Positions 1 through 64,000 are shown, counted from the stretch's first letter. The stretch is DNA of 64,000 nucleotides from an uncultured delta proteobacterium (GCA_963745035.1 CAVUVW010000013.1:320001-384000), one strand, 5' to 3'. The notes: generated from the letters alone by a model not told the origin. Program-made: numbers and translations.

Positions 1-544
1 CGAGCTCAATGGCCATTGTGTTCGCCATCGATTCGAGCGCCGACTTGGCCGCGGCGTAGGCGCCCATGCGCGGCAGCGGCTGCTGCGCCAAGCGGGTGCT
101 GACGACGATGATCCGCCCGGCCTTCTTTTCTTTCATCGCCGGCAGGCAGGCGCGTGCGCAATGAAAAAAAGCCGACAGCTCATGATCGACCGCGCGGTGA
201 AAATTGTCCCAGGAGAGATCGTGCAGCGCGCCCACTTCGAAAGGAAAATAGGCGTTGTTCACCAGCACGTCGATGGGCCCCAGAGTTTGTCCCGCGGCCG
301 TGACCATGGTTTCGACCGCTTCTTTCCGGGTCACGTCGGCTTGGAAAATCATGCCCCGGCCGCCGGCATCTACGGCTTGGCGCAGGACGTTTTCCGCGGC
401 TTCTTTGTTTTGATGGTAATTGATGACGACCGCCGCGCCGCCCCCGGCGAGCCGAACCGCGGCGGCGGCGCCGATGCCGCGGCTTGCGCCGGTGACGAGG
501 ACAACTTTGCCGTCGAGAGGCCGGTTGTTCGATGGGGCCGCCAT
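1..544 (-). CDS. SDR family oxidoreductase (3' end outside window)
   Basis: Manual translation from ATG 544: MAAPSNNRPLDGKVVLVTGASRGIG...VLVNNA...YAAAK; TGxxxGIG and YxxxK motifs. Absent from the ORF track because it runs off the edge. Confidence 0.9.
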   Translation of the reverse strand, partial: MAAPSNNRPLDGKVVLVTGASRGIGAAAAVRLAGGGAAVVINYHQNKEAAENVLRQAVDAGGRGMIFQADVTRKEAVETMVTAAGQTLGPIDVLVNNAYFPFEVGALHDLSWDNFHRAVDHELSAFFHCARACLPAMKEKKAGRIIVVSTRLAQQPLPRMGAYAAAKSALESMANTMAIEL

Positions 545-557
545 GGGCGCAATTCGC

Positions 558-2039
558 TTAGATCGCAACCGCGTCTTCGGTGGCGCCCTTCTCGTATTTG
601 GCGGCGTTGTTCTTGAAGGAGAGAAATTTCATCTTGACGTAAGGCGAGCTATAGCCGTTCAAGATCCGCTCGACCCTGCCCGGCTTGCCGTAAAAAGACT
701 GAAAAGCCCAGCCGGTGAGCTCGCCCAACTGCTGGCGGGTCAAGTGCTTGGTCGGCATGACGCAATGCTCGAGGTCGTAGAGGCTCAAGTTATCGATCTC
801 GATCAAATTCTCCTTCACCGCTTTCTTGTAGATCGGCGAGCCCGGAATCGGATTGAGCACCTGGATCATGACGATGTCGGGATCGATCTCGTCGACGGCT
901 TTGGCGCGCTGGCGAATCTTGGCCTCGTCATCGTCCCAAAATCCGTTCAAGTAAGTCGAGATCGTCGAGATATCGTTCTTGCGCAGGAAATGAATCAATT
1001 CTTTTAACTCCTGGACGCCGACTTTCATCGGCCCCTTGCGCGCCTCGGCGATTTCCTCGTCGGTGCCGCCGTCGATGCCGATCAAAACCTGATATAAGCC
1101 GACTTTTCTAAGCCGCGGCACGAGGTCGGCGTCGCGGATAAAATTCTGCGCCCGGCTTAGGCAAAACCAGCTCATGTCGAGCTTTTTCTCTTCGAGGGCT
1201 TCGACCAGGTCGACCATCTTTTGCCGGTCCGAGTTGAAGTCATCGTCCATGAAGGTCAGCGCCTTGACGCCATATTTCTTGTTGAGCAGCTCCATCTCGT
1301 CGGCCACCGCCCGGCCGCCGCGCGTGCGATGGGAGCTGAAATCGCGCGGGTTGCGCTGATCGACCAGCCACCACTCGTAGCAAAAATGACACGCTCCTTC
1401 GCATCCCCGCGAGGTCACGGCCTCGTTATAGTTGGGAATGACGGAGTATCCATAATACTTGTCCATCGGAAAAAGGTCGTAGGCGGGCATCGGTAGCGCG
1501 TCGAGGTCGTCGATCACCGGCCGCGGCGGATTGAGAACGATTTCGCCGTTCCTTCGCCAGGTAAGCCCGCGGATATCGCTTAGTTTGGGCGCCGGCTTTT
1601 TAAGCTCCTCGAGCAACTCCCACAGCGGATACTCGTTGTCGCCGAAGACGCCGACGATCGCGAAATCGAGCTGCGGATTTTCCGCCATAATTTTCTGCGG
1701 CACGGCGGTATACATCAAGCCGCCGCCAACCGTTAAGATATCCGGAAAGCGGTCCTTGATACGTTTCATAGCCGAGTGAAAACGGTTGAGCTGGGCCGCG
1801 CCGCCGGCAGCGGCGATCATGGCCCCGAAAAAAACCATGTCGGGGCGGCGCCGCGCGATTTCATCGAGCATCTGCTCGTCATCAAGGCCCAGCGCGCGGC
1901 AATCGAGCACCGCAATCTCCGCCGCCTGCTTTTCCCGGATAAATGCGGCGACTTGAGAATGGAGCGAATTGACCGCCAAGTGGCGGTCGCCCCACGGCGC
2001 CCAGTTGCCCATCGGCGGGGTGATAAATAGAAGTTTCAT
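558..2039 (-). CDS. Cobalamin-binding (B12) radical SAM protein
   Basis: N-terminal B12-binding-like domain, then SRGCEGACHFC (CxxxCxxC); likely start MKLLFITPP at 2039. Confidence 0.88.
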   Translation of the reverse strand: MKLLFITPPMGNWAPWGDRHLAVNSLHSQVAAFIREKQAAEIAVLDCRALGLDDEQMLDEIARRRPDMVFFGAMIAAAGGAAQLNRFHSAMKRIKDRFPDILTVGGGLMYTAVPQKIMAENPQLDFAIVGVFGDNEYPLWELLEELKKPAPKLSDIRGLTWRRNGEIVLNPPRPVIDDLDALPMPAYDLFPMDKYYGYSVIPNYNEAVTSRGCEGACHFCYEWWLVDQRNPRDFSSHRTRGGRAVADEMELLNKKYGVKALTFMDDDFNSDRQKMVDLVEALEEKKLDMSWFCLSRAQNFIRDADLVPRLRKVGLYQVLIGIDGGTDEEIAEARKGPMKVGVQELKELIHFLRKNDISTISTYLNGFWDDDEAKIRQRAKAVDEIDPDIVMIQVLNPIPGSPIYKKAVKENLIEIDNLSLYDLEHCVMPTKHLTRQQLGELTGWAFQSFYGKPGRVERILNGYSSPYVKMKFLSFKNNAAKYEKGATEDAVAI

Positions 2040-2075
2040 GATGACTCCTGCAAAAGGCGGGAATTCGTCCAATTA

Positions 2076-2104
2076 AAAATATTTAAGACTTTAACGATTG
2101 TCAA
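2076..2104 (-). promoter_or_regulatory. Putative sigma-70 promoter for radical SAM-SDR operon
   Basis: TTGACA-17 bp-TATTTT on the minus strand in an AT-rich spacer. Confidence 0.5.
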
Positions 2105-2160
2105 GGTTTTCCAGAATAACGCAAGCGTTATAACGCGAGCGTTGCAGCAGACGCGGCGAT

Positions 2161-2214
2161 TGGACGGCACGACCGTCCATCACTGTTGACAAGGTTCCAC
2201 CCTTTTGGTACTGG
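2161..2214 (+). promoter_or_regulatory. Inverted repeat plus putative sigma-70 promoter for ABC permease
   Basis: TGGACGG-cacga-CCGTCCA (2161-2179), followed by TTGACA(2186)-17 bp-TACTGG. Confidence 0.35.
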
Positions 2215-2271
2215 TTCGCTGGCTGGATAATTTTACGGGTCTTTAACAGTTTCCATAGGGAGGGTCTTTAC

Positions 2272-3117
2272 ATGGCTCAATCCGCGCAACAAGAGGAACG
2301 ACTATTAGACGTACGCGTCGCCGAAGCGTCGGCCGCTTACAAATTTTATCTCAATCAGGAGGCAAAGATCCTCGGCACCATTTCGGTGACCCTCTTTCTC
2401 ACGATTTGGGAGCTGGTCGGAAACACCTTCCAGCTCATCAATCCGATGTTCATGAGCGCGCCCTCGCTGATCGCTAAGGCCGCCTATCAGCTCTTCGCAT
2501 CCGGGGAAATTTGGAATGACCTCTATGTGAGCGGCATCGAGTTTTTCTGGGGCTATTTCCTCTCGATTATTTTCGCTATCCCGTTCGGCATCGCCATCGG
2601 CTGGTACAAAAGATTCGCCTACGTGTGCGATCCGTTCGTGAACGCGATGAACGCCACCCCGCGCGTCGCGCTGCTGCCGCTGGTCATCATTTGGCTCGGC
2701 ATCGGCATACTCTCGAAAGTCGGCATCATTTTCCTCGGCGCGGTCTTTCCGCTGTTGATCAACACCCGCGACGGCGTCAAGACCACACCGGCCAACCTGC
2801 TCACAGCGGCGCGCAGCTTCGGCGCCTCGGAATGGCAGATTTTCAGATCCGTCGTCCTGCCTTCGACCGTCCCGTTTATCTTGACCGGCCTGCGCTTGGC
2901 GGTCGGCCGCGCTCTGATCGGCGTCATGGTAGGCGAGCTCTATGCCGCCACCGCCGGTATCGGCTTCATGATCACCGTTGCCGGCGCGACCTTTCAGACC
3001 GACAAGGTCTTTGTCGGCGTCTTGGTTTTCGCCATCACCGGCATGATCATGACCGACATCATCGACCGTTACGAGCGCCGCTTCGACAAGTGGCGTCCGA
3101 AGGTCGGCGCGGAATAG
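2272..3117 (+). CDS. NitT/TauT family ABC transporter permease
   Basis: Multi-TM protein with EAA-like loop (AARSFGASEWQIFRSVVLP). Confidence 0.9.
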   Translation: MAQSAQQEERLLDVRVAEASAAYKFYLNQEAKILGTISVTLFLTIWELVGNTFQLINPMFMSAPSLIAKAAYQLFASGEIWNDLYVSGIEFFWGYFLSIIFAIPFGIAIGWYKRFAYVCDPFVNAMNATPRVALLPLVIIWLGIGILSKVGIIFLGAVFPLLINTRDGVKTTPANLLTAARSFGASEWQIFRSVVLPSTVPFILTGLRLAVGRALIGVMVGELYAATAGIGFMITVAGATFQTDKVFVGVLVFAITGMIMTDIIDRYERRFDKWRPKVGAE

Positions 3118-3140
3118 ACCGCGCGGCGGAATCAGTCCGA

Positions 3141-3180
3141 AAAAAATGGCGCCAGCTGCAACCTGGCGCCATTTTTATTT
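3141..3180 (+). terminator. Rho-independent terminator (possibly bidirectional)
   Basis: AAAAAATGGCGCCAG-ctgcaac-CTGGCGCCATTTTT hairpin just after the permease. Confidence 0.75.
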
Positions 3181-3287
3181 CCACGGAAGCATCCAAAGAC
3201 CACTCCCGCGCCATTGCCTTAAACTTTGGTTTTCTATAGCATCCGCTGCGGTTTTTGAAATCATTTGAAGCGAGAAAGGGTCCTTTC

Positions 3288-6005
3288 ATGCGCGGCTTCG
3301 GCGGAATTGTATTATTCGCAATTGTTGCTCTCCTGCTGTTCTTTCGCCAAGCGATCGATCTCTATACCGACTGGCTGTGGTTCCTTGAAGTCGGCTACAC
3401 CGAGGTGTTCGCCAAGATATTGCTCGGCAAAGCCGTATTGGGACTTGCCTGCGGCGGCCTGCTAGGGCTGCTGATCTACATCAACCTCAAAGCCGCCGCG
3501 AAGCCGCCGCTCGGCTTTCGCTTCGGCGCTCGGGACAATGTGATCGAGCTTCCGCCGGTGGAGCTCTTCGACCCGATGTTCCGGCGCTTGCTTGTGCCGG
3601 CCGCGTTGCTGGTGGCGTTCATGGCGCTGCCGCAGGCCCTGACCAAATGGCAGCTTTTTTTACTTTTTTTCAATCCGACGCCGTTCCGTTTGGCCGACCC
3701 GCAGTTTGGCTTGGATCTCGGCTTCTACGTTTTCCGCCTTCCCGCTTGGCTCGCCGTTTATCATTGGGCGATGTTTGCTTTGGGACTGAGCTTCGTCGCC
3801 ACCGCGGCAGTCTATCTTCTTTATCGTGGCATTGAATATACGCCCCGCGGTCTCTTTCTGACAGAGCGCGCCAGACGCCATCTCCTCATCCTGCTTGCCG
3901 CGTTGCTCATGGTGAAGGCAGGCGGATATTTTCTCGATCGCTTCGAATTACTCTACGCTTCGCGCGCGGCCGCCTTCGGCGCCGGCTACGCCGATATTTA
4001 CGCGCGCCTGCCGGCGCTGCAGATTCTGACCGTCGGCGCGCTCGCCGTCGCCGCTTTGTGCGTCGCGCAGATCTATCGCGAAGGTTACCGCGCCGTGGTG
4101 GTGGGCATCGCTGCGCTGGTCGCGGTTCATGTCCTCGGGATTAATGTGTATCCTTCGCTGCTGCAGCGCTTCCGCGTGGCACCCAACGAAGCCGCCGCTG
4201 AGCGGCCGTTCATCGAGCGCAGCATCAAATCGACCCGCCTCGCCTTCGGCCTGGACAAGCTCGAGAGCAAGGAGTTTCCCGCCGAAGAAAACCTTACGGC
4301 GCAGGACTTGAAGCGCCATGAGTCGACCATCGATAACATTCGTCTGTGGGACCACCGGCCGCTGCTTTCGACTTACGCGCAATTGCAGGAGATCCGCCCC
4401 TATTACAAATTCGTCGACGTCGACAACGACCGCTACGTGATCGACGGCACCTACCGTCAGATTATGCTCTCGGCGCGCGAGCTTTCGCACCAGCACCTGC
4501 AAAGCCGCAATTGGATCAACGAACATCTCACCTTCACCCACGGGCACGGCGTGGTTTTCGGTCCCGTCAACCAAGTCACTCCGGTCGGTCTGCCCGAGTT
4601 TTTCATCAAGGACATTCCTCCGGTGGCGACCGCCGGATTGAAAATCACCAGACCCGAAATTTACTACGGCGAGCTCGCCAACGAATATGTCCTGGTGCAA
4701 ACCAGCGCGCAGGAGCTTGACTACCCCGCCGGCGACCAGAACGTTTACGTTAAGTATCAGGGACGCGGCGGAGTGACGATCGGCAGTTTATGGCGCCGGC
4801 TGATCTTCTCCGCGCACTACGCGACCTTTCGGATCTTGCTGTCCCAGGATCTGCGCTCCGAGAGCCGCATCCTGTATCATCGCAGAATTCACGATCGCGT
4901 GAAGAAGATCACGCCGTTTATCACCTTTGATCGCGACGCCTATCTCGTCATCGGCCAGGAGGGGAGACTTTTTTGGATCCTCGACGGCTACACGACATCC
5001 GAGCGATTCCCCTACTCGGAGCCGCTCCAGCGCCAAGGGCCGAACTATATCCGTAATCCGGTGAAAGTCGTTGTCGACGCGTACCACGGCGCGGTGGATT
5101 ATTATTTGAGCGATCCTGCCGATCCGATCATGCAGTCCTACGCCAAGATCTTTCCCGGACTGGTGAAGCCGCTCGAGCAGATGCCGGCCGAGCTGCGCTC
5201 CCATATCCGCTATCCCCAGGACATGTTTTCCATACAGGCCCACATCTACGCGACCTATCACGTGCAGGATCCCCAGGTATTTTTCAACAAAGAGGATATC
5301 CTCAGCATCCCGCGTCAGCGGCAAGACGGCCGCGAGGGCGACATGGAGCCGTACTACACGATCATGCGGCTTCCCGGCGAAAACAAAGAGGAGTTTGTCT
5401 TGCTGCTGCCGTTTACCCCCAATCGGCGCGACAACATGCGCGCCTGGCTCGCGGCGCGCAGCGACGGCGCGCATTATGGCAAGCTCACGGCGCTCGAATT
5501 TCCCAAGGCAAAGCTCGTCTATGGTCCCAAGCAGATCGACGCGCGCATCGATCAAGACACCGTGATTTCCCAGCAAATCACCCTGTGGAGCCAAGCCGGG
5601 TCACAGGTGATCCGCGGCAGTCTGCTGGCGATACCGATCGAAAAATCCCTTCTTTACGTGCAACCGCTCTACCTGGCCGCCTCCCAGGGCTCGTTGCCCG
5701 AGCTCAAGCGGGTCATCGTCGCCTTCGGCAATCAGATCGCCATGGAAGAGACTTTCGAGCAGTCTCTGCAACGAGTTTTCGGCTCCAAGCCCGGGCAGCA
5801 AACCGCGCCCGCCGCGCAGCCGGTCGTCGCGCAAGGAGGTCCCGCCACAGTGCAAGGCGGTTTCGAAAAAAAGAATCTCGCCGCCCAAGCTTTGGACCAT
5901 TTTCGCCGTTCCCAAGAGTTTCTCAAACAGGGAAACTGGAGCGGCTACGGCGAAGAGCTGAAAAGAGTCGAAGCGCTTTTGAAAGAGATGCAAAACGCGC
6001 CGTAA
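3288..6005 (+). CDS. UPF0182 family membrane protein
   Basis: YTDWLWF, DPQFGLDLGFYVF, NIRLWD, WINEHLTFTHGHG and NYIRN motifs; about 900 aa. Confidence 0.92.
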   Translation: MRGFGGIVLFAIVALLLFFRQAIDLYTDWLWFLEVGYTEVFAKILLGKAVLGLACGGLLGLLIYINLKAAAKPPLGFRFGARDNVIELPPVELFDPMFRRLLVPAALLVAFMALPQALTKWQLFLLFFNPTPFRLADPQFGLDLGFYVFRLPAWLAVYHWAMFALGLSFVATAAVYLLYRGIEYTPRGLFLTERARRHLLILLAALLMVKAGGYFLDRFELLYASRAAAFGAGYADIYARLPALQILTVGALAVAALCVAQIYREGYRAVVVGIAALVAVHVLGINVYPSLLQRFRVAPNEAAAERPFIERSIKSTRLAFGLDKLESKEFPAEENLTAQDLKRHESTIDNIRLWDHRPLLSTYAQLQEIRPYYKFVDVDNDRYVIDGTYRQIMLSARELSHQHLQSRNWINEHLTFTHGHGVVFGPVNQVTPVGLPEFFIKDIPPVATAGLKITRPEIYYGELANEYVLVQTSAQELDYPAGDQNVYVKYQGRGGVTIGSLWRRLIFSAHYATFRILLSQDLRSESRILYHRRIHDRVKKITPFITFDRDAYLVIGQEGRLFWILDGYTTSERFPYSEPLQRQGPNYIRNPVKVVVDAYHGAVDYYLSDPADPIMQSYAKIFPGLVKPLEQMPAELRSHIRYPQDMFSIQAHIYATYHVQDPQVFFNKEDILSIPRQRQDGREGDMEPYYTIMRLPGENKEEFVLLLPFTPNRRDNMRAWLAARSDGAHYGKLTALEFPKAKLVYGPKQIDARIDQDTVISQQITLWSQAGSQVIRGSLLAIPIEKSLLYVQPLYLAASQGSLPELKRVIVAFGNQIAMEETFEQSLQRVFGSKPGQQTAPAAQPVVAQGGPATVQGGFEKKNLAAQALDHFRRSQEFLKQGNWSGYGEELKRVEALLKEMQNAP

Positions 6006-6065
6006 GAGATCGATTCGCTGCCGCGTGGGTTCGTGTTTCTGTCATTTGTCGCCGGAAAAACTTCG

Positions 6066-6804
6066 ATGACCAATCAGCGTCGCCAGCTAGCTATTCGCGG
6101 GATCATCTTTGCTGTTTTGGTGGTGCTGCTGTTTTTTTTCAGTCGCTACATTCCGCGACCGTTAACCGTTTTTGTGCCGGAACAAGACTTTGATGATTTT
6201 GACGGGATCTACCAGAGCAAAGACAAGCTAAGCGAATTCTTGCAGCATCTCGGGCCGTATTCACCCGCGGTCTTTGTCCTGTTACAGGTATTGCAGGTAA
6301 TTGCGGCGCCCTTTCCCGGTGAGCTCACTGGGGTCGCTGGCGGTTTCGTTTATGGCGAGACCTTCGGTTTCGTGCTCTCGACCGTCGGTCTTTCCCTAGG
6401 GTCGTGGGTCGCTTTCGAACTCGCCAGTATTCTCGGCCGGCCCTTTGTCGAGCGTTTTGTCCGCGCCGAGGTTTTACAAAAATTTAATTTTCTGACTACT
6501 CGCACGGGCACGTTGATTTGTTTCGTGCTATTTCTCTTTCCCGGCTTCCCCAAAGACTATTTATGTTACGTCCTCGGGCTCAGTCGGATGAAGCTTGAGT
6601 ACCTTTTTGGTTGTTTCGATCATTGGACGGCTGCCGGGCACTTACCTTCTCACCATGCAGGGCGCAACGATTCGCAATGAGGAGTATCACACCTTTGTGT
6701 TCATTGCGGTCCTCTCGCTTGGTGTCGTGGCGATTGCGTATTTTTATCGCAATCAGATCTTCGAGTGGATCCGGCGCCGCCACGACGATAAAGATGACGG
6801 ATAG
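6066..6804 (+). CDS. TVP38/TMEM64 (VTT/DedA) family membrane protein, frameshift near 6595
   Basis: APFPGE...GFVYG and LFPGFPKDYLCYVLGLS; continues in ORF 6595..6804 (IGRLPG). Confidence 0.8.
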
Positions 6805-6842
6805 GACGGCAGCCGACGCTACCGATTGTGCTCGATTCGTTC

Positions 6843-7667
6843 CTACAACTGAAGTCCGCGAGTGAGATAGTAGAAGATCGGTGCGACGATGATCCGATAC
6901 CAGGCAAACGGCGTCAGCCTGCCGCGCTGAAGGAATCGGACAAATCCTTTGACCGCGACCAGCGCGACTAAAAACGAGACCAGAAATCCGACGCCGAGCC
7001 CGATGGCGTCTGCCGCGGCCAATTGATCACGCATTTTCAAAAGCTCGTAACCGCTCGCCACAAACAAAACCGGGACTGCGATCAGAAAAGAAAATTCCGC
7101 CGCGCTTTTGCGATCCAAGCCGACCAGCATGCCGCCGATAATGGTGGCGGCGGCTCTCGACGTGCCCGGCCAAAGCGCGAGAACCTGGAAGAGCCCGATC
7201 CCCAAGGCCTGCGCGGACGTGAGCCGGTCCGCGTCATTGGAAATTTTCCGCGATTTGAATCGCTCCACGAGCAGAATCGCCACTCCTCCCACGCCCAGCG
7301 CCCAAGTTACCGTCGCGGGATTGAAAAGCTGCTCTTTGATCATGTGCTGCGTGAAATAGCCCACGACCAGCGTGGGACAGGTAGCGAGAGCAAGACGCCA
7401 AAGTCCGGCCCAGCCGTCGAGCGCCGATCGCGCTTTGGTCAAAGATCGTTGCCGCGTCGGCAGCAGGCGCACAAATCTCCGCCAGTACAAGCAAACCACA
7501 GCGAGGATCGCGCCCAGTTGAATCACCACCTCGAAGCTGGCGGCGGTTTCGCCGACGAAGCCCAGCAAGTGACCGGCGATAATCAGATGTCCGGTGGACG
7601 AAACCGGCAGAAACTCGGTCACCCCTTCAACGATTCCGAGAATTATGGCGGTCGTCAAATCGTCCAT
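6843..7667 (-). CDS. uppP: Undecaprenyl-diphosphate phosphatase
   Basis: GIVEGVTEFLPVSSTGHL and PGTSR motifs. Confidence 0.95.
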   Translation of the reverse strand: MDDLTTAIILGIVEGVTEFLPVSSTGHLIIAGHLLGFVGETAASFEVVIQLGAILAVVCLYWRRFVRLLPTRQRSLTKARSALDGWAGLWRLALATCPTLVVGYFTQHMIKEQLFNPATVTWALGVGGVAILLVERFKSRKISNDADRLTSAQALGIGLFQVLALWPGTSRAAATIIGGMLVGLDRKSAAEFSFLIAVPVLFVASGYELLKMRDQLAAADAIGLGVGFLVSFLVALVAVKGFVRFLQRGRLTPFAWYRIIVAPIFYYLTRGLQL

Positions 7668-7728
7668 GATGCCCTTGAATAGATCGCCTTGGCGCGATGC
7701 GCGTCAGCGCTAGAAAAAATCCGCGCGC

Positions 7729-9492
7729 TCACGGCTTGGTTACCAGAAGATATTCGTCGACCGCGCCCAGGCGCAGCGGCAACTCGCCGACGTTGCCGGC
7801 CATGCGCTGTAGGTTTTTCTCTTTTACGATGATCAGCAAGGAGTGCTTGGCGGTTAGCCAATGCTTTTGGAATTCCTGGAAGCTCAATATCGTCCCCGAC
7901 GCAGCGGTCGGCGACTCCTCGGGATTGCCCAAGGCGTGGAAATTGCCCAAAAAAGTTCTTTTTTTGTTTTCGTGGGTGACCAGCATAAGCGGCCGCTCTC
8001 CGCGCAAATAAAAAAGCGCGCCGGCAAAGTAGGTGTCGTAGAACACTAGTTGAGTGGACGGCGTGAGCTTCGGCTTGATTGCCGCGATAATCGTCTCAGC
8101 GGAGCGGTTCGGCGAGATCAAGACAATCATCTGCACGACCAGCGCAAGGAAAACGCCCATGCCCGTCGCTTGGAGCGCATAGAGCCGGCCCTGGCTTGGG
8201 AGCGGATCGAAGCCGCTGCGTTTGACCGTATACACCAGCATCACGGCGGAAACGGCGGCAAGGAGCCACACCGAAAATCCCATCGCGCTCACGGCGGAAC
8301 GAATCTGGCGCGGTAAAACGGCCGGAAAAAACCACCCGGCGACAAAAAACAGCGCGACCGGCAATAGGATCCACCAGGTAAGCGATAGCGCAAAGCACCA
8401 TTGCGTCGGCGCGTCCTGGTACAGACGCGCCAAAGCCGCAGCCGTGAGCAGCGCCAGCGCCGGAAAAATCGGCAGAAGGTAGTGCGGCAACTTGGACTTG
8501 GAAAGGGAAAAAAGCAGCAAGGGTAGGACGATCCAGAGGACAAGATAGAGGATCTTGTCATCGAGTCTTTTGGCGACGAAGGCCTTCCACGCCATTTTCG
8601 CCGCCAGCGGCAGCAGCAAAGTCCACGGCAAAAAACCGACAAAGCCGACGGCGATAAAATAATACCAGGGCTCGCCTCGATCAAAATCGTCAGTGGCGAA
8701 GCGGCCGAAGTGTTCTTCCCAAAGATAGTAATGGAGATAACCGGGGTTTCGCGCTTCGGCCGGCAAATACCAACCCAAGACGATGGCGAGAAACAGCAGG
8801 GTGCCGGGGACCAGCGCCATTCGTTTGAGCGTCGCCCACTGCTTGCTCAACAGCAAATAAAAAAGGATCACCATTCCCGGCACCGCCACACCGATCAGCC
8901 CCTTGATCAAGGTGGCGGCTCCCAGCGCCACATACATCGCCGCGCACCAGAGCCGGCGGCGCGGCGGATCGCCGCTGTGACCGGCTTCGAAAAAGGCGCA
9001 CAAAGCCAGCGTGAGAAAAAACGTCAGGGTCATGTCAAGAATGACGATCCGGGCCAGAACGAAAAATTCGACGCTGGTGAGGAGAATCAGCGTGCTCCAC
9101 AGCGCGGTCCAACGCCCCCAAGAAACCTGCGCAAAGCGGTAGACGAGCGCCAAGGTTCCGAGAGCGGCCAGCGCCGAAGGCAGGCGAGCGGCCCACTCCG
9201 ACACTCCGAAAAATTGATAGGCAAGCGCGATCAGCCAGTAGAAAAAGATCGGCTTGTCGAGCACCGCGTGAAAATTTTCATGGGGCGTCAGCCAATCTTG
9301 CAGCACGAGGATCTCGCGCGCTTTCTCGGCGTTTCGTCCTTCGTCCGGTTCGAACAAAGCGGCCCCGCCCAAATGATAAAACAGCGCCGCGACGATGCCC
9401 GCCCAGGCGAGCCAGGCGAAGCCCCGCGCCGAAACAGAAAACGTCTTGCGATCGAGAAAGCCGGCCGTAAGTCCCGCGAAGTTGTGCGCCAC
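7729..9492 (-). CDS. ArnT-like GT-C glycosyltransferase (family 39/83)
   Basis: DEGRNAE, DKPIFFYW, ARLPSA, TLIKG, SKSKLPHYLLP motifs. Confidence 0.88.
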   Translation of the reverse strand: MAHNFAGLTAGFLDRKTFSVSARGFAWLAWAGIVAALFYHLGGAALFEPDEGRNAEKAREILVLQDWLTPHENFHAVLDKPIFFYWLIALAYQFFGVSEWAARLPSALAALGTLALVYRFAQVSWGRWTALWSTLILLTSVEFFVLARIVILDMTLTFFLTLALCAFFEAGHSGDPPRRRLWCAAMYVALGAATLIKGLIGVAVPGMVILFYLLLSKQWATLKRMALVPGTLLFLAIVLGWYLPAEARNPGYLHYYLWEEHFGRFATDDFDRGEPWYYFIAVGFVGFLPWTLLLPLAAKMAWKAFVAKRLDDKILYLVLWIVLPLLLFSLSKSKLPHYLLPIFPALALLTAAALARLYQDAPTQWCFALSLTWWILLPVALFFVAGWFFPAVLPRQIRSAVSAMGFSVWLLAAVSAVMLVYTVKRSGFDPLPSQGRLYALQATGMGVFLALVVQMIVLISPNRSAETIIAAIKPKLTPSTQLVFYDTYFAGALFYLRGERPLMLVTHENKKRTFLGNFHALGNPEESPTAASGTILSFQEFQKHWLTAKHSLLIIVKEKNLQRMAGNVGELPLRLGAVDEYLLVTKP

Positions 9493-9894
9493 TGCTGAGC
9501 TCGGACTAGATTCGCGATTCAGCGTACCTGAGGACCGGTGATTTGCAAGCCACTGCGGGAAACCGCGCGCATATTCTTTGACCGTCTGTGAGCGTCCGCC
9601 GGGGATTTTTCCGCATTGACTTCAACTGGGCCGTCGCGTAGCGTGAGTGAGGCTTTGCTAGAGGTGTTCCATGTTCAGCGATTCCGCCACTCCTAAAATT
9701 ATCCGCGCGCTCCCGCGGCCATTGACGGCTCTTCGTCCAAGCCACGGTCTCTCTGCGAACGGCTTAATTCACCAACCGGACACGGTATTTCTTCGTTCCG
9801 ACCCTTCTGCCGGCGCCGCCGGCCGAGGGCCGATCCAGCGATCGATTTCTATTCCTTGCAAGTGAGCGGCAGCGCGCCGGCGTGCGGGCGAGCG

Positions 9895-11109
9895 ATGAAA
9901 TATTTTCTTTCAACTGTCGCCGCTATTTTTCCTGCTGCGATTTTTTTGCTGTCTGCCGGGACCGCCGTTTACTCCCAGCCGGTGGCAAGCTTCTTCTACG
10001 ACGAGCGCGGCAACGTAATTCGCCAGACCCAGGACACCAACGGCGACGGCAAGATCGATCGCGCGATTATTTATAACGCCCAGGGACAGACCGACCGGGT
10101 CGAACAGGATCTTAACTTCGACGGCAAAGCCGATGTGTTCATTTACTACGAATCCGGCAAACCCGCCCGTCAGGAAATCGCGAGCAAAAACGACGGCCAA
10201 GTCGACACCTGGCTGTATTTGAATATGAAGGGCGAAATCGAACGCAAGGGCCAGGATACAGAGCGCTCAGGAAAACCGAATCTGTGGATCTATTATGAAA
10301 ACGGCCAACCGGTGCGCAGTGAGGAGACCGCCAAGGCAACCGGAGCGGCCCATCGAAAAGTTCACTACAAAGACGGCAAGATCAGCCGGGTGGAAGAAGA
10401 CAGCAACGGCGACGGCAAGCCGGACACGTTCTCGTACTTTGAAAACGGCCAGGTCGTGCGCAAGGACCTGGATCGAAAACACCTGGGAAAAATCGATTTG
10501 TGGGGTTACTACCAGGACGGCCGGTTGATAAAACAGGAAGAAGACGTGCGCGGCGACGGCAAAGTGAGCCGGGTGCTTTACTTTCGCGGCGACGAAGTCC
10601 TGCGCCGCGAGGAAGATACCGGCGGCCGCGGCCGCATGGACTTGATCGAGCTGTTTGCCCAGGGGCGGCTTACGCATCGATTGCGCGATAGCAAAGGAGC
10701 CGGTAGGTGGGATACGCTCTATTCTTATCGCGACAATCAACTTGCGAGCGAAGAGCGCGACACCGACGCCGACGGCTTTTTCGATCTGAGAATTTTATAC
10801 GAAAAGGGAGCGATCGTGGCCCAGGAGGCCGACACCAACGGCGACCGGCGCGCCGACGTATGGGTGCGCTTTGAGAACGGCGAGCGGGCCGAACAGCTCG
10901 AGGACCAAAAGTACCAAGGCAAAGTCACCGCTCGCTATGTTTTGAAAAACGGCGCGGTCGCCCAGCAGGAGCAATTGGACAATGCCGAACCGCCGCGGCT
11001 CTCCGAGCCGTTCGGTGCAGTCGAGCGGGCGTTACCAAGCACGGGAGAGCCGGCGAGCCGCGCCGCCAATGCCTTGTCCGGGGTAGAGTCTCGCGTTGAA
11101 ATAAAGTAA
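9895..11109 (+). CDS. Secreted protein with ~13 tandem 24-25 aa DxNGDGxxD beta-hairpin repeats
   Basis: Signal peptide MKYFLSTVAAIF...; repeats such as DTNGDGKIDRAIIYNAQGQTDRVEQ, DSNGDGKPDTFSYFENGQVVRKDL, DTNGDRRADVWVRFENGERAEQLE. Confidence 0.8.
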   Translation: MKYFLSTVAAIFPAAIFLLSAGTAVYSQPVASFFYDERGNVIRQTQDTNGDGKIDRAIIYNAQGQTDRVEQDLNFDGKADVFIYYESGKPARQEIASKNDGQVDTWLYLNMKGEIERKGQDTERSGKPNLWIYYENGQPVRSEETAKATGAAHRKVHYKDGKISRVEEDSNGDGKPDTFSYFENGQVVRKDLDRKHLGKIDLWGYYQDGRLIKQEEDVRGDGKVSRVLYFRGDEVLRREEDTGGRGRMDLIELFAQGRLTHRLRDSKGAGRWDTLYSYRDNQLASEERDTDADGFFDLRILYEKGAIVAQEADTNGDRRADVWVRFENGERAEQLEDQKYQGKVTARYVLKNGAVAQQEQLDNAEPPRLSEPFGAVERALPSTGEPASRAANALSGVESRVEIK

Positions 11110-11135
11110 GATTTGCCCCTCCCGGCTGGAGCGAA

Positions 11136-12269
11136 ATGAAAAATCGATCCCGCTTTTTTTTGTTGCTGCCATTGCTCGCGCTTTGCGCCTGCGAGCCTGT
11201 GGCGGTGCAATATCCGCCGGGCTCGCCACAGCAGTATCCCCAGCCGAATTCAGGTGGCTCGGTCGCCGCCCCGCAAGCGCCGGAGGTGAGCGGATCGCAG
11301 CGCTGGCAGCACGCCTGGACCAAAGCGATGGAAGGGATAGCCATGGGGGGCGCGCTCCTCGGTCCCTACGGCGCCGGCGGCGGTTTGGTAATCGGCCTCA
11401 TCACCGGCCTGGTCACCGCGGATGCGCATTACGGCCAGATTAACAATCAGATCCACACCGAACAAAGAAAAGAACAGCAACTCGAGGCGGCCATCGAACA
11501 GGAGTTGGCGCGCCAGCGAGAGTTGGAAAACCAGCTCGCCGGCGTGCCGGCGCAGCCCAAGCCGGCCGAGATGCAGTCCGGCGCCGCGAAAAGTCCGCCG
11601 CCGCAAGCCGCCCCGGCGCAGACACCGCTCGCCCGCCCTCCTTCCAATCAGACCGGCGTCGCGGCATTGACCAAGCCGGCGGTGAATGCATCGGCGCCCA
11701 AGCCGTTCAAGAACGTCGATGTGCGGGACGTAAACGGCGACGGCGTGCCGGACCTGTGGATTTACTACGATCCACAGCGACCCAACGAAATTATCCGGCA
11801 GGAGGAGGCGACCCAGGCCGACGGACGCGTCGATGCGTGGAGCTATTTCAAGGACGGCAAAATGATTCGGCGCGAAGTGGACACCCGCCAATCGGGAAGG
11901 CCGGACAGAGTCTATTTTTACGAGGGCGACAGGATTGCGCGTGAGGAGCGCGATGAAAGCGGCCAAGGCGCCATGACCTACCGCGCTTTGTACGACAACG
12001 GCCGCCTCGCCCGCGTCGAGAAGGATTCAAGCGGCCGTGGCCGGGCGGACCTGTGGACTTACTACGACACCGGCAGCGACGGAGAAATCATCGTCAAGGA
12101 AGAGCGCGATCTCAACGGTGACGGCATCCCGGACCTTTGGTCGCACTTTGAAAACGGCCGCTTGGCGCGCCGCGACGTGAGCGCTGTCGGTCTTGAAATC
12201 TTGTCCAAAACGGAACAGCTTCCGGCGCCCGCCGTGGAATTCATTCAGACAGTGATTCCGGGTAAATGA
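11136..12269 (+). CDS. Lipoprotein: glycine zipper, coiled coil, Pro-rich linker and 6 DxNGDGxxD repeats
   Basis: Lipobox LALCAC; GIAMGGALLGPYGAGGGLVIGLITG; QQLEAAIEQELARQRELENQL; DVNGDGVPDLWIYY and DLNGDGIPDLWSHF. Confidence 0.8.
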   Translation: MKNRSRFFLLLPLLALCACEPVAVQYPPGSPQQYPQPNSGGSVAAPQAPEVSGSQRWQHAWTKAMEGIAMGGALLGPYGAGGGLVIGLITGLVTADAHYGQINNQIHTEQRKEQQLEAAIEQELARQRELENQLAGVPAQPKPAEMQSGAAKSPPPQAAPAQTPLARPPSNQTGVAALTKPAVNASAPKPFKNVDVRDVNGDGVPDLWIYYDPQRPNEIIRQEEATQADGRVDAWSYFKDGKMIRREVDTRQSGRPDRVYFYEGDRIAREERDESGQGAMTYRALYDNGRLARVEKDSSGRGRADLWTYYDTGSDGEIIVKEERDLNGDGIPDLWSHFENGRLARRDVSAVGLEILSKTEQLPAPAVEFIQTVIPGK

Positions 12270-12270
12270 C

Positions 12271-13297
12271 ATGACCGCGCAGAGTTCCACTCGATGGGGG
12301 AGACCTGAGCCTTCTCCCTCTGTTCCGCAGTCGATTTCTAGTCTCTTCGATACTTTTTCATAGTCTGCTTTTGCTCCTGGCGCTGCGCGCGGCGACGCTG
12401 ACGATCGTCAAGCCTCGACCTGAGACCCCGATCTCAGTGCAGTTGCTGGAAGTGCGGGACGGCGCCTCCACCACCAAGAGCATCGGGCCGAGCGTAGGTC
12501 CCGGCGGCCCGCGCACCGCGCCGAAGCTGGGAACGCCGGTCGCGCCCGCGGAGCGAAGCGGCAAGCTTGACGCCGGCTCACTGGAAACCTCGATTCCGGC
12601 GGACAAGCCCGTCGAAGCCGCGCCGCCGGCCAAGCCTGTTCCCATGCCCGGACCAAAGGTCCTGGCTGATGCTCGCTCGGAAGCCGTGAACGTCAAAGAA
12701 ACGTCGCCCGACTCGTTGGTGCACCTGCCGACCAAGGAGACTCCGACTCAGCTCCCGAGCAGCGCCGCCGCCGATCTGGAAGCGAACCAAAGAAGCCTCG
12801 CGGCGCTCAAGAACGCCGGCGATCCCGCCGGCATAAAAGCGCTCAAAGAAGGCACACAAATTCCCGGAGCGCTCAAGGGCACAGGTTCCGGAACGGGTCC
12901 TTTGGGCGTACCTGGTGGCAGCGCCGCCGGCAGCGGAATGACGGGCGGCGGAACCGGCGCGGGGTCGGGCGGCGGCAGCGCGACCGGCCTTAAAGGACTG
13001 TCGAGCGCCGACTACAATCGCTATCTCAGTCAACTCAAGAAGCGGGTCGAATCGGTCTGGAAATATCCCGATGGCGTGTCGGGAGTGCAGAAGGTGGCGA
13101 TTCTCTTTACCCTCGATCGCGCCGGTCGCTTGATGCAGTCGGAGATTTTGGAATCCACCGATGCGCGACTGAACGCGAGCGCGGTCGAGGCGATGAAGCG
13201 CGCGGCGCCTTTTGCGCCGATCCCGGAAAGCTTGAAGGATCTTGCCAACACGCCGCTGCGCATGCAGTTCACGGTGAGCATCGGCGTGCGCGGTTGA
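12271..13297 (+). CDS. TonB/TolA-like energy transducer (true start uncertain; probable frameshift near 12296)
   Basis: In-frame TM with SxxxH motif (SILFHSLLLLL) just upstream of the track start; Pro/Gly-rich linker; C-terminal TonB_2/TolA-type domain (YLSQLKKRVESVWKYP...SAVEAMKRAAPF). Confidence 0.8.
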
Positions 13298-13455
13298 GCT
13301 TCGCTCATCTCGCCGAGCCTTATCCCGGAGTTCGCTGTCACGACGGCAGGATGGTGCCCCAGGCGGCAGATCGTTCTCACCCGCGAAATTCGGGTTCATT
13401 GCATTAGTTTTTATTTGCGGTAATCATCACCGAAGCATTCGGAAGGAATTTTTTC

Positions 13456-14085
13456 ATGGAGCCGCAGCCGGGTCTCGATCTCATCCAGATTATTCATCAA
13501 GGCGCTATCGCCACCTATCCGTTGATTCTCATGTCGATCGTCAGCGTCGCGGTGATTTTCGAGCGGCTTTGGTCGCTGCGCAATATCGGCTCGGCGACGG
13601 TCCGGGTCACGGACGCGATGTTGGAGCCGGCGCGCAAGGGGCAACGCGACTTGGCGATCGCCATCTGCAAGCAAAATTCGAATTGCCCTGCCGGCCGCAT
13701 CTTTCTCAACGTCCTGGAGCGCGACGCCGGCGCGCGCGCCGAGGCCGCCAGCGGCGCCGCCACCGAAGCGCTGTTCGAGGAAACACAAAAAATGAGAAAG
13801 CATCTTTGGATCCTGGGCACGGTGGCGAGCAGCGCGCCGTTCATCGGCTTGTTGGGAACGGTCGTCGGCATCATCAAATCCTTCGAAAGCATGGCCGTGG
13901 CGGGAACCGGCGGCTTTGCCGTGGTCGCAGCCGGCATTTCCGAAGCCCTAGTGGCCACCGCCCTCGGCCTCGGTGTAGCGATCGTCGCGTTGATTTTTTA
14001 CAACTATTTTCAGAGCCGCATCGCGGCCTTGAACGGCCTATTTCGCATTCAGGTCGGCAAGGTCTTGCAGACCCTGAGCGCCTGA
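13456..14085 (+). CDS. MotA/TolQ/ExbB proton channel protein
   Basis: APFIGLLGTVVGII and GISEALVATALGLGVAI. Confidence 0.93.
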   Translation: MEPQPGLDLIQIIHQGAIATYPLILMSIVSVAVIFERLWSLRNIGSATVRVTDAMLEPARKGQRDLAIAICKQNSNCPAGRIFLNVLERDAGARAEAASGAATEALFEETQKMRKHLWILGTVASSAPFIGLLGTVVGIIKSFESMAVAGTGGFAVVAAGISEALVATALGLGVAIVALIFYNYFQSRIAALNGLFRIQVGKVLQTLSA

Positions 14086-14094
14086 GGAACTGTT

Positions 14095-14520
14095 ATGGCC
14101 ATGACTCCACTCGGCGGCAACGACGAGAGCTCCGAGATCGTTGCCGAGATCAACATCACGCCGTTGACCGACATCTTCCTCGTGCTGCTGATCATCTTCA
14201 TGATCACCAGCTCGGCGATGATCGAGTCCGGCGGCAAAGTGAACCTGCCGAAAGCGGTCGCCACCCAGTCCGAGTCGCGTGGCATCACCGTAACCCTTAC
14301 GCCCAAGCGCGAGATCTTCGTCAATCAAAAGCCCGTGTCCGAAGAAGGCTTGGAAAAAGCGCTGCAAGATGCGCTGAGCAACAACGCCGCCAAGATCGTG
14401 ATCCTGCGTGGCGACCGCGAAGTCCTGCTCGGCGACACGGTGAAGGTGATGTCGATCATCAAGCGGGCCGGCGCCTCAGAGATCGCCATCGCAGCCGAGG
14501 CCGAGAGAAAAGTTCGCTAG
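14095..14520 (+). CDS. ExbD/TolR family protein
   Basis: EINITPLTDIFLVLLIIFM with the conserved TM Asp. Confidence 0.93.
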   Translation: MAMTPLGGNDESSEIVAEINITPLTDIFLVLLIIFMITSSAMIESGGKVNLPKAVATQSESRGITVTLTPKREIFVNQKPVSEEGLEKALQDALSNNAAKIVILRGDREVLLGDTVKVMSIIKRAGASEIAIAAEAERKVR

Positions 14521-14707
14521 CGAAATTCCGCAGGCCGCACTCGAGTCCGGCCGCAAAGTCGTCTCACACCTGGCCATCCATATTCCGCAGCGCAATGCCG
14601 CTTTGGGCCCATTGATCACAACCCGCTCGGCGGCGATAAGATATCGCCTTCACCACAGAGGATTGCGCCCCGCGAAGCGCAACTGCGGATTCGAGTTAAG
14701 GGCGGCG

Positions 14708-15958
14708 TTAACGAGCGGGCGTGTCGGTGGGTGGCGGTAGTTGGGCGGGACGAGCGCCGCCGCCTTGGCGATTGCGCTCGATCTCACGTTGGATTTCCTC
14801 GGAGCTTTTGCCTAAACGGTCCACTTCCAATTGGAGATTTTTTTCCTTCTCGAGAAACACTTCGAGCTCCAGCGACTTGCGCGTTCCCGATTGATAAAAA
14901 ATCGTCGTCGAAGCACGCCCGTTGGAGCCGTCGCTGGCGCGCGCCAAGACTTCGATTTGATTGCGTCCTTCGACCACCGGCACCGCCGATGAAAAAAATC
15001 CGTCGGCAGCCAGGCGCAGATGGGTCGCCTTCTGACCGCTGGTCTGGTTGACCACCTGCACGTATTCGACTCCGACGATCGAGATATTGTCGAGCACGGC
15101 GAGCACGTCCACCGGGCGCACCACCGGCGTGTAAGTGCCGCCGCTCTCACGCGCAATCCCGAGCGCCGCTCGCGGATAGGAGAGCGCTTCTTCACCGAGC
15201 GCAAAGACGTGGACTTTGATGCCCGCCTTGCCGGCCAGCCGAGCCGCATTGATCGCCAAGGCGGTATCCTCGGGTGTGGCGCGTTTGCCGCCGCCGATCG
15301 GCAGCGACGGAAAGCCGTCGGTCAGAAGAAACTGAACTTTGATCGCGTCGGCGCGCTTTTCGCTCGTGCCCAAACCGAAAAGCTCGGTGGTCGCCATGCG
15401 AATGCCTTCGACCATATTGGTGCCGCCATACGGTCCGGCGCGCAAAATCTCGGTCAGCACGCGGCGCACCTGCTCGAAATCATGGGTGAGCGGCTGCATG
15501 AGCTTCGCCCCTTCGCTGAAAGTCAGCACGCCCACCCGGGTGGTCTGGGCGTTGAGCTGTACGAGCAGGCGGCGCGCCGCGGCCACTTCCGCGGCCAGGA
15601 TGGAGTTTCTCGGGTTGCGCAGCGACGGTCTGCCGACGCTCATGCCGCCGATAAAGATCTGCGGCGCGCCGAGCCCGGAGGTTTCCGGAGGTTGATCCGC
15701 GTCGCCCAAGTCGGCGCCGGCGTATATCGCCGTGCTGCCGGAGACGTCGATGACCAGAAAAATATCGACGTTTTCCGACCGCCCGGTCTCGCGCGCTATC
15801 TTGCCGCTGACGAAAATCGAATTTTTATCCTGGCTAATCCGGCTGCCGTCGCTGGGCGAGAGGATTTCCACCCGGGGCTCGGCCGCCCATGTCGCGAACG
15901 GCAGGCCCAAAAAAAGGAAAAGTCCAAAAGTAAAAATCGACAATGGACTTTTGTTCAT
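14708..15958 (-). CDS. Secreted VWA domain protein with flanking Ig-like segments
   Basis: Signal peptide; complete MIDAS (DVSGST, GGTN, LTDG); VEILSPSDG and VVEGRNQIEVLA Ig-like ends; C-terminal coiled coil. Confidence 0.85.
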   Translation of the reverse strand: MNKSPLSIFTFGLFLFLGLPFATWAAEPRVEILSPSDGSRISQDKNSIFVSGKIARETGRSENVDIFLVIDVSGSTAIYAGADLGDADQPPETSGLGAPQIFIGGMSVGRPSLRNPRNSILAAEVAAARRLLVQLNAQTTRVGVLTFSEGAKLMQPLTHDFEQVRRVLTEILRAGPYGGTNMVEGIRMATTELFGLGTSEKRADAIKVQFLLTDGFPSLPIGGGKRATPEDTALAINAARLAGKAGIKVHVFALGEEALSYPRAALGIARESGGTYTPVVRPVDVLAVLDNISIVGVEYVQVVNQTSGQKATHLRLAADGFFSSAVPVVEGRNQIEVLARASDGSNGRASTTIFYQSGTRKSLELEVFLEKEKNLQLEVDRLGKSSEEIQREIERNRQGGGARPAQLPPPTDTPAR

Positions 15959-16071
15959 GGGCCACCGTTCCGAGACCCACGCTATCACGATTGACCCAGT
16001 GGGAAAAGAGCGCGAAAAATGCGCGAAACGATTTGCGTGCCCCGAAACGGTCATCATGCTACAATTTCTTT

Positions 16072-16809
16072 ATGATCAAGGTGGTTTTTGTCCTGGCTTG
16101 CTTGATCGGCTGGTGCGCCATCGCCGACGCGCAGTATATCGTGGTCTTAAAAAACGGCCGGCAGTTGGCCGTGCAAAGCTATCGCGAGGACGGCGCGACA
16201 ATCCGGTTTTCCGGCATGGGCGGTGAGATCGCCATCGGCAAGGACCAAGTGCAAACCATCCGGCGCGCCGGCCCGAGCGATCGAAGCGCGATTTCCAACC
16301 TCGACCAGGATCGGCCGAGCAAGCCGCCGGCCGCAACGGTGCCGTCCCCCGCCGCAGCCCCAGCGCCTGAGGCGAAACCGTCCGCGCCGTCGCCCGCAAC
16401 CGACGAGCAGGCGCCCGCCACTCGGGCAGACGAAGAACAGGCCTACCAGCAAAAAGTCAAAGAGCTCACCGCGCAACTGAAGGAGCTCCGCGAACGGTAT
16501 GCACTGATCACCCGCGGCACCAAGGGCTCGGAGCCGAGCTTCTTTACCACCGAAGAAGCGTTCCGCGGACATCAGGAAGATTTGCTGTCGCGCCTGCGCG
16601 ATGCGCAGTTCAAGGCCCAGGGCCTGCCGAGCGGCGCCAATGCCACCTCGCCGCCATTTTCCCTGGATCCGCCGCCGGCCTATTCGGAAAAGCAAAAAGA
16701 GCTAAGCGAGCTGCGCAATCGCATTACCGAGCTCGAAAACCGGCGGGAGAGACTGATCGACGAGATGAAAGCGAAGAACTTCGACACCGGCTCGCTATTC
16801 TTGGATTAG
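16072..16809 (+). CDS. Secreted hypothetical protein (small beta domain, Pro-rich linker, coiled coil)
   Basis: Signal peptide [11 protein letters not shown]...ADA; VLKNGRQL N-domain; heptad-rich C-half. Confidence 0.7.
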
Positions 16810-17238
16810 TCTCGCCGCTGCCCGCAGCCCCAGAAGATAACTCTCCGCACCGAATCCGGCGATCTGCCCAACCGCTACTTCGGCTATGTAGGAATGGTGC
16901 CGAAACGTTTCGCGCCGGTGAATGTTCGAGATGTGAATTTCGACGGTGGGAATCGCCGCTGCGGAAATCGCGTCGCGCAGCGCCAGGCTGGTGTGTGTGT
17001 ACGCCGCCGGATTGATGACGAGCGCCGCGCAACGGTCCGCCGCTTCCTGAATCCAGGTGACCAGCTCGCCCTCCGAGTTGGACTGGCGGAAATCGATCTC
17101 CACGCCGAGCTCCCCGGCAAGGGCACGAACCTGCCTTTCGATTTCCGCCAGCGTGGTCTTGCCATAGATTTCCGGCTGCCGCCTGCCTAGGAGATTGAGA
17201 TTGGGGCCGTTGAGCACCAGAATTTTTTTTGTTGCCAT
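16795..17238 (-). CDS. aroQ: Type II 3-dehydroquinate dehydratase
   Basis: [18 protein letters not shown] and [10 protein letters not shown]. Confidence 0.96.
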
Positions 17239-17276
17239 CGCTTCCCTCTGTCGCGCCGGTGAATAAGGACGGCAAT

Positions 17277-18353
17277 CTACGCGGCCAGACCGCGGAGAAT
17301 TTCCTCCGGCGCCAGCCAGTGAAAGCGCGTCCTGCCGATGCCCTCGCACATGACGAACTTGATCTTGCCGCCCGCGACTTTTTTATCGATCTCCATCGCC
17401 TGAACGAGGCTGCGAAGCGAAACCTCGGCGGGAATTGCCACGGGAAGCCCGGCTTTTTCCACCAGAGCGGCGATCCGCTTGAGGCTCTCCGCGTCGCACA
17501 GTCCTTGGCTGACCGAGAGGGCCGCCGCTTTGATCATGCCGATCGCTACGGCTTCGCCGTGGAGAAAACGCCGGTAGCCGGTCGCGGCTTCCAACGCGTG
17601 ACCGACGGTGTGGCCGAAGTTGAGTACCGCGCGATGATCGTCCTCGCGCTCGTCCATCTCGACGACGCGCGCTTTGATCGCGCAGGAGGTCGCGACGATT
17701 TGTGTGAGCAGTTGGGGATTGAGCCCGATAATGTGCTCCATGGCGTTTTCGAGCAGAGAAAACAGGCGCGGGTCCTCGATGATGCCGTATTTGATCACTT
17801 CCGCGAGCCCGGCGAGCAATTCCCGTTTCGGCAGCGAGCGCAGCACGGCGATATCGATCACGACCAATTTGGGTTGATAAAACGCGCCGATCAGATTTTT
17901 GCCTTCCGCGTGATTGACCGCAGTCTTGCCGCCGACGCTCGCATCGACTTGCGCGAGCAGGGTGGTCGGCAGCTGCGCGTAGGGAATGCCGCGCAGATAC
18001 GTCGCCGCAGCCAAGCCCGCCAGATCGCCGATGACGCCGCCGCCGAGCGCGAGCACGCAGGATTTTCGTTCCAAGCGCGCGGCGATCAAGCGCTCGTAGA
18101 TGGTCGCCAGCGATGCGAGGTTCTTGTGTTCTTCGCCGTCCGGGACCAGCACCGGCGCGACGTCGAAGCCGGCGTGGCGCAACGAATCGTACACCGGATC
18201 GAGATAGAGCTGCGCGACCACGGGATTGGTGACGATCGCGGCTTTGCCGCGCAGCCCGGCCTGGCGGAGCAGCTCGCCGGTCTGCTCCAGGAGCCCCGCG
18301 CCGATGTGAATCGGGTAGGAACGTGCACCGAGGTTGACCGTTAGACTCTGCAT
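17277..18353 (-). CDS. aroB: 3-dehydroquinate synthase
   Basis: [32 protein letters not shown]. Confidence 0.97.
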
Positions 18354-18868
18354 GGCTTTTCCTGCGCCCGCTCGAGAGCGAAGATGATCTTATCGACCAC
18401 CTGATCGATCGTCAGGCCGCTGGTGTCGATAGTGATTTTGGCTTGCGCGTAGCGGCCCTGGCGCTCGCGCAGCAGCTCCTCGACGCGCGCGCGCACATCG
18501 CCGCCTTTGAGCAACGGGCGCTTGGAATTCCTCCCTACCCGGCTGAGCAGCGCTTCCGTCGAAGCGGTGAGACCGATGAGCCGGGATTTTTCCTGGAGCA
18601 GGCGCAAATTTTCCTCGTCCATGACGATGCCCCCGCCGGTGGCGATCACTTGGCCCGGCCGGGCAAGCACCTCGTTCAGCATCTTTTTTTCCAAACCGCG
18701 AAAATACGCTTCCCCCTGGCGCGCGAAAATCTCGCGGATCTTGCATCCCTCGGTTTTCTCGATCAGCGCATCCAGATCGACGAAACGGCGGCGCAGTCTG
18801 CGCGCGAGGTTGCGCCCGACGGCGCTCTTTCCCACCGCCATGAAGCCGACCAGGGCGATGTTTTCCAT
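18341..18868 (-). CDS. aroK: Shikimate kinase
   Basis: GFMAVGKS P-loop, ATGGGIV, RPLL. Confidence 0.95.
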   Translation of the reverse strand: MENIALVGFMAVGKSAVGRNLARRLRRRFVDLDALIEKTEGCKIREIFARQGEAYFRGLEKKMLNEVLARPGQVIATGGGIVMDEENLRLLQEKSRLIGLTASTEALLSRVGRNSKRPLLKGGDVRARVEELLRERQGRYAQAKITIDTSGLTIDQVVDKIIFALERAQEKPCRV

Positions 18869-18881
18869 CTGCGGTTTCGGC

Positions 18882-20078
18882 CTAGTAGTTTTTGATCTGT
18901 TCGAGATAGTTCTCGTAGTTGCGCTTGATCTCGCGCAGCGAGTCGCCGCCGAATTTTTCCAGAAACGCCTTGGCGATTTCGAAGGCGACCACTGATTCGC
19001 CCACCACCGCAGCCGCCGGCGCGGCGCAGACATCCGAGCGCTCCACCGAGGCGTCGGCGGGCTGCTTGGAGCGCAGATCCACCGACTGTAGCGGGCTCAT
19101 GAGCGTGGAGATCGGCTTCATCGCCACCCGGACGACCAGCGGCGCGCCGTTGGTCATGCCGCCTTCCGTGCCGCCGGAATTGTTGCTGCCGCGATAAAAT
19201 CCGGTGGGCACGATGCGCGGCGTGCCTTCGCTGACCATTTTGCCGGGGTCGAAAAAGATCTCGTCGTGCACTTGCGAGCCGCGCTTGCGCGCCATCTCGA
19301 AACCCAGGCCGATCTCGACCCCTTTCATGGCCTGGATGCTCATCAGCGCCTGCGCCAGGCGGCCGTCAAGCTTGCGATCCCATTGGGTGTGCGAACCCAG
19401 GCCCGGCGGCAATCCCAGCGCCACGACCTCGAAAACGCCGCCGAGCGTATTGCCTTCCTTTTTGCACTGTTCGATGAGCGCGATCATTTGCGCTTCGGCC
19501 GCGCCGTCGGCGGTGCGCACGGGCGATTCGTCCGAGCGGACGTAAATCTCGTCGAAGGAAAGCCCGCTCAGATTCGCCGCCACGCCGCCGAGCGAGCGGA
19601 TATAGCCCATGACGCGGACGCCAAAGGGCGCAAGGAGCTGTTTGGCAAGCGATCCGACCGCGGTGCGCGCCACGGTCTCACGGGCGCTTGCCCGCTCGAG
19701 AATATCGCGCACGTCGGCGCGGTCGTATTTGAGCACGCCGTTGAGATCGGCATGGCCCGGACGCGGTTTGGTCACCGCGATCTTGTCGTCGCGATCCTCG
19801 GGCAAGGCCGACATCTTCTTGGTCCAGTTTTTCCAATCGCGATTCTCAATGCCCAAAGCGATCGGCGCGCCGATGGTTTCGCCCCAGCGGATGCCGGAGC
19901 GAACCTGCGCTTCGTCTTTTTCGATGAGCATGCGCCCGCCGCGGCCATAGCCTTGTTGGCGGCGCCACAGATCGTGATTGATCTTGCCGATTTCTATAGG
20001 AAACCCGGCCGGCACCCCGTCGATAATCATGGTCAGACAAGGGCCATGGGATTCTCCCGCCGTGAAATACCGCAACAT
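18882..20078 (-). CDS. aroC: Chorismate synthase
   Basis: TAGESHG, PRPGHAD, ERASARET. Confidence 0.97.
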   Translation of the reverse strand: MLRYFTAGESHGPCLTMIIDGVPAGFPIEIGKINHDLWRRQQGYGRGGRMLIEKDEAQVRSGIRWGETIGAPIALGIENRDWKNWTKKMSALPEDRDDKIAVTKPRPGHADLNGVLKYDRADVRDILERASARETVARTAVGSLAKQLLAPFGVRVMGYIRSLGGVAANLSGLSFDEIYVRSDESPVRTADGAAEAQMIALIEQCKKEGNTLGGVFEVVALGLPPGLGSHTQWDRKLDGRLAQALMSIQAMKGVEIGLGFEMARKRGSQVHDEIFFDPGKMVSEGTPRIVPTGFYRGSNNSGGTEGGMTNGAPLVVRVAMKPISTLMSPLQSVDLRSKQPADASVERSDVCAAPAAAVVGESVVAFEIAKAFLEKFGGDSLREIKRNYENYLEQIKNY

Positions 20079-20120
20079 GCGGGGGTATCGTAACTTAATT
20101 CTTGGGAAATTACAGCAGCG

Positions 20121-22112
20121 CTACGGCTGAGAGGGCGCGCCGGCCGCCTGCTCACCTTGCGTCTTGCGAATCTGCTCGCGCCAGAGTTGCTCGGCGCTGG
20201 GGAGATTTTCGGAGCCCGCGGAAGCGATCCGCGGCGTGATGAAAACCACCAGCTCTTCAAAATCTTTCTGGAACCGCCAGTTTTTGAAGAGCCAGCCGAG
20301 AACCGGAATATCTTTGAGATAAGGTACGCCGCTTTGCGAATTGATGTCGCTGTCTTTGAGAATGCCACCGATGACGATTGTTTCGCCGTCGCGGACTAAA
20401 ACGTTGGCCTCGGCTTCACGGTTGAGCTCGTCGAAGGGTACTACCGAGAGACCGCTCGAGACGGTCGGTGAATTGGCAAGCGAGCTCGATTTGACCTTGA
20501 TGTTCAGCAAAACGAAGCCGTCGCTGGAAACCTGGGGGATCACGGTTAGATTGATGCCGACGGGCACTTTCTCGGTTGCCACGGCTGTCCCTGCGGCAGC
20601 GCCGCTGCCGCTCGCGATATTCGTGGAGCTTGGCAGCACGATGCGGAGGACGCGCTCGCTCTTGATCGTTGAGGGAACGTTGTTCAAGGTGACAACGGAA
20701 GGGCGGGAGATGACTTTAATCTGTCCCTCGTTTTCCGCCGCCGTCAGCACCGCGCGAATGTTGTTGCCGAAATAGCCGAAGCTAAATCCGGAACTCGGGA
20801 TCGGCAGCACCGGGATAGCCGCGGCGGCGCTGCCCGCGAAGGGTGCCCCCGCGAGAAAACGCGAGCTTCCGACCACGCGAGCGTCGTTGAGGATCGCGTC
20901 CAACTCCATGCCCAGCGCGCGAGAGAAGGTCGGCGTGGTTTCCACCAAGTTTGATTCGATTAACACCTGGGGTGTCCGCGAGTCGAGTTTGCCGACCAGG
21001 ATGCTGACGTCTTCGACCGCTTTTTGGATATCGCGGATCATGATGGTGTTGCTGCGGTCGTCGACTACCAGTGCCTTATCCGGCCGTTTGCTCATGAGCG
21101 GCTGAATTTTCGGCTCAAGCTCTTTGGCCCTGGCGTAATTGAGCGTGAAATAGACGGTGTGCATCGGATCCAGCTTCTCTCTGGATTCCTTCGATGCGAT
21201 CAGCTTGTCCCTTTCGCCTTTCAGCGCCTCCGCGGTGGAGATGCGCACCACGTTGCCGATTTGTTCTTTCTCCAAGCCATTGGTGGTAATGATCAAATCC
21301 ATCGCCTGGTCCCAGGGAACCTCTACCAAGCGCAGGGTGACCCTGCGATTCACATCGCTGGTGACCACAATGTTGAAGCCGCTCACTTCGGCGAGCAAAC
21401 GAAAGACGTTCTTGATATCGGCGTCTTTGAAATCTAGGGAAATCTTTTGCCCGGTGTAAGTTTTCTCCACTGACCGATCGTCCGCGCCCGGCTGCGAGCG
21501 GGCGGCGCTCGCAGCGCCCTGGCTCACGTCCACCCGCTGTCCGCCGCGCACCAAAACCACGTGGCGCTTCGCGCTGATGTTGGGATCGGGGCTGCCGACG
21601 ACGATCTTTAACCAGCCGTCCTCCTGGGAAATCACGTAGGGGGGAATGCTGGCCGCGGCGATTTCCGCCACGAGGCGTAGACTGTTCTCGCCAGCGTTCA
21701 AACGCAATACCGAGGCGATGCCGGTGTCGATGCGAAAGATGTCGGCCGGTGCCGCCGCGGCGGTGTCGCCCAGGATATCCAGAACGATTCTCGACGGCTG
21801 CGGCAATGTAAAATGGCGGTACTGAGTCACCGGCTGGGCAAACTTCATCAGCAGGATCGTCTGGCCGCGCTCTTCGCGCACCACCAGTTCCTGCAAACTC
21901 TGGCCGGCTGCGATCGAAGTCTGCGGCTTGGCGCTCCCGGGCGTGGACGCCGGTGCAGCTTGAGAGGGCGAGTGCGTCATCGCGGCCTTGGACGGGCCAT
22001 CACTGGTAGTCCCACAACCGGCCGCTCCGCTCAACGCCGCCAGAAAAATTACGGCGAGGCGCGAGGCGACTTTTGCCGCAGGTATTTTGAGTCGCGATTG
22101 ACGACGATCCAT
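20121..22112 (-). CDS. pilQ: Type IV pilus secretin
   Basis: Lipobox, AMIN domain, YTGQKISLDFKDADI, VPWDQA, GVPYLKDIPVLGWLF. Confidence 0.95.
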   Translation of the reverse strand: MDRRQSRLKIPAAKVASRLAVIFLAALSGAAGCGTTSDGPSKAAMTHSPSQAAPASTPGSAKPQTSIAAGQSLQELVVREERGQTILLMKFAQPVTQYRHFTLPQPSRIVLDILGDTAAAAPADIFRIDTGIASVLRLNAGENSLRLVAEIAAASIPPYVISQEDGWLKIVVGSPDPNISAKRHVVLVRGGQRVDVSQGAASAARSQPGADDRSVEKTYTGQKISLDFKDADIKNVFRLLAEVSGFNIVVTSDVNRRVTLRLVEVPWDQAMDLIITTNGLEKEQIGNVVRISTAEALKGERDKLIASKESREKLDPMHTVYFTLNYARAKELEPKIQPLMSKRPDKALVVDDRSNTIMIRDIQKAVEDVSILVGKLDSRTPQVLIESNLVETTPTFSRALGMELDAILNDARVVGSSRFLAGAPFAGSAAAAIPVLPIPSSGFSFGYFGNNIRAVLTAAENEGQIKVISRPSVVTLNNVPSTIKSERVLRIVLPSSTNIASGSGAAAGTAVATEKVPVGINLTVIPQVSSDGFVLLNIKVKSSSLANSPTVSSGLSVVPFDELNREAEANVLVRDGETIVIGGILKDSDINSQSGVPYLKDIPVLGWLFKNWRFQKDFEELVVFITPRIASAGSENLPSAEQLWREQIRKTQGEQAAGAPSQP

Positions 22113-22135
22113 GTAATTTCCTCGTTCTCTGGTCC

Positions 22136-22768
22136 CTACTCGGTTACGAGCTTCATTCCCACGTCGCGTTTCTTGCGTGCGCCGTAATCGTCGGAGTAGA
22201 TTTCTTCCACGATCACTTCGTTGCGAGAAATCGCCTTTATCTTGCCGTCGTTGCTGCCGATCGGAGTGCCGACCTTGACGACGTAGCCGAGCCCGCCGCT
22301 GTCTTCGACTATCGCCCGCGGATCCCCGATATCCCAGACGATGCCGACGAGCTTGAGTTGGCTGAGCTCGAAGCGCTCCAGCGGCGAGAGGTTTTCACGG
22401 TTGCGCGGCTTGTCGGTCTTGGCCCGAAGGGTCGTCGGCTGAAACGGGTCGCGGCGCGACGGATCCATCTTGAGCGCGGCCGCGGGGGCTTCAGGACTTT
22501 TCGACGGCAGAGTCAGGTCGACGGGATCGGCTTTGGTTTCCGGAGCGGCCTTGCCGCCAAAGGTTTGCCGGATCTTCTCTTTCGCCCCGTCGGTCAAAGC
22601 CTGGAGGGATTTTCCGATCGTCGCCGGCGCTTTGCCGGCCTTGCCGATCGTCTCCTTCATCTGCTCCGACGGCGTGCGAATCGTCTCCTCCGCGGCGACG
22701 GCTGGCGCCGCGAAACGCGCCGCGCAGGAGAACAAAATCAGCAGAAAGAGCTGGCGCCTTCTTCCCAT
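22136..22768 (-). CDS. pilP: Type IV pilus assembly protein PilP
   Basis: RRDPF...PLERFELSQLKLVGI...GTPIGSNDG; position in operon. Confidence 0.9.
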   Translation of the reverse strand: MGRRRQLFLLILFSCAARFAAPAVAAEETIRTPSEQMKETIGKAGKAPATIGKSLQALTDGAKEKIRQTFGGKAAPETKADPVDLTLPSKSPEAPAAALKMDPSRRDPFQPTTLRAKTDKPRNRENLSPLERFELSQLKLVGIVWDIGDPRAIVEDSGGLGYVVKVGTPIGSNDGKIKAISRNEVIVEEIYSDDYGARKKRDVGMKLVTE

Positions 22769-22769
22769 G

Positions 22770-23393
22770 TTATCGTTTGGCCTTTGCCGCTTTGGCTTTG
22801 TCCTCGGCGACTTTCTTGCGTTCGGCATCGTTGAGAAAACGAAATGCCGTCGCGACGCCGGTTGTTTCCAACATGATACGGTCGCCGTTGACTGTCGGAT
22901 TCTTAAAGCCGATGTTGTTGATGTTCACCAGCCGATCCAATCGTCCTACTTCGTCAAAAAAACTGACGGTGTTGTGGAAATTTCCTTTGACGGTGATATC
23001 GACCGGAACCTCGGCATAAAAATCCTGAAAGGTTTCCGCGCGTGGGCGAAATACCAGGACATCCAGTCCCGCCTGCTGCGCTTTCGCCGAAATATTTTTG
23101 AGCAAGTTAGGAATCTCGCCCTTTTCCGGCAGCTGGGCGAGCGCCCGCTTAAGTTCGGCGTCGAGGTGCTGCAGGTCCTTGCGCAGGCGCCCGAGATCGG
23201 CTGATTTCTGGGTCTTTATCATTTTTTCGTTTTTCGCGATCTCGACGCTATCGACCAACTTTGCCACCTCGTCCGCGCGCGGGCCGTACAGAAAACTATA
23301 ATAAAGCGCCGCGATCAGAACGATCGTTACAATCAGAATGCCGAGCTTCTGTTTGCCTGGCCGCTCGAGGAGATTGTCGAGCAGTTCGTTCAC
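22770..23393 (-). CDS. pilO: Type IV pilus assembly protein PilO
   Basis: QLPEKGEIPNLL, FYAEVPV...GNFH...LDRLV. Confidence 0.93.
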   Translation of the reverse strand: MNELLDNLLERPGKQKLGILIVTIVLIAALYYSFLYGPRADEVAKLVDSVEIAKNEKMIKTQKSADLGRLRKDLQHLDAELKRALAQLPEKGEIPNLLKNISAKAQQAGLDVLVFRPRAETFQDFYAEVPVDITVKGNFHNTVSFFDEVGRLDRLVNINNIGFKNPTVNGDRIMLETTGVATAFRFLNDAERKKVAEDKAKAAKAKR

Positions 23394-23993
23394 TCTTTTT
23401 TCTCCTCGATTTTTTTTGGCGCTGCGGCCTTGATCGCTTCCGACGGCACGGGCCGATAGATCGCCTGAGCCTTCGCCGTGAACTTCTTGAGCGCGGCGCT
23501 GGAGCCTGTCCCTTGCACGGTTTCCACGAGCCCGACATCGGCAAAATAAGTGGAGGCGGTGAGCGACTGCAGAAAGCTGGCCACGGTTTCATTGTCGGTC
23601 GCCAAGCCATTCATGGTGATACTGCCGCTGCTTTCGCGCAGATCGGTGAGCCAGAGACTGGCGGGCGTCGCCTGAGAAAGGCTCGCCATGACCAGCACGG
23701 GCCCGCTCTTTTTATGGTTCAGTTCGTCGACGATCTTCTGCTTGCCGCGCAGATCTTTGATCTTCATCTGAAGATCGGCCACTTCCTTGACTTTGGCGTT
23801 CAACGCCTGGAGCTCGGCGCGCAGCCCGGCCAACTCCGTTTCCAATCCGGTCGAGCTGGTAATGCTGATACAGATGCGTGCCCGCAAGCAGCAGCATCGC
23901 GGCGCCCAAGACCACCGCACCGATGATGATCTCGCGCCGGCGCGTAACCTCGGCCTTGAGTTCCTTGATCGGCAGAAGATTGATGTGAATCAT
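23390..23993 (-). CDS. pilN: Type IV pilus assembly protein PilN, frameshift near 23850
   Basis: MIHINLLP N-terminus in one ORF and the PilN domain in the overlapping ORF. Confidence 0.88.
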
Positions 23994-25090
23994 CGGTCGC
24001 TTGGCCGCCGGATCGACAGGCCGGCGCCTACCGCGAAGTAGGGTGCGGCCTCGAGCAGATAGTTGCGGTCGATGCTGCGATGGACTTGGAACGCTCGAAA
24101 CGGCTCGCTCAAGCGCGCCGCCACGCCCATGCGCTCTTCGAGCATGGCCCGCAGCCCGGCAAGTTTGGCGCCCCCGCCGCTCAAATAGATCGCCTTTAAA
24201 CCATCGTTATCCTCCGACGGCACGGCGCCGTAGAGGCTCACGGTTCTGCGGATTTCTTCCGCCAGCTCCTCGGAAGTCGGGCGCAGCGTCGCCTCGAAGT
24301 CCAATTCCCGGCGTCCTTCCAACATCCCCGTCGTCTTGAACGCTTCGGCGGTCTCGACCGCGACGCCGAGCTGGCGCGCGACATTGTCCGTGAAATAAGC
24401 TCCGCCGAGGGACAGGTCGCCGGTGAAAATCGCCGTCCCGTCTTGCAACAAAGTGATGCTGGTGTATTGGGCGCCGACGTGAATCAAAGCAATGAGACCC
24501 TTTTCCGCGTCCGCGCCGTAGTTGGTTTCGAACATGTTTTCCAGGGCGAAATAATCGACGTCCATCACGCTCGGGGCAAGGCCGGCTTCTTCGATCACGT
24601 CGGTATAGCTGTTGATGATCTCTTTCTTGACCGCCACTAGGAGGACGTCCATTTTGTTGCCGTCTTGCGATTCGTGCACGACCTGGTAGTCCAGGTTGAC
24701 GTTCTGCAGGCTGTCCGGGATAATGTTTTGCGCCTCAAATTCAATATTCGCTTCCAGCTCGGCCGCTTCCTGCTTGGGCATCTGGATTTTCTTCATGATC
24801 ACCGCGCGACCCGGAACCGCCGAGATTACCTGCTTCGATTTGACGCCGTTTTCCTGGATTAACCGGCGAATCACCTCCACCACCGATCCAGCGCCGACTA
24901 CCATATTGTTTTGAATGGCGTTCTCCGGCAGCGGCAATATTCCCAAGTTGAGGATGCGATAGCCGTTCTTGTCCACGCTAGCTTCAACCATCTTGATGGA
25001 ACTCGAGCCGATATCGAAAGCGACGTAGCCGTCTGTGGTTGACAGAGGATTTAACGATCCAAAGCGCAGGTTTTTTAAAAACGAAAGCAT
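23990..25090 (-). CDS. pilM: Type IV pilus assembly protein PilM
   Basis: DIGSSSIK actin-like motif, DVLLVA, LSGGGA. Confidence 0.95.
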   Translation of the reverse strand: MLSFLKNLRFGSLNPLSTTDGYVAFDIGSSSIKMVEASVDKNGYRILNLGILPLPENAIQNNMVVGAGSVVEVIRRLIQENGVKSKQVISAVPGRAVIMKKIQMPKQEAAELEANIEFEAQNIIPDSLQNVNLDYQVVHESQDGNKMDVLLVAVKKEIINSYTDVIEEAGLAPSVMDVDYFALENMFETNYGADAEKGLIALIHVGAQYTSITLLQDGTAIFTGDLSLGGAYFTDNVARQLGVAVETAEAFKTTGMLEGRRELDFEATLRPTSEELAEEIRRTVSLYGAVPSEDNDGLKAIYLSGGGAKLAGLRAMLEERMGVAARLSEPFRAFQVHRSIDRNYLLEAAPYFAVGAGLSIRRPSDR

Positions 25091-25092
25091 GG

Positions 25093-25293
25093 CTACTGTT
25101 TGAACAGGGTGTGCTTCTGCTCGATGGTCAAGCCCAAGGCAAGAAGAATCTTGCGCTTGGTCGCCAAACGGCAGTCTTTGCCTCTCTCGATTCGGTCCAG
25201 CGTCAAGGGTGAAATGCCCGCCAAACGGGCGAGTTCGGCCTTGCTCAGCATTTTGGCTTCGCGGATTTTTTTAACGTTATTTGCGAGATTCAT
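25093..25293 (-). CDS. Small XRE-family HTH protein leading the pil operon
   Basis: VKKIREAKMLSKAELARLAGISPLTLDRIE. Confidence 0.85.
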   Translation of the reverse strand: MNLANNVKKIREAKMLSKAELARLAGISPLTLDRIERGKDCRLATKRKILLALGLTIEQKHTLFKQ

Positions 25294-25596
25294 CGCCCGT
25301 CGGAAGCAAAGTGCGCGGGTCCGGATATGGATCACCAGACCTGTCAAGTCAATAAATTAATAATAATTATATGCAATTGTGATTATTGTAGCGCCCAATT
25401 AGCAATCCTTCGGCCACTTTATCCAAGCGTCGAAGCAAATCGACCGATCGCGGTAAATGTTCGTACTACCGCATTTTTTTGCGAGCCCGGGAGAGTCGCG
25501 GAAAAAACTTCAGGACAGCAAAGCGAACAAAATAGTCCAATTGCGGCAAAGCCGTTCAGGTTGCGTTTCGCCGGAGTGATCGTTAGAACTGCGGCG

Positions 25597-27871
25597 ATGA
25601 AGCAGGCGCAAAGGTTGGTTCGGGTGATCGTGCCGGCGCCGCTCAAAGAACCGCTCGTTTACAGTGTTCCAGAAACGCTCGACGCCCACATCGCGCCGGG
25701 CAACCGGGTGCTGATCCCGCTGCAAAGGCGCACGGTCACCGGCATCGTGCTTGATTTCGCGAGCGACAAACCGGCGGTCGATCCAAAGCCGATCATCGAG
25801 CTGCTCGACGATCGACCGATCGTCGATGGCCATCTGCTCAAGCTCGCCCAATGGATTGCGCATTACTATCTGTCGCCCATCGGCGAGGTCTTGGCGACCA
25901 TGCTGCCGCCGAATTCCCGCAGGGAAAGCCGCCAAATGATCCTGTTGAAGCGCGCCGATATGTTTATCGCCGACGCGCTCGGCAGGCGGATCATCGAGGC
26001 GATCGAGCAAGCCGACGGCAGAGTAAGCTTCGCAACTCTGGCGCGGCGCTTCCCGGGCCAATCGATCAATCGCGTGCTGGCGCGCCTGGAACACCTGGGC
26101 ATGATCGAGCTGAGTGAGCACTTGGCCAAACGGAGGCGGCACAAAGAGACGCCGTTGCGGCAAGGCGGAGCGGAACCTGGCACGGCAGAACGTTTTGATC
26201 TGAGCGCAGAACAGGCGAACGCCCTCGCGGCCGTCGTCGCGCGGGTGAACGCCGGCGGCTTTGAGACTTTCCTACTCCACGGAGTGACCGGCAGCGGCAA
26301 GACCGAAGTTTACATCCGCGCCATGGAAGCGGTGCGCGATCGCGGCCGCAAGAGTTTGATCCTGATTCCGGAGATCTCGCTGACGCCGCAGCTCCTGGAT
26401 CAGCTGAACGAGCGCTTTCCGCAGCGGGTTGGCGTGCTCCACAGCGGCCTGACGAGCGCTCAACGCTGGACGCAGTGGCGGCAGATCGCCTGGGGCCAGG
26501 TCGATGTCGCTGTCGGAGCGCGCTCGGCGGTATTCGCGCCGGTTCCGGACTTGGGCCTCATCGTCGTCGACGAAGAGCACGATTCCTCTTACAAGCAGGA
26601 AGAGGGCGTGCGCTATCACGGCCGCGACGTAGCCGTGGTCCGGGGCAAGCAACAGAATTGCCCGGTAATCTTGGGCTCGGCAACGCCTGCGCTGGAGAGC
26701 TACGAAAACTGCCGCCAGGGCCGCTACACGCTTCTGGAAATCAGCCGGCGGGTGGCCGATCGGCCGCTGCCGAAAGTCGAAGCGATCGATCTGCGGCAGC
26801 AGTTTTTCACCGCTTCGTCTGCCGCGCGCGCGGACGACAAGGGGGGCTCCCGCGATGCAGACACGCGGCTGATCGCCGATGACTTTGCCAAGGCGTTACA
26901 AGAAAATGTTCAGGCCGGACGGCAAAGCTTGATCTTTTTGAATCGCCGGGGCTTTGCCAATTTTCTTCAGTGCACCTCGTGCGGCCACGTGTGGCGTTGC
27001 CCGTACTGCAGCGTGACCCTGACACTCCATTTGAAGCAAAATCGACTTTCTTGCCATCATTGTGACTATCGCCGCCCCAAAACGGAGATCTGCCCCGAAT
27101 GCAAGAACCCGACTCTTAGCCCGGTCGGGAGCGGCACCGAACGGGTCGAACAGGCGCTGCGGCGCTTGCTGCCGCAGGCGCGCGTGGCGCGCATGGACCG
27201 CGACACCACCGGCCGGCGCGGCGCTCACGAAGAGATCATTCGCCGCTGGCAAAAGGGCGAGATCGACGTCCTGATCGGTACTCAGATGATCACCAAAGGC
27301 CACGACGTTTCCGGAGTGACTCTGGTGTGCGCCCTGCTCGCCGATCTTTCTTTGAATCTTCCCGACTTTCGCGCCGCCGAGCGGACTTTTCAGTTGCTCA
27401 GCCAAGTCGCGGGAAGGGCGGGAAGGGGCGACGATCCGGGCCGCGTCATCGTCCAGACTTACACGCCCGATCACTATGCCATCCACCATCTACTGGCGCA
27501 CGACTATAAGACCTTCTTTGGCGCCGAGAGCGAATTTCGCCGCGCCCTCGACTTACCCGCCGTTCGGCCGGCTGATCAACCTAAGGCTCGACGGGCCTAA
27601 CGCGGCCAACGTCGAGGCGCAAGCGAAAAAACTCGCCGGCGAGCTGCGCGCGGTTGAAAGCCGCGGCGTCAAAACCGACGCCCAGGTCGAGATTCTCGGG
27701 CCGGCGCCGGCGCCGATCGAAAAGCTTAGAAATCGTTTCCGCTGGCAGCTCCTGCTCCGCAGCAAGCAGAGCGCGCCCTTGTTGAAGTTGGCGCGCCGGG
27801 CGCGGGAGCTCATGCCGCGGGCGCGCAGCGTGCGCCTCCACGTTGATGTCGATCCCTACAGTATGTTATGA
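25597..27871 (+). CDS. priA: Primosomal protein N', frameshift near 27555
   Basis: GVTGSGKTEVY, DEEH, four CxxC, QVAGRAGR; C-terminus YPPF...GPAPAPI in the next frame. Confidence 0.95.
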
Positions 27872-27884
27872 ATTTTTTTGAAGT

Positions 27885-28427
27885 ATGGCGATTTTGGAAA
27901 TACTTAAATATCCCGATCCGATCCTCAGCAAGGTCGCCGCGCCGGTGAAAAATTTTAACGGCAAGACCGCCTCCTTGGTCGATGACATGCTCGAAACCAT
28001 GTATGCGGCGCCGGGCGTCGGCTTGGCCGCGCCGCAGGTGGGCGTTTCCGAGCGCATCCTCGTTTTGGACATCGATCATGAGAACCCCGGCAAGCAAGTC
28101 TACAAGCTCATCAATCCGACGGTGATCCGCGCCGAGGGCGAGGTCGTCTGGGAAGAAGGCTGTCTCAGCGTGGTCGATTACACCGCCGAAGTGCGCCGCG
28201 CCGCGCAAGTCGAGATTGCCGCTTTCGATGACAAAGAAAAGCCGGTTAAGATCGAAGCCGAGGGACTGCTGGCCGTGGCGCTGCAGCATGAAATCGATCA
28301 TCTGGACGGCAAGCTTTTTATCGATCGCATCAGCCGCCTGAAGCGCGACTTGTACACCCGCCGGCGAAAGAAAATGCTTCGGAGCGGCGTCGAGCCGCCT
28401 AATGAAAGTCCCCGAGTCATGATCTGA
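27885..28427 (+). CDS. def: Peptide deformylase
   Basis: GVGLAAPQ, EGCLS, QHEIDHLDG. Confidence 0.97.
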   Translation: MAILEILKYPDPILSKVAAPVKNFNGKTASLVDDMLETMYAAPGVGLAAPQVGVSERILVLDIDHENPGKQVYKLINPTVIRAEGEVVWEEGCLSVVDYTAEVRRAAQVEIAAFDDKEKPVKIEAEGLLAVALQHEIDHLDGKLFIDRISRLKRDLYTRRRKKMLRSGVEPPNESPRVMI

Positions 28428-28481
28428 GCGCATTTCAGATCCGCCGGCTGCGCCGCCCGCTGTTAATTTGCCATCAATCCG

Positions 28482-29427
28482 ATGTCCGCGACTTGGCCGA
28501 TCGTTTTCATGGGAACGCCCCAGATCGCGGCCGATACCCTCGACTATTTGCTGGCGCACCAAACCGACCCGGTGGCCGGCGTCGTCACCCAACCCGATCG
28601 CCCCTCCGGCCGAGGCCAGACGACCGGCGCCTTCGCCGGTGCGCAAGCTTGCCGAAGCGCGCGGAATTCCGGTGGTCGCGCCGGAAAAAATCAGAACGGC
28701 GGAATTTTTAGAAACGCTGCGTGCCTGGCGCCCCGAAATTATCGTCGTGGTCGCCTACGGCCGCATCCTGCCGAAGACAATTCTCGAGCTGGCGCCGCAT
28801 GGCTGCATCAACGTCCATTATTCGCTTCTGCCCAAGTATCGCGGCGCCGCGCCGGCGGCGTGGACGATCATCAACGGCGACAAGGAAGGCGGCGTGACGA
28901 CCATGAAGCTCGTCGAAAAGATGGATGCCGGCGCGATTTATCTGCAGGAAGCGTTCGCGCTCGCGTCCGACGAAACCACCGGCTCGCTGCAATCGAGGCT
29001 CACGCCCATCGGCGCCCGCCTGTTGGTGGAGACGCTGCGCGGGCTGAAAGCAGGGACGCTGGCGGCGCGCGAGCAAGACGAGCGCCTGGCGACTCCGGCG
29101 CCGATGCTGAAAAAGGAAGACGGGCTCATCGACTGGACCAAATCGGCGGCGGAGATCGAGCGGCGCGTGCGCGGTTTTGATCCCTGGCCCGGCAGTTTTA
29201 CCCGCGCTGCCGGCAAGCTGCTCAAGATCCACCGCGCCGGCATTGTATCGGCTCAATCGAGCGGCAAACCGGGCGAAGTCGTGCGCGCGGAGGCCGGCGG
29301 TTTCTGGGTCGCGACATCCTCGGGTATCCTCGGCCTCGACGAAGTCCAGTTGGAAAACAAAAAACGGCTCGCCGGAACAGAATTTATCAAAGGCGCGAGG
29401 ATCAAAGCCGGTGACCGCCTCGGATGA
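28482..29427 (+). CDS. fmt: Methionyl-tRNA formyltransferase, frameshift near 28630
   Basis: FMGTP...TQPDRP, then NVHYSLLPKYRGAAP in the other frame. Confidence 0.95.
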
Positions 29428-30775
29428 AACCGCGAGGAAATCGGCGCGCCGTCTCGCGGGCGAAATTCTCCTCAAAGTCGACAATCGAAAAGCCTACGCC
29501 GACGTTCTGCTCGATCAAGCGTTGAGAAGCGCCGAGCTCAGTCCATCGGATCGCGCTTTGCTCACCGAGCTCACCTACGGCACCTTGCGTTGGCGCGGCG
29601 CGATCGATGCCCGGCTCAGCAGACACTTGCGCCGGCCGCTGGCCGAGACCGAACCGCGCATCAGAAACCTGCTCCGTCTCACGTGCTACCAACTCGTGTA
29701 CCTTGACCGGATTCCGCCCTATGCCGCAGTCAATGAAGCCGTCGAATCGGCCAAGAGCTACGGCGGCCGCAAAGCCGCGGGATTCGTCAACGGCGTACTT
29801 CGCAGTTTCTTGAGAGAAGAGCAGATTGGCGGTGCGATTTCCGGTGCCGATTCCGTCGCCGCCCTGGCATTTCAGCATTCGCACCCGGAATGGCTGGTAC
29901 GGCGCTGGCTCGGGGAATTCGGCGCGAAAGAATCCGCGGCGCTGATGCGCGCCAATAATGAAAGGGCACCGCTCGCCTTACGGGTAAACTCTCTTAAGTG
30001 CGGCAGAGACCAATTGTTGCATCGCCTCTCAGAAAACGGCATCGAAGCAAAGACGGCGCCCCTTTCGCCCCACGGCGTCTTGCTTCCTCCGGCCGGCGCA
30101 GTGGAAAATCTTCCGGGCTTTGCCGCAGGGCTCTTTCAAGTCCAAGGCGAGGCCTCGCAGCTCGTTGTCCAACTGCTTGCGCCCCGCCCCGGCGAGCGCA
30201 TTCTGGATGCCTGCGCCGCGCCCGGCGGCAAGAGCACCTACATCGCCGAGCTCCAGCGCGATCAAGGCGCAATCATCGCCGTCGATTTATCCGCGCGCGG
30301 TATCGATAGAATCCGGGAAAATGCCGGCCGCTTGGGATTGCAATCGATCCAAGCCGTCCATGCCGATGCAAGCGCGGCCGGCGATTTCGGCAACGCCTCC
30401 TATGATCGCATTCTCGTCGACGCGCCCTGCAGCGGTCTGGGTACGCTGCGCGGCCATCCGGAAATCAAGTGGCACCGCGACGAGCGGGACATTCGGCGCC
30501 TGAGCGCCTTGCAGCGAAAGATCCTCGACCGGGTCGCCGGATATCTCAAGCCGGACGGCGTTCTCGTGTACTCGACCTGCACGTTGACCACCGACGAGAA
30601 CGAACGGAACGTGGAGGCGTTTCTCGCGGCGCGCCGCGAATTTGAGTTGCAGGAGGCCGCAGGTTATCTTCCTTCACAGGCGCGGCACATGACGCGCGGC
30701 AAGTATTTCCAAGCGTTGCCGCAGCGGGACAACACCGACGGCTTTTTCGCCGCGCGCCTGAGAAAGGTTTCTTAG
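29411..30775 (+). CDS. rsmB: 16S rRNA m5C967 methyltransferase
   Basis: NusB-like N-domain, DACAAPGGKS, DAPCSG, YSTCT; probable GTG start at 29411. Confidence 0.94.
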   Translation: MTASDETARKSARRLAGEILLKVDNRKAYADVLLDQALRSAELSPSDRALLTELTYGTLRWRGAIDARLSRHLRRPLAETEPRIRNLLRLTCYQLVYLDRIPPYAAVNEAVESAKSYGGRKAAGFVNGVLRSFLREEQIGGAISGADSVAALAFQHSHPEWLVRRWLGEFGAKESAALMRANNERAPLALRVNSLKCGRDQLLHRLSENGIEAKTAPLSPHGVLLPPAGAVENLPGFAAGLFQVQGEASQLVVQLLAPRPGERILDACAAPGGKSTYIAELQRDQGAIIAVDLSARGIDRIRENAGRLGLQSIQAVHADASAAGDFGNASYDRILVDAPCSGLGTLRGHPEIKWHRDERDIRRLSALQRKILDRVAGYLKPDGVLVYSTCTLTTDENERNVEAFLAARREFELQEAAGYLPSQARHMTRGKYFQALPQRDNTDGFFAARLRKVS

Positions 30776-31444
30776 ATGCAGCCCATCAAAATCGCTCCGT
30801 CGATCCTCTCCGCCGACTTCAGCCGACTCAAAGACGAGATTCAAGCCGTCGAAGCCGGCGGAGCGGACTGGCTCCACGTCGATGTCATGGACGGCCATTT
30901 CGTGCCGAACATCACCATCGGGCCGGTGGTCGTGGAATGGGTGCGCAAAGTGACGACCATCCCCGTCGACGTGCACCTGATGATCACCGATCCCGATAAA
31001 TACGCACCGGAGTTCATCAAGGCGGGCGCAGACTGGATTTCCGTACATCCGGATACCTGCCGGCCCAACCCGCGCGCGACCTTGAACAAGATCCGCGAGC
31101 TCGGCGCCAAGCCGTCCCTCGCCGTGAATCCGGATGTGCCGTTAACCAGCGTCGAAGATTACCTGACCGATATCGAGATGCTCTTGATGATGACGGTCTT
31201 CCCGGGCTTCGGCGGGCAGGCTTTTATCCCGGATGTTCTACCCAAGATCGAAGAAGCGCGCCGGCTGATCGATCGGAACAAATTATCGATCCTCATCGAG
31301 GTCGACGGCGGCATCAAGGTCGATAATATCGACCATGTCGTGGACGCCGGCGGCGAGGTCATCGTGTCGGGCTCCGGCATCTTCAAAACACCGAACTATG
31401 CAGACACCATCCGCCAGATGCGCCAAGCCGTTGGGCAACTCTAA
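30776..31444 (+). CDS. rpe: Ribulose-phosphate 3-epimerase
   Basis: APSILSADF, HVDVMDGHFVPN, EVDGG. Confidence 0.97.
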   Translation: MQPIKIAPSILSADFSRLKDEIQAVEAGGADWLHVDVMDGHFVPNITIGPVVVEWVRKVTTIPVDVHLMITDPDKYAPEFIKAGADWISVHPDTCRPNPRATLNKIRELGAKPSLAVNPDVPLTSVEDYLTDIEMLLMMTVFPGFGGQAFIPDVLPKIEEARRLIDRNKLSILIEVDGGIKVDNIDHVVDAGGEVIVSGSGIFKTPNYADTIRQMRQAVGQL

Positions 31445-31490
31445 AAAGGTTCTACGAACACAGCAGCAGTAGAAGAGTTCGAAGCTCGCG

Positions 31491-31518
31491 ATCCTCGATC
31501 CTCCATCCTCGATCTTCA
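31491..31518. repeat. Intergenic heptamer tandem repeat (ATCCTCS)n
   Basis: ATCCTCG ATCCTCC ATCCTCG ATCTTCA; related array at 49916-49943. Confidence 0.65.
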
Positions 31519-31559
31519 AACTATTGTGTTCTCTTTTCGGTGTGCTAGTTTATCCCGAT

Positions 31560-31636
31560 CGGGGCGTGGCTCAGCTTGGTAGAGCGCACGGTTCGGGACC
31601 GTGAAGTCGGTGGTTCAAATCCACTCGCCCCGACCA
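31560..31636 (+). tRNA. tRNA-Pro(CGG)
   Basis: CGGGGCG acceptor stem, anticodon arm CACGG-TTCGGGA-CCGTG, GGTTCAAATCC T-arm, encoded CCA; 77 nt. Confidence 0.97.
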
Positions 31637-31637
31637 T

Positions 31638-31875
31638 TCATTTCCACTTTTCAACGACTTCGTTCACTTCATCGCCGCCACTGTTACTCAGGGTTCCGGT
31701 TTCCCCCTGAAAAACGCGTCTCAACTGTTCTCCCGAATCGCTCTTGATGTACTTCCCATAGTGCTTCTCGATCATCGCCACCGACGTGCCGGTATACTCT
31801 GCGAGCCACTTGATGTTCACACCATGAGATAGAGCCTGGGAAATGAAGTTGGCGTGTGGCATAGAACTTTCAACC
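31638..31875 (-). pseudogene. Tyrosine recombinase/integrase C-terminal remnant
   Basis: KFYATR / [frameshift] NFISQALSHGVNIKWLAEYTGTSVAMIEKHYGKY, i.e. box II and the catalytic Tyr; abuts the tRNA. Confidence 0.8.
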
Positions 31876-32123
31876 GGCAACACGAACTCGCTCAGATCCG
31901 CGGCGTTGCTGTCGGGGGCGTCGAAGTCTCGCCGCCGCCGCCATCCAGCGCGCGATAGATGAGTACATCGCAGATGAGCTCGGCAGATCGTGGCGGCATT
32001 CGGCTCGTTGCGCCCGTTGGGCTAGTGTTCGGCCCAGGACTTCCGAAGTTGATCGTCGGTAATGGATATGGCTAAGCACCTTTGGGCCGTGGACTTGAAT
32101 GGCGCTCTCCGGCTCAGGTGTTG

Positions 32124-32432
32124 TTAGAGGGTGTAGGACAGGTCCAAAGAGCCAATTTCTTTGAGAGAGTGTTCCCTGTGGTGGTGCAGTACACAGTAGA
32201 TGTGGCGGCAGAAAGCGGCATCGTCGATGAGAAGTGTACCGAGATAGTTCAACCCTTCGTACTCAGTGTACAAATGGCAGGTAAAACCTAGCATTGACGA
32301 GTAGGAAACCCGTTTCAGGATTCCTACTTCACCTGAAAGAATTTTGTTCCGAGGGGCGTCTATCGGACTCCAACGCGGAGGCCAGATTGGCAGACCGTAG
32401 TATCGCATCAGCGGGTGACTGCGAAGTTCCAC
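32124..32432 (-). CDS. Hypothetical protein (102 aa)
   Basis: Intact ORF with protein-like composition (HPLMRYYGLPIWPPRW...SLKEIGSLDL). Confidence 0.55.
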   Translation of the reverse strand: MELRSHPLMRYYGLPIWPPRWSPIDAPRNKILSGEVGILKRVSYSSMLGFTCHLYTEYEGLNYLGTLLIDDAAFCRHIYCVLHHHREHSLKEIGSLDLSYTL

Positions 32433-33147
32433 TGATCTGACTTAGATCACAAATGCTTGGGTGTGGTAAAGGGTTTGACGACGCATGCTGGTTTCTGATG
32501 ACCAAAAATTCTGCTCAGAATCTTCACTCTATTAAAAGCCAATGTAGGCCGTTCGATCAAAGAAATCGGCCGACTTGGATTTGTCGCATACCTTTTGATT
32601 CCCAGGACAACACACTATTGCCCCACCACCCGGAGCTTGGGCAGCTAAAAGATCAACCCACTCGACGCGAAGAGCTTGTCCAGCAGATCAGCGACCTCAG
32701 CCGGTTGTGCCGAGCAATAAAGACCGCGAATTAATCGCGCCGAGAGCTCGTACTCATCAACGCCTTCCATGCACAGCAACTCGCATCCGCGGGCTTGAAA
32801 CCTGGCGGTATCCTTGGCGGCTTCGGTTTCGCGTCCACATCACTGTAGATGATCTGCCGGTGGGGAACCGTGCGCTCGGCCATTGGACTAAGGTCCAATA
32901 TACACATCTGCAGCAGTTTGATAGTCAGACACACAATTGGGCGCGCATCTGCCTTTGGCGAGGCAGATTGATTCCAGCAGGCGATTCGACGTGCACACAC
33001 GGTAAATGGGATTCTTGCTGACGACGGCCCGACCCGAGATGAGGAGGTGCTGAATGTAAAGCACTCAACGCGGCCGACGCGATCGAGGTGCATGGTGCCG
33101 AGTATAACGAGTATAACAGGTGAAAACCAAAAATAAGGAGACAAACT

Positions 33148-34026
33148 ATGGAAAACCGACATGCAAGGAAAATTACGGTTTTCGTGCTCTGCTTGAATCT
33201 GATTATGACCATGGGAGTGTTCCTTCCGGACAGCGGCTACAGTCAGTTCCAGCCGGGCCAGAAACGCACCATCAAGGATGGCGAGAAACTCACAATTAAA
33301 GGTGTCATTCTCAATCGCGATGGTGAGCTGTTTCTGTTACGCGACATATCGCGCACCGATACGTTGGTTGCGTTAACCGACAAAACCGAAATAGAGGTCG
33401 AGCGTAAGGGGCTATTTCGCCGGGACAAGCGTATGGATGCAACCGTGCTCGTGCCCGGCCTCATCCTGGAGGTCGAGGGCAAGGGTGCTGGAGGTCGTCT
33501 GGTGGCCGATGAGATTGAGTTCACGGAAGCTGACCTCAAGGCGGCGATAACCGCGTACGCTCAAACCGCTCCGGTAAATAAGAAACTCTCAGAGAACGAC
33601 CAAAAACTTGCGCAGACGAGCAAGGAAGTTGTAGACACCAACAAGCGAATTGATGAGATCGATCAGTATGAGCTTGTGAATGTTGTGACGGTGCCTTTTG
33701 CCGCGAACAGCGCTAAGCTCTCGGATAAGGCGAGGGCGCAACTGGATGATCTCGCTTCGAAGGCACCCGGCGCGAAGAATTATCTGATAGAAGTCAAAGG
33801 TTACACCGATGTGACCGGCAAGTCTTCAAAGAATCTTGAACTGAGCCTTGACCGCTCTGAGGCAGTCGTGCAGTACTTGGCGGCGAAGCACAACATTCCA
33901 CTACGGCGCATGACCATACCTATGGGCTATGGCGGAACTAAAAGCGGAGCGAAGACCACAAAAGGTCGTGAGGCGGAAAACCGGGTGGACGTCGCCATTC
34001 TGGTCAACAAGGGGCTGAGTAAGTAA
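33148..34026 (+). CDS. OmpA-family peptidoglycan-binding protein with N-terminal OB-fold-like domain
   Basis: AGGAG RBS, signal peptide, GYTDVTG...NLELSLDRSEAV...ENRVDV. Confidence 0.88.
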   Translation: MENRHARKITVFVLCLNLIMTMGVFLPDSGYSQFQPGQKRTIKDGEKLTIKGVILNRDGELFLLRDISRTDTLVALTDKTEIEVERKGLFRRDKRMDATVLVPGLILEVEGKGAGGRLVADEIEFTEADLKAAITAYAQTAPVNKKLSENDQKLAQTSKEVVDTNKRIDEIDQYELVNVVTVPFAANSAKLSDKARAQLDDLASKAPGAKNYLIEVKGYTDVTGKSSKNLELSLDRSEAVVQYLAAKHNIPLRRMTIPMGYGGTKSGAKTTKGREAENRVDVAILVNKGLSK

Positions 34027-34508
34027 CGCGCGAGCAGAGCGCCGAAATAGTCACTCGTCGTTACACGTGAGCAGCATTTTGTAAGGTCCTGATGAGGGCG
34101 GATCGCTCCTTTTTCGGAGCGATCCGCCACTGAAACAGTCTGCAAAACGGTTCGCCACTAATCGTATCTGGCTCAGTTTGCCGGGCAGGAGGGGTACTCG
34201 TTTTCTTCGTTCGTTTCCTCGACGGATTCATTACCGCCGCCGCGGATCTCCCACGTCCCTGACAAATAACAATCGCCGCACATCAACATTAGAGTTGGTC
34301 GTTATCGGGGGCAGGTTTTTAAAGCTCTCAAAGTCAGGCGGCCGCGTATGGGAACGTTGGCTTCTTGACGTTCTCCGATAAATAGCGATATATCTCCGCC
34401 TCTTTCAGGAGGTATACCGTGACAGTGGGTAATTCATTTTTTAGTTCGCGGTGGGCTTCGTTTCCGTCTGCGCTTTGGGCGTGATCGTTTACGCTTAGGG
34501 AGGGACAT

Positions 34509-34589
34509 TTGACCGTGCGCCGATCACTTCTCTGGCTCGTGATCACGATTGTACTGGTCAGCGCCTGGACGGCTTACCTCTACGCCTGA
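34509..34589 (+). CDS. Putative 26-aa single-TM microprotein
   Basis: AGGGAGG RBS, TTG start, MTVRRSLLWLVITIVLVSAWTAYLYA. Confidence 0.4.
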   Translation: MTVRRSLLWLVITIVLVSAWTAYLYA

Positions 34590-34593
34590 GCCC

Positions 34594-34713
34594 ATGGCCC
34601 GCTACTTCGCCAGATCCTGCCCGCGCTGCGGTGGTTACCTAGGCATCACGATGCATGAGCCGGCGAAGAAAACCGATGGCACTAGCTGCAAAGAAAAACT
34701 GGGGTTCCAATGA
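34594..34713 (+). pseudogene. Truncated paralog of the CxxC microprotein at 37080-37280
   Basis: MARYFARSCPRCGGYLGITMHEPAK versus MARSFTRSCPRCGGYVGITMRQSAK; second CxxC lost. Confidence 0.65.
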
Positions 34714-36308
34714 TCCGTACGAAAACTACGTACGGGTCTGAAGCGGGACCACTACGCAAAGGCGTCAAGCGATCCTGCCAGCGCAGGGCGCTGTACAAGA
34801 CGCTGCTGGCGCTTTCCGTCCTGCTAGCCGTCGGCTGCGCCGTTCTGACGAAGGACTATCCGCGCACAGAGTCGACCGCTTTCCCAGACCACGAGTCGAC
34901 AGCCATCGGTAAGCAAGTCGCCGCGCTTGCCGCGCAGCATCCCGGTCAGTCGGGATTCGCGCTCATCCGTCGAGGACGGCAGGCGTTCACGGCTCGGGTG
35001 GCACTGGCCGACCTCGCCGAAAAGACCCTCGACGTCCAGTACTTTCTGTGGGAGCGGGACGCCACGGGCCGCATCTTTGCCCAACATCTGCTCCGGGCCG
35101 CCGATCGCGGCGTGCGGGTTCGTATCCTGGTCGATGATGTCAACCTCGAGGACCGCGACGACAGTCTCGCGGCGCTCGACGCGCACCCGAACATCGAGAT
35201 CCGCATATTCAACCCCTTTCCGCATCGCTTCTCGCAGGTTCTCGGCTTCCTCACCGACTTCAATCGCGTCAATCATCGAATGCATAACAAGCTCGTAGTG
35301 CTGGACAACGCGCTGGCGATCGTCGGCGGGCGCAACATGAGCGACCACTACTTCGAGGTGGATCCGGTGTTCAACTTTCGCGACCTCGATATCGCTGCGG
35401 CCGGTCCCGTTGTCCGGGACCTGTCGAAAGTGTTCGACCGGTTCTGGAACGGCGAGTGGTCGGTGCCGGCCGCGGCGATGGTACACCGCCCCTACACCGA
35501 AGAAGACCTGCGCCTGCTCGCGCAACGCACCCGCGAACAACTCGCCAAAGTCCGGTATCCGCATCCCTTGGGCGAGGACCTGGCAAAGGTCAATGCAGAG
35601 TTTTCGACCATCCTCGACGGCTTCATATGGGCGCCGGGGCGGGTCGTGTTCGACGATCCGTCCGCGATCCACGATTCTAACGTACGCGTCATGCAGCGGG
35701 CGCTGGGCAACCGTCTCGAGCAATTGGAAAAGGAGCTACTGATCGAAGCGGCCTACTTCATCCCCTTGGCGCGCGGCGTTGAGATCGCCAAGAAACTGGT
35801 CGCGCGCGGCGTGCGGGTCCGCGTCGTTACCAACTCGCTAGCCTCCAACGATGTCCTGCCCGCCTTCGCCGGATATTCCATCAGCCGCAAAGACCTGATT
35901 CGGGCTGGTGTGGAGATCCACGAGGTGCGCTGGGAACCGGGCCCTCTGCGGAAAAAGCAGATTCTGCAGGGCTCCAAGACGGCTGTGCATACGAAGACGA
36001 TCGTGTTCGATCGCAAGGACGTATTCGTCGGCAGTTACAACATCGACGCTCGCTCGGCCACTATCAACACCGAAGCCGGTCTCTATGTGGAGAGCCCGGT
36101 GCTCGCCGCTCAGGTGGTCGAGTACTTGGACGAAGGGGCCGGCCCGGAAATCAGCTACCGGGTGCTGTTGGATAAGGACGACGACCTCTACTGGGTTGCC
36201 GCGGATGATGGCAAGCCCCTGCGCTGGAACACCGATCCGCTGACCACGCAATGGCAGCGCTTCAAAGCCGGTTTCTGGAGCGTCTTGCCGATCATCGAGC
36301 AGCTCTAA
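34710..36308 (+). CDS. Phospholipase D family lipoprotein (ClsC/YmdC-like)
   Basis: Lipobox LAVGC; two HKD motifs (HNKLVVLD...GGRN and HTKTIVFD...GSYN). Confidence 0.92.
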   Translation: MIRTKTTYGSEAGPLRKGVKRSCQRRALYKTLLALSVLLAVGCAVLTKDYPRTESTAFPDHESTAIGKQVAALAAQHPGQSGFALIRRGRQAFTARVALADLAEKTLDVQYFLWERDATGRIFAQHLLRAADRGVRVRILVDDVNLEDRDDSLAALDAHPNIEIRIFNPFPHRFSQVLGFLTDFNRVNHRMHNKLVVLDNALAIVGGRNMSDHYFEVDPVFNFRDLDIAAAGPVVRDLSKVFDRFWNGEWSVPAAAMVHRPYTEEDLRLLAQRTREQLAKVRYPHPLGEDLAKVNAEFSTILDGFIWAPGRVVFDDPSAIHDSNVRVMQRALGNRLEQLEKELLIEAAYFIPLARGVEIAKKLVARGVRVRVVTNSLASNDVLPAFAGYSISRKDLIRAGVEIHEVRWEPGPLRKKQILQGSKTAVHTKTIVFDRKDVFVGSYNIDARSATINTEAGLYVESPVLAAQVVEYLDEGAGPEISYRVLLDKDDDLYWVAADDGKPLRWNTDPLTTQWQRFKAGFWSVLPIIEQL

Positions 36309-36649
36309 GGCCGATGCACGCGCTCACTGGTTTGGCTGATCGTGCACCTAATCGTTTTGAGCGCGCAGTCAATCCATTACGCGCCGTGGCGTGAGATGTC
36401 TGCACCGCCATGCGTGGGAGTTTTCGCGACTGGCGCAAATTTTTCTGCCCACACTAAGTCCGCTAAACCAAAATACCATCTCACCACCGAGGTCAGGAAG
36501 TACACGTGATTGCTTCTGATCTATAGGTGGTGTCAGCGCCGATTAGCCCGCAGAAAACTAAATGACTGCAAGCAGGTCGGACGCTAAATATTTGGTTGGC
36601 GGTGGCCGAGACGTGAGTGGGTTGAGATGGGGCCGAGCTAGTCGACCTT

Positions 36650-36799
36650 TTACGTTAACAGGTAAAACACGCCTCCAAAGAGGAGACCAAAATAGCTTGT
36701 CCAAAATAGCAGGAAGGGCCAATTAATTTCCCATGACCGGTGGGTAGATTTTGTGAGTTCAAGGCGATGAGCTAGGATTTGTTCGAGAATATTCCCCAT
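36650..36799 (-). CDS. Putative 49-aa membrane microprotein
   Basis: GGGAG RBS; MGNILEQILAHRLELTKSTHRSWEINWPFLLFWTSYFGLLFGGVFYLLT; sigma-54 motif just upstream. Confidence 0.55.
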   Translation of the reverse strand: MGNILEQILAHRLELTKSTHRSWEINWPFLLFWTSYFGLLFGGVFYLLT

Positions 36800-36820
36800 A
36801 AGCGATAGTCTCCCGGCTCA

Positions 36821-36836
36821 CGCAACCGGTATGCCA
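36821..36836 (-). promoter_or_regulatory. Sigma-54 -24/-12 promoter
   Basis: TGGCAT-ACCGG-TTGCG on the minus strand. Confidence 0.6.
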
Positions 36837-37029
36837 CGGCGTGTCTAGAAAAGTTTACGCAATTTTAATGACCTCAGGTAAGTTGTTGCCCGAGCAAAAA
36901 GTCGACGAATTGCGGAAGCCTGAAGAAAACGACAAAAATTTGTTCATGAGGCGACAGAACGAAAGTCTTGCAGGATGAAGCCACCGCTCGTGGCGCAGAT
37001 TAACTTTCAAGAGTGGAAGCCAGATGGAC

Positions 37030-37086
37030 ATCGGCCTGACGATTCCTCCGAACGTACTGGCGCGGGCGGATTAGGGTGATTAAGTA
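37030..37086 (+). pseudogene. C-terminal scrap of an ABC substrate-binding protein
   Basis: IGLTIPPNVLARAD[+1 nt]RVIK-stop, the typical tail of the ABC_sub_bind family. Confidence 0.7.
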
Positions 37087-37280
37087 AACCTCACAAGTTT
37101 TCTTTCCCCGCTCCGAGCGGTAAGTCGCTTTCCCCGAATCACAAGCCACGCCAGTCGATAAGTGCAATCGAAACAGCGGCCGTCCACCGCCTGCACCGGC
37201 ATGACCTTCGCCGACTGCCGCATTGTGATTCCGACATAGCCTCCGCAGCGTGGGCAGGATCTGGTGAAGGAACGGGCCAT
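37080..37280 (-). CDS. Small Zn-ribbon-like protein (66 aa)
   Basis: CPRC and CFDC motifs; paralogous fragment at 34594. Confidence 0.6.
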   Translation of the reverse strand: MARSFTRSCPRCGGYVGITMRQSAKVMPVQAVDGRCFDCTYRLAWLVIRGKRLTARSGERKLVRFT

Positions 37281-37294
37281 CGCTGATTCCAGAC

Positions 37295-37555
37295 TTATCC
37301 GTTGGCGCGCGGCTCAACTAATCGTCTAACTTCTTCAAATTGCGTTCTGGGAATGCCGATGTCGGCACAGAGACAGATGATCTGGTTCTCAACACTGCCC
37401 AGACCTGCCGAAGTAAGGGCGCGTTTGATGATGATCTGGCACATTAGCCGGCACACGTGTAAAGCATCGGGATCCGTGTTCCACTTGGGATACGAGTCTA
37501 GCCACGCTGCTCGGATTTCTCGGTCAGTCATGGGTGAGTTATCCCTCCTTTTCAC
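37295..37555 (-). CDS. Hypothetical protein
   Basis: Intact ORF overlapping the AraC stop codon; AGGAGG lies ahead of an internal Met. Confidence 0.45.
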   Translation of the reverse strand: MKRRDNSPMTDREIRAAWLDSYPKWNTDPDALHVCRLMCQIIIKRALTSAGLGSVENQIICLCADIGIPRTQFEEVRRLVEPRANG

Positions 37556-38115
37556 CGCGCTTCGGGATCAGTAGTTTCGTTTGCAGGTTCCCCGTCCGAA
37601 TACGGGAGTTTGTGCGCCAGGCGCAGATGCCATTTCCTGAAACGCGCAGGAGTGGAATTGGTCCAGCGCTTGAAAGCTCTGTTGAACGAGCTGACTTCCG
37701 AATAACCCAGATGATGCGCGATATCGGTCAGCTTATTTTTCGAATCCCTGAGTAGATCCATGGCGAGCCGCCGTCGTGCGTCGTCGAGCAATTTGGTAAA
37801 GTCGACTCCGTCTCTGTATAGCCGCCGTTCCAGAGTTCGGGGCGTGAGGCCAAATGCATCGGCGACACGGCGCAGCTGCGGCGTTCCGTCTTTTAAAGAG
37901 TCAAGGATCATTTTCCGAACGGACTCGAGAAACGGAATTTCCACAGGCCCAACGGTGCTTGGCGCATTGAAGATCTCTTGGGCGACTCGATACAGACCTT
38001 CCTCTGGTTCCGGCATCGATCGAGTGACAGTGCCTAATTCAACCCGCCCAATTCCGATAACGAGTAAACCGTTCTCGATTTCGGGCCATTGATATAATCT
38101 GATCTTAAAACCCAT
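37552..38115 (-). CDS. AraC-family HTH protein with short N-terminus
   Basis: VADAFGLTPRTLERRL...IAHHLGYSEVSSFNRAFKRWT. Confidence 0.82.
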   Translation of the reverse strand: MGFKIRLYQWPEIENGLLVIGIGRVELGTVTRSMPEPEEGLYRVAQEIFNAPSTVGPVEIPFLESVRKMILDSLKDGTPQLRRVADAFGLTPRTLERRLYRDGVDFTKLLDDARRRLAMDLLRDSKNKLTDIAHHLGYSEVSSFNRAFKRWTNSTPARFRKWHLRLAHKLPYSDGEPANETTDPEAR

Positions 38116-38900
38116 AATTCTCTAAATAAGCGCTTTCACCGAAACTTTCTTGACAGCAAACGACAGATTATTGACAGTTGCGCCCCGTCTTGAACCGGAG
38201 ACGACGAACTCCCGGCTAAACTAGGCCGCTTCAATCGTGGGAGGCCTTTGCGCTGAGGAACAATAGAAAAACAATAGAAATGGAGGAGAACCGCTCTATG
38301 GATCTAGATAACCGCTGAGTCAAGACGTAGACCTGGGTTTTGATCCAGCATTTGACTGCTTATGCCTGCGGGCGTGGATTTCTAACTCTCTCCGGTTACC
38401 ACCTTTCTTTACTTCCCAGGTGCGCTCCGTGATCGAAGCCTTTGAATTTCTGGATGATGCACTGATGGCTTAGACAATTAGTGCAACACCGCCGCTTTCA
38501 AGAGTTGCTCCATTCGTTCGTGGACAATCCGAATCACCTGCCACAGATCATTGGTTGAATGTGACAGTTCATACGAGACTTGTTCTTTTGCTACTTTAAG
38601 CAGGCATTGTGCGTCCGGTTCAGTGGAAAGCTTCACAAGCAAGTCTTTAAATGCGAGTTCCACTTCTGCGTCGATCTCTACTTGCATGGACACTCCATAT
38701 TTCCGTGTGCGTGCCCGGCACCTGCTCACAGGTGGCAGCACGTTATCTTCTAACGACGAAGTGTGACTCGTATACAGCAAGCCGGCCTAGAGATTCTAAT
38801 ATAAGCGTTTTCACCGAAAGCTTTCTTGACAGAAAACGACAGATTATTGACTGTTGCCCTCCCCTCTGGATCTGGAGACGACAACCTCTCGGCTAAAATA
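38116..38900. repeat. Two diverged ~105-bp direct repeats (about 38116-38220 and 38792-38898)
   Basis: ATAAGCG(C/T)TTTCACCGAAA..CTTTCTTGACAG(C/A)AAACGACAGATTATTGAC(A/T)GTTGC...GGAGACGAC...CGGCTAAA in both copies. Confidence 0.85.
38478..38687 (-). CDS. Hypothetical helical protein (69 aa)
   Basis: GGAG RBS before MQVEIDAEVELAFKDLL. Confidence 0.45.
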   Translation of the reverse strand: MQVEIDAEVELAFKDLLVKLSTEPDAQCLLKVAKEQVSYELSHSTNDLWQVIRIVHERMEQLLKAAVLH

Positions 38901-39210
38901 CGTCGGTCAACAGGGTGTGAGTCGAATAGGATTCGCCGTTACGAGCTTTCCCCGGACGCCCTCCTGCGCTCACGCTTGCTTGGGTTTTGCGGTCGAACAT
39001 TGTTTCGGCGCGAGCAGCTCCGTCGTGATCTCGGACAGCTAGCCGACGTCGTTGCTTGGTAATTCCGGCGTTCCACAGCCGGTGAAGGTCAATAGCGGGC
39101 CGGTTGGCCACGCACGCTGAGGTGGGCCATTCCAAAACTGCCGGAAAAGTGGCTTGTACTCGATTACGCTATCGTTCTATTTTCTATTAATAACTTCTCG
39201 GAGGTGCGAT

Positions 39211-40047
39211 ATGACGCGTTATCTGATCCTGGCTAATCAAACCGCGGCGAGCCCGGAGCTGACCGCGGTGATCAAAGAGATCGTTGCCAACAATGCCGAG
39301 GCGGAGTTCGCCCTGCTGGTTCCCGCCACGCCGGTAGAGGATTTGCTGGACTGGCAGGAAGGCGACGCCGAAACCATCGCGACGCGCACCGCCCAGGCGG
39401 CGAAGGATCATCTCGAGCGAGTGGGCGCAAAAGTCGCGCGCACCGAAGTGGGTGACCCTTCGCCGATCAAGGCCATCGAAAACGTCCTGGAACATCAACA
39501 GACAAAGTACGACGAAATCATCATCTCCACGTTGCCGCTACAACGATCGCGCTGGGTCGCCCTCGACCAGCCGCGACGCATCGAGCGGCGTTTCAACATT
39601 CCCGTCCGGCACGTCGTCGGTCATTCGATCACGATGAGCCGCGAGGAACTCATCAACGGATTGAATGACGATCTTAACCTCGAACTCGAAGCGCTATTAC
39701 GAAGCGTCTATCATGCCGCCTCCGGCCGCGGCATGCTCGGTCACGAGCTCCGTGAGTTGCTGAAAAAAGAATTGCCCAGCGAGCTCGACCACGCCACGTT
39801 CCTCGCCGACAAGATCGTCGCGCTCGGCGGCGAAGTGCGGATTTGCCCCACGATGCCGGTGGAAATCAGTACGGCGCGGGACTTGTTGCAGCAAAACATC
39901 GCCGCCGAGCGTAAAATCATCGCCAACTACGCCAAGCGGATCGATCAGGCGGCGGAGTACGGCGACAAAGGCCTGGCGATCCGCCTGGAAAATATCCTCG
40001 CGTCGGAGACCGACCATCTCGAGCAGCTCGAACGGCTGGGCCGGTAG
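39211..40047 (+). CDS. USP-like domain fused to a bacterioferritin-like domain
   Basis: GGAGG RBS; N-half RYLILANQT...VGDPSP...DEIIIST; C-half four-helix bundle with E, ELDH, E, ETDH ligands and IVALGG. Confidence 0.82.
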   Translation: MTRYLILANQTAASPELTAVIKEIVANNAEAEFALLVPATPVEDLLDWQEGDAETIATRTAQAAKDHLERVGAKVARTEVGDPSPIKAIENVLEHQQTKYDEIIISTLPLQRSRWVALDQPRRIERRFNIPVRHVVGHSITMSREELINGLNDDLNLELEALLRSVYHAASGRGMLGHELRELLKKELPSELDHATFLADKIVALGGEVRICPTMPVEISTARDLLQQNIAAERKIIANYAKRIDQAAEYGDKGLAIRLENILASETDHLEQLERLGR

Positions 40048-40273
40048 ACCCTTGGATCACGGTTCGTTGAGGAAGGGAGGAAGTTTTTCGCGATTCAGCA
40101 CCAGATCGCGGGCTTCTTACAAGCTCGCCGACCTCATCTAAGTACGCGCAGGCGCCCGCCACCGCAGTGCGGCGGATTAGAAGCGCCGTTGTGCGGCAAA
40201 GGCGAAAACGTCATCAAGACCAGCAAGACATCTATCGAAGAAACTCGAAGAGCAGATACATAATAAGAGCCTT

Positions 40274-40658
40274 CTACCAAATGGCCTCGGCCAGCCAATC
40301 GGTAGCTAACTTTGCGTTGTCAAAGGCTGCAATCTTGAAACCTCGGTTGGCGAGCGAAGCGGCTAACGATAAAAGCTGCGGCTGTGACTCGGAGGCAGAT
40401 ACCAGCGCGAACTTTGCTGCCGTGGAACCATTCATCCGACGCGCATTCGTTAACGAGAAGTCGGATGCCCAAAGGATCTAATCGCAGTTGCGCATCACTA
40501 AGATCGATCAAGAGCTTACAGTTTGCGACTGTCTCGGTTAGCGCTTTGATTTTGTGCAAAATCTCTTTCAATTCTCCCAGGTTGAGGCAATCTTGTATGC
40601 TGATGTTTACATGACTCTCCTGTCCCGCCCAAGGGTATGCTCTTATCCGGTAGTTCAT
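40274..40658 (-). CDS. SpoIIAA/STAS-like small protein, +1 frameshift near 40410
   Basis: KLLIDLSD...GSKV, then ALVSAS...GFKIAAFDNAKLATDWL in the shifted frame. Confidence 0.5.
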
Positions 40659-41230
40659 CTGCGCCTCCACTGACCACAGATAAGCATGAGCACAGATTTC
40701 GTCTTGGCATTTCGCGTCAGTCAATTGACACTTGAAACCTCCTAGCGCTAAGGAAGAGTCTGAGGTTGGCGATGCCTGTGAAATCCTTGACCATATAAGT
40801 GGCGCGGTTATGACGGGAGTTCTTCGGTATGGTCGCTCGCAAAGGAGCCGACCCCGACCTGGTTTTACAAACGTGTGGACTGGATCGTTCAATTCTCGCT
40901 GACAGAGATGGTTTTGTCTCTACCGGCATTTCGTTGTATTGCCGGATGTTTTCGCCGCGAGTCCGGCAACTTCAAAACCCACGTATGCCCGCTCGCCTTC
41001 AACCATCTCAAACCATCGGGCGGCACGATCGTGAATCTTGCTTGGGTACTCCGATGTAACTGCTTTCAACCGCGCCCTTTAAGCGCCGGACCGGCAGGAC
41101 TCCTTCGGGGTACCGTGCGTATTCCGCCTACAAGGTCGGATGAAATCGAGGTGTGAACCGCGGATGAGTTTGCAGGATAAGCAACCCGTCCATTGGCAAG
41201 TTTCGTTAAGCCCGCGTTGCCGTGCGATGC

Positions 41231-42523
41231 CTATTCGCCTTCTTTGCGCCGAATCAGCTCGCAAACTGCCGGATCGCGCTGATGCGCTCCACAGGGCGAG
41301 GGGTGGGAATAGTGATAGGCCGAGTACCACGGGTGCGGCGTCAGGTTGGAAAGATTCTTTACAGTCAAATTGATCAGCGCTTCTTCCATCGGCTTGCCGT
41401 CGCGCAGGGTGCGCGCGGCGAACCGGTCGGCTTCGTATTCGTGCTTGCGCGATAGCACATTCATCAGCGGCCCGAGAAAAAACGTGAAGCTTCCCGAGAG
41501 CAGGCTGAACAGCACCAAGGCGGCATGGTGGCTCGGCGCCAAGCCGAAAGCGGCGTACAGCGGCTCGAAATCAATCAGCCGGCTCAGCACGTACAAGCCG
41601 ATCAATAGGAAAATAGTCTGAACGACGAGCATGCGCTGGATGTGCTTCATTTTATAGTGGCCCATCTCGTGCGCCAGCACGGCCAGTCCCTGTTCCATCG
41701 TCATCTGCTCGATCAGCGTGTCGAACAAGACGATGCGCTTGGCTTTGCCGATGCCGGTGAAATACGCGTTGGAATGAGCCGAGCGTTTGGAGCCGTCCAT
41801 GGAAAAAATCCCGCTGGTTTTGAAGCCCACCTGATCGGCCAGCGCCAGAATCCGCTCGCGGAATTCTCCCTCTTTGAGCGGCTCGAACTTGTTGAACCAT
41901 GGCGCGATGAAGGTCGGGAAGATCACGATCATCAGCAGCTGAAAAACGCTGATAAACACAAACGCCCAGACCCACCAATAGGCTCCGCTCGCCTGCATAA
42001 GCCAGAGAATGACGACCAGAAAGGGGACACCGATCGCCAGCCCCAGAATCAGGCTTTTGAGCTTGTCGCTCAGATAGAGTGCGGGAGTGGTTTTGTTGAA
42101 GCCGAACCTGGCTTCCAGAGCGAAAGTCGAATAAACGCCGGTAGGCAGCCCGGCAACTATGAAATAGAGACCGACTGCCAGACAGAAGAGAACGCCCTGG
42201 CCGTAAACACCCAGGGAAAATTCGCGCGCCCATCGTCCGGCCGTTTCGTCGAAAAAACCCAACAAGCCCGAAAATAATAGTACGAGCGCGACGAGCCGGC
42301 CGTAAATTTCCACCCAGCGCTGGAAACGGCCCTTGGCCAAAGTGTACTCAACCGATTTTCCGTATTCCTCAGGATGGAATCTGCCGTGAAAAAGATCCGG
42401 GATTTCTCCGCCGGCGCGGCGCGCGCGCACGTGGCGGAGGTTCAATTCGTTGAGGATAAATTCGACGGTGAATTCGAGCGCGAAGAAGATCAGAAAAAGC
42501 GCAACGATCCCTTGTTCCATCAA
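41231..42523 (-). CDS. M48 family (Ste24-like) membrane metalloprotease
   Basis: FGFNKTT, SNAYFTG, HEMGH, EYEAD, YSHP; likely C-terminal frameshift near 41292. Confidence 0.93.
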   Translation of the reverse strand: MMEQGIVALFLIFFALEFTVEFILNELNLRHVRARRAGGEIPDLFHGRFHPEEYGKSVEYTLAKGRFQRWVEIYGRLVALVLLFSGLLGFFDETAGRWAREFSLGVYGQGVLFCLAVGLYFIVAGLPTGVYSTFALEARFGFNKTTPALYLSDKLKSLILGLAIGVPFLVVILWLMQASGAYWWVWAFVFISVFQLLMIVIFPTFIAPWFNKFEPLKEGEFRERILALADQVGFKTSGIFSMDGSKRSAHSNAYFTGIGKAKRIVLFDTLIEQMTMEQGLAVLAHEMGHYKMKHIQRMLVVQTIFLLIGLYVLSRLIDFEPLYAAFGLAPSHHAALVLFSLLSGSFTFFLGPLMNVLSRKHEYEADRFAARTLRDGKPMEEALINLTVKNLSNLTPHPWYSAYHYSHPSPCGAHQRDPAVCELIRRKEGE

Positions 42524-42532
42524 GCAAAACGG

Positions 42533-44824
<2,292 letters not shown>

Positions 44825-44825
44825 T

Positions 44826-45140
44826 CTAGGCCTCTTCCATCGTGCATTTCAGCGGATATTCATGCTGGCGCGCCAGGTTCTCGACCAGCGTCACCTTGGT
44901 TTCGGCGATCTCGTAACTGTAGACACCGGCGACGCCGATGCCTTTTTTGTGAACGTGCAGCATGATTTGCACCGCTTCGGTTTGCTCCTTGTGAAAAACG
45001 TACTGAAGGATCTGCACGACGAACTCCTTGGTGGTGTAATCATCGTTGTGCAGCAAAACTTTGTAGAGCGGCGGGCGCTTGACCTTTTTCTTGGTCTCGG
45101 TGACCAATCCGTGATCGGATTCCGTTTCTCTCCGGCTCAT
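44826..45140 (-). CDS. clpS: Clp protease adaptor ClpS
   Basis: PPLYKVLLHNDDYTTKEFV...MLHVH...YPL. Confidence 0.96.
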   Translation of the reverse strand: MSRRETESDHGLVTETKKKVKRPPLYKVLLHNDDYTTKEFVVQILQYVFHKEQTEAVQIMLHVHKKGIGVAGVYSYEIAETKVTLVENLARQHEYPLKCTMEEA

Positions 45141-45270
45141 GGTCCACTCGCCTCGCGACTCGGTCAAATCTAACATGCCGACGCACGCAGCCGCAATGTT
45201 CGCCGCGGCAAGAAAACCTTTGCGCGAGGAGTTGCAGCGCGCGGCAAACAGAGTGTTATAATAGGCTTGG

Positions 45271-46182
45271 GTGTGGCGGCGGAAAAATCCGTTTGCGAAA
45301 AAAATTGCTCCCGAGGAGGCTCCCTTGCTTTCTAACAAAGTCAGCGAAATCATGACCACCCATCTCACCACCGCCCCGGCCTCGGCGTCGGTCTTCGACG
45401 TGATGCGGATCATGGAGGCGGAAGACGTCGGCCGCATCATCGTCACCGACGAGGATATTCCGATCGGCATCTTCACGGAAAAGGACGTCTTGAGACGCGT
45501 GGTCAACGCCGGCATCGATGCCCGCAAGAGCGCGATTCGCAGCGTGATGACCACGCCCGTGCGCGCCGTGCGCGAAGAAACTCACATCATCGAAGCCTTC
45601 GGCAAGATGTATCGCGGCAAGTACCGTCATCTTCTCGTGCGCGGCCGGCGCGGCAAGATCATCGGCATCGTCTCCATGCGGCGCATTCTCAATATCGCCG
45701 TCGAGCTCGGCCAGGGACTGAGCGAAACGACCACGTTGGGGGATATCGCGGCGGGGGCGATTGTCTCGGTCGATGACCAAGCCAGCGTACAGCAAACCAT
45801 CGAGGTCATGGACAAGAAGAACGTCACGGCGGTAATCGTCATGGCCGGCAAGCCGGCAGGAATTTTTACCGAACGCGATGTCCTCAAGCGGGTTGCGATC
45901 AAGGAAATCCCGCCCGGGGAAACGCGGATCACCCAAGTCATGACAGCGCCGATTATCACTATGCCGCGCACCACCCTGGTCGGCGACGTGCTCGCAGAGA
46001 TGTACCGGCGCGACATCCGAAATATGCCGGTAAGGGCGGATGGCGGGGAATTGACCGGCTTGGTTTCCATGCCCGAAATTCTGCAATATGCCCGTGCCTT
46101 CAACGTCGATGAACAGGTTCGCCGCACTTGGAAAGAGGTTGCCGAATATCTCGATTCGGAGGACCAATATACCCCCGGGTAG
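45271..46182 (+). CDS. Protein with four CBS domains
   Basis: Two CBS pairs (GIFTEKD and GIFTERD). Confidence 0.88.
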   Translation: MWRRKNPFAKKIAPEEAPLLSNKVSEIMTTHLTTAPASASVFDVMRIMEAEDVGRIIVTDEDIPIGIFTEKDVLRRVVNAGIDARKSAIRSVMTTPVRAVREETHIIEAFGKMYRGKYRHLLVRGRRGKIIGIVSMRRILNIAVELGQGLSETTTLGDIAAGAIVSVDDQASVQQTIEVMDKKNVTAVIVMAGKPAGIFTERDVLKRVAIKEIPPGETRITQVMTAPIITMPRTTLVGDVLAEMYRRDIRNMPVRADGGELTGLVSMPEILQYARAFNVDEQVRRTWKEVAEYLDSEDQYTPG

Positions 46183-46257
46183 GATTCTAACCCGTTGTCT
46201 TTCCAAGGTTATATGGTAGAATCACCGGACTGCTAAAGAGCTTAAGGAGGCCGTATT

Positions 46258-48084
46258 TTGGACACACCGTTAATCAACGATCTGAACATTTGCGTTGCCA
46301 CAGAAAATGGTTCAGGCAGCGCCTCGTCGAACAATATTTTGTTCAAAGCCATCTTCAAAATGGGCATTCCCTGCTCTTCGAAGAACATGTTCCCTTCGAA
46401 CATTCAGGGGTTGCCGACCTGGTACCAGATCCGGGCCTCGGCGGAGGGCTACCTCAGCCGTAAAGACGTGATCGACGTCATGGTGATGTTTAACGATGCG
46501 ACGGCGGCGAAGGATATTTACCGCGTGCGCGACGGCGGCGTGATTCTCTACGATGACTCCACACCCCTGGCGGCGAGTCTCAAGCGCGACGGTGTCCAAT
46601 ATATCGGATTTCCGGCGAACAAACTCGTAGCCAAGCTCGTGCCGGCATCGCCGCTGCGGGCAAAGCAGCGCAACATGGTCTACGTCGGCGCATTGGCTTA
46701 TCTCTTCGGCATCGACATGTCGGTCATCAAGGCGGTCCTCGAAGACACTTTCGGCAAGAAGCCCGCTGTGATCGAATCCAACCTGATCTGTATCGACGCC
46801 GGCTATCAGTACTGCAAAGAGCAAAATTTCAAGCAAAGCATCGCCCGGCTCGAAACGATTCCCAACGGTAACAAAGGTAAGATCATCACGGAAGGCAACA
46901 CCGCGGCGGGGCTCGGCGCGATCTACGGCGGCGCATCGGTGATCTGCTGGTATCCGATCACGCCGTCGAGCTCGCTCGCCGAAGCGATGGAGTATTATTT
47001 GCCCAGGCTGCGCAAACCCAAAGACGGCAAAAAGACCTTTGCGATCGTCCAGGCGGAAGATGAAATCGCTTCTGCCGGCATGGTTGTCGGCGCCGGCTGG
47101 GCCGGCGCGCGGGCTATGACCTCGACCTCAGGGCCCGGTGTGTCGCTTATGAACGAGACCATCGGTCTCGCATACTACGCCGAAATCCCTGCGGTATTTT
47201 TCATCATTCAACGCGGCGGTCCGTCCACCGGATTACCGACTCGAACCCAGCAAGCCGACATCTCGCTCATGTACGGCGCGTCCCACGGCGATACCCGGCA
47301 TCTCATGTTGATTCCCCATGACATGAACTCATGTTTCGACCTGGCGCGCCAGAGCTTCAATTATGCCGATCGGTTCCAAACTCCCGTTTTCGTCGCCATG
47401 GACCTCGACCTCGGCATGAACCTCTGGCCTTCCGAGCCGCTCAAGATGACTCAGGAGCCCTTCGATCTCGGCAAGCGATTGTCCGCGACCGACCTCGACG
47501 AATGGACCAAGGCCGGCAAGAAGTTTCGCCGCTACTTCGACCAGGACGGCGACGGCATTCCGTACCGCACCGTGCCCGGCAACCAGAATCGCATGGCGTC
47601 TTACTTCGCGCGCGGCTCAGGACATGATGCCGACGCCAAGTACTCCGAAGACGAGCACGACTACAAGTACATCCTGGACCGGCTGCGCAAGAAGTTCGAA
47701 TCGGCGCGCAAATTCGTTCCTAAGCCGATCGTCGAAAAAGAGCGCGGCGTAAAGACCGGCATCATCTGTTACGGTTCGAGCTACGAGCCGGTGCGGGAAG
47801 CGCGCGACCGCTTGAAGGCACGCGGCTTGAAAACCAATCATCTATTGATCCGCGCTTTGCCGCTCACCAGCGAAGTAATGGATTTTCTCGCCGAGCATGA
47901 CACCATCTACCTCGTGGAGCAAAACCGCGACGCGCAGATGGCGGCGATCATCAAAGACGAGAATCCCGAGCTCGGCGCCAAGATCGTCAGCATTTTGATT
48001 TACAATGGTCTACCGACGACGGCCGGCGACGTGGTCAGCCAGATTTTCGAAGCCGCCCAGTCGGCTCAACCCAAGACCGCTTAA
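46258..48084 (+). CDS. 2-oxoacid:ferredoxin oxidoreductase alpha subunit
   Basis: NGSGS, YPITPSS, QAEDEI, TSGPG, QRGGPSTGLPT. Confidence 0.94.
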   Translation: MDTPLINDLNICVATENGSGSASSNNILFKAIFKMGIPCSSKNMFPSNIQGLPTWYQIRASAEGYLSRKDVIDVMVMFNDATAAKDIYRVRDGGVILYDDSTPLAASLKRDGVQYIGFPANKLVAKLVPASPLRAKQRNMVYVGALAYLFGIDMSVIKAVLEDTFGKKPAVIESNLICIDAGYQYCKEQNFKQSIARLETIPNGNKGKIITEGNTAAGLGAIYGGASVICWYPITPSSSLAEAMEYYLPRLRKPKDGKKTFAIVQAEDEIASAGMVVGAGWAGARAMTSTSGPGVSLMNETIGLAYYAEIPAVFFIIQRGGPSTGLPTRTQQADISLMYGASHGDTRHLMLIPHDMNSCFDLARQSFNYADRFQTPVFVAMDLDLGMNLWPSEPLKMTQEPFDLGKRLSATDLDEWTKAGKKFRRYFDQDGDGIPYRTVPGNQNRMASYFARGSGHDADAKYSEDEHDYKYILDRLRKKFESARKFVPKPIVEKERGVKTGIICYGSSYEPVREARDRLKARGLKTNHLLIRALPLTSEVMDFLAEHDTIYLVEQNRDAQMAAIIKDENPELGAKIVSILIYNGLPTTAGDVVSQIFEAAQSAQPKTA

Positions 48085-48102
48085 AGTAGAGGACAAGACA
48101 AA

Positions 48103-49131
48103 ATGGCAGATGCAAAAGTCAATCGTCTCAATCTTACTGAAAAAGACTACGATGGTGCGCCGTCGACCATGTGCAAGGGCTGCGGCCACGACGCGATTTC
48201 GGCCTCGGTTCAGCGCGCCTACTTCGAAAACAGCATCGACCCGCGGAAAGTCGTCAAGCTGAGCGGCATCGGTTGCTCATCGAAGACCCCAGCATACTTT
48301 CTGAGCCAATCGTTCGGCTTCAACGCTGTCCATGGCAGAATGTCGGCCGTTGCGACCGGCGCCAATTTGGCCAACCATACCTTGCTGCCGATCGGCGTTT
48401 CCGGCGACGGCGACACTTCGGCGATCGGTTTGGGCAATTTTTGCCACATGATGCGGCGTAACGTGAATATTACCTACATCATCGAGAACAACGGCGTCTA
48501 TGGTTTGACCAAAGGGCAATTTTCAGCCACGGCTGATGTCGGTTCGGTCATGAAGGGCGGCAAGGTGAACGATATCCCTGCCATCGATCTGGCGGAGCTC
48601 GCGATCACCTTGGGCGCCACCTACGTCGCTCGCAGTTTTTCCGGCGACCGCAAGCAGCTCGCGCCGCTCGTCCAAGGCGCGCTCTCGCATCGAGGCAGCG
48701 CGATCCTGGATGTCATCAGTCCTTGCGTGACGTTCAACAATCATGAGGGTTCCACCAAGAGCATGAAATACGTCAAGGGCCATCTCGATCCGATTCATGA
48801 CCTCGACTTTGTGCCGCCCTATGAGAATATCGAAGCAGACTATGAAGAAGGCACCGACCACATGGTCGAGATGCACGACGGCTCGCGCATCATCTTGCAC
48901 AAGCTCGGCAAGGGCTATGACCCAACGAACAAAGCCCAGGCGGTCCAGGCGATCCACGGCTCCATCGCCGAGGGGAAATTCTTGACCGGCTTGATCTACT
49001 ACAATCCGAATCGCAAAGAGTTCGCCGAAGAGCTCAACCTCTGTGACATCCCGCTTTCGGAGCTGACCCAGGATGACCTGCAGCCGCCGCTCGAAGCTCT
49101 GGAGAGAATCAACGCCGATATGATGAAGTAA
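48103..49131 (+). CDS. 2-oxoacid:ferredoxin oxidoreductase beta subunit
   Basis: CKGCG, SGIGCSS, HGR, GDGD...NN TPP motif, SPCVTFN. Confidence 0.94.
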   Translation: MADAKVNRLNLTEKDYDGAPSTMCKGCGHDAISASVQRAYFENSIDPRKVVKLSGIGCSSKTPAYFLSQSFGFNAVHGRMSAVATGANLANHTLLPIGVSGDGDTSAIGLGNFCHMMRRNVNITYIIENNGVYGLTKGQFSATADVGSVMKGGKVNDIPAIDLAELAITLGATYVARSFSGDRKQLAPLVQGALSHRGSAILDVISPCVTFNNHEGSTKSMKYVKGHLDPIHDLDFVPPYENIEADYEEGTDHMVEMHDGSRIILHKLGKGYDPTNKAQAVQAIHGSIAEGKFLTGLIYYNPNRKEFAEELNLCDIPLSELTQDDLQPPLEALERINADMMK

Positions 49132-49154
49132 ATTCGGGGCGCGAGGTTTAACGC

Positions 49155-49194
49155 AAAAAAGACCCAGTAGGAGAACCTACCGGGTCTTTTTTTT
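49155..49194. terminator. Bidirectional Rho-independent terminator
   Basis: AAAAAAGACCCAGTAG-gagaac-CTACCGGGTCTTTTTTTT between convergent genes. Confidence 0.85.
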
Positions 49195-49213
49195 ATGCGT
49201 CTGGCGTGACGGC

Positions 49214-49864
49214 TTAGAGTCCCGAGGCTTGTTTGGCAGGCAATTCTTTCCAGGTGTCAATAATCTCATTCGACGAAGCGACGAGCCCGAAGTGACGGCG
49301 CATGTTTTCGAGCGTCCCTAGATGCAGCTTGGCCTCGTAGGCCGCCGAGCAGTCGTCGATCATCGTCACGTAATAATCGAACATGTAGGCGTCTCGGGCC
49401 GTAGTCTCGACGCAGACATTGGTCGCCACGCCGCAGACGAGCACACTCTGAACATTGCGCGCCTTGAGCACGGTATTTAAATCGGTGTTGATGAAGGCGC
49501 TGTAGCGATGTTTCACCACCACGCGCTCGGTCGGCAGCGGCGCAATGCCTTGGTAAAACTCCGCCCCCCAGGTGCCTTCGCGGCAGGTGCTGAGCCCGCC
49601 CTTCTGCGAGCTCCGGTAGATCCACGACGGGGTATCGGTCCACTCGCTGTGGGTGGTCCGGATGTAGACAACCGTCAGACCCACCCGACGCGCTTCATCG
49701 ATCAGCCGCAGCAGCGGCGGCATGATCGTCAGGGCCGCGCTCACGTCTTCGCCGCGCTTGCCGGCGCTGCCTTCGGGGCTGACAAAATCATTCTGTACGT
49801 CGACGACGACGAGCGCCGCGTTTTTCGGATCACAGCGTTCCTTGAGCGATCGTAGAACATCCAT
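49214..49864 (-). CDS. Cysteine hydrolase (isochorismatase/RutB-like)
   Basis: VDVQNDF, KHRYSAF, GVATNVCVETTAR (D-K-C triad). Confidence 0.92.
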   Translation of the reverse strand: MDVLRSLKERCDPKNAALVVVDVQNDFVSPEGSAGKRGEDVSAALTIMPPLLRLIDEARRVGLTVVYIRTTHSEWTDTPSWIYRSSQKGGLSTCREGTWGAEFYQGIAPLPTERVVVKHRYSAFINTDLNTVLKARNVQSVLVCGVATNVCVETTARDAYMFDYYVTMIDDCSAAYEAKLHLGTLENMRRHFGLVASSNEIIDTWKELPAKQASGL

Positions 49865-49915
49865 TGAATCTCTCCTGTTTGGTTTTGAAGCTTGGATCCA
49901 AGACCGCAGATTGCG

Positions 49916-49943
49916 ATCCTCGATCCTCCGTTTTCCATGCTCG
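49916..49943. repeat. Intergenic heptamer tandem repeat
   Basis: ATCCTCG ATCCTCC GTTTTCC ATGCTCG. Confidence 0.55.
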
Positions 49944-49949
49944 TTTCGA

Positions 49950-50939
49950 TCAGTGATCGTGCCTGCGCTGCAAACCGCCATGTCCCATCGCCATGATATC
50001 GGCGCGCGTGATTTTCTCTCCCGCGAGCAAGCGCGGCAGGAGAGCATCAAAGGCCGTGAACGGATCGTGCAGCACGCAGCCCGAAAGCCCCATGACCGGC
50101 GTCTCACCGAGATAGGCCATGACGAACATCGAGCCGGGCAAGACCGGAAAGCCGTGGGTTTCAACTTTGGCGCCGCTCCGGCGAATCCCTTCCGGGGTCT
50201 TATCGTCGGGATCCACGGACATGCCGCCGCTGACAAGGATGATATCGGCGCCCGCTTGTTGGGCATTTCGTATATCGCCGGCGATAACGTCGGGATCATC
50301 GGGCGCCAACTTGACCGACTCGACTGTCGAACCCAGATCGCCGACTTTTCGCGTTACAATCGGCCCAAAACCGTCTTTGATCCGGCCGGTGAACACCTCG
50401 CTGCCAGTGACGACCAGATGCACCTTCTTCTGCGCCATCGGCAAAATCGTGACGATGGGCTTCTCCTTGCACAACGCTTCCGCTTTTTGAACCAACTCTT
50501 CTTTGACAACCACCGGAATTGTCCGGGTGCCGGCGACCACCGTGCCTTCCTTGACGGAACGGTCTCCCGGCAAAGTGGCCAGCATTAAGTCGCCCAACGA
50601 ATTGAATCGATAGAGCAGGTCGGCATCTACTTTGAGCAAGCCGGGAATCTCCGCGATCAAATTAATGCGCCCCTCGCTTGGATCACTAAGTTTGAGATTG
50701 GGCCCGGCCGCCGCCTGGGCAAGCCTGCGGGCCGCGTCTTCTTCGTGGAGCTCGTCTTTTTCCAACTCCATGACGTAAAGATTACGTTTGCCGACATCGA
50801 GGAGCTTGGAAATATCTTCGGCGCGCACGATATGGCCGCGGCGAAATGCCGGTCCCTTGTGCTTGCCGGGCACAATCTCGGTGATATCGTGGGCCAAGGG
50901 CAAGCCCACCGCTTCTTCAACCGGTATGACTTTGAGCAT
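49950..50939 (-). CDS. Molybdopterin-binding (MoeA-like) protein
   Basis: LAHDITEI, TGSEVFTGRIKD, GGMSVDPDDKTP, PVLPGSM. Confidence 0.88.
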   Translation of the reverse strand: MLKVIPVEEAVGLPLAHDITEIVPGKHKGPAFRRGHIVRAEDISKLLDVGKRNLYVMELEKDELHEEDAARRLAQAAAGPNLKLSDPSEGRINLIAEIPGLLKVDADLLYRFNSLGDLMLATLPGDRSVKEGTVVAGTRTIPVVVKEELVQKAEALCKEKPIVTILPMAQKKVHLVVTGSEVFTGRIKDGFGPIVTRKVGDLGSTVESVKLAPDDPDVIAGDIRNAQQAGADIILVSGGMSVDPDDKTPEGIRRSGAKVETHGFPVLPGSMFVMAYLGETPVMGLSGCVLHDPFTAFDALLPRLLAGEKITRADIMAMGHGGLQRRHDH

Positions 50940-51169
50940 TCGTTTCTGTTCCCCTTCAGTTCCTACAAGAAATATATTCTGAGCGAACCTGATTTGTCCA
51001 GTTCGCACCGGCTCTCACGCCAGCCGGCTTTCGCCTCGCAAAAGCCACGGCAGCCGCTTTGGTCCTCGTATGACTGTACAACGGCGCGGAGTTTAGACAA
51101 ACGCCGGTCGATTCGGTACCCTCTGACCAGTCTCGTGCGCTGCCGGGCTCAACCGGTTGGGAGCATATC

Positions 51170-52498
51170 GTGTCAAACATCGCCTTTGAAATTTTTGTAA
51201 TATTTCTGCTTTTGATCGCCAACGGGATCTTCGCCATGTCCGAGATCGCCGTGGTCACGGCGCGCAAGTCGCGCTTGCAGGAGTTGGCGGACAAAAAAAA
51301 CGCCCGAGCGCGCGCGGCGTTGGAGCTAGCCAATGCTCCCAACCCGTTTCTTTCCACCGTGCAAGTCGGCATTACCCTTGTCGGCATTCTCGCCGGCGCC
51401 TTCGGTGGCGGCGCGCTTACGGAATGGCTCGCCGCGCAGTTGAGCGCCGTTCCTGGAATCGCGTCTTATAGCCGAACAGCGGCGCTCGGCATCGTGGTTC
51501 TCGGCATTACCTATTTTTCGGTCATTCTCGGCGAATTGGTGCCCAAGCGTCTCGCCCTCGGCCATCCGGAATCCATCGCCATGTTCATGGCGCCGCCGAT
51601 GCGTCTCTTGCTCAAGGTTTGCGCCCCTGCGGTTCATCTGCTGAGTTCCTCCACCGACCTAGTTTTCCGTCTGTTCGGCAAGCGCTTCGACGAATCGAGC
51701 GGCGTGACTGAAGAGGAGATTCGACTTCTGATGCGCCAGGGAACCGCCGCCGGCATTTTCGAAGAAACCGAGGAGGACATGATCGAAGCCGTGTTCCAGC
51801 TCGGCGACAAGAGCGCGCGCGGCCTGATGACCCCGCGCACACAGATCGTCTGGCTCGATGTGAACGCCTCCGTCGAGCCGATTCGCACCAAACTGGCCGA
51901 CAGCGGCCATTCGCGTTTTCCGGTCTGCGACGGCAGCTTGGACAACGTGCTCGGCGTAGTGCAGGCGAAGGATTTATTGACGAGCTTCCTCTCGGACGGG
52001 AGCATCGATCTTAAGGCGGCGATGCAGCAAGCCGCTTTCGTACCCCGGAGCATGCCAGCCTTGCAAGTGCTCGATCACATCAAGAAGTCCGGCAGCCACA
52101 TTGTTTTGGTGGTCGATGAGTACGGCGGGATCGAAGGACTGCTGACCCATCACGACCTTCTCGAAGCCATCGCCGGCGATATGCCCTTCGGCAAAGCTCC
52201 GGCCGAACCCAAAGCCGTGCAGCGCAAGGACGGTTCCTGGCTCCTCGATGGCATGATGTCGGTGGACGAGTTCAAAGAGATCTTTCATCTCGAGAATCTG
52301 CCGGGCGAGAAAAGAGACGCCTTCCAAACCTTGGGCGGATTTCTGTTTACGCAGATGGGCCGCGTTCCATCCGTGTCCGAATCCTTCGAGTGGAACGACC
52401 TGCGTTTCGAGGTCGTCGATATGGACGGCAAGCGCATCGACAAGGTGCTCGTCGCGTTCCTACAAAAACCGCTGGAAAGCGCAAGTCAAAAAACATGA
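51170..52498 (+). CDS. Hemolysin/CNNM family protein (DUF21-CBS-CorC)
   Basis: FAMSEIA, STVQVGIT, GELVPK, VVDEYGG, VDMDGKRIDKV. Confidence 0.93.
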   Translation: MSNIAFEIFVIFLLLIANGIFAMSEIAVVTARKSRLQELADKKNARARAALELANAPNPFLSTVQVGITLVGILAGAFGGGALTEWLAAQLSAVPGIASYSRTAALGIVVLGITYFSVILGELVPKRLALGHPESIAMFMAPPMRLLLKVCAPAVHLLSSSTDLVFRLFGKRFDESSGVTEEEIRLLMRQGTAAGIFEETEEDMIEAVFQLGDKSARGLMTPRTQIVWLDVNASVEPIRTKLADSGHSRFPVCDGSLDNVLGVVQAKDLLTSFLSDGSIDLKAAMQQAAFVPRSMPALQVLDHIKKSGSHIVLVVDEYGGIEGLLTHHDLLEAIAGDMPFGKAPAEPKAVQRKDGSWLLDGMMSVDEFKEIFHLENLPGEKRDAFQTLGGFLFTQMGRVPSVSESFEWNDLRFEVVDMDGKRIDKVLVAFLQKPLESASQKT

Positions 52499-52562
52499 TC
52501 CCGGACTGCGCAGCCGCGACGCGGCTCTGTGCCCAGACAAATGGCGCGGTTGCGCTCGACGA

Positions 52563-53786
52563 TCAGGCGCGCGCCACGAGCTCCCCGGCGGCGGCCGCGA
52601 GCGCAACGATCAACCAGGGCGGCCAGCGCCAGAACACCAGAAGCCCGAAAGCGCTGACCGCGATCGCGAAGTCGGCGGCACCGAGAATTGCACTGGTCCA
52701 AATCGGCCGGTAGAGAGCCGCCAGCAGGAGGCCGACGACGGCCGCATTGATGCCGCTCAGCGCGGATTGGACTCCCGCCATGTTGCGTAGCGCGTCCCAG
52801 AACGGCAGAGCGCCAGCGATTAACAGGAACGATGGCAGGAAGATCGCGATCAGAGCCAGCAACGCGCCGCCCCAGCCACCGATCACCGCGCCGAGGTACG
52901 CCGAGAAGGTAAACAACGGCCCGGGCACCGCTTGCGCCGCGCCATAGCCGGCGATGAACTGTTCGTTATGGAGCCAACCGGCGCCGACGACTTCGGCCTG
53001 GAGCAGCGGCAAGACCACGTGCCCGCCGCCGAAGACCAGCGAGCCGGCGCGAAAAAAGCTGTCGAATAGATCGAGCGCCAGGCTCGAGGTGAATTGCCGG
53101 ACGAGAGGCAGGCCAAGCAGCAGGATAAAAAAGCTCGCCCATGCCAGGTAGGCGACGCGCTTGCTGACGGAAAATCGCATGGGCGTCCGGGAACCCGCGC
53201 CGGTCGGCGGAAGCGCTAGCCAACCGATCACTCCCGCGCCGGCGATGACGCCCATCTGCGCCGCCGCGTTCGGCCAAGCCAGGATGGCCACCGCCGCGAG
53301 GAGCGCCAGAGTCGCGCGGGCGCGGTCGGGGCAGAGCGCCTGCGCCATGCTCCAGACCGCCTGTACGACCACCGCCACGGCGGCGATCTTTAAACCGTGC
53401 AGCCAACCCGCGCTGCCTGCGCCGAGCGCGGCGATGCCGAAAGCGAACAAGGTGAGCGCCAGCGCCGACGGCAAAGTAAAACCGAGCCAAGCCGCCAACG
53501 CGCCCGGCAGGCCGGCGCGCGCGATGCCGATCGCCATGCCTACCTGGCTGCTTGCCGGCCCCGGAAGAAACTGACAGAGCGCGACCAAGTCAGCGTAGCT
53601 CCGCTCGTCCAGCCACTTGCGCCGCCGCACATATTCGTCGTGAAAATATCCCAGGTGGGCGATCGGTCCGCCGAACGAAGTGAGGCCGAGCCGAAGAGCG
53701 ACGCCGAACACTTCGATAAACGAACCGCGCGGCGGCGAGTATAGCGCTGAGTCTTGGCCCCTGACCTGATTTAATTCCACATTCAT
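52563..53786 (-). CDS. chrA: Chromate efflux transporter (long-chain CHR)
   Basis: SFGGPIAH, QFLPGPAS, VFGGGHV, QAVPGP. Confidence 0.92.
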   Translation of the reverse strand: MNVELNQVRGQDSALYSPPRGSFIEVFGVALRLGLTSFGGPIAHLGYFHDEYVRRRKWLDERSYADLVALCQFLPGPASSQVGMAIGIARAGLPGALAAWLGFTLPSALALTLFAFGIAALGAGSAGWLHGLKIAAVAVVVQAVWSMAQALCPDRARATLALLAAVAILAWPNAAAQMGVIAGAGVIGWLALPPTGAGSRTPMRFSVSKRVAYLAWASFFILLLGLPLVRQFTSSLALDLFDSFFRAGSLVFGGGHVVLPLLQAEVVGAGWLHNEQFIAGYGAAQAVPGPLFTFSAYLGAVIGGWGGALLALIAIFLPSFLLIAGALPFWDALRNMAGVQSALSGINAAVVGLLLAALYRPIWTSAILGAADFAIAVSAFGLLVFWRWPPWLIVALAAAAGELVARA

Positions 53787-53953
53787 GCCGACCTTATTGC
53801 CCCCGGCCCTCTCCACGGCGCCAAATCGAACGCACCGGCGAAAATTTACCGCGCGCAATTGAATGTCTGCCAAAGGAGTGGCATCGTCGCTGGCTGGACA
53901 CTCACGAGTTTTCGCAGCCGACCTTCGGTGCGATCTATCCAGAGCTCCGATCC

Positions 53954-54763
53954 ATGGACGTAGTCAGAATTCCCTATCAGTTTTTGACTTCTCTTTGGCA
54001 TACTACCTGGGAACGCCATCTCTTCGATGATGTGAAAACTTATGTCCTGTTCATCGGCTATCCGCGCAGCGGTCATAGTTTGGTCGGCTTTTTGATGGAC
54101 GCTCATCCCAACGTCATCATCGCGAGCCAGACGAGCGCGCTCAGATATCTCAGACATGGATTCAGCCCGCGCCAGATGTTTTTTTGTATTCTGGAAAACT
54201 CCCGAAAAGTTGCGCGTATCGGCCGGGAGTGGAGGCGTTATTCCTACGCCGTGCCCAATCAGTGGCAGGGTCGCTTTGACAAGCTGCGGGTCATCGGCGA
54301 CTCCACCGGTCTCACGCGCGTGCACAGGAACCCCGACCTTCTAAAAGCGGCGCAGGAAAAGCTCAAAGGCGTCGATCTCAAGCTCATCCACGTGATCCGC
54401 AATCCGTACGACAACATCAGCACGATGAACCGCATCAGGCGCCAACCCTTGGCCGACACCATCGCAGCCTATTTTTCCATGTGCGAGATCGTCGAGCAAA
54501 TCAAGCGGCAAGTCGGGCCCGGCGTCGTGTATGATTTCAAACATGAAAGTTTGATTCGAAATCCGCAGGGCGCGCTCGAAGATCTCTGCGCGTTTTTCGG
54601 CCTAAGCGCCGAGCAACGCTACTACGAGGATTGCGCCAGCATCATCTTCAAATCGCCGCATAAAACCCGCATCGACACCGACTGGAGTCGGGAGGCGATC
54701 GCATCCGTGCGGCAACAAATGGACAGATTCGCTTTTCTCCGCGGATACACCTATGACGATTAG
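53954..54763 (+). CDS. Sulfotransferase family protein
   Basis: GYPRSGHS (5'-PSB) and HVIRNPYD (3'-PB). Confidence 0.82.
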   Translation: MDVVRIPYQFLTSLWHTTWERHLFDDVKTYVLFIGYPRSGHSLVGFLMDAHPNVIIASQTSALRYLRHGFSPRQMFFCILENSRKVARIGREWRRYSYAVPNQWQGRFDKLRVIGDSTGLTRVHRNPDLLKAAQEKLKGVDLKLIHVIRNPYDNISTMNRIRRQPLADTIAAYFSMCEIVEQIKRQVGPGVVYDFKHESLIRNPQGALEDLCAFFGLSAEQRYYEDCASIIFKSPHKTRIDTDWSREAIASVRQQMDRFAFLRGYTYDD

Positions 54764-54835
54764 CGCGCTTGCGGGCTTTGCCCGGCGAAGCCGATTGCGG
54801 TAGCTACGGTTTTTAATGCCGTTGGAGTTTTCGCC

Positions 54836-55579
54836 ATGCTGCTCAAAGACAAAATCGCCTTGGTCACCGGTTCGACCCACAACATCGGGCTTGCGACTGC
54901 GCGCGCCTTCGCGCGCGAAGGCGCCACGGTGGTCGTGCATTCGCGCCACCAAGACGACGCTAGGAAAATTGCCGGTGAAATCGGCGGCGATTTTTTCGCA
55001 GCCGACGTGGCCGAGCCGAAGCAGATCGCGGCGCTGTTCGAGCACGTCAAACAAAATCACGGCCGGCTCGATATTCTGGTGAACAGCGTGGCGCACTCCT
55101 CCAAGGCCGACGTCCTCGACGTCAGCCTCGAAGAGTGGAGTCGCATCCTGGCCGTGAATCTCACCGGCTATTTTTTGTGCCTGCAGCACGCCGGGAGAAT
55201 GATGAAAGAGCACGGCGGCGGCGCCATCATCAATATTTCCGCCGGCTCCGGCGAGCGCTCGAGTCCGGGCGGCGCGGCTTACTCGGTCTCCAAGGGCGCG
55301 ATCAACTCATTGACCCGGCAAGCAGCGGCCGATCTGGCGCCGACGGTGCGCGTCAACGGCATCATTTCCGGACTGGTCGGCACGCCGATTGGGCAAAAAG
55401 ACATGGGCCAGAGAAAACCGGAATACGATATCATCCCACTGCGCCGCATTGGCCGGCCCGAAGACGTCGCCGAGGCAGCGGTGTTCCTGGCTTCGGCCAA
55501 AGCGAGCTATATCACGAATACGATCCTGCCGGTCGACGGCGGACGCTTGAACGCCATGGGCAGCGGCGCTTCCCGATGA
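54836..55579 (+). CDS. SDR family oxidoreductase
   Basis: TGSTHNIG, YSVSK, VDGG. Confidence 0.9.
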   Translation: MLLKDKIALVTGSTHNIGLATARAFAREGATVVVHSRHQDDARKIAGEIGGDFFAADVAEPKQIAALFEHVKQNHGRLDILVNSVAHSSKADVLDVSLEEWSRILAVNLTGYFLCLQHAGRMMKEHGGGAIINISAGSGERSSPGGAAYSVSKGAINSLTRQAAADLAPTVRVNGIISGLVGTPIGQKDMGQRKPEYDIIPLRRIGRPEDVAEAAVFLASAKASYITNTILPVDGGRLNAMGSGASR

Positions 55580-55764
55580 GCGCATTTTGCTAGCGTTTTG
55601 CCGCGTGAGCCGATCTTGGGCTCAACCAATGCCTCGGGGATCCATGAAAACGCCCATGCCGGCGGTTCTCCTCGTGCTATCGTTGAGCACCGCCCGGGCC
55701 TTTTGCGCGTCTAAAATGCTAATCACAATTCACGGATCGTCCGTTGATCATCTGAGGTAAACCA

Positions 55765-56037
55765 ATGAAAACGGCAAAGCTTCACTCGCTGGCATTCGCT
55801 TTCGCATCATTCGCATTGACCAGCTGCACGAGCCAAACCGTAACCATGATTCAGCCGCAGACCGGCGCCACGGCCGAATGCAGCGGTTCGAGTTACGGCT
55901 TCGGTCCGCTGTTCAGCGAAAGTGTCGTCGATAGCTGCGCCCGCGTCTACGAAAGCCGCAGCTACGTGCCGGTGCAGCGTTTGACGGCGGAAGAGCGCGC
56001 GCGTTTGCAAGAACGCGGGCTGCTGCCGAAGGATTAG
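55765..56037 (+). CDS. Small lipoprotein (90 aa)
   Basis: GAGG RBS, lipobox LTSC, Cys pair. Confidence 0.7.
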   Translation: MKTAKLHSLAFAFASFALTSCTSQTVTMIQPQTGATAECSGSSYGFGPLFSESVVDSCARVYESRSYVPVQRLTAEERARLQERGLLPKD

Positions 56038-56043
56038 AAAAAA

Positions 56044-57056
56044 TTACCCACCGAGGGAGATCATCTCAATCTTGCGGTGGCTTTTGGGATCGTAGCTTGA
56101 CGATTTGAGGGCTTCCAAGCGCTCCATCGAGTAGCGATCGGTGCGCCCGCGCCAGAGATTGCCGAGAAATTCGGCGATCTCCGCGTCCGACGCGCCGGCG
56201 CGCAGGCGCGCTTTCACGTCATGTCCCAGCTTGCGAAAATAGGCAGGTTACGATTTTGCCATCGGCAGTGAGCCGGATGCGGGTGCAGCTCGAGCAAAAC
56301 GGCTCGGTCACCGAAGCGATGACGCCGATATCGCCGCGGCCGTCGACGAACTCATAATCGACCGACGGCGCGCTGCCCTGATGGCGGCCGACTTCCCGCA
56401 GCGGGTAGCGCGCGTGAATCGTTTCGATGATCTCTTTTTTGGACACCAGTTTCTTCGAGGTCCAATTATTCGAATTGCCGACGTCCATGTATTCGATGAA
56501 GCGCATGCCGAAGCCATGCGCGCGCGAAAAATCGACGAGCGGCAGGATATCGTCGTCGTTGACGCCCCGTTCGACGACCGCGTTGAGTTTGATCGGCGCA
56601 AGTCCGCTCCGTTGGGCGGCAAAAATCCCCTCCAGGACCTTGGTCAGATCGCCGCGCTTGGTCATGCGCTTGAACTTATCGGCATCAAGAGTATCGACGC
56701 TGATATTGATCCGGCGCAGGCCGGCTTGGCGCAGCGCGCCGATGCGTTCGGCGAGCAGCGCGCCGTTGGTGGTGAGACAGAGGTCTTGCAGCCCGGCGAT
56801 CACCGAGAGCTTTTCGATGAGCCGCGGCAAATCCTGGCGCACCAACGGCTCGCCGCCGGTCAGGCGAATTTTCTCGACCCCCAAGCCCACGAATAAGCCG
56901 AGCTAAACGGGCGATTTCCTCGAAGGTGAGAATTTCCTTCTTGTCGATCCACTCGTACTCGTCCAGCGGCATGCAATAACTGCAGCGGAAGTTGCACCGG
57001 TCGGTCACCGAGATGCGCAGATCCTTGAGCGCTCGATTATAGGAATCGCGAAGCAT
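56044..57056 (-). CDS. moaA: GTP 3',8-cyclase, frameshifts near 56890 and 56225
   Basis: [30 protein letters not shown]...CLF, C-terminal MISLGG. Confidence 0.93.
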
Positions 57057-57159
57057 GAATCTTCAATATGCAATAAAGGGGTAGGGGGCGCAAGTTGGCC
57101 CGTGCCGCGCAAAAACCAAACTATGCCGCTTTCCGGCGATCTGCTATCCTAGCCGGCGC

Positions 57160-58690
57160 ATGAGTTTGCGCCAGCAACAAGCGGCGGTCTTTTGCGCGAC
57201 CGTGGCGGTGATTTTCGGCCTGCTCGGCGCAGGCATATGGCTGATCGCCCAGCGGCTCACCACCGAAGCGACCCTGCAAACCGCGTTGTTGATGGCGCGC
57301 CAGGTGGAGATCGCCCTGGCGGACAGCTTGCGCGAGCGCTCGATCGTCGTGCAACCGCGGCAGAGCCAAAGATCCTCTTCATCGTTTTGGGACTTTCTCG
57401 GCAATCTGCTGCCCGGGCAAAGCTCCAGCAGGCCGACCGGCGGCGCGCGGCGCTACACGCCGCCGCGCCACGCCGAAGTCAAAGGTCTGATGCAGGCATT
57501 CCTCGATCGCAGCGCGAGCATCGAAGCCATGTGGGTCGTCAATGCCGAGGGCAAGCTGCTCTACGGCTCCCTTGACGGCGATAAAACTCCGGCCGACGAA
57601 GCGATCCTGGAAAAACTCCGGCGCGGCGAGACCATCGTCAACTCGCGGCGCCAGGGGGATCTCGACCACTACGACGTCTGGGTGCCGCTGCAAATGCCCG
57701 CCGGGGTGCGCAGCCCAGGCGGTTTGCGGCTTTGGCTCAATCCCGCCGACTGGACCGGGCTCTTGTCCGGACTCTGGCGCCAGTTCATTTTGCTTTTTGT
57801 TCTGGGCGGCGTCGTCGCTCTGCTCAGCGCGTTTTTGACCACCGCGCTCTACACTCGGCGGTTTCGTTTGATCAGCGACACCCTGCGCCAGGCCGAAACC
57901 GGCACCTACGCGGCCCGGCCGCGCTACGCCGGCCATGACGAAGTCGGCGCCAGCCTGGATTTGATCGACCGGTTGGTCATGCGCCAGCGTCGGAGCGTCG
58001 GCGCGCCCGCGCCGGTGCAGCGGCTGGCGATCGCCGCGCGGACGCTCGCGCACGAGGTGAAAACGCCGCTCAACGCCCTGGCGATCCATCTCGAAGTGCT
58101 GCGCGACCGGCTCGGGGCGGCGAGCGACGGCGAGCAAGCGCAGCGCTCGCTCTCGGCCGTCGATTCGAGCGTGCGCCAGGTCGATCGCCTGGTGCGCGAT
58201 TTCACCGACTACTCGGCGCCGGTGACCATGGAGCGCCAGTCGATCGACTTGGCCGAGGTGCTCGAACACGAGCCTCGAAGCGGTCAGCTCGACGTGTGCG
58301 ATGAAGAAGATTTCTTTGGCCAAAGAGCTCGCGCCCAAGCCCTGGCCCGTGCTTGGCGACGCCTCGCGGCTGCGCCAGAGTTTTGATAACTTGCTGCGCA
58401 ACGCCATGGAAGCCCAGCCCGACGGCGGCGAGATCGTCGTGAGCGCGAACAAAAACGGTCAGGAACTGATCGTCGACATCAGCGATGCCGGACCCGGGGT
58501 GCCGCCGGACCGGCGCGCGGAATTATTCGAATTCGGCAAGACTACCAAACCCGGCGGTAGCGGCATCGGTCTGCCACTGAGCCAGTTGATCGTCGAGTCG
58601 CACGGCGGCTCTTTGATTTACCGGGACCGCAACGACGCGACCGGCGGCGCCACGTTTCGCGTGACCCTACCCCTGGAGGCGGCGCAATAA
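57160..58690 (+). CDS. Membrane sensor histidine kinase, frameshift near 58265
   Basis: Two TMs, AHEVKTPL H-box, then NLLRNA, DAGPG, GSGIGL in the next frame. Confidence 0.9.
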
Positions 58691-60047
58691 TGGCGCGCTC
58701 CCGACCAACCGTGCTCGTGGTCGACGACGACGACGCCACGCGCGACGGTCTCATCACGCTGCTGGAAAGTTGGGGCTATACGGCAAGCGCGGCCGCGGAC
58801 GGCAAAGACGCGCTCAAGCATTGCGAGGAGGCGCTGCCTCACGCCATCGTCACCGACCTGATGATGCCGGGGATGAACGGCCTGGAGTTCGTCGGCGCGC
58901 TCGGCGAGCGCGCGCAGGAGATCGCGATCATCTTCGTGACCGGCCAGGCGACCATCGATACGGCCGTGCAGGCGATCAAGCTCGGCGCCTACGATTATCT
59001 GCCCAAGCCGCTTGAGCCGCACGCGCTTTCGCGATGTGCTCGAAAAGGGGCTGAAGCAGATCGCCCTGGCGCGCGAGGCGGGCGCGCTGCGCCAACGGCT
59101 CGAGTCGCCGCTAGGGTCCTACGGCGCCTTGATCGGCAAGTCCGCGCCCATGCGCCGACTCTACCAGCAGATCGGCCAGATCGCCGCGACCGACGCGGCA
59201 GTGTTGGTCAGCGGTGAGAGCGGCACGGGCAAGGAGCTGGTGGCGCGCACCCTGCACGACTTGTCGCCGCGCCGCGAGGGGGAATTTTTGGCGCTCAATT
59301 GCGCGGCGATCTCGCCGACTTTGATGGAGAGCGAGCTCTTCGGCCATGAGAAGGGCGCCTTCACCAGCGCCGTCGACCGTCATCTCGGCTGCTTCGAGCA
59401 AGCCGACGGCGGCACGCTCTTCCTCGACGAGATCACCGAGATGGCGCTCGAAATTCAGCCTAAGTTTTTGCGCGTGCTCGAAGAAAACCAGATCCGCCGC
59501 ATCGGCGGCAGCAAGAGCATCGCCGTCTCGGTGCGGCTGGTCGCCGCCACCAACCGCCAGCCGCCCGCTGCGGTGAAAGAAGGAAAGCTCCGCCAGGATC
59601 TGTTTCTATCGCCTGAACGTCTTTCATCTCGAGCTGCCCTCCCTGCGCGAGCGCGGCGAGGACATCCCGCTGCTCGCCGGCTATTTCCTCGAGTCCTTCG
59701 CGGCCAAATACCAACGCCCGGTTCTCCCTTGGGCCGGCGATTTCGCGCCGGCGCTGCTCGCGCATAGCTGGCCGGGCAACGTTCGCGAATTGCGCAACGC
59801 CATGGAGCGCCTCACGGTGCTGACGGCGGGAGCGGATTTGAGCGCCGCCGATTTTCGCCAATATTGCCTGACCGCGGTGGTCGACGAGCCGACCGACCGC
59901 GCGCCGATATCGCTGGCCGAAGCCGAGCGTCAAGCCATCGAGCGCGCGCTCACCGCCACCGGCGGCAACAAGACCCACGCGGCGCAGATTCTCGGCATCA
60001 CCCCGAAAACGCTCAACGCCAAACTCGCCCTGTATTCCAAAGAGTAG
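58690..60047 (+). CDS. Sigma-54-dependent (NtrC-family) response regulator, frameshifts near 59020 and 59603
   Basis: REC domain (DLMMP), [31 protein letters not shown], Fis-type HTH. Confidence 0.92.
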
Positions 60048-60144
60048 TTTTTTCCGCCGTTTGGAATTTTTTCCTCGCCGCAGGCGCCGGCGCCGTGGAA
60101 ACTCCGGGCGATTGTCACGGAAGTTTGGTGGCATGGCCGTTGCT
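60044..60144 (+). promoter_or_regulatory. Sigma-54 promoter with tandem upstream boxes
   Basis: TGGCAT-GGCCG-TTGCT at 60129-60144; boxes GTAGTTTTTTCC (60044) and GGAATTTTTTCC (60063). Confidence 0.75.
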
Positions 60145-60201
60145 CGATTCAAAAAACGGCCGGCCAATCGTCTAACTCAACGCCGACGCGAGGAGCGAAC
60201 G

Positions 60202-60882
60202 ATGAAAAATCCGACAAAACTGCTTGCGCCTTTCGCCGCCATCATCGTCTTCAGCGCCGCGGTGAACGCGGCTTCATTTCGAGAACATCCGGACGACCGG
60301 GAACCTTCCACGGCGCGGCGCCCGTATGCGGCCGGCCGCGCCGAGCAGCAGCTGTCGCGCGTCCGCGCGGTGATGCTGCCGCTCTTACGCGTAACCAATC
60401 ACCGGATATCGGCGGAGGAGATCGAGGTATCGATCGTCGACGATCCGGCGATCAACGCAGCCACCGCCGGCGCCGGGCGCTACTTCGTCACTACCGGTCT
60501 GTTGAAGCGCGCCACCGACGATCAATTGCGCGGCGTCTTGGCCCATGAAATCGCCCACGAGGACCTCGGCCACCCGGCAAAAGCCCAGGTAATCGGCACA
60601 GGATTGAGTATCGGCGCCGCGTTGCTGGAACAGTTAATTCCAGGCAGCGGTGCGCTTGCGCCGATTGCCGGCACGCTGATCAGCAACAATTACACCCGCC
60701 CGCTGGAGCTCGAAGCCGATCGCCATGCGGTGGCGCTGCTCGAGCGCGCGGGTTACTCCAGGCGCACGATGGTCGACACTCTCGCTTGGCTGATGCGCCG
60801 CAACGGCGACAGCGGCGGCGGCGTCCTGTCGAGCCATCCGGCAACCTCCGAGCGCATTCAAGCCCTACAGTCGCTCCGCTAG
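60202..60882 (+). CDS. Secreted M48 family metallopeptidase (BepA/LoiP-like)
   Basis: AGGAG RBS, signal peptide, INAA, AHEIAH, ELEAD, SHP...RI. Confidence 0.9.
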   Translation: MKNPTKLLAPFAAIIVFSAAVNAASFREHPDDREPSTARRPYAAGRAEQQLSRVRAVMLPLLRVTNHRISAEEIEVSIVDDPAINAATAGAGRYFVTTGLLKRATDDQLRGVLAHEIAHEDLGHPAKAQVIGTGLSIGAALLEQLIPGSGALAPIAGTLISNNYTRPLELEADRHAVALLERAGYSRRTMVDTLAWLMRRNGDSGGGVLSSHPATSERIQALQSLR

Positions 60883-60968
60883 GCCTATTCAAGCTTTTAC
60901 CGTCACTGGCAAATAGTGACGGGCCATCGAGCAGCATAAAGCTCTCTCAAAGAGCCGACTGCCACCGT

Positions 60969-61071
60969 GTAATTTCTCCCACGAGGGGACATTTTTACCC
61001 GCGCGAAAAATCCGTCGGCCGTACGTAAGTCATTAAAATCATATCTCTTTTTAGCTGGCACCGGCGTTGCT
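60969..61071 (+). promoter_or_regulatory. Sigma-54 promoter with tandem upstream boxes and IHF-like site
   Basis: TGGCAC-CGGCG-TTGCT at 61056-61071; boxes at 60969 and 60988; AT-rich TAAGTCATTAAAAT at 61026. Confidence 0.8.
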
Positions 61072-61101
61072 CTATATCGCACCAGGAAAGAGGGAATCAT
61101 T

Positions 61102-61275
61102 ATGAAGAAAATACCTGTCAACACGAGCAAGACTCCCGCGGCAACAGCCAATTTCGCGGCAATCCTGGGGATCGCCGCGGAGATGGTCCGACGCTTGAAC
61201 GCGAATATTTCCAAGGTTCAACTGCAGCCGATGCACAGCGCATTGCTGGCGGCCAAGGAATCGGCGCAGAACTAG
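61102..61275 (+). CDS. Putative 57-aa small protein
   Basis: GAGGG RBS directly after the sigma-54 promoter; MKKIPVNTSKTPAATANFAAILGIAAEMVRRLN...; below the ORF-track cutoff. Confidence 0.5.
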   Translation: MKKIPVNTSKTPAATANFAAILGIAAEMVRRLNANISKVQLQPMHSALLAAKESAQN

Positions 61276-61305
61276 AAAGCGTGACGCCGACAACCGGAGA
61301 AAACG

Positions 61306-61596
61306 ATGAGACCGGCGCATGCACTCACGGTCGTAACTTTGGCGGTGCTCCTTAGCGCTTTCGCCGGCCCGGGTTTCGGCGCCGCAGCCGGAAATGGCGC
61401 TGGCGAACGGAGAAAAGCCGCCGAACATGCGCGCGAGCGCGGGCGGCACAATGCCAATACGCAGTGGTCGGCGGATCCCGATCGCGGTTGGGTGCGCGCC
61501 GAGGATCGGCAGCGGCGTGAAAGAGGCGATTCTCCTGAACGAGGCAAACACAAGAACGGCCATCCGAAAGGCAAGGGAAAATCGCGAAAGTCCTAG
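61306..61596 (+). CDS. Small secreted, basic, probably disordered protein (96 aa)
   Basis: GGAG RBS, signal peptide, NTQWSADPDRGWVRA motif, Lys/Gly-rich tail. Confidence 0.65.
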   Translation: MRPAHALTVVTLAVLLSAFAGPGFGAAAGNGAGERRKAAEHARERGRHNANTQWSADPDRGWVRAEDRQRRERGDSPERGKHKNGHPKGKGKSRKS

Positions 61597-61618
61597 GTAC
61601 CAACGAAGAGGAGGAGAC

Positions 61619-61972
61619 ATGTCAAGCCTGGCAAAACGTATGAAAGCGACTGGAGTAATAGTGATCGCGGCCACCCTCGTGCTAGCCGGCTGCGCCGGCG
61701 GGCCGCTCAGCACCCGCGAAAAAGGCGCCGGCATCGGTGCGCTCGGCGGCGCCGCGGCTGGCGGGATCATCGGCTCGGCGGTGGGCAGTCCGGGCGCCGG
61801 CGCGGCGATCGGCGGCGCTCTGGGTTTGGGCGCCGGCGCGTTGGTTGGCGATCAGTTGCAAGGCCACGAGAATACCAACTACCAGCAACAGCAACAGATC
61901 AACCGTAATCAGGCGGAAATCGACCGCAACCGCCAGCAGATTCAACGCCTGCAGCGGCAAAAGGAATACTAA
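61619..61972 (+). CDS. Glycine-zipper lipoprotein
   Basis: GAGGAG RBS, lipobox LAGC, GAGIGALGGAAAGGIIG..., Gln-rich coiled coil. Confidence 0.88.
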   Translation: MSSLAKRMKATGVIVIAATLVLAGCAGGPLSTREKGAGIGALGGAAAGGIIGSAVGSPGAGAAIGGALGLGAGALVGDQLQGHENTNYQQQQQINRNQAEIDRNRQQIQRLQRQKEY

Positions 61973-62050
61973 CCTCTGCGACCGGCACGCCCCTCAGGAA
62001 CCCTGCCCGACAAGCCACTCTCTGACGCTGCGTTCTTCATGATCACCCTC

Positions 62051-62094
62051 CCCGCTCGGCGGAGTGCACCCCGCTCCGCCGAGCGGCTCTTTCA
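62051..62094 (+). terminator. GC-rich hairpin, possible terminator
   Basis: CCGCTCGGCGGAG-loop-CTCCGCCGAGCGG followed by CTCTTT. Confidence 0.5.
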
Positions 62095-62259
62095 GAATAA
62101 ACTTTTCCGCCTGAAACACTTGAGCATCCGACTGCAAGAGCAAGCGTTTCCATCGGCGCAATGTTGTGAATACGCGTGCGATTGTTGACACCGGCGCAGC
62201 CCTCCGATTAAGCTCCGGCCAGCGAAAAAATTCCGACGAAGATCTGAAGGAGGACTGCC

Positions 62260-63265
62260 ATGAACACGATCGATGCCGACGGCCACATTGTCGAAAAAGA
62301 TACTGATATACGAAAACGCTTGCCCGAGCCTTACTCAAAACGCACCGGCGGACTGCTGCCGTCCGATGGCATGGACACCAACATGGGCGGCGCGCTCGGC
62401 GGACTGGAAAAAAACGATCTGCCGACCCGGCTCCGCGATATGGACACCGAGGGCATCGACGTTTCGGTGCTGTTTCCGACCAGCAGTTTTTCCGTGAATA
62501 GCATGGTCGAGCGCGACTACGCTGTCGCCTACGCGCGCGCCTACAACGATTTTATCGCCGAGGTGTGCAGCCAGACCCCGCGTCTTAAGGCCGTCGCGCT
62601 GGTGCCGCTGCAAGATCCGCAAGCGGCGGTGGCGGAAGCCAACCGCGCCGTCACCAAGCTCGGCCTATCTTCGATCGCCGTGGCCACTCAGGGCATGAAG
62701 GAGCATCTCGGTGCGCAAACTTTCTGGCCGCTTTATGAAGAGCTCGAGCGCCTCAACGTGCCGTTTTGCGTCCACAACCGGCGCGAGGGCCCGGCGGGCG
62801 AGATCCGCTTCGACAGTTTTATTTTCATGCATACCATCGGCCGGCCGGTGGAGACGTTCATTCAGTTCGCCGGGCTTGATGTACGGCGGCGTCGCCGAGC
62901 GCTTTCCCAAACTGCGCATCGCCTTTCTCGAATGCGGCGTCGGTTGGGTGCCATATTGGATGGAACGCATGGATGAAGAGTGGGAAAAGCGCGGCAAGGT
63001 CGAAACGCCCCTTTGCAAAAACAAACCGAGCGAATACGTCAAGCACGGCAACTGGTTTTTCGCCATGGAGCCGGAAGAAGAGACTTTGCCCTACGTCGCC
63101 GAACGGATCGGCGACGACAAGATTATCTTTGCCTCCGACTATCCGCATTGGGACGGCATCTTTCCTCATGTGGTCTCGACGATCCGCGGGCGCAAAGATA
63201 TTTCCGAGTCGACCAAGAAAAAAGTTCTGGGCGAGAACGCCAAGCGGTTTTACGGCTGGCAATAG
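62260..63265 (+). CDS. Amidohydrolase_2 family protein, frameshift near 62870
   Basis: DADGH, DMDTEGIDVSVLFPT, FLECGVGW, FASDYPHWD. Confidence 0.9.
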
Positions 63266-63266
63266 C

Positions 63267-64000
63267 ATGCCGTCGCGCTGGATCGCCTGCCTGCTGCTGG
63301 CGCTCAGCGCCGTCCCGTGGGCGGCTCGCGCTGAAAGCGCGGACGCCCCGCCGGCGCGCAAGGTGCGCATGGCGTTCACCTCGCTCTCGTCGGTGATGTG
63401 CCCGCCGTGGATCGCCCGCGAAGCCGGTATTTTCACCAAGCACGGCTTGGACGTGGAGGTGATCGCGACCCCGACCGGCGTCGAGGGGATGAACGCGCTC
63501 ATCGCCGGCGAAGTGCAGTTTTTGCAGATTTCCGGCGGCACCACGGCAAGCGCCGCGCTCGGCGGGGCCGATGTCATCGTCGTTGGCACCACGCTCGATT
63601 CCCTGGTGCAAAGTTTGATGGTGCGGCCGGAGATCGACAAAGCCGAGCAACTCAAGGGCAAGGCGCTCGGCATTACGCGATTCGGCACCTCGATCGACGT
63701 CGGCGCTCGTCTGGCCCTGCGTCATTTCGGCCTGGTGCCGGAAAAAGATGTCGCCATCGTTCAAGTCGGCGGCATGGAATCGATGGTCACGGCTCTGCAA
63801 ACCAACCGCATTCAAGCCGGCATTCTTTCTTATCCGGCAATCACGCAAGCTCTCAAGCTCGGCAACCGCGTGCTGCTCGACGTGGCCTCGCTCGGCGTTC
63901 CCTATGCTTTCACCGGCATGACCACGCGCGGGCGGTTGATTCGCGAGGACGCCGATCTGGTGCGCCGCTACATGATGGCGCAAACCGAAGCCATCGCCCG
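63267..64000 (+). CDS. NitT/TauT family ABC substrate-binding protein (runs off window)
   Basis: Manual translation: signal peptide, PWIAREAGIFTKHGLDVE, LKGKALGITRFGTS. Confidence 0.85.
   Translation, partial: MPSRWIACLLLALSAVPWAARAESADAPPARKVRMAFTSLSSVMCPPWIAREAGIFTKHGLDVEVIATPTGVEGMNALIAGEVQFLQISGGTTASAALGGADVIVVGTTLDSLVQSLMVRPEIDKAEQLKGKALGITRFGTSIDVGARLALRHFGLVPEKDVAIVQVGGMESMVTALQTNRIQAGILSYPAITQALKLGNRVLLDVASLGVPYAFTGMTTRGRLIREDADLVRRYMMAQTEAIA

Follow-up and report, generated by a model that had tools for sequence, protein, structure and literature searches.

A candidate Tol-leaning Ton/Tol-type locus with hairpin-repeat proteins in an uncultured relative of Binatia

Results

Gene content of the locus

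Five co-oriented genes lie at 9895-14520 of the window, the 64,000-nucleotide stretch of DNA analysed here, which comes from an uncultured soil bacterium related to Binatia. They encode two hairpin-repeat proteins (Rep1 and Rep2), a TonB-like protein, an ExbB-like protein and an ExbD-like protein (Table 1). This gene set had been proposed from the DNA alone (hereafter the sequence-only reading), and all five genes were recovered on the + strand. The longest open reading frame of rep1 begins at a TTG at 9856, and the alignment of its orthologues begins at the ATG at 9895. Contigs from a rhizosphere RNA library (run X15) also contained pieces of the locus, which gives only a weak hint of expression. 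We found no description of the locus in print.

Table 1. Genes of the locus and its conserved neighbours, with positions in the window
Feature	Position	Strand	Properties and evidence
rep1	9895..11109	+	secreted, 13 beta-hairpin repeats, conserved C-terminal tail; ORF and repeat profile
rep2	11136..12269	+	lipoprotein, 6 repeats of the rep1 type; lipobox Cys and profile
TonB/TolA-like transducer	12271..13297	+	frameshifted near 12290; TonB_2 and tonB_Cterm matches
ExbB/TolQ-like motor subunit	13456..14085	+	Pfam MotA_ExbB; in the tree, clade sister to TolQ
ExbD/TolR-like motor subunit	14095..14520	+	Pfam ExbD; Asp26 in transmembrane segment
Secreted MIDAS VWA protein, convergent neighbour	14708..16057	-	Pfam VWA_2, VWA, Glucodextran_B
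Secreted coiled-coil protein, conserved neighbour	15943..16809	+	no Pfam or NCBIfam family match

Hairpin-repeat proteins Rep1 and Rep2

Rep1 starts with a hydrophobic, signal-like segment, and 13 units of 24-25 residues were delineated along the protein. The repeat profile was built from these 13 units, so their recovery is by construction. The same profile independently matched six units of Rep2 (E-values from 8e-9 to 2.5e-4). Run against the six other locus proteins that were searched and 40 shuffled versions of Rep1 and Rep2, it gave no hit at E<1. An EF-hand-like loop, D-x-[DN]-x-[DN]-G-x-x-[DN], is complete in 4 of the 13 Rep1 units. All 17 aligned sequences keep the lipobox Cys19 of Rep2. 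The profile and the conserved lipobox uphold the earlier proposal of a secreted 13-repeat protein and a lipoprotein carrying six such repeats.

The AF2 model of Rep1 (pLDDT 86, pTM 0.72) predicts about 28 strands arranged as hairpins. Its fold matches include the OspA single-layer sheet, the CPAP G-box and MORN1, with Z values of 9-10, a size common among repeat folds. As in T. brucei MORN1 (Z 9.0, rmsd 5.9, 199 aligned) and junctophilin-2 (Z 8.0, rmsd 5.9, 234 aligned), the modelled protein is an elongated single-layer antiparallel beta-sheet of hairpin repeats. However, Rep1 reached 22.8 bits against Pfam MORN_2 (PF07661), below the gathering cut-off of 29.6; the repeats have EF-hand-like Asp/Asn/Gly loops; and they sit in a bacterial, periplasmic setting. 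The predicted likeness to MORN proteins is a resemblance only. In Rep2, a glycine-zipper helical hairpin and a coiled coil are followed by a Pro-rich disordered linker, the six repeats and a conserved tail; the AF2 model places helices at 53-134, disorder at 137-187 and hairpins at 194-348.

Other family models gave scores below their cut-offs: Pfam DUF6802 (PF20615) matched Rep1 with 23.8 bits (gathering cut-off 27), and the NCBIfam Lsa25.6 family adhesin (NF050087) matched Rep1 and Rep2 with 62.1 and 32.3 bits (cut-off 150). The Myxococcota homologue in locus L037 scored 51.2 bits for DUF6802, and this family is annotated on 28-62% of members in the atlas clusters closest to Rep1. Orthologues of rep1 were found in 20 of the 24 genomes of the genus. 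Homologues from metagenomes share the Rep2 architecture, and Rep2 matched 1862 representative clusters at E <= 0.001, which makes this a large family with no assigned role.

TonB/TolA-like transducer

The third gene consists of a downstream part at 12371-13297 and an upstream part from the ATG at 12271. A TonB-like SxxxH transmembrane helix lies at about 12347-12361, followed by a Pro/Gly/Ser-rich linker of ~190 residues and a TonB_2-type domain. The SxxxH motif is located upstream of the first canonical start codon in its own frame, and the orthologous ATG is in a different frame, indicating that the assembly is frameshifted near 12290. A 4686-nt contig from the public run X4 is 99.7% identical to the window (15 mismatches between 9700 and 14172); it is one base shorter at 12290, and this brings both parts into one frame. 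Eight orthologues are intact, and the His of the motif is nearly invariant among 16 aligned homologues. Thus, the SxxxH motif reported for this TonB/TolA-like protein is real, but in the assembly an apparent one-base frameshift severs it from its ATG.

The protein exceeded the cut-offs of Pfam TonB_2 (32.2 bits, cut-off 22; 35 bits in the genome-wide comparison) and TIGR01352 tonB_Cterm (36.2 bits, cut-off 27.1). Its score for Pfam TonB_C was 22.7 bits, below the cut-off of 24.6 (24.9 in the genome-wide comparison), and its score for the TolA equivalog TIGR02794 was 22.6 bits, below 59.45, compared with 77.5 for the genome's own TolA. Weak PDB matches were obtained to the C-domains of TolA (E 0.0025) and TonB (E 0.0037). 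Since its TonB_2 score is higher than its TonB_C score (35 vs 24.9 bits), as in the genome's own TolA (70.4 vs 31.2), the transducer leans to TolA. Of five other full-length TonB_C matches, four gave 58-91 bits for TonB_C and 19.5-47.6 bits for TonB_2; the fifth, on contig C25, gave 78.6 bits for TonB_C, with no TonB_2 match listed.

Motor pair and its phylogeny

The ExbB-like protein matched Pfam MotA_ExbB (PF01618) over residues 78-192 with 111.1 bits (gathering cut-off 22.9), and the ExbD-like protein matched Pfam ExbD (PF02472) with 98.9 bits (gathering cut-off 25.4), which bears out the motor pair claimed for the locus. Neither subunit reached an equivalog. The ExbB-like protein scored 112.2 bits against TolQ (TIGR02796, cut-off 221), compared with 233.3 for the TolQ of the genome's tol-pal locus, and 79.4 bits against ExbB (TIGR02797, cut-off 206.2), a weak judge in this lineage because the ExbB of the genome's own receptor locus likewise falls short (61.3 bits). 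Its PDB matches were TolQ (5.7e-16) and ExbB (7.4e-14). The ExbD-like protein reached 89.8 bits for tolR (cut-off 127.3) and 62.9 bits for ExbD_1 (cut-off 152.95). Its Asp26 is inside a hydrophobic segment and is presumably the counterpart of the proton-binding Asp in ExbD/TolR.

In a midpoint-rooted motor tree of 32 rows, built without an AglR reference, the window motor formed one clade (96/91) with four genus orthologues and five motors from Myxococcota repeat loci. This clade is sister to the TolQ clade (joint clade 99/95; TolQ clade 100/99). NCBIfam tolQ scores were 213-241 bits in the TolQ clade, 111-123 in the window motor clade and 46-104 in the remainder. The window motor is thus nested with neither the tol-pal TolQ nor the receptor-locus ExbB. 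Motors of Desulfobacterota repeat loci did not group with the Binatia/Myxococcota clade. The motor adjacent to the repeat genes of a second Binatia family falls in a different clade from the window motor, so the repeat proteins go with more than a single lineage of motors.

Other Ton and Tol systems of the genome

We found only three MotA_ExbB loci in the genome. One is a complete tol-pal locus (tolQ-tolR-tolA-tolB-pal-cpoB), all six genes of which exceed the NCBIfam cut-offs; it is also on contig C13, about 440 kb from the window locus. Another is a receptor locus with the order exbB-exbD-exbD-tonB-Fiu-like receptor. Canonical tol-pal and exb loci, which the sequence-only reading had marked for checking, are both present elsewhere, and the window locus is therefore a third system.

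TonB-dependent receptors gave three matches, located on contigs C25 and C14, and every one of them has a TonB of its own next to it. None was found on contig C13 in the genome search, or among the 49 window ORFs in the Pfam scan, so the claimed absence of a receptor from the operon and the window was confirmed. TolB and Pal had no match in the locus (Pfam, NCBIfam). The genome has eight TonB_C matches, and two receptor-adjacent TonBs on C14 have no exbBD of their own. Since TonB-type proteins outnumber motors (8 vs 3), the window motor could also serve distant receptors.

Linkage of the repeat genes to tonB/exbBD

Repeat genes were linked to tonB/exbBD in 16 of 39 genome loci, in 5 of 5 further loci from a phylum sample (order rep-exbB-exbD(-tonB)) and in 18 of 80 metagenome loci, confirming that the linkage proposed for the window occurs in other genomes. 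Of the 80 metagenome loci, 47 showed no linkage, and none of 19 genome loci with short (~230 aa) family members was linked to any motor.

Linkage of the long repeat proteins recurs in Binatia (two families), Myxococcota and Desulfobacterota-type genomes, in four gene orders. The five-gene order of the window is kept in nine Binatia loci and four metagenome loci. The second Binatia family has tonB-rep1-rep2 adjoining exbD-exbB-VWA. At six Myxococcota loci, tonB is followed by a gene for a ~1080-aa repeat protein, divergent from exbB-exbD. The operons of Desulfobacterota-type relatives start with the repeat gene (rep-exbB-exbD-tonB) and encode true TonB_C proteins. Start and stop codons of linked genes frequently overlap, and one protein (P0009) is a fusion of repeats with a TonB_2 domain. 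Synteny across the genus covers the whole neighbourhood, including bacA, a PMT-family glycosyltransferase and aroQ, so gene order within the genus is by itself little proof.

Of six Desulfobacterota-type loci examined with Pfam, five (L040, L042, L108, L109, L110) have a gene for a receptor or a Plug domain next to the operon, and these receptor loci are near feoAB, DUF4198 metal-uptake and TPR genes. The lack of a receptor therefore fails as a trait of the class, and the repeat family can work with ordinary import systems. No receptor gene was found in the flanks of the Binatia and Myxococcota loci examined. Among five Myxococcota loci whose flanks are long enough, four carry GldG-like ABC genes upstream, and tblastn found no GldG-like homologue in the window's own genome.

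The VWA protein and a second conserved neighbour

The VWA gene is found next to every Binatia locus that has sufficient flanking sequence. Its probable start is Met34 (about 15958), and it encodes a complete MIDAS motif and an Ig-like Glucodextran_B domain, with MIDAS residues invariant in 13 of 13 aligned VWA sequences. At 15 of the 80 metagenome loci, a gene for a Rep2-like lipoprotein is convergent with a VWA homologue and the motor is absent. In L132 and L142 the neighbour of the VWA gene is an OmpA gene, an OmpA-VWA fusion is encoded in L043, and one Binatia locus has an SH3b-VWA fusion; in the window's own VWA protein, Pfam found no recognisable wall-binding domain. Read by eye, its N-terminus is signal-peptide-like and the hydrophobic segment has no His or Asp, and the same holds for the VWA protein of the second Binatia family. 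The VWA protein is likely to be part of the system.

The coiled-coil gene has a probable start at about 16072, and a homologue is found beside the VWA gene in Binatia loci. Its membership of the system is uncertain.

Discussion

The window locus resembles Tol-Pal in its 5:2-type motor pair, which belongs to a clade sister to TolQ, in its SxxxH transducer with a long linker and a TonB_2-type C-domain, and in having no receptor gene. Rep1, as a soluble all-beta periplasmic protein, and Rep2, as a lipoprotein, are formally parallel to TolB and Pal. However, the ExbB-, ExbD- and TonB-like proteins all score under the TolQ, TolR and TolA equivalog cut-offs, the locus has no TolB propeller, Pal OmpA domain or CpoB, and its partners are MORN-like hairpin ribbons and a VWA protein. 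With ExbB-ExbD-TonB systems it has protein families in common by Pfam, and Desulfobacterota-type repeat homologues head operons that include receptors. It differs from them in that a receptor is absent from the locus, the window and contig C13, the C-domain is below the Pfam TonB_C cut-off (22.7 vs 24.6), and the motor is apart from the genome's receptor-locus ExbB in the tree.

The main text of Williams-Jones et al. 2025 (PMC12204202) describes vWA-headed force transducers beside tolQR-like motors, in which vWA either forms the head domain of a transducer anchored in the membrane (SHLS helix) or takes the place of TolR, and makes the case that many further motor-driven transducers are still to be discovered; it contains 'vWA' 21 times and 'MORN' 0 times. 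The loci studied here are similar to these systems, as described there, in being uncharacterised, motor-linked envelope systems with VWA as a conserved neighbour, and one Binatia family has its VWA gene co-oriented with exbB-exbD. However, the window VWA has no SHLS/TolR-like helix, and a separate TonB-like transducer exists. We considered the window VWA as a vWA-headed force transducer of the published kind, and the lack of His or Asp in its hydrophobic segment, as read by eye, speaks against this.

Taken together, these data point to an undescribed variant of a known Tol/Ton-type machine. Our tentative reading, to which we give somewhat less than an even chance, is a third, Tol-leaning proton-driven module of the Ton/Tol family that acts through the repeat proteins. 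We infer that these proteins are the target of the motor, with the transducer C-domain engaging exposed edge strands of the ribbons or their conserved tails. The Rep2 lipoprotein and its VWA partner may form a membrane-to-wall link, a reading that draws on the OmpA and SH3b modules in or beside the VWA proteins of other lineages. The motor would remodel or mobilise this link, much like the action of TolQRA on TolB-Pal, rather than opening a TonB-dependent receptor. The repeat family of Desulfobacterota-type relatives was apparently recruited to, or retained in, ordinary receptor operons.

Those operons could also be explained if the repeat proteins were periplasmic helpers of ordinary TonB-dependent import, with the Binatia locus as a spare energiser for distant receptors or orphan TonBs. 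We consider this explanation rather unlikely. It would account for the receptor or Plug genes in five of six rep-exbB-exbD-tonB loci, near feoAB, DUF4198 and TPR genes, for the same order in all five extra loci of the phylum sample, and for the excess of TonB_C matches over motors, since the window motor might power the two receptor-adjacent TonBs without exbBD. But the Binatia/Myxococcota motors are sister to TolQ and apart from Desulfobacterota repeat-locus motors, the transducer C-domain is of the TolA-leaning TonB_2 type, receptors are absent from the flanks of Binatia and Myxococcota loci, and the lipoprotein form and VWA/OmpA partners point to envelope structure.

A more specific and clearly unlikely reading is a second Tol-Pal-like system, one that controls how the outer membrane is linked to the cell wall. 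Here, the Rep2 lipoprotein and the MIDAS-VWA protein would make a calcium-dependent tether, the soluble Rep1 ribbon would be a TolB-like competitor or carrier, and the TolQ-sister motor would pull through a TolA/TonB-like arm docked on the ribbons by strand pairing. If true, 5:2 motors would gain a load of a new class, distinct from both the receptor plug and TolB-Pal.

It is very unlikely that the locus encodes an Agl-Glt-like motility or adhesion machine, whose motor would move an adhesion complex that spans the envelope and has the VWA and repeat proteins as its outer parts. The closest motors do belong to Myxococcota relatives, and GldG-like ABC genes are upstream in most of the Myxococcota loci with enough flank, but the window's own genome has no GldG-like homologue by tblastn, and Glt-like outer-membrane barrel genes were not seen in the flanks examined. 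AglQ and AglS are a pair of ExbD-like proteins, whereas the window has a single ExbD-like gene. VWA domains are adhesion modules, which suits such a machine. Section 8 of PMC12204202 also suggests a gliding role for vWA-headed transducers. Most improbable is a chance neighbourhood of functionally unrelated genes co-inherited in one lineage: it would fit the genus-wide synteny and the unlinked metagenome and short-protein loci, but is disfavoured by linkage in four gene orders across two Binatia families, Myxococcota and Desulfobacterota-type genomes, by frequent start/stop overlap and by the fusion of repeats to TonB_2.

To our knowledge, the Ton and Tol motors are the only well-understood means of energy delivery to the Gram-negative outer membrane. 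As a possible Tol-leaning module, the locus adds a recurrent partner set, namely MORN-like ribbons with calcium-type loops, a glycine-zipper lipoprotein and a MIDAS-VWA protein. In Binatia and Myxococcota this set goes together with Tol-leaning motors, and in Desulfobacterota-type genomes with ordinary Ton operons. Whether the ribbons serve the transducer as load, scaffold or adaptor is a question open to experiment. Any of these outcomes would broaden the known range of envelope energy transduction and assign a role to a large protein family.

The five-gene locus and its repeat proteins

Open reading frames and matches in Pfam and NCBIfam showed that the sequence-only reading had correctly described five co-oriented genes on the + strand at 9895-14520. 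They encode a secreted repeat protein (rep1), a lipoprotein with the same type of repeat (rep2), a TonB-like protein, and an ExbB-like and an ExbD-like protein that together form the motor. A sequence scan over 9400-16200 found no promoter or terminator signals above the shuffled-sequence level. Contigs of a rhizosphere RNA library (run X15) overlap parts of the locus; they may stem from DNA and do not resolve transcription units. Divergent from rep1 are genes for an undecaprenyl-diphosphatase and a glycosyltransferase, whose synteny with the locus is kept within the genus and absent in a second Binatia family. On the other side, the shikimate-pathway and pil genes are ordinary housekeeping context.

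Features of the locus, its surroundings and related loci (coordinates are the window's own unless prefixed by a locus number or by C14, another contig of the same genome)
Feature	Coordinates	Strand	Description
BacA and PMT/ArnT-family genes	6843-9492	-	undecaprenyl-diphosphatase; glycosyltransferase
rep1	9895-11109	+	hydrophobic signal-like N-terminus, then 13 tandem units of 24-25 residues
rep2	11136-12269	+	lipobox at start, six repeat units at end
TonB-like	12271-13297	+	TonB_2 32.2 bits (cut-off 22); tonB_Cterm 36.2 (cut-off 27.1); NCBIfam tolA 22.6 (cut-off 59.45, missed)
ExbB-like	13456-14085	+	MotA_ExbB 111.1 bits; NCBIfam tolQ 112.2 (cut-off 221, missed); NCBIfam exbB 79.4 (cut-off 206.2, missed)
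ExbD-like	14095-14520	+	ExbD 98.9 bits; NCBIfam tolR 89.8 (cut-off 127.3, missed)
VWA protein	14708-16057		convergent to locus; secreted, Ig-like domain (Pfam)
Secreted coiled-coil protein	15943-16809		no known family; next after VWA in every Binatia locus seen
Shikimate-pathway genes, then pilus cluster	16795-25090	-	dehydroquinase II, dehydroquinate synthase, shikimate kinase, chorismate synthase; then type IV pilus pilQ-pilP-pilO-pilN-pilM
rep2 paralogue	C14:646360-647530 (L027:6360-7530)		split into two overlapping ORFs
Myxococcota repeat proteins	L037:4791-8048, L038:7551-10874, L044:7650-10922		about 1080 aa
Myxococcota ABC-2 permease/GldG-like genes	L037:503-2023, L038:1903-5009, L044:1134-5098, L054:1866-4427

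The full D-x-[DN]-x-[DN]-G-x-x-[DN] loop is present in 4 of the 13 rep1 units, and the lipobox Cys19 of rep2 is invariant in 17/17 aligned sequences. A profile built solely from the rep1 units detected the six rep2 units (E 8e-9 to 2.5e-4); 40 shuffled sequences and six further proteins of the locus gave no unit under E 1. The AlphaFold2 model of rep1 (26-row alignment; pLDDT 86, pTM 0.72) has about 28 strands in successive hairpins. In that of rep2, a helical hairpin with the glycine zipper spans residues 53-134; the linker at 137-187 is disordered, and hairpin repeats occupy 194-348.

When the predicted rep1 model was compared with the whole set of PDB representative structures, the nearest folds were single-layer sheets: an OspA variant (Z 10.2, rmsd 16.1, 264 aligned), the CPAP G-box (Z 9.6, rmsd 3.8, 169 aligned), T. 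brucei MORN1 (Z 9.0, rmsd 5.9, 199 aligned) and junctophilin-2 (Z 8.0). Foldseek also matched RHS/YD shells, teneurins and Tc toxin cocoons in the PDB with high probability, locally and at a TM of only 0.1-0.3; for this predicted model, we read these matches as generic hairpin-sheet likeness and rejected kinship. A sequence search of the PDB with rep1 gave no match at E <= 1. In scans of the locus proteins, DUF6802, MORN_2 (Pfam) and Lsa25.6 (NCBIfam) all stayed under their cut-offs. The names given to the family in the protein atlas are automatic only (hypothetical, FG-GAP-like, VCBS, EF-hand). We found no literature on DUF6802, and the literature found on Lsa25.6 was all Leptospira adhesin or vaccine work. 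We likewise found no relevant literature on MORN repeat variants with TonB, nor, judging by title and abstract, on Binatota with TonB.

The genome carries a rep2 paralogue (about 52-55% identity) on contig C14, which is either a second assembly frameshift or a decaying copy. No motor or TonB gene is near it, and its neighbours are sugar-metabolism genes and a phospholipase-D-like gene. Lipoproteins of about 490 aa that share the C-terminal repeats (P0192 type) had no recognisable neighbours in the six longer loci.

A frameshift in the TonB-like gene

The SxxxH helix of the TonB-like protein lies upstream of the earliest canonical start codon in its own frame. The ATG that matches the start of the orthologues, at 12271 and one base past the rep2 stop, is out of frame with this helix. 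Within 12271-12371 the gene is split by what looks like a single inserted base near 12290; eight orthologues are uninterrupted. A contig of 4686 nt from public run X4, spanning 9700-14172 with 15 mismatches, has one base fewer at 12290, so that both parts of the protein share one frame. Contigs from run X1 end exactly at 12289/12291. Since the orthologues are intact and the X4 contig lacks the extra base, the frameshift reflects either faulty assembly or strain variation and is no property of the system.

Conservation of the linkage

Of 24 other genomes in the genus, 20 have a rep1 homologue, as do 3/5 of the second family; none was found in the 11 genomes of a third family of the order. Most close relatives found among public genomes are recorded as Candidatus Binatia or, under older labels, as uncultured delta-proteobacteria. 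The five-gene order is identical in nine Binatia loci. In the second family, tonB-rep1-rep2 with overlapping stops and starts lies beside exbD-exbB-VWA on the opposite strand, and this adjacent motor belongs to a different clade in the motor tree.

A scan of species-representative genomes, with an alignment of six orthologues as query, identified 39 loci. A TonB-like and/or ExbB/ExbD gene adjoins the repeat gene in 16 (7 Binatia, 6 Myxococcota and 3 Desulfobacterota-type). Short family members of about 200-300 aa, found in 19 loci, are unlinked; three further loci are cut by contig ends, and one has just a VWA-OmpA fusion gene adjacent. In an even sample of the phylum, 5/151 genomes, the window's own counted, had a match at E <= 1e-20; in the four others, rep-exbB-exbD was present in 5/5 fetched loci, with tonB after it in three. 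A metagenome scan with rep2-like lipoproteins gave 80 loci, and motor or transducer genes adjoin the repeat gene in 18. One metagenome protein (P0009, on a 1908-nt contig and cut by its end) is a secreted fusion of a signal peptide, about 11 hairpin repeats and a TonB_2-type domain, followed by the beginning of an alpha/beta-hydrolase (PGAP1-like) domain. The repeat proteins are thus linked to tonB/exbBD elsewhere, and the concern raised with the sequence-only reading, that such linkage might be missing, does not hold.

In the Myxococcota loci, tonB is followed by a secreted repeat protein, and exbB-exbD is divergent. These large repeat proteins (P0015 is another) end in a short conserved motif of Gly-Cys-Gly, aromatic residues and then Trp/Lys/Arg, which looks like a sorting or anchoring tag. 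In 4/5 Myxococcota loci with enough flank, an ABC-2 permease and/or GldG-like (ABC_transp_aux) gene is located directly upstream of exbD-exbB; tblastn found no homologue in the window's genome.

A probable VWA partner of the lipoprotein

A VWA gene is present at every Binatia locus with enough flank, and locus L021 has two copies of the secreted coiled-coil gene. Fifteen of the 80 metagenome loci (L132, L138, L140, L142, L145, L148, L150, L152, L154, L156-L159, L166, L170) have a VWA homologue in convergent orientation directly after the rep2-like lipoprotein, with no motor nearby. Like rep2, these lipoproteins combine a lipobox, a glycine zipper, a coiled coil and some six repeats. In L132 and L142 the VWA gene is directly preceded by an OmpA-family gene, and an M28-peptidase gene lies beside the pair in two more of the 15. 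We also found an OmpA-VWA fusion in L043 and an SH3b-VWA fusion in the second Binatia family. The MIDAS residues D104, S106, S108, T213 and D247 are invariant in 13/13 VWA homologues. Taken together, the co-occurrence, the OmpA and SH3b neighbours or fusions and the invariant MIDAS indicate, at the level of sequence, that the lipoprotein form is tied to a predicted metal-dependent binding protein, often wall-anchored.

Motor and transducer type

Three MotA_ExbB loci occur in the source genome (7.4 Mb in 28 contigs, 92.6% complete). The second, tolQ-tolR-tolA-tolB-pal-cpoB, is on the window's contig, with all six proteins above NCBIfam cut-offs; the third, exbB-exbD-exbD-tonB, lies beside a Fiu-like receptor gene on contig C25. 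Canonical tol-pal and exb loci, proposed as a check on the sequence-only reading, are therefore both present. The window proteins miss the equivalog cut-offs of both Tol and Ton.

We built a maximum likelihood tree of 32 ExbB/TolQ-family proteins from the genome itself, two second-family Binatia genomes, two Myxococcota and one Desulfobacterota-type, plus locus orthologues, omitting two L084 fragments with internal stops, the two duplicates L085 and L087, and the four weakly matching rows L088-L091. The ExbB-like protein clusters with four genus orthologues and five Myxococcota repeat-locus proteins (support 96/91). The sister group of this cluster is the TolQ clade (99/95), in which the genome's own tol-pal TolQ falls; the receptor-locus ExbB of the same genome is placed elsewhere. 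NCBIfam tolQ scores agree with the tree (213-241 in the TolQ clade, 111-123 in the cluster with the window's protein, 46-104 in the others). The C-domain of the TonB-like protein scores higher with TonB_2 (35 bits) than with TonB_C (24.9), in the same direction as the genome's TolA; of the other full-length TonB_C matches, 4/5 score higher with TonB_C and the fifth has no listed TonB_2 match. Thus, motor and transducer are both Tol-leaning, yet neither is a Tol protein proper.

Receptors and a possible role in import

The sequence-only reading had proposed a distinct class lacking a receptor. This is borne out only in part: no receptor genes were seen in the flanks of the Binatia and Myxococcota loci, and 5/6 Desulfobacterota-type loci scanned with Pfam have a receptor or Plug-domain gene in or beside the operon (L040, L042, L108, L109, L110); L107 has none. 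The transducer encoded there is a true TonB (TonB_C E 1e-14 to 1e-20), and the surroundings are feoAB, DUF4198 and TPR genes. In this setting, the repeat protein resembles an auxiliary component of a standard import system.

That the repeat proteins are accessory to import, with receptors encoded elsewhere, is the main rival explanation. It is favored by the Desulfobacterota-type operons and by the surplus of TonB proteins in the window's genome (eight TonB_C matches vs three motors), and we consider it unlikely, though a serious competitor. The genome's three TonB-dependent-receptor matches are on contigs C25 and C14, each adjoined by its own TonB gene, with none on the window's contig. We found no literature on an accessory calcium-binding periplasmic protein with ExbB/ExbD/TonB.

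Proposed function

A Tol-like reading is the one we lean to, at somewhat less than even confidence. The motor would draw on the proton gradient, and the SxxxH helix of the TonB/TolA-like arm would dock on the motor, with the arm spanning the periplasm. Its C-domain may contact the free edge strands of the repeat ribbons or their conserved tails. rep2 and the VWA protein would form a membrane-to-wall link, and the motor would remodel this link. The action of TolQRA on TolB-Pal is a formal parallel. A gliding-type role is improbable, and chance adjacency still more so.

The closest published frame that we found is a 2025 survey of periplasmic force transducers (PMC12204202), which describes vWA-headed transducers beside tolQR-like motors; its main text, as distinct from the operon-listing supplements, does not mention 'MORN'. 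The survey stresses that further motor-driven systems are still undiscovered. Gene content, conserved linkage and motor clade are established, and the folds are predictions. The locus represents a genuine, conserved variant of a Ton/Tol-type system that, to all appearances, has not been described before.
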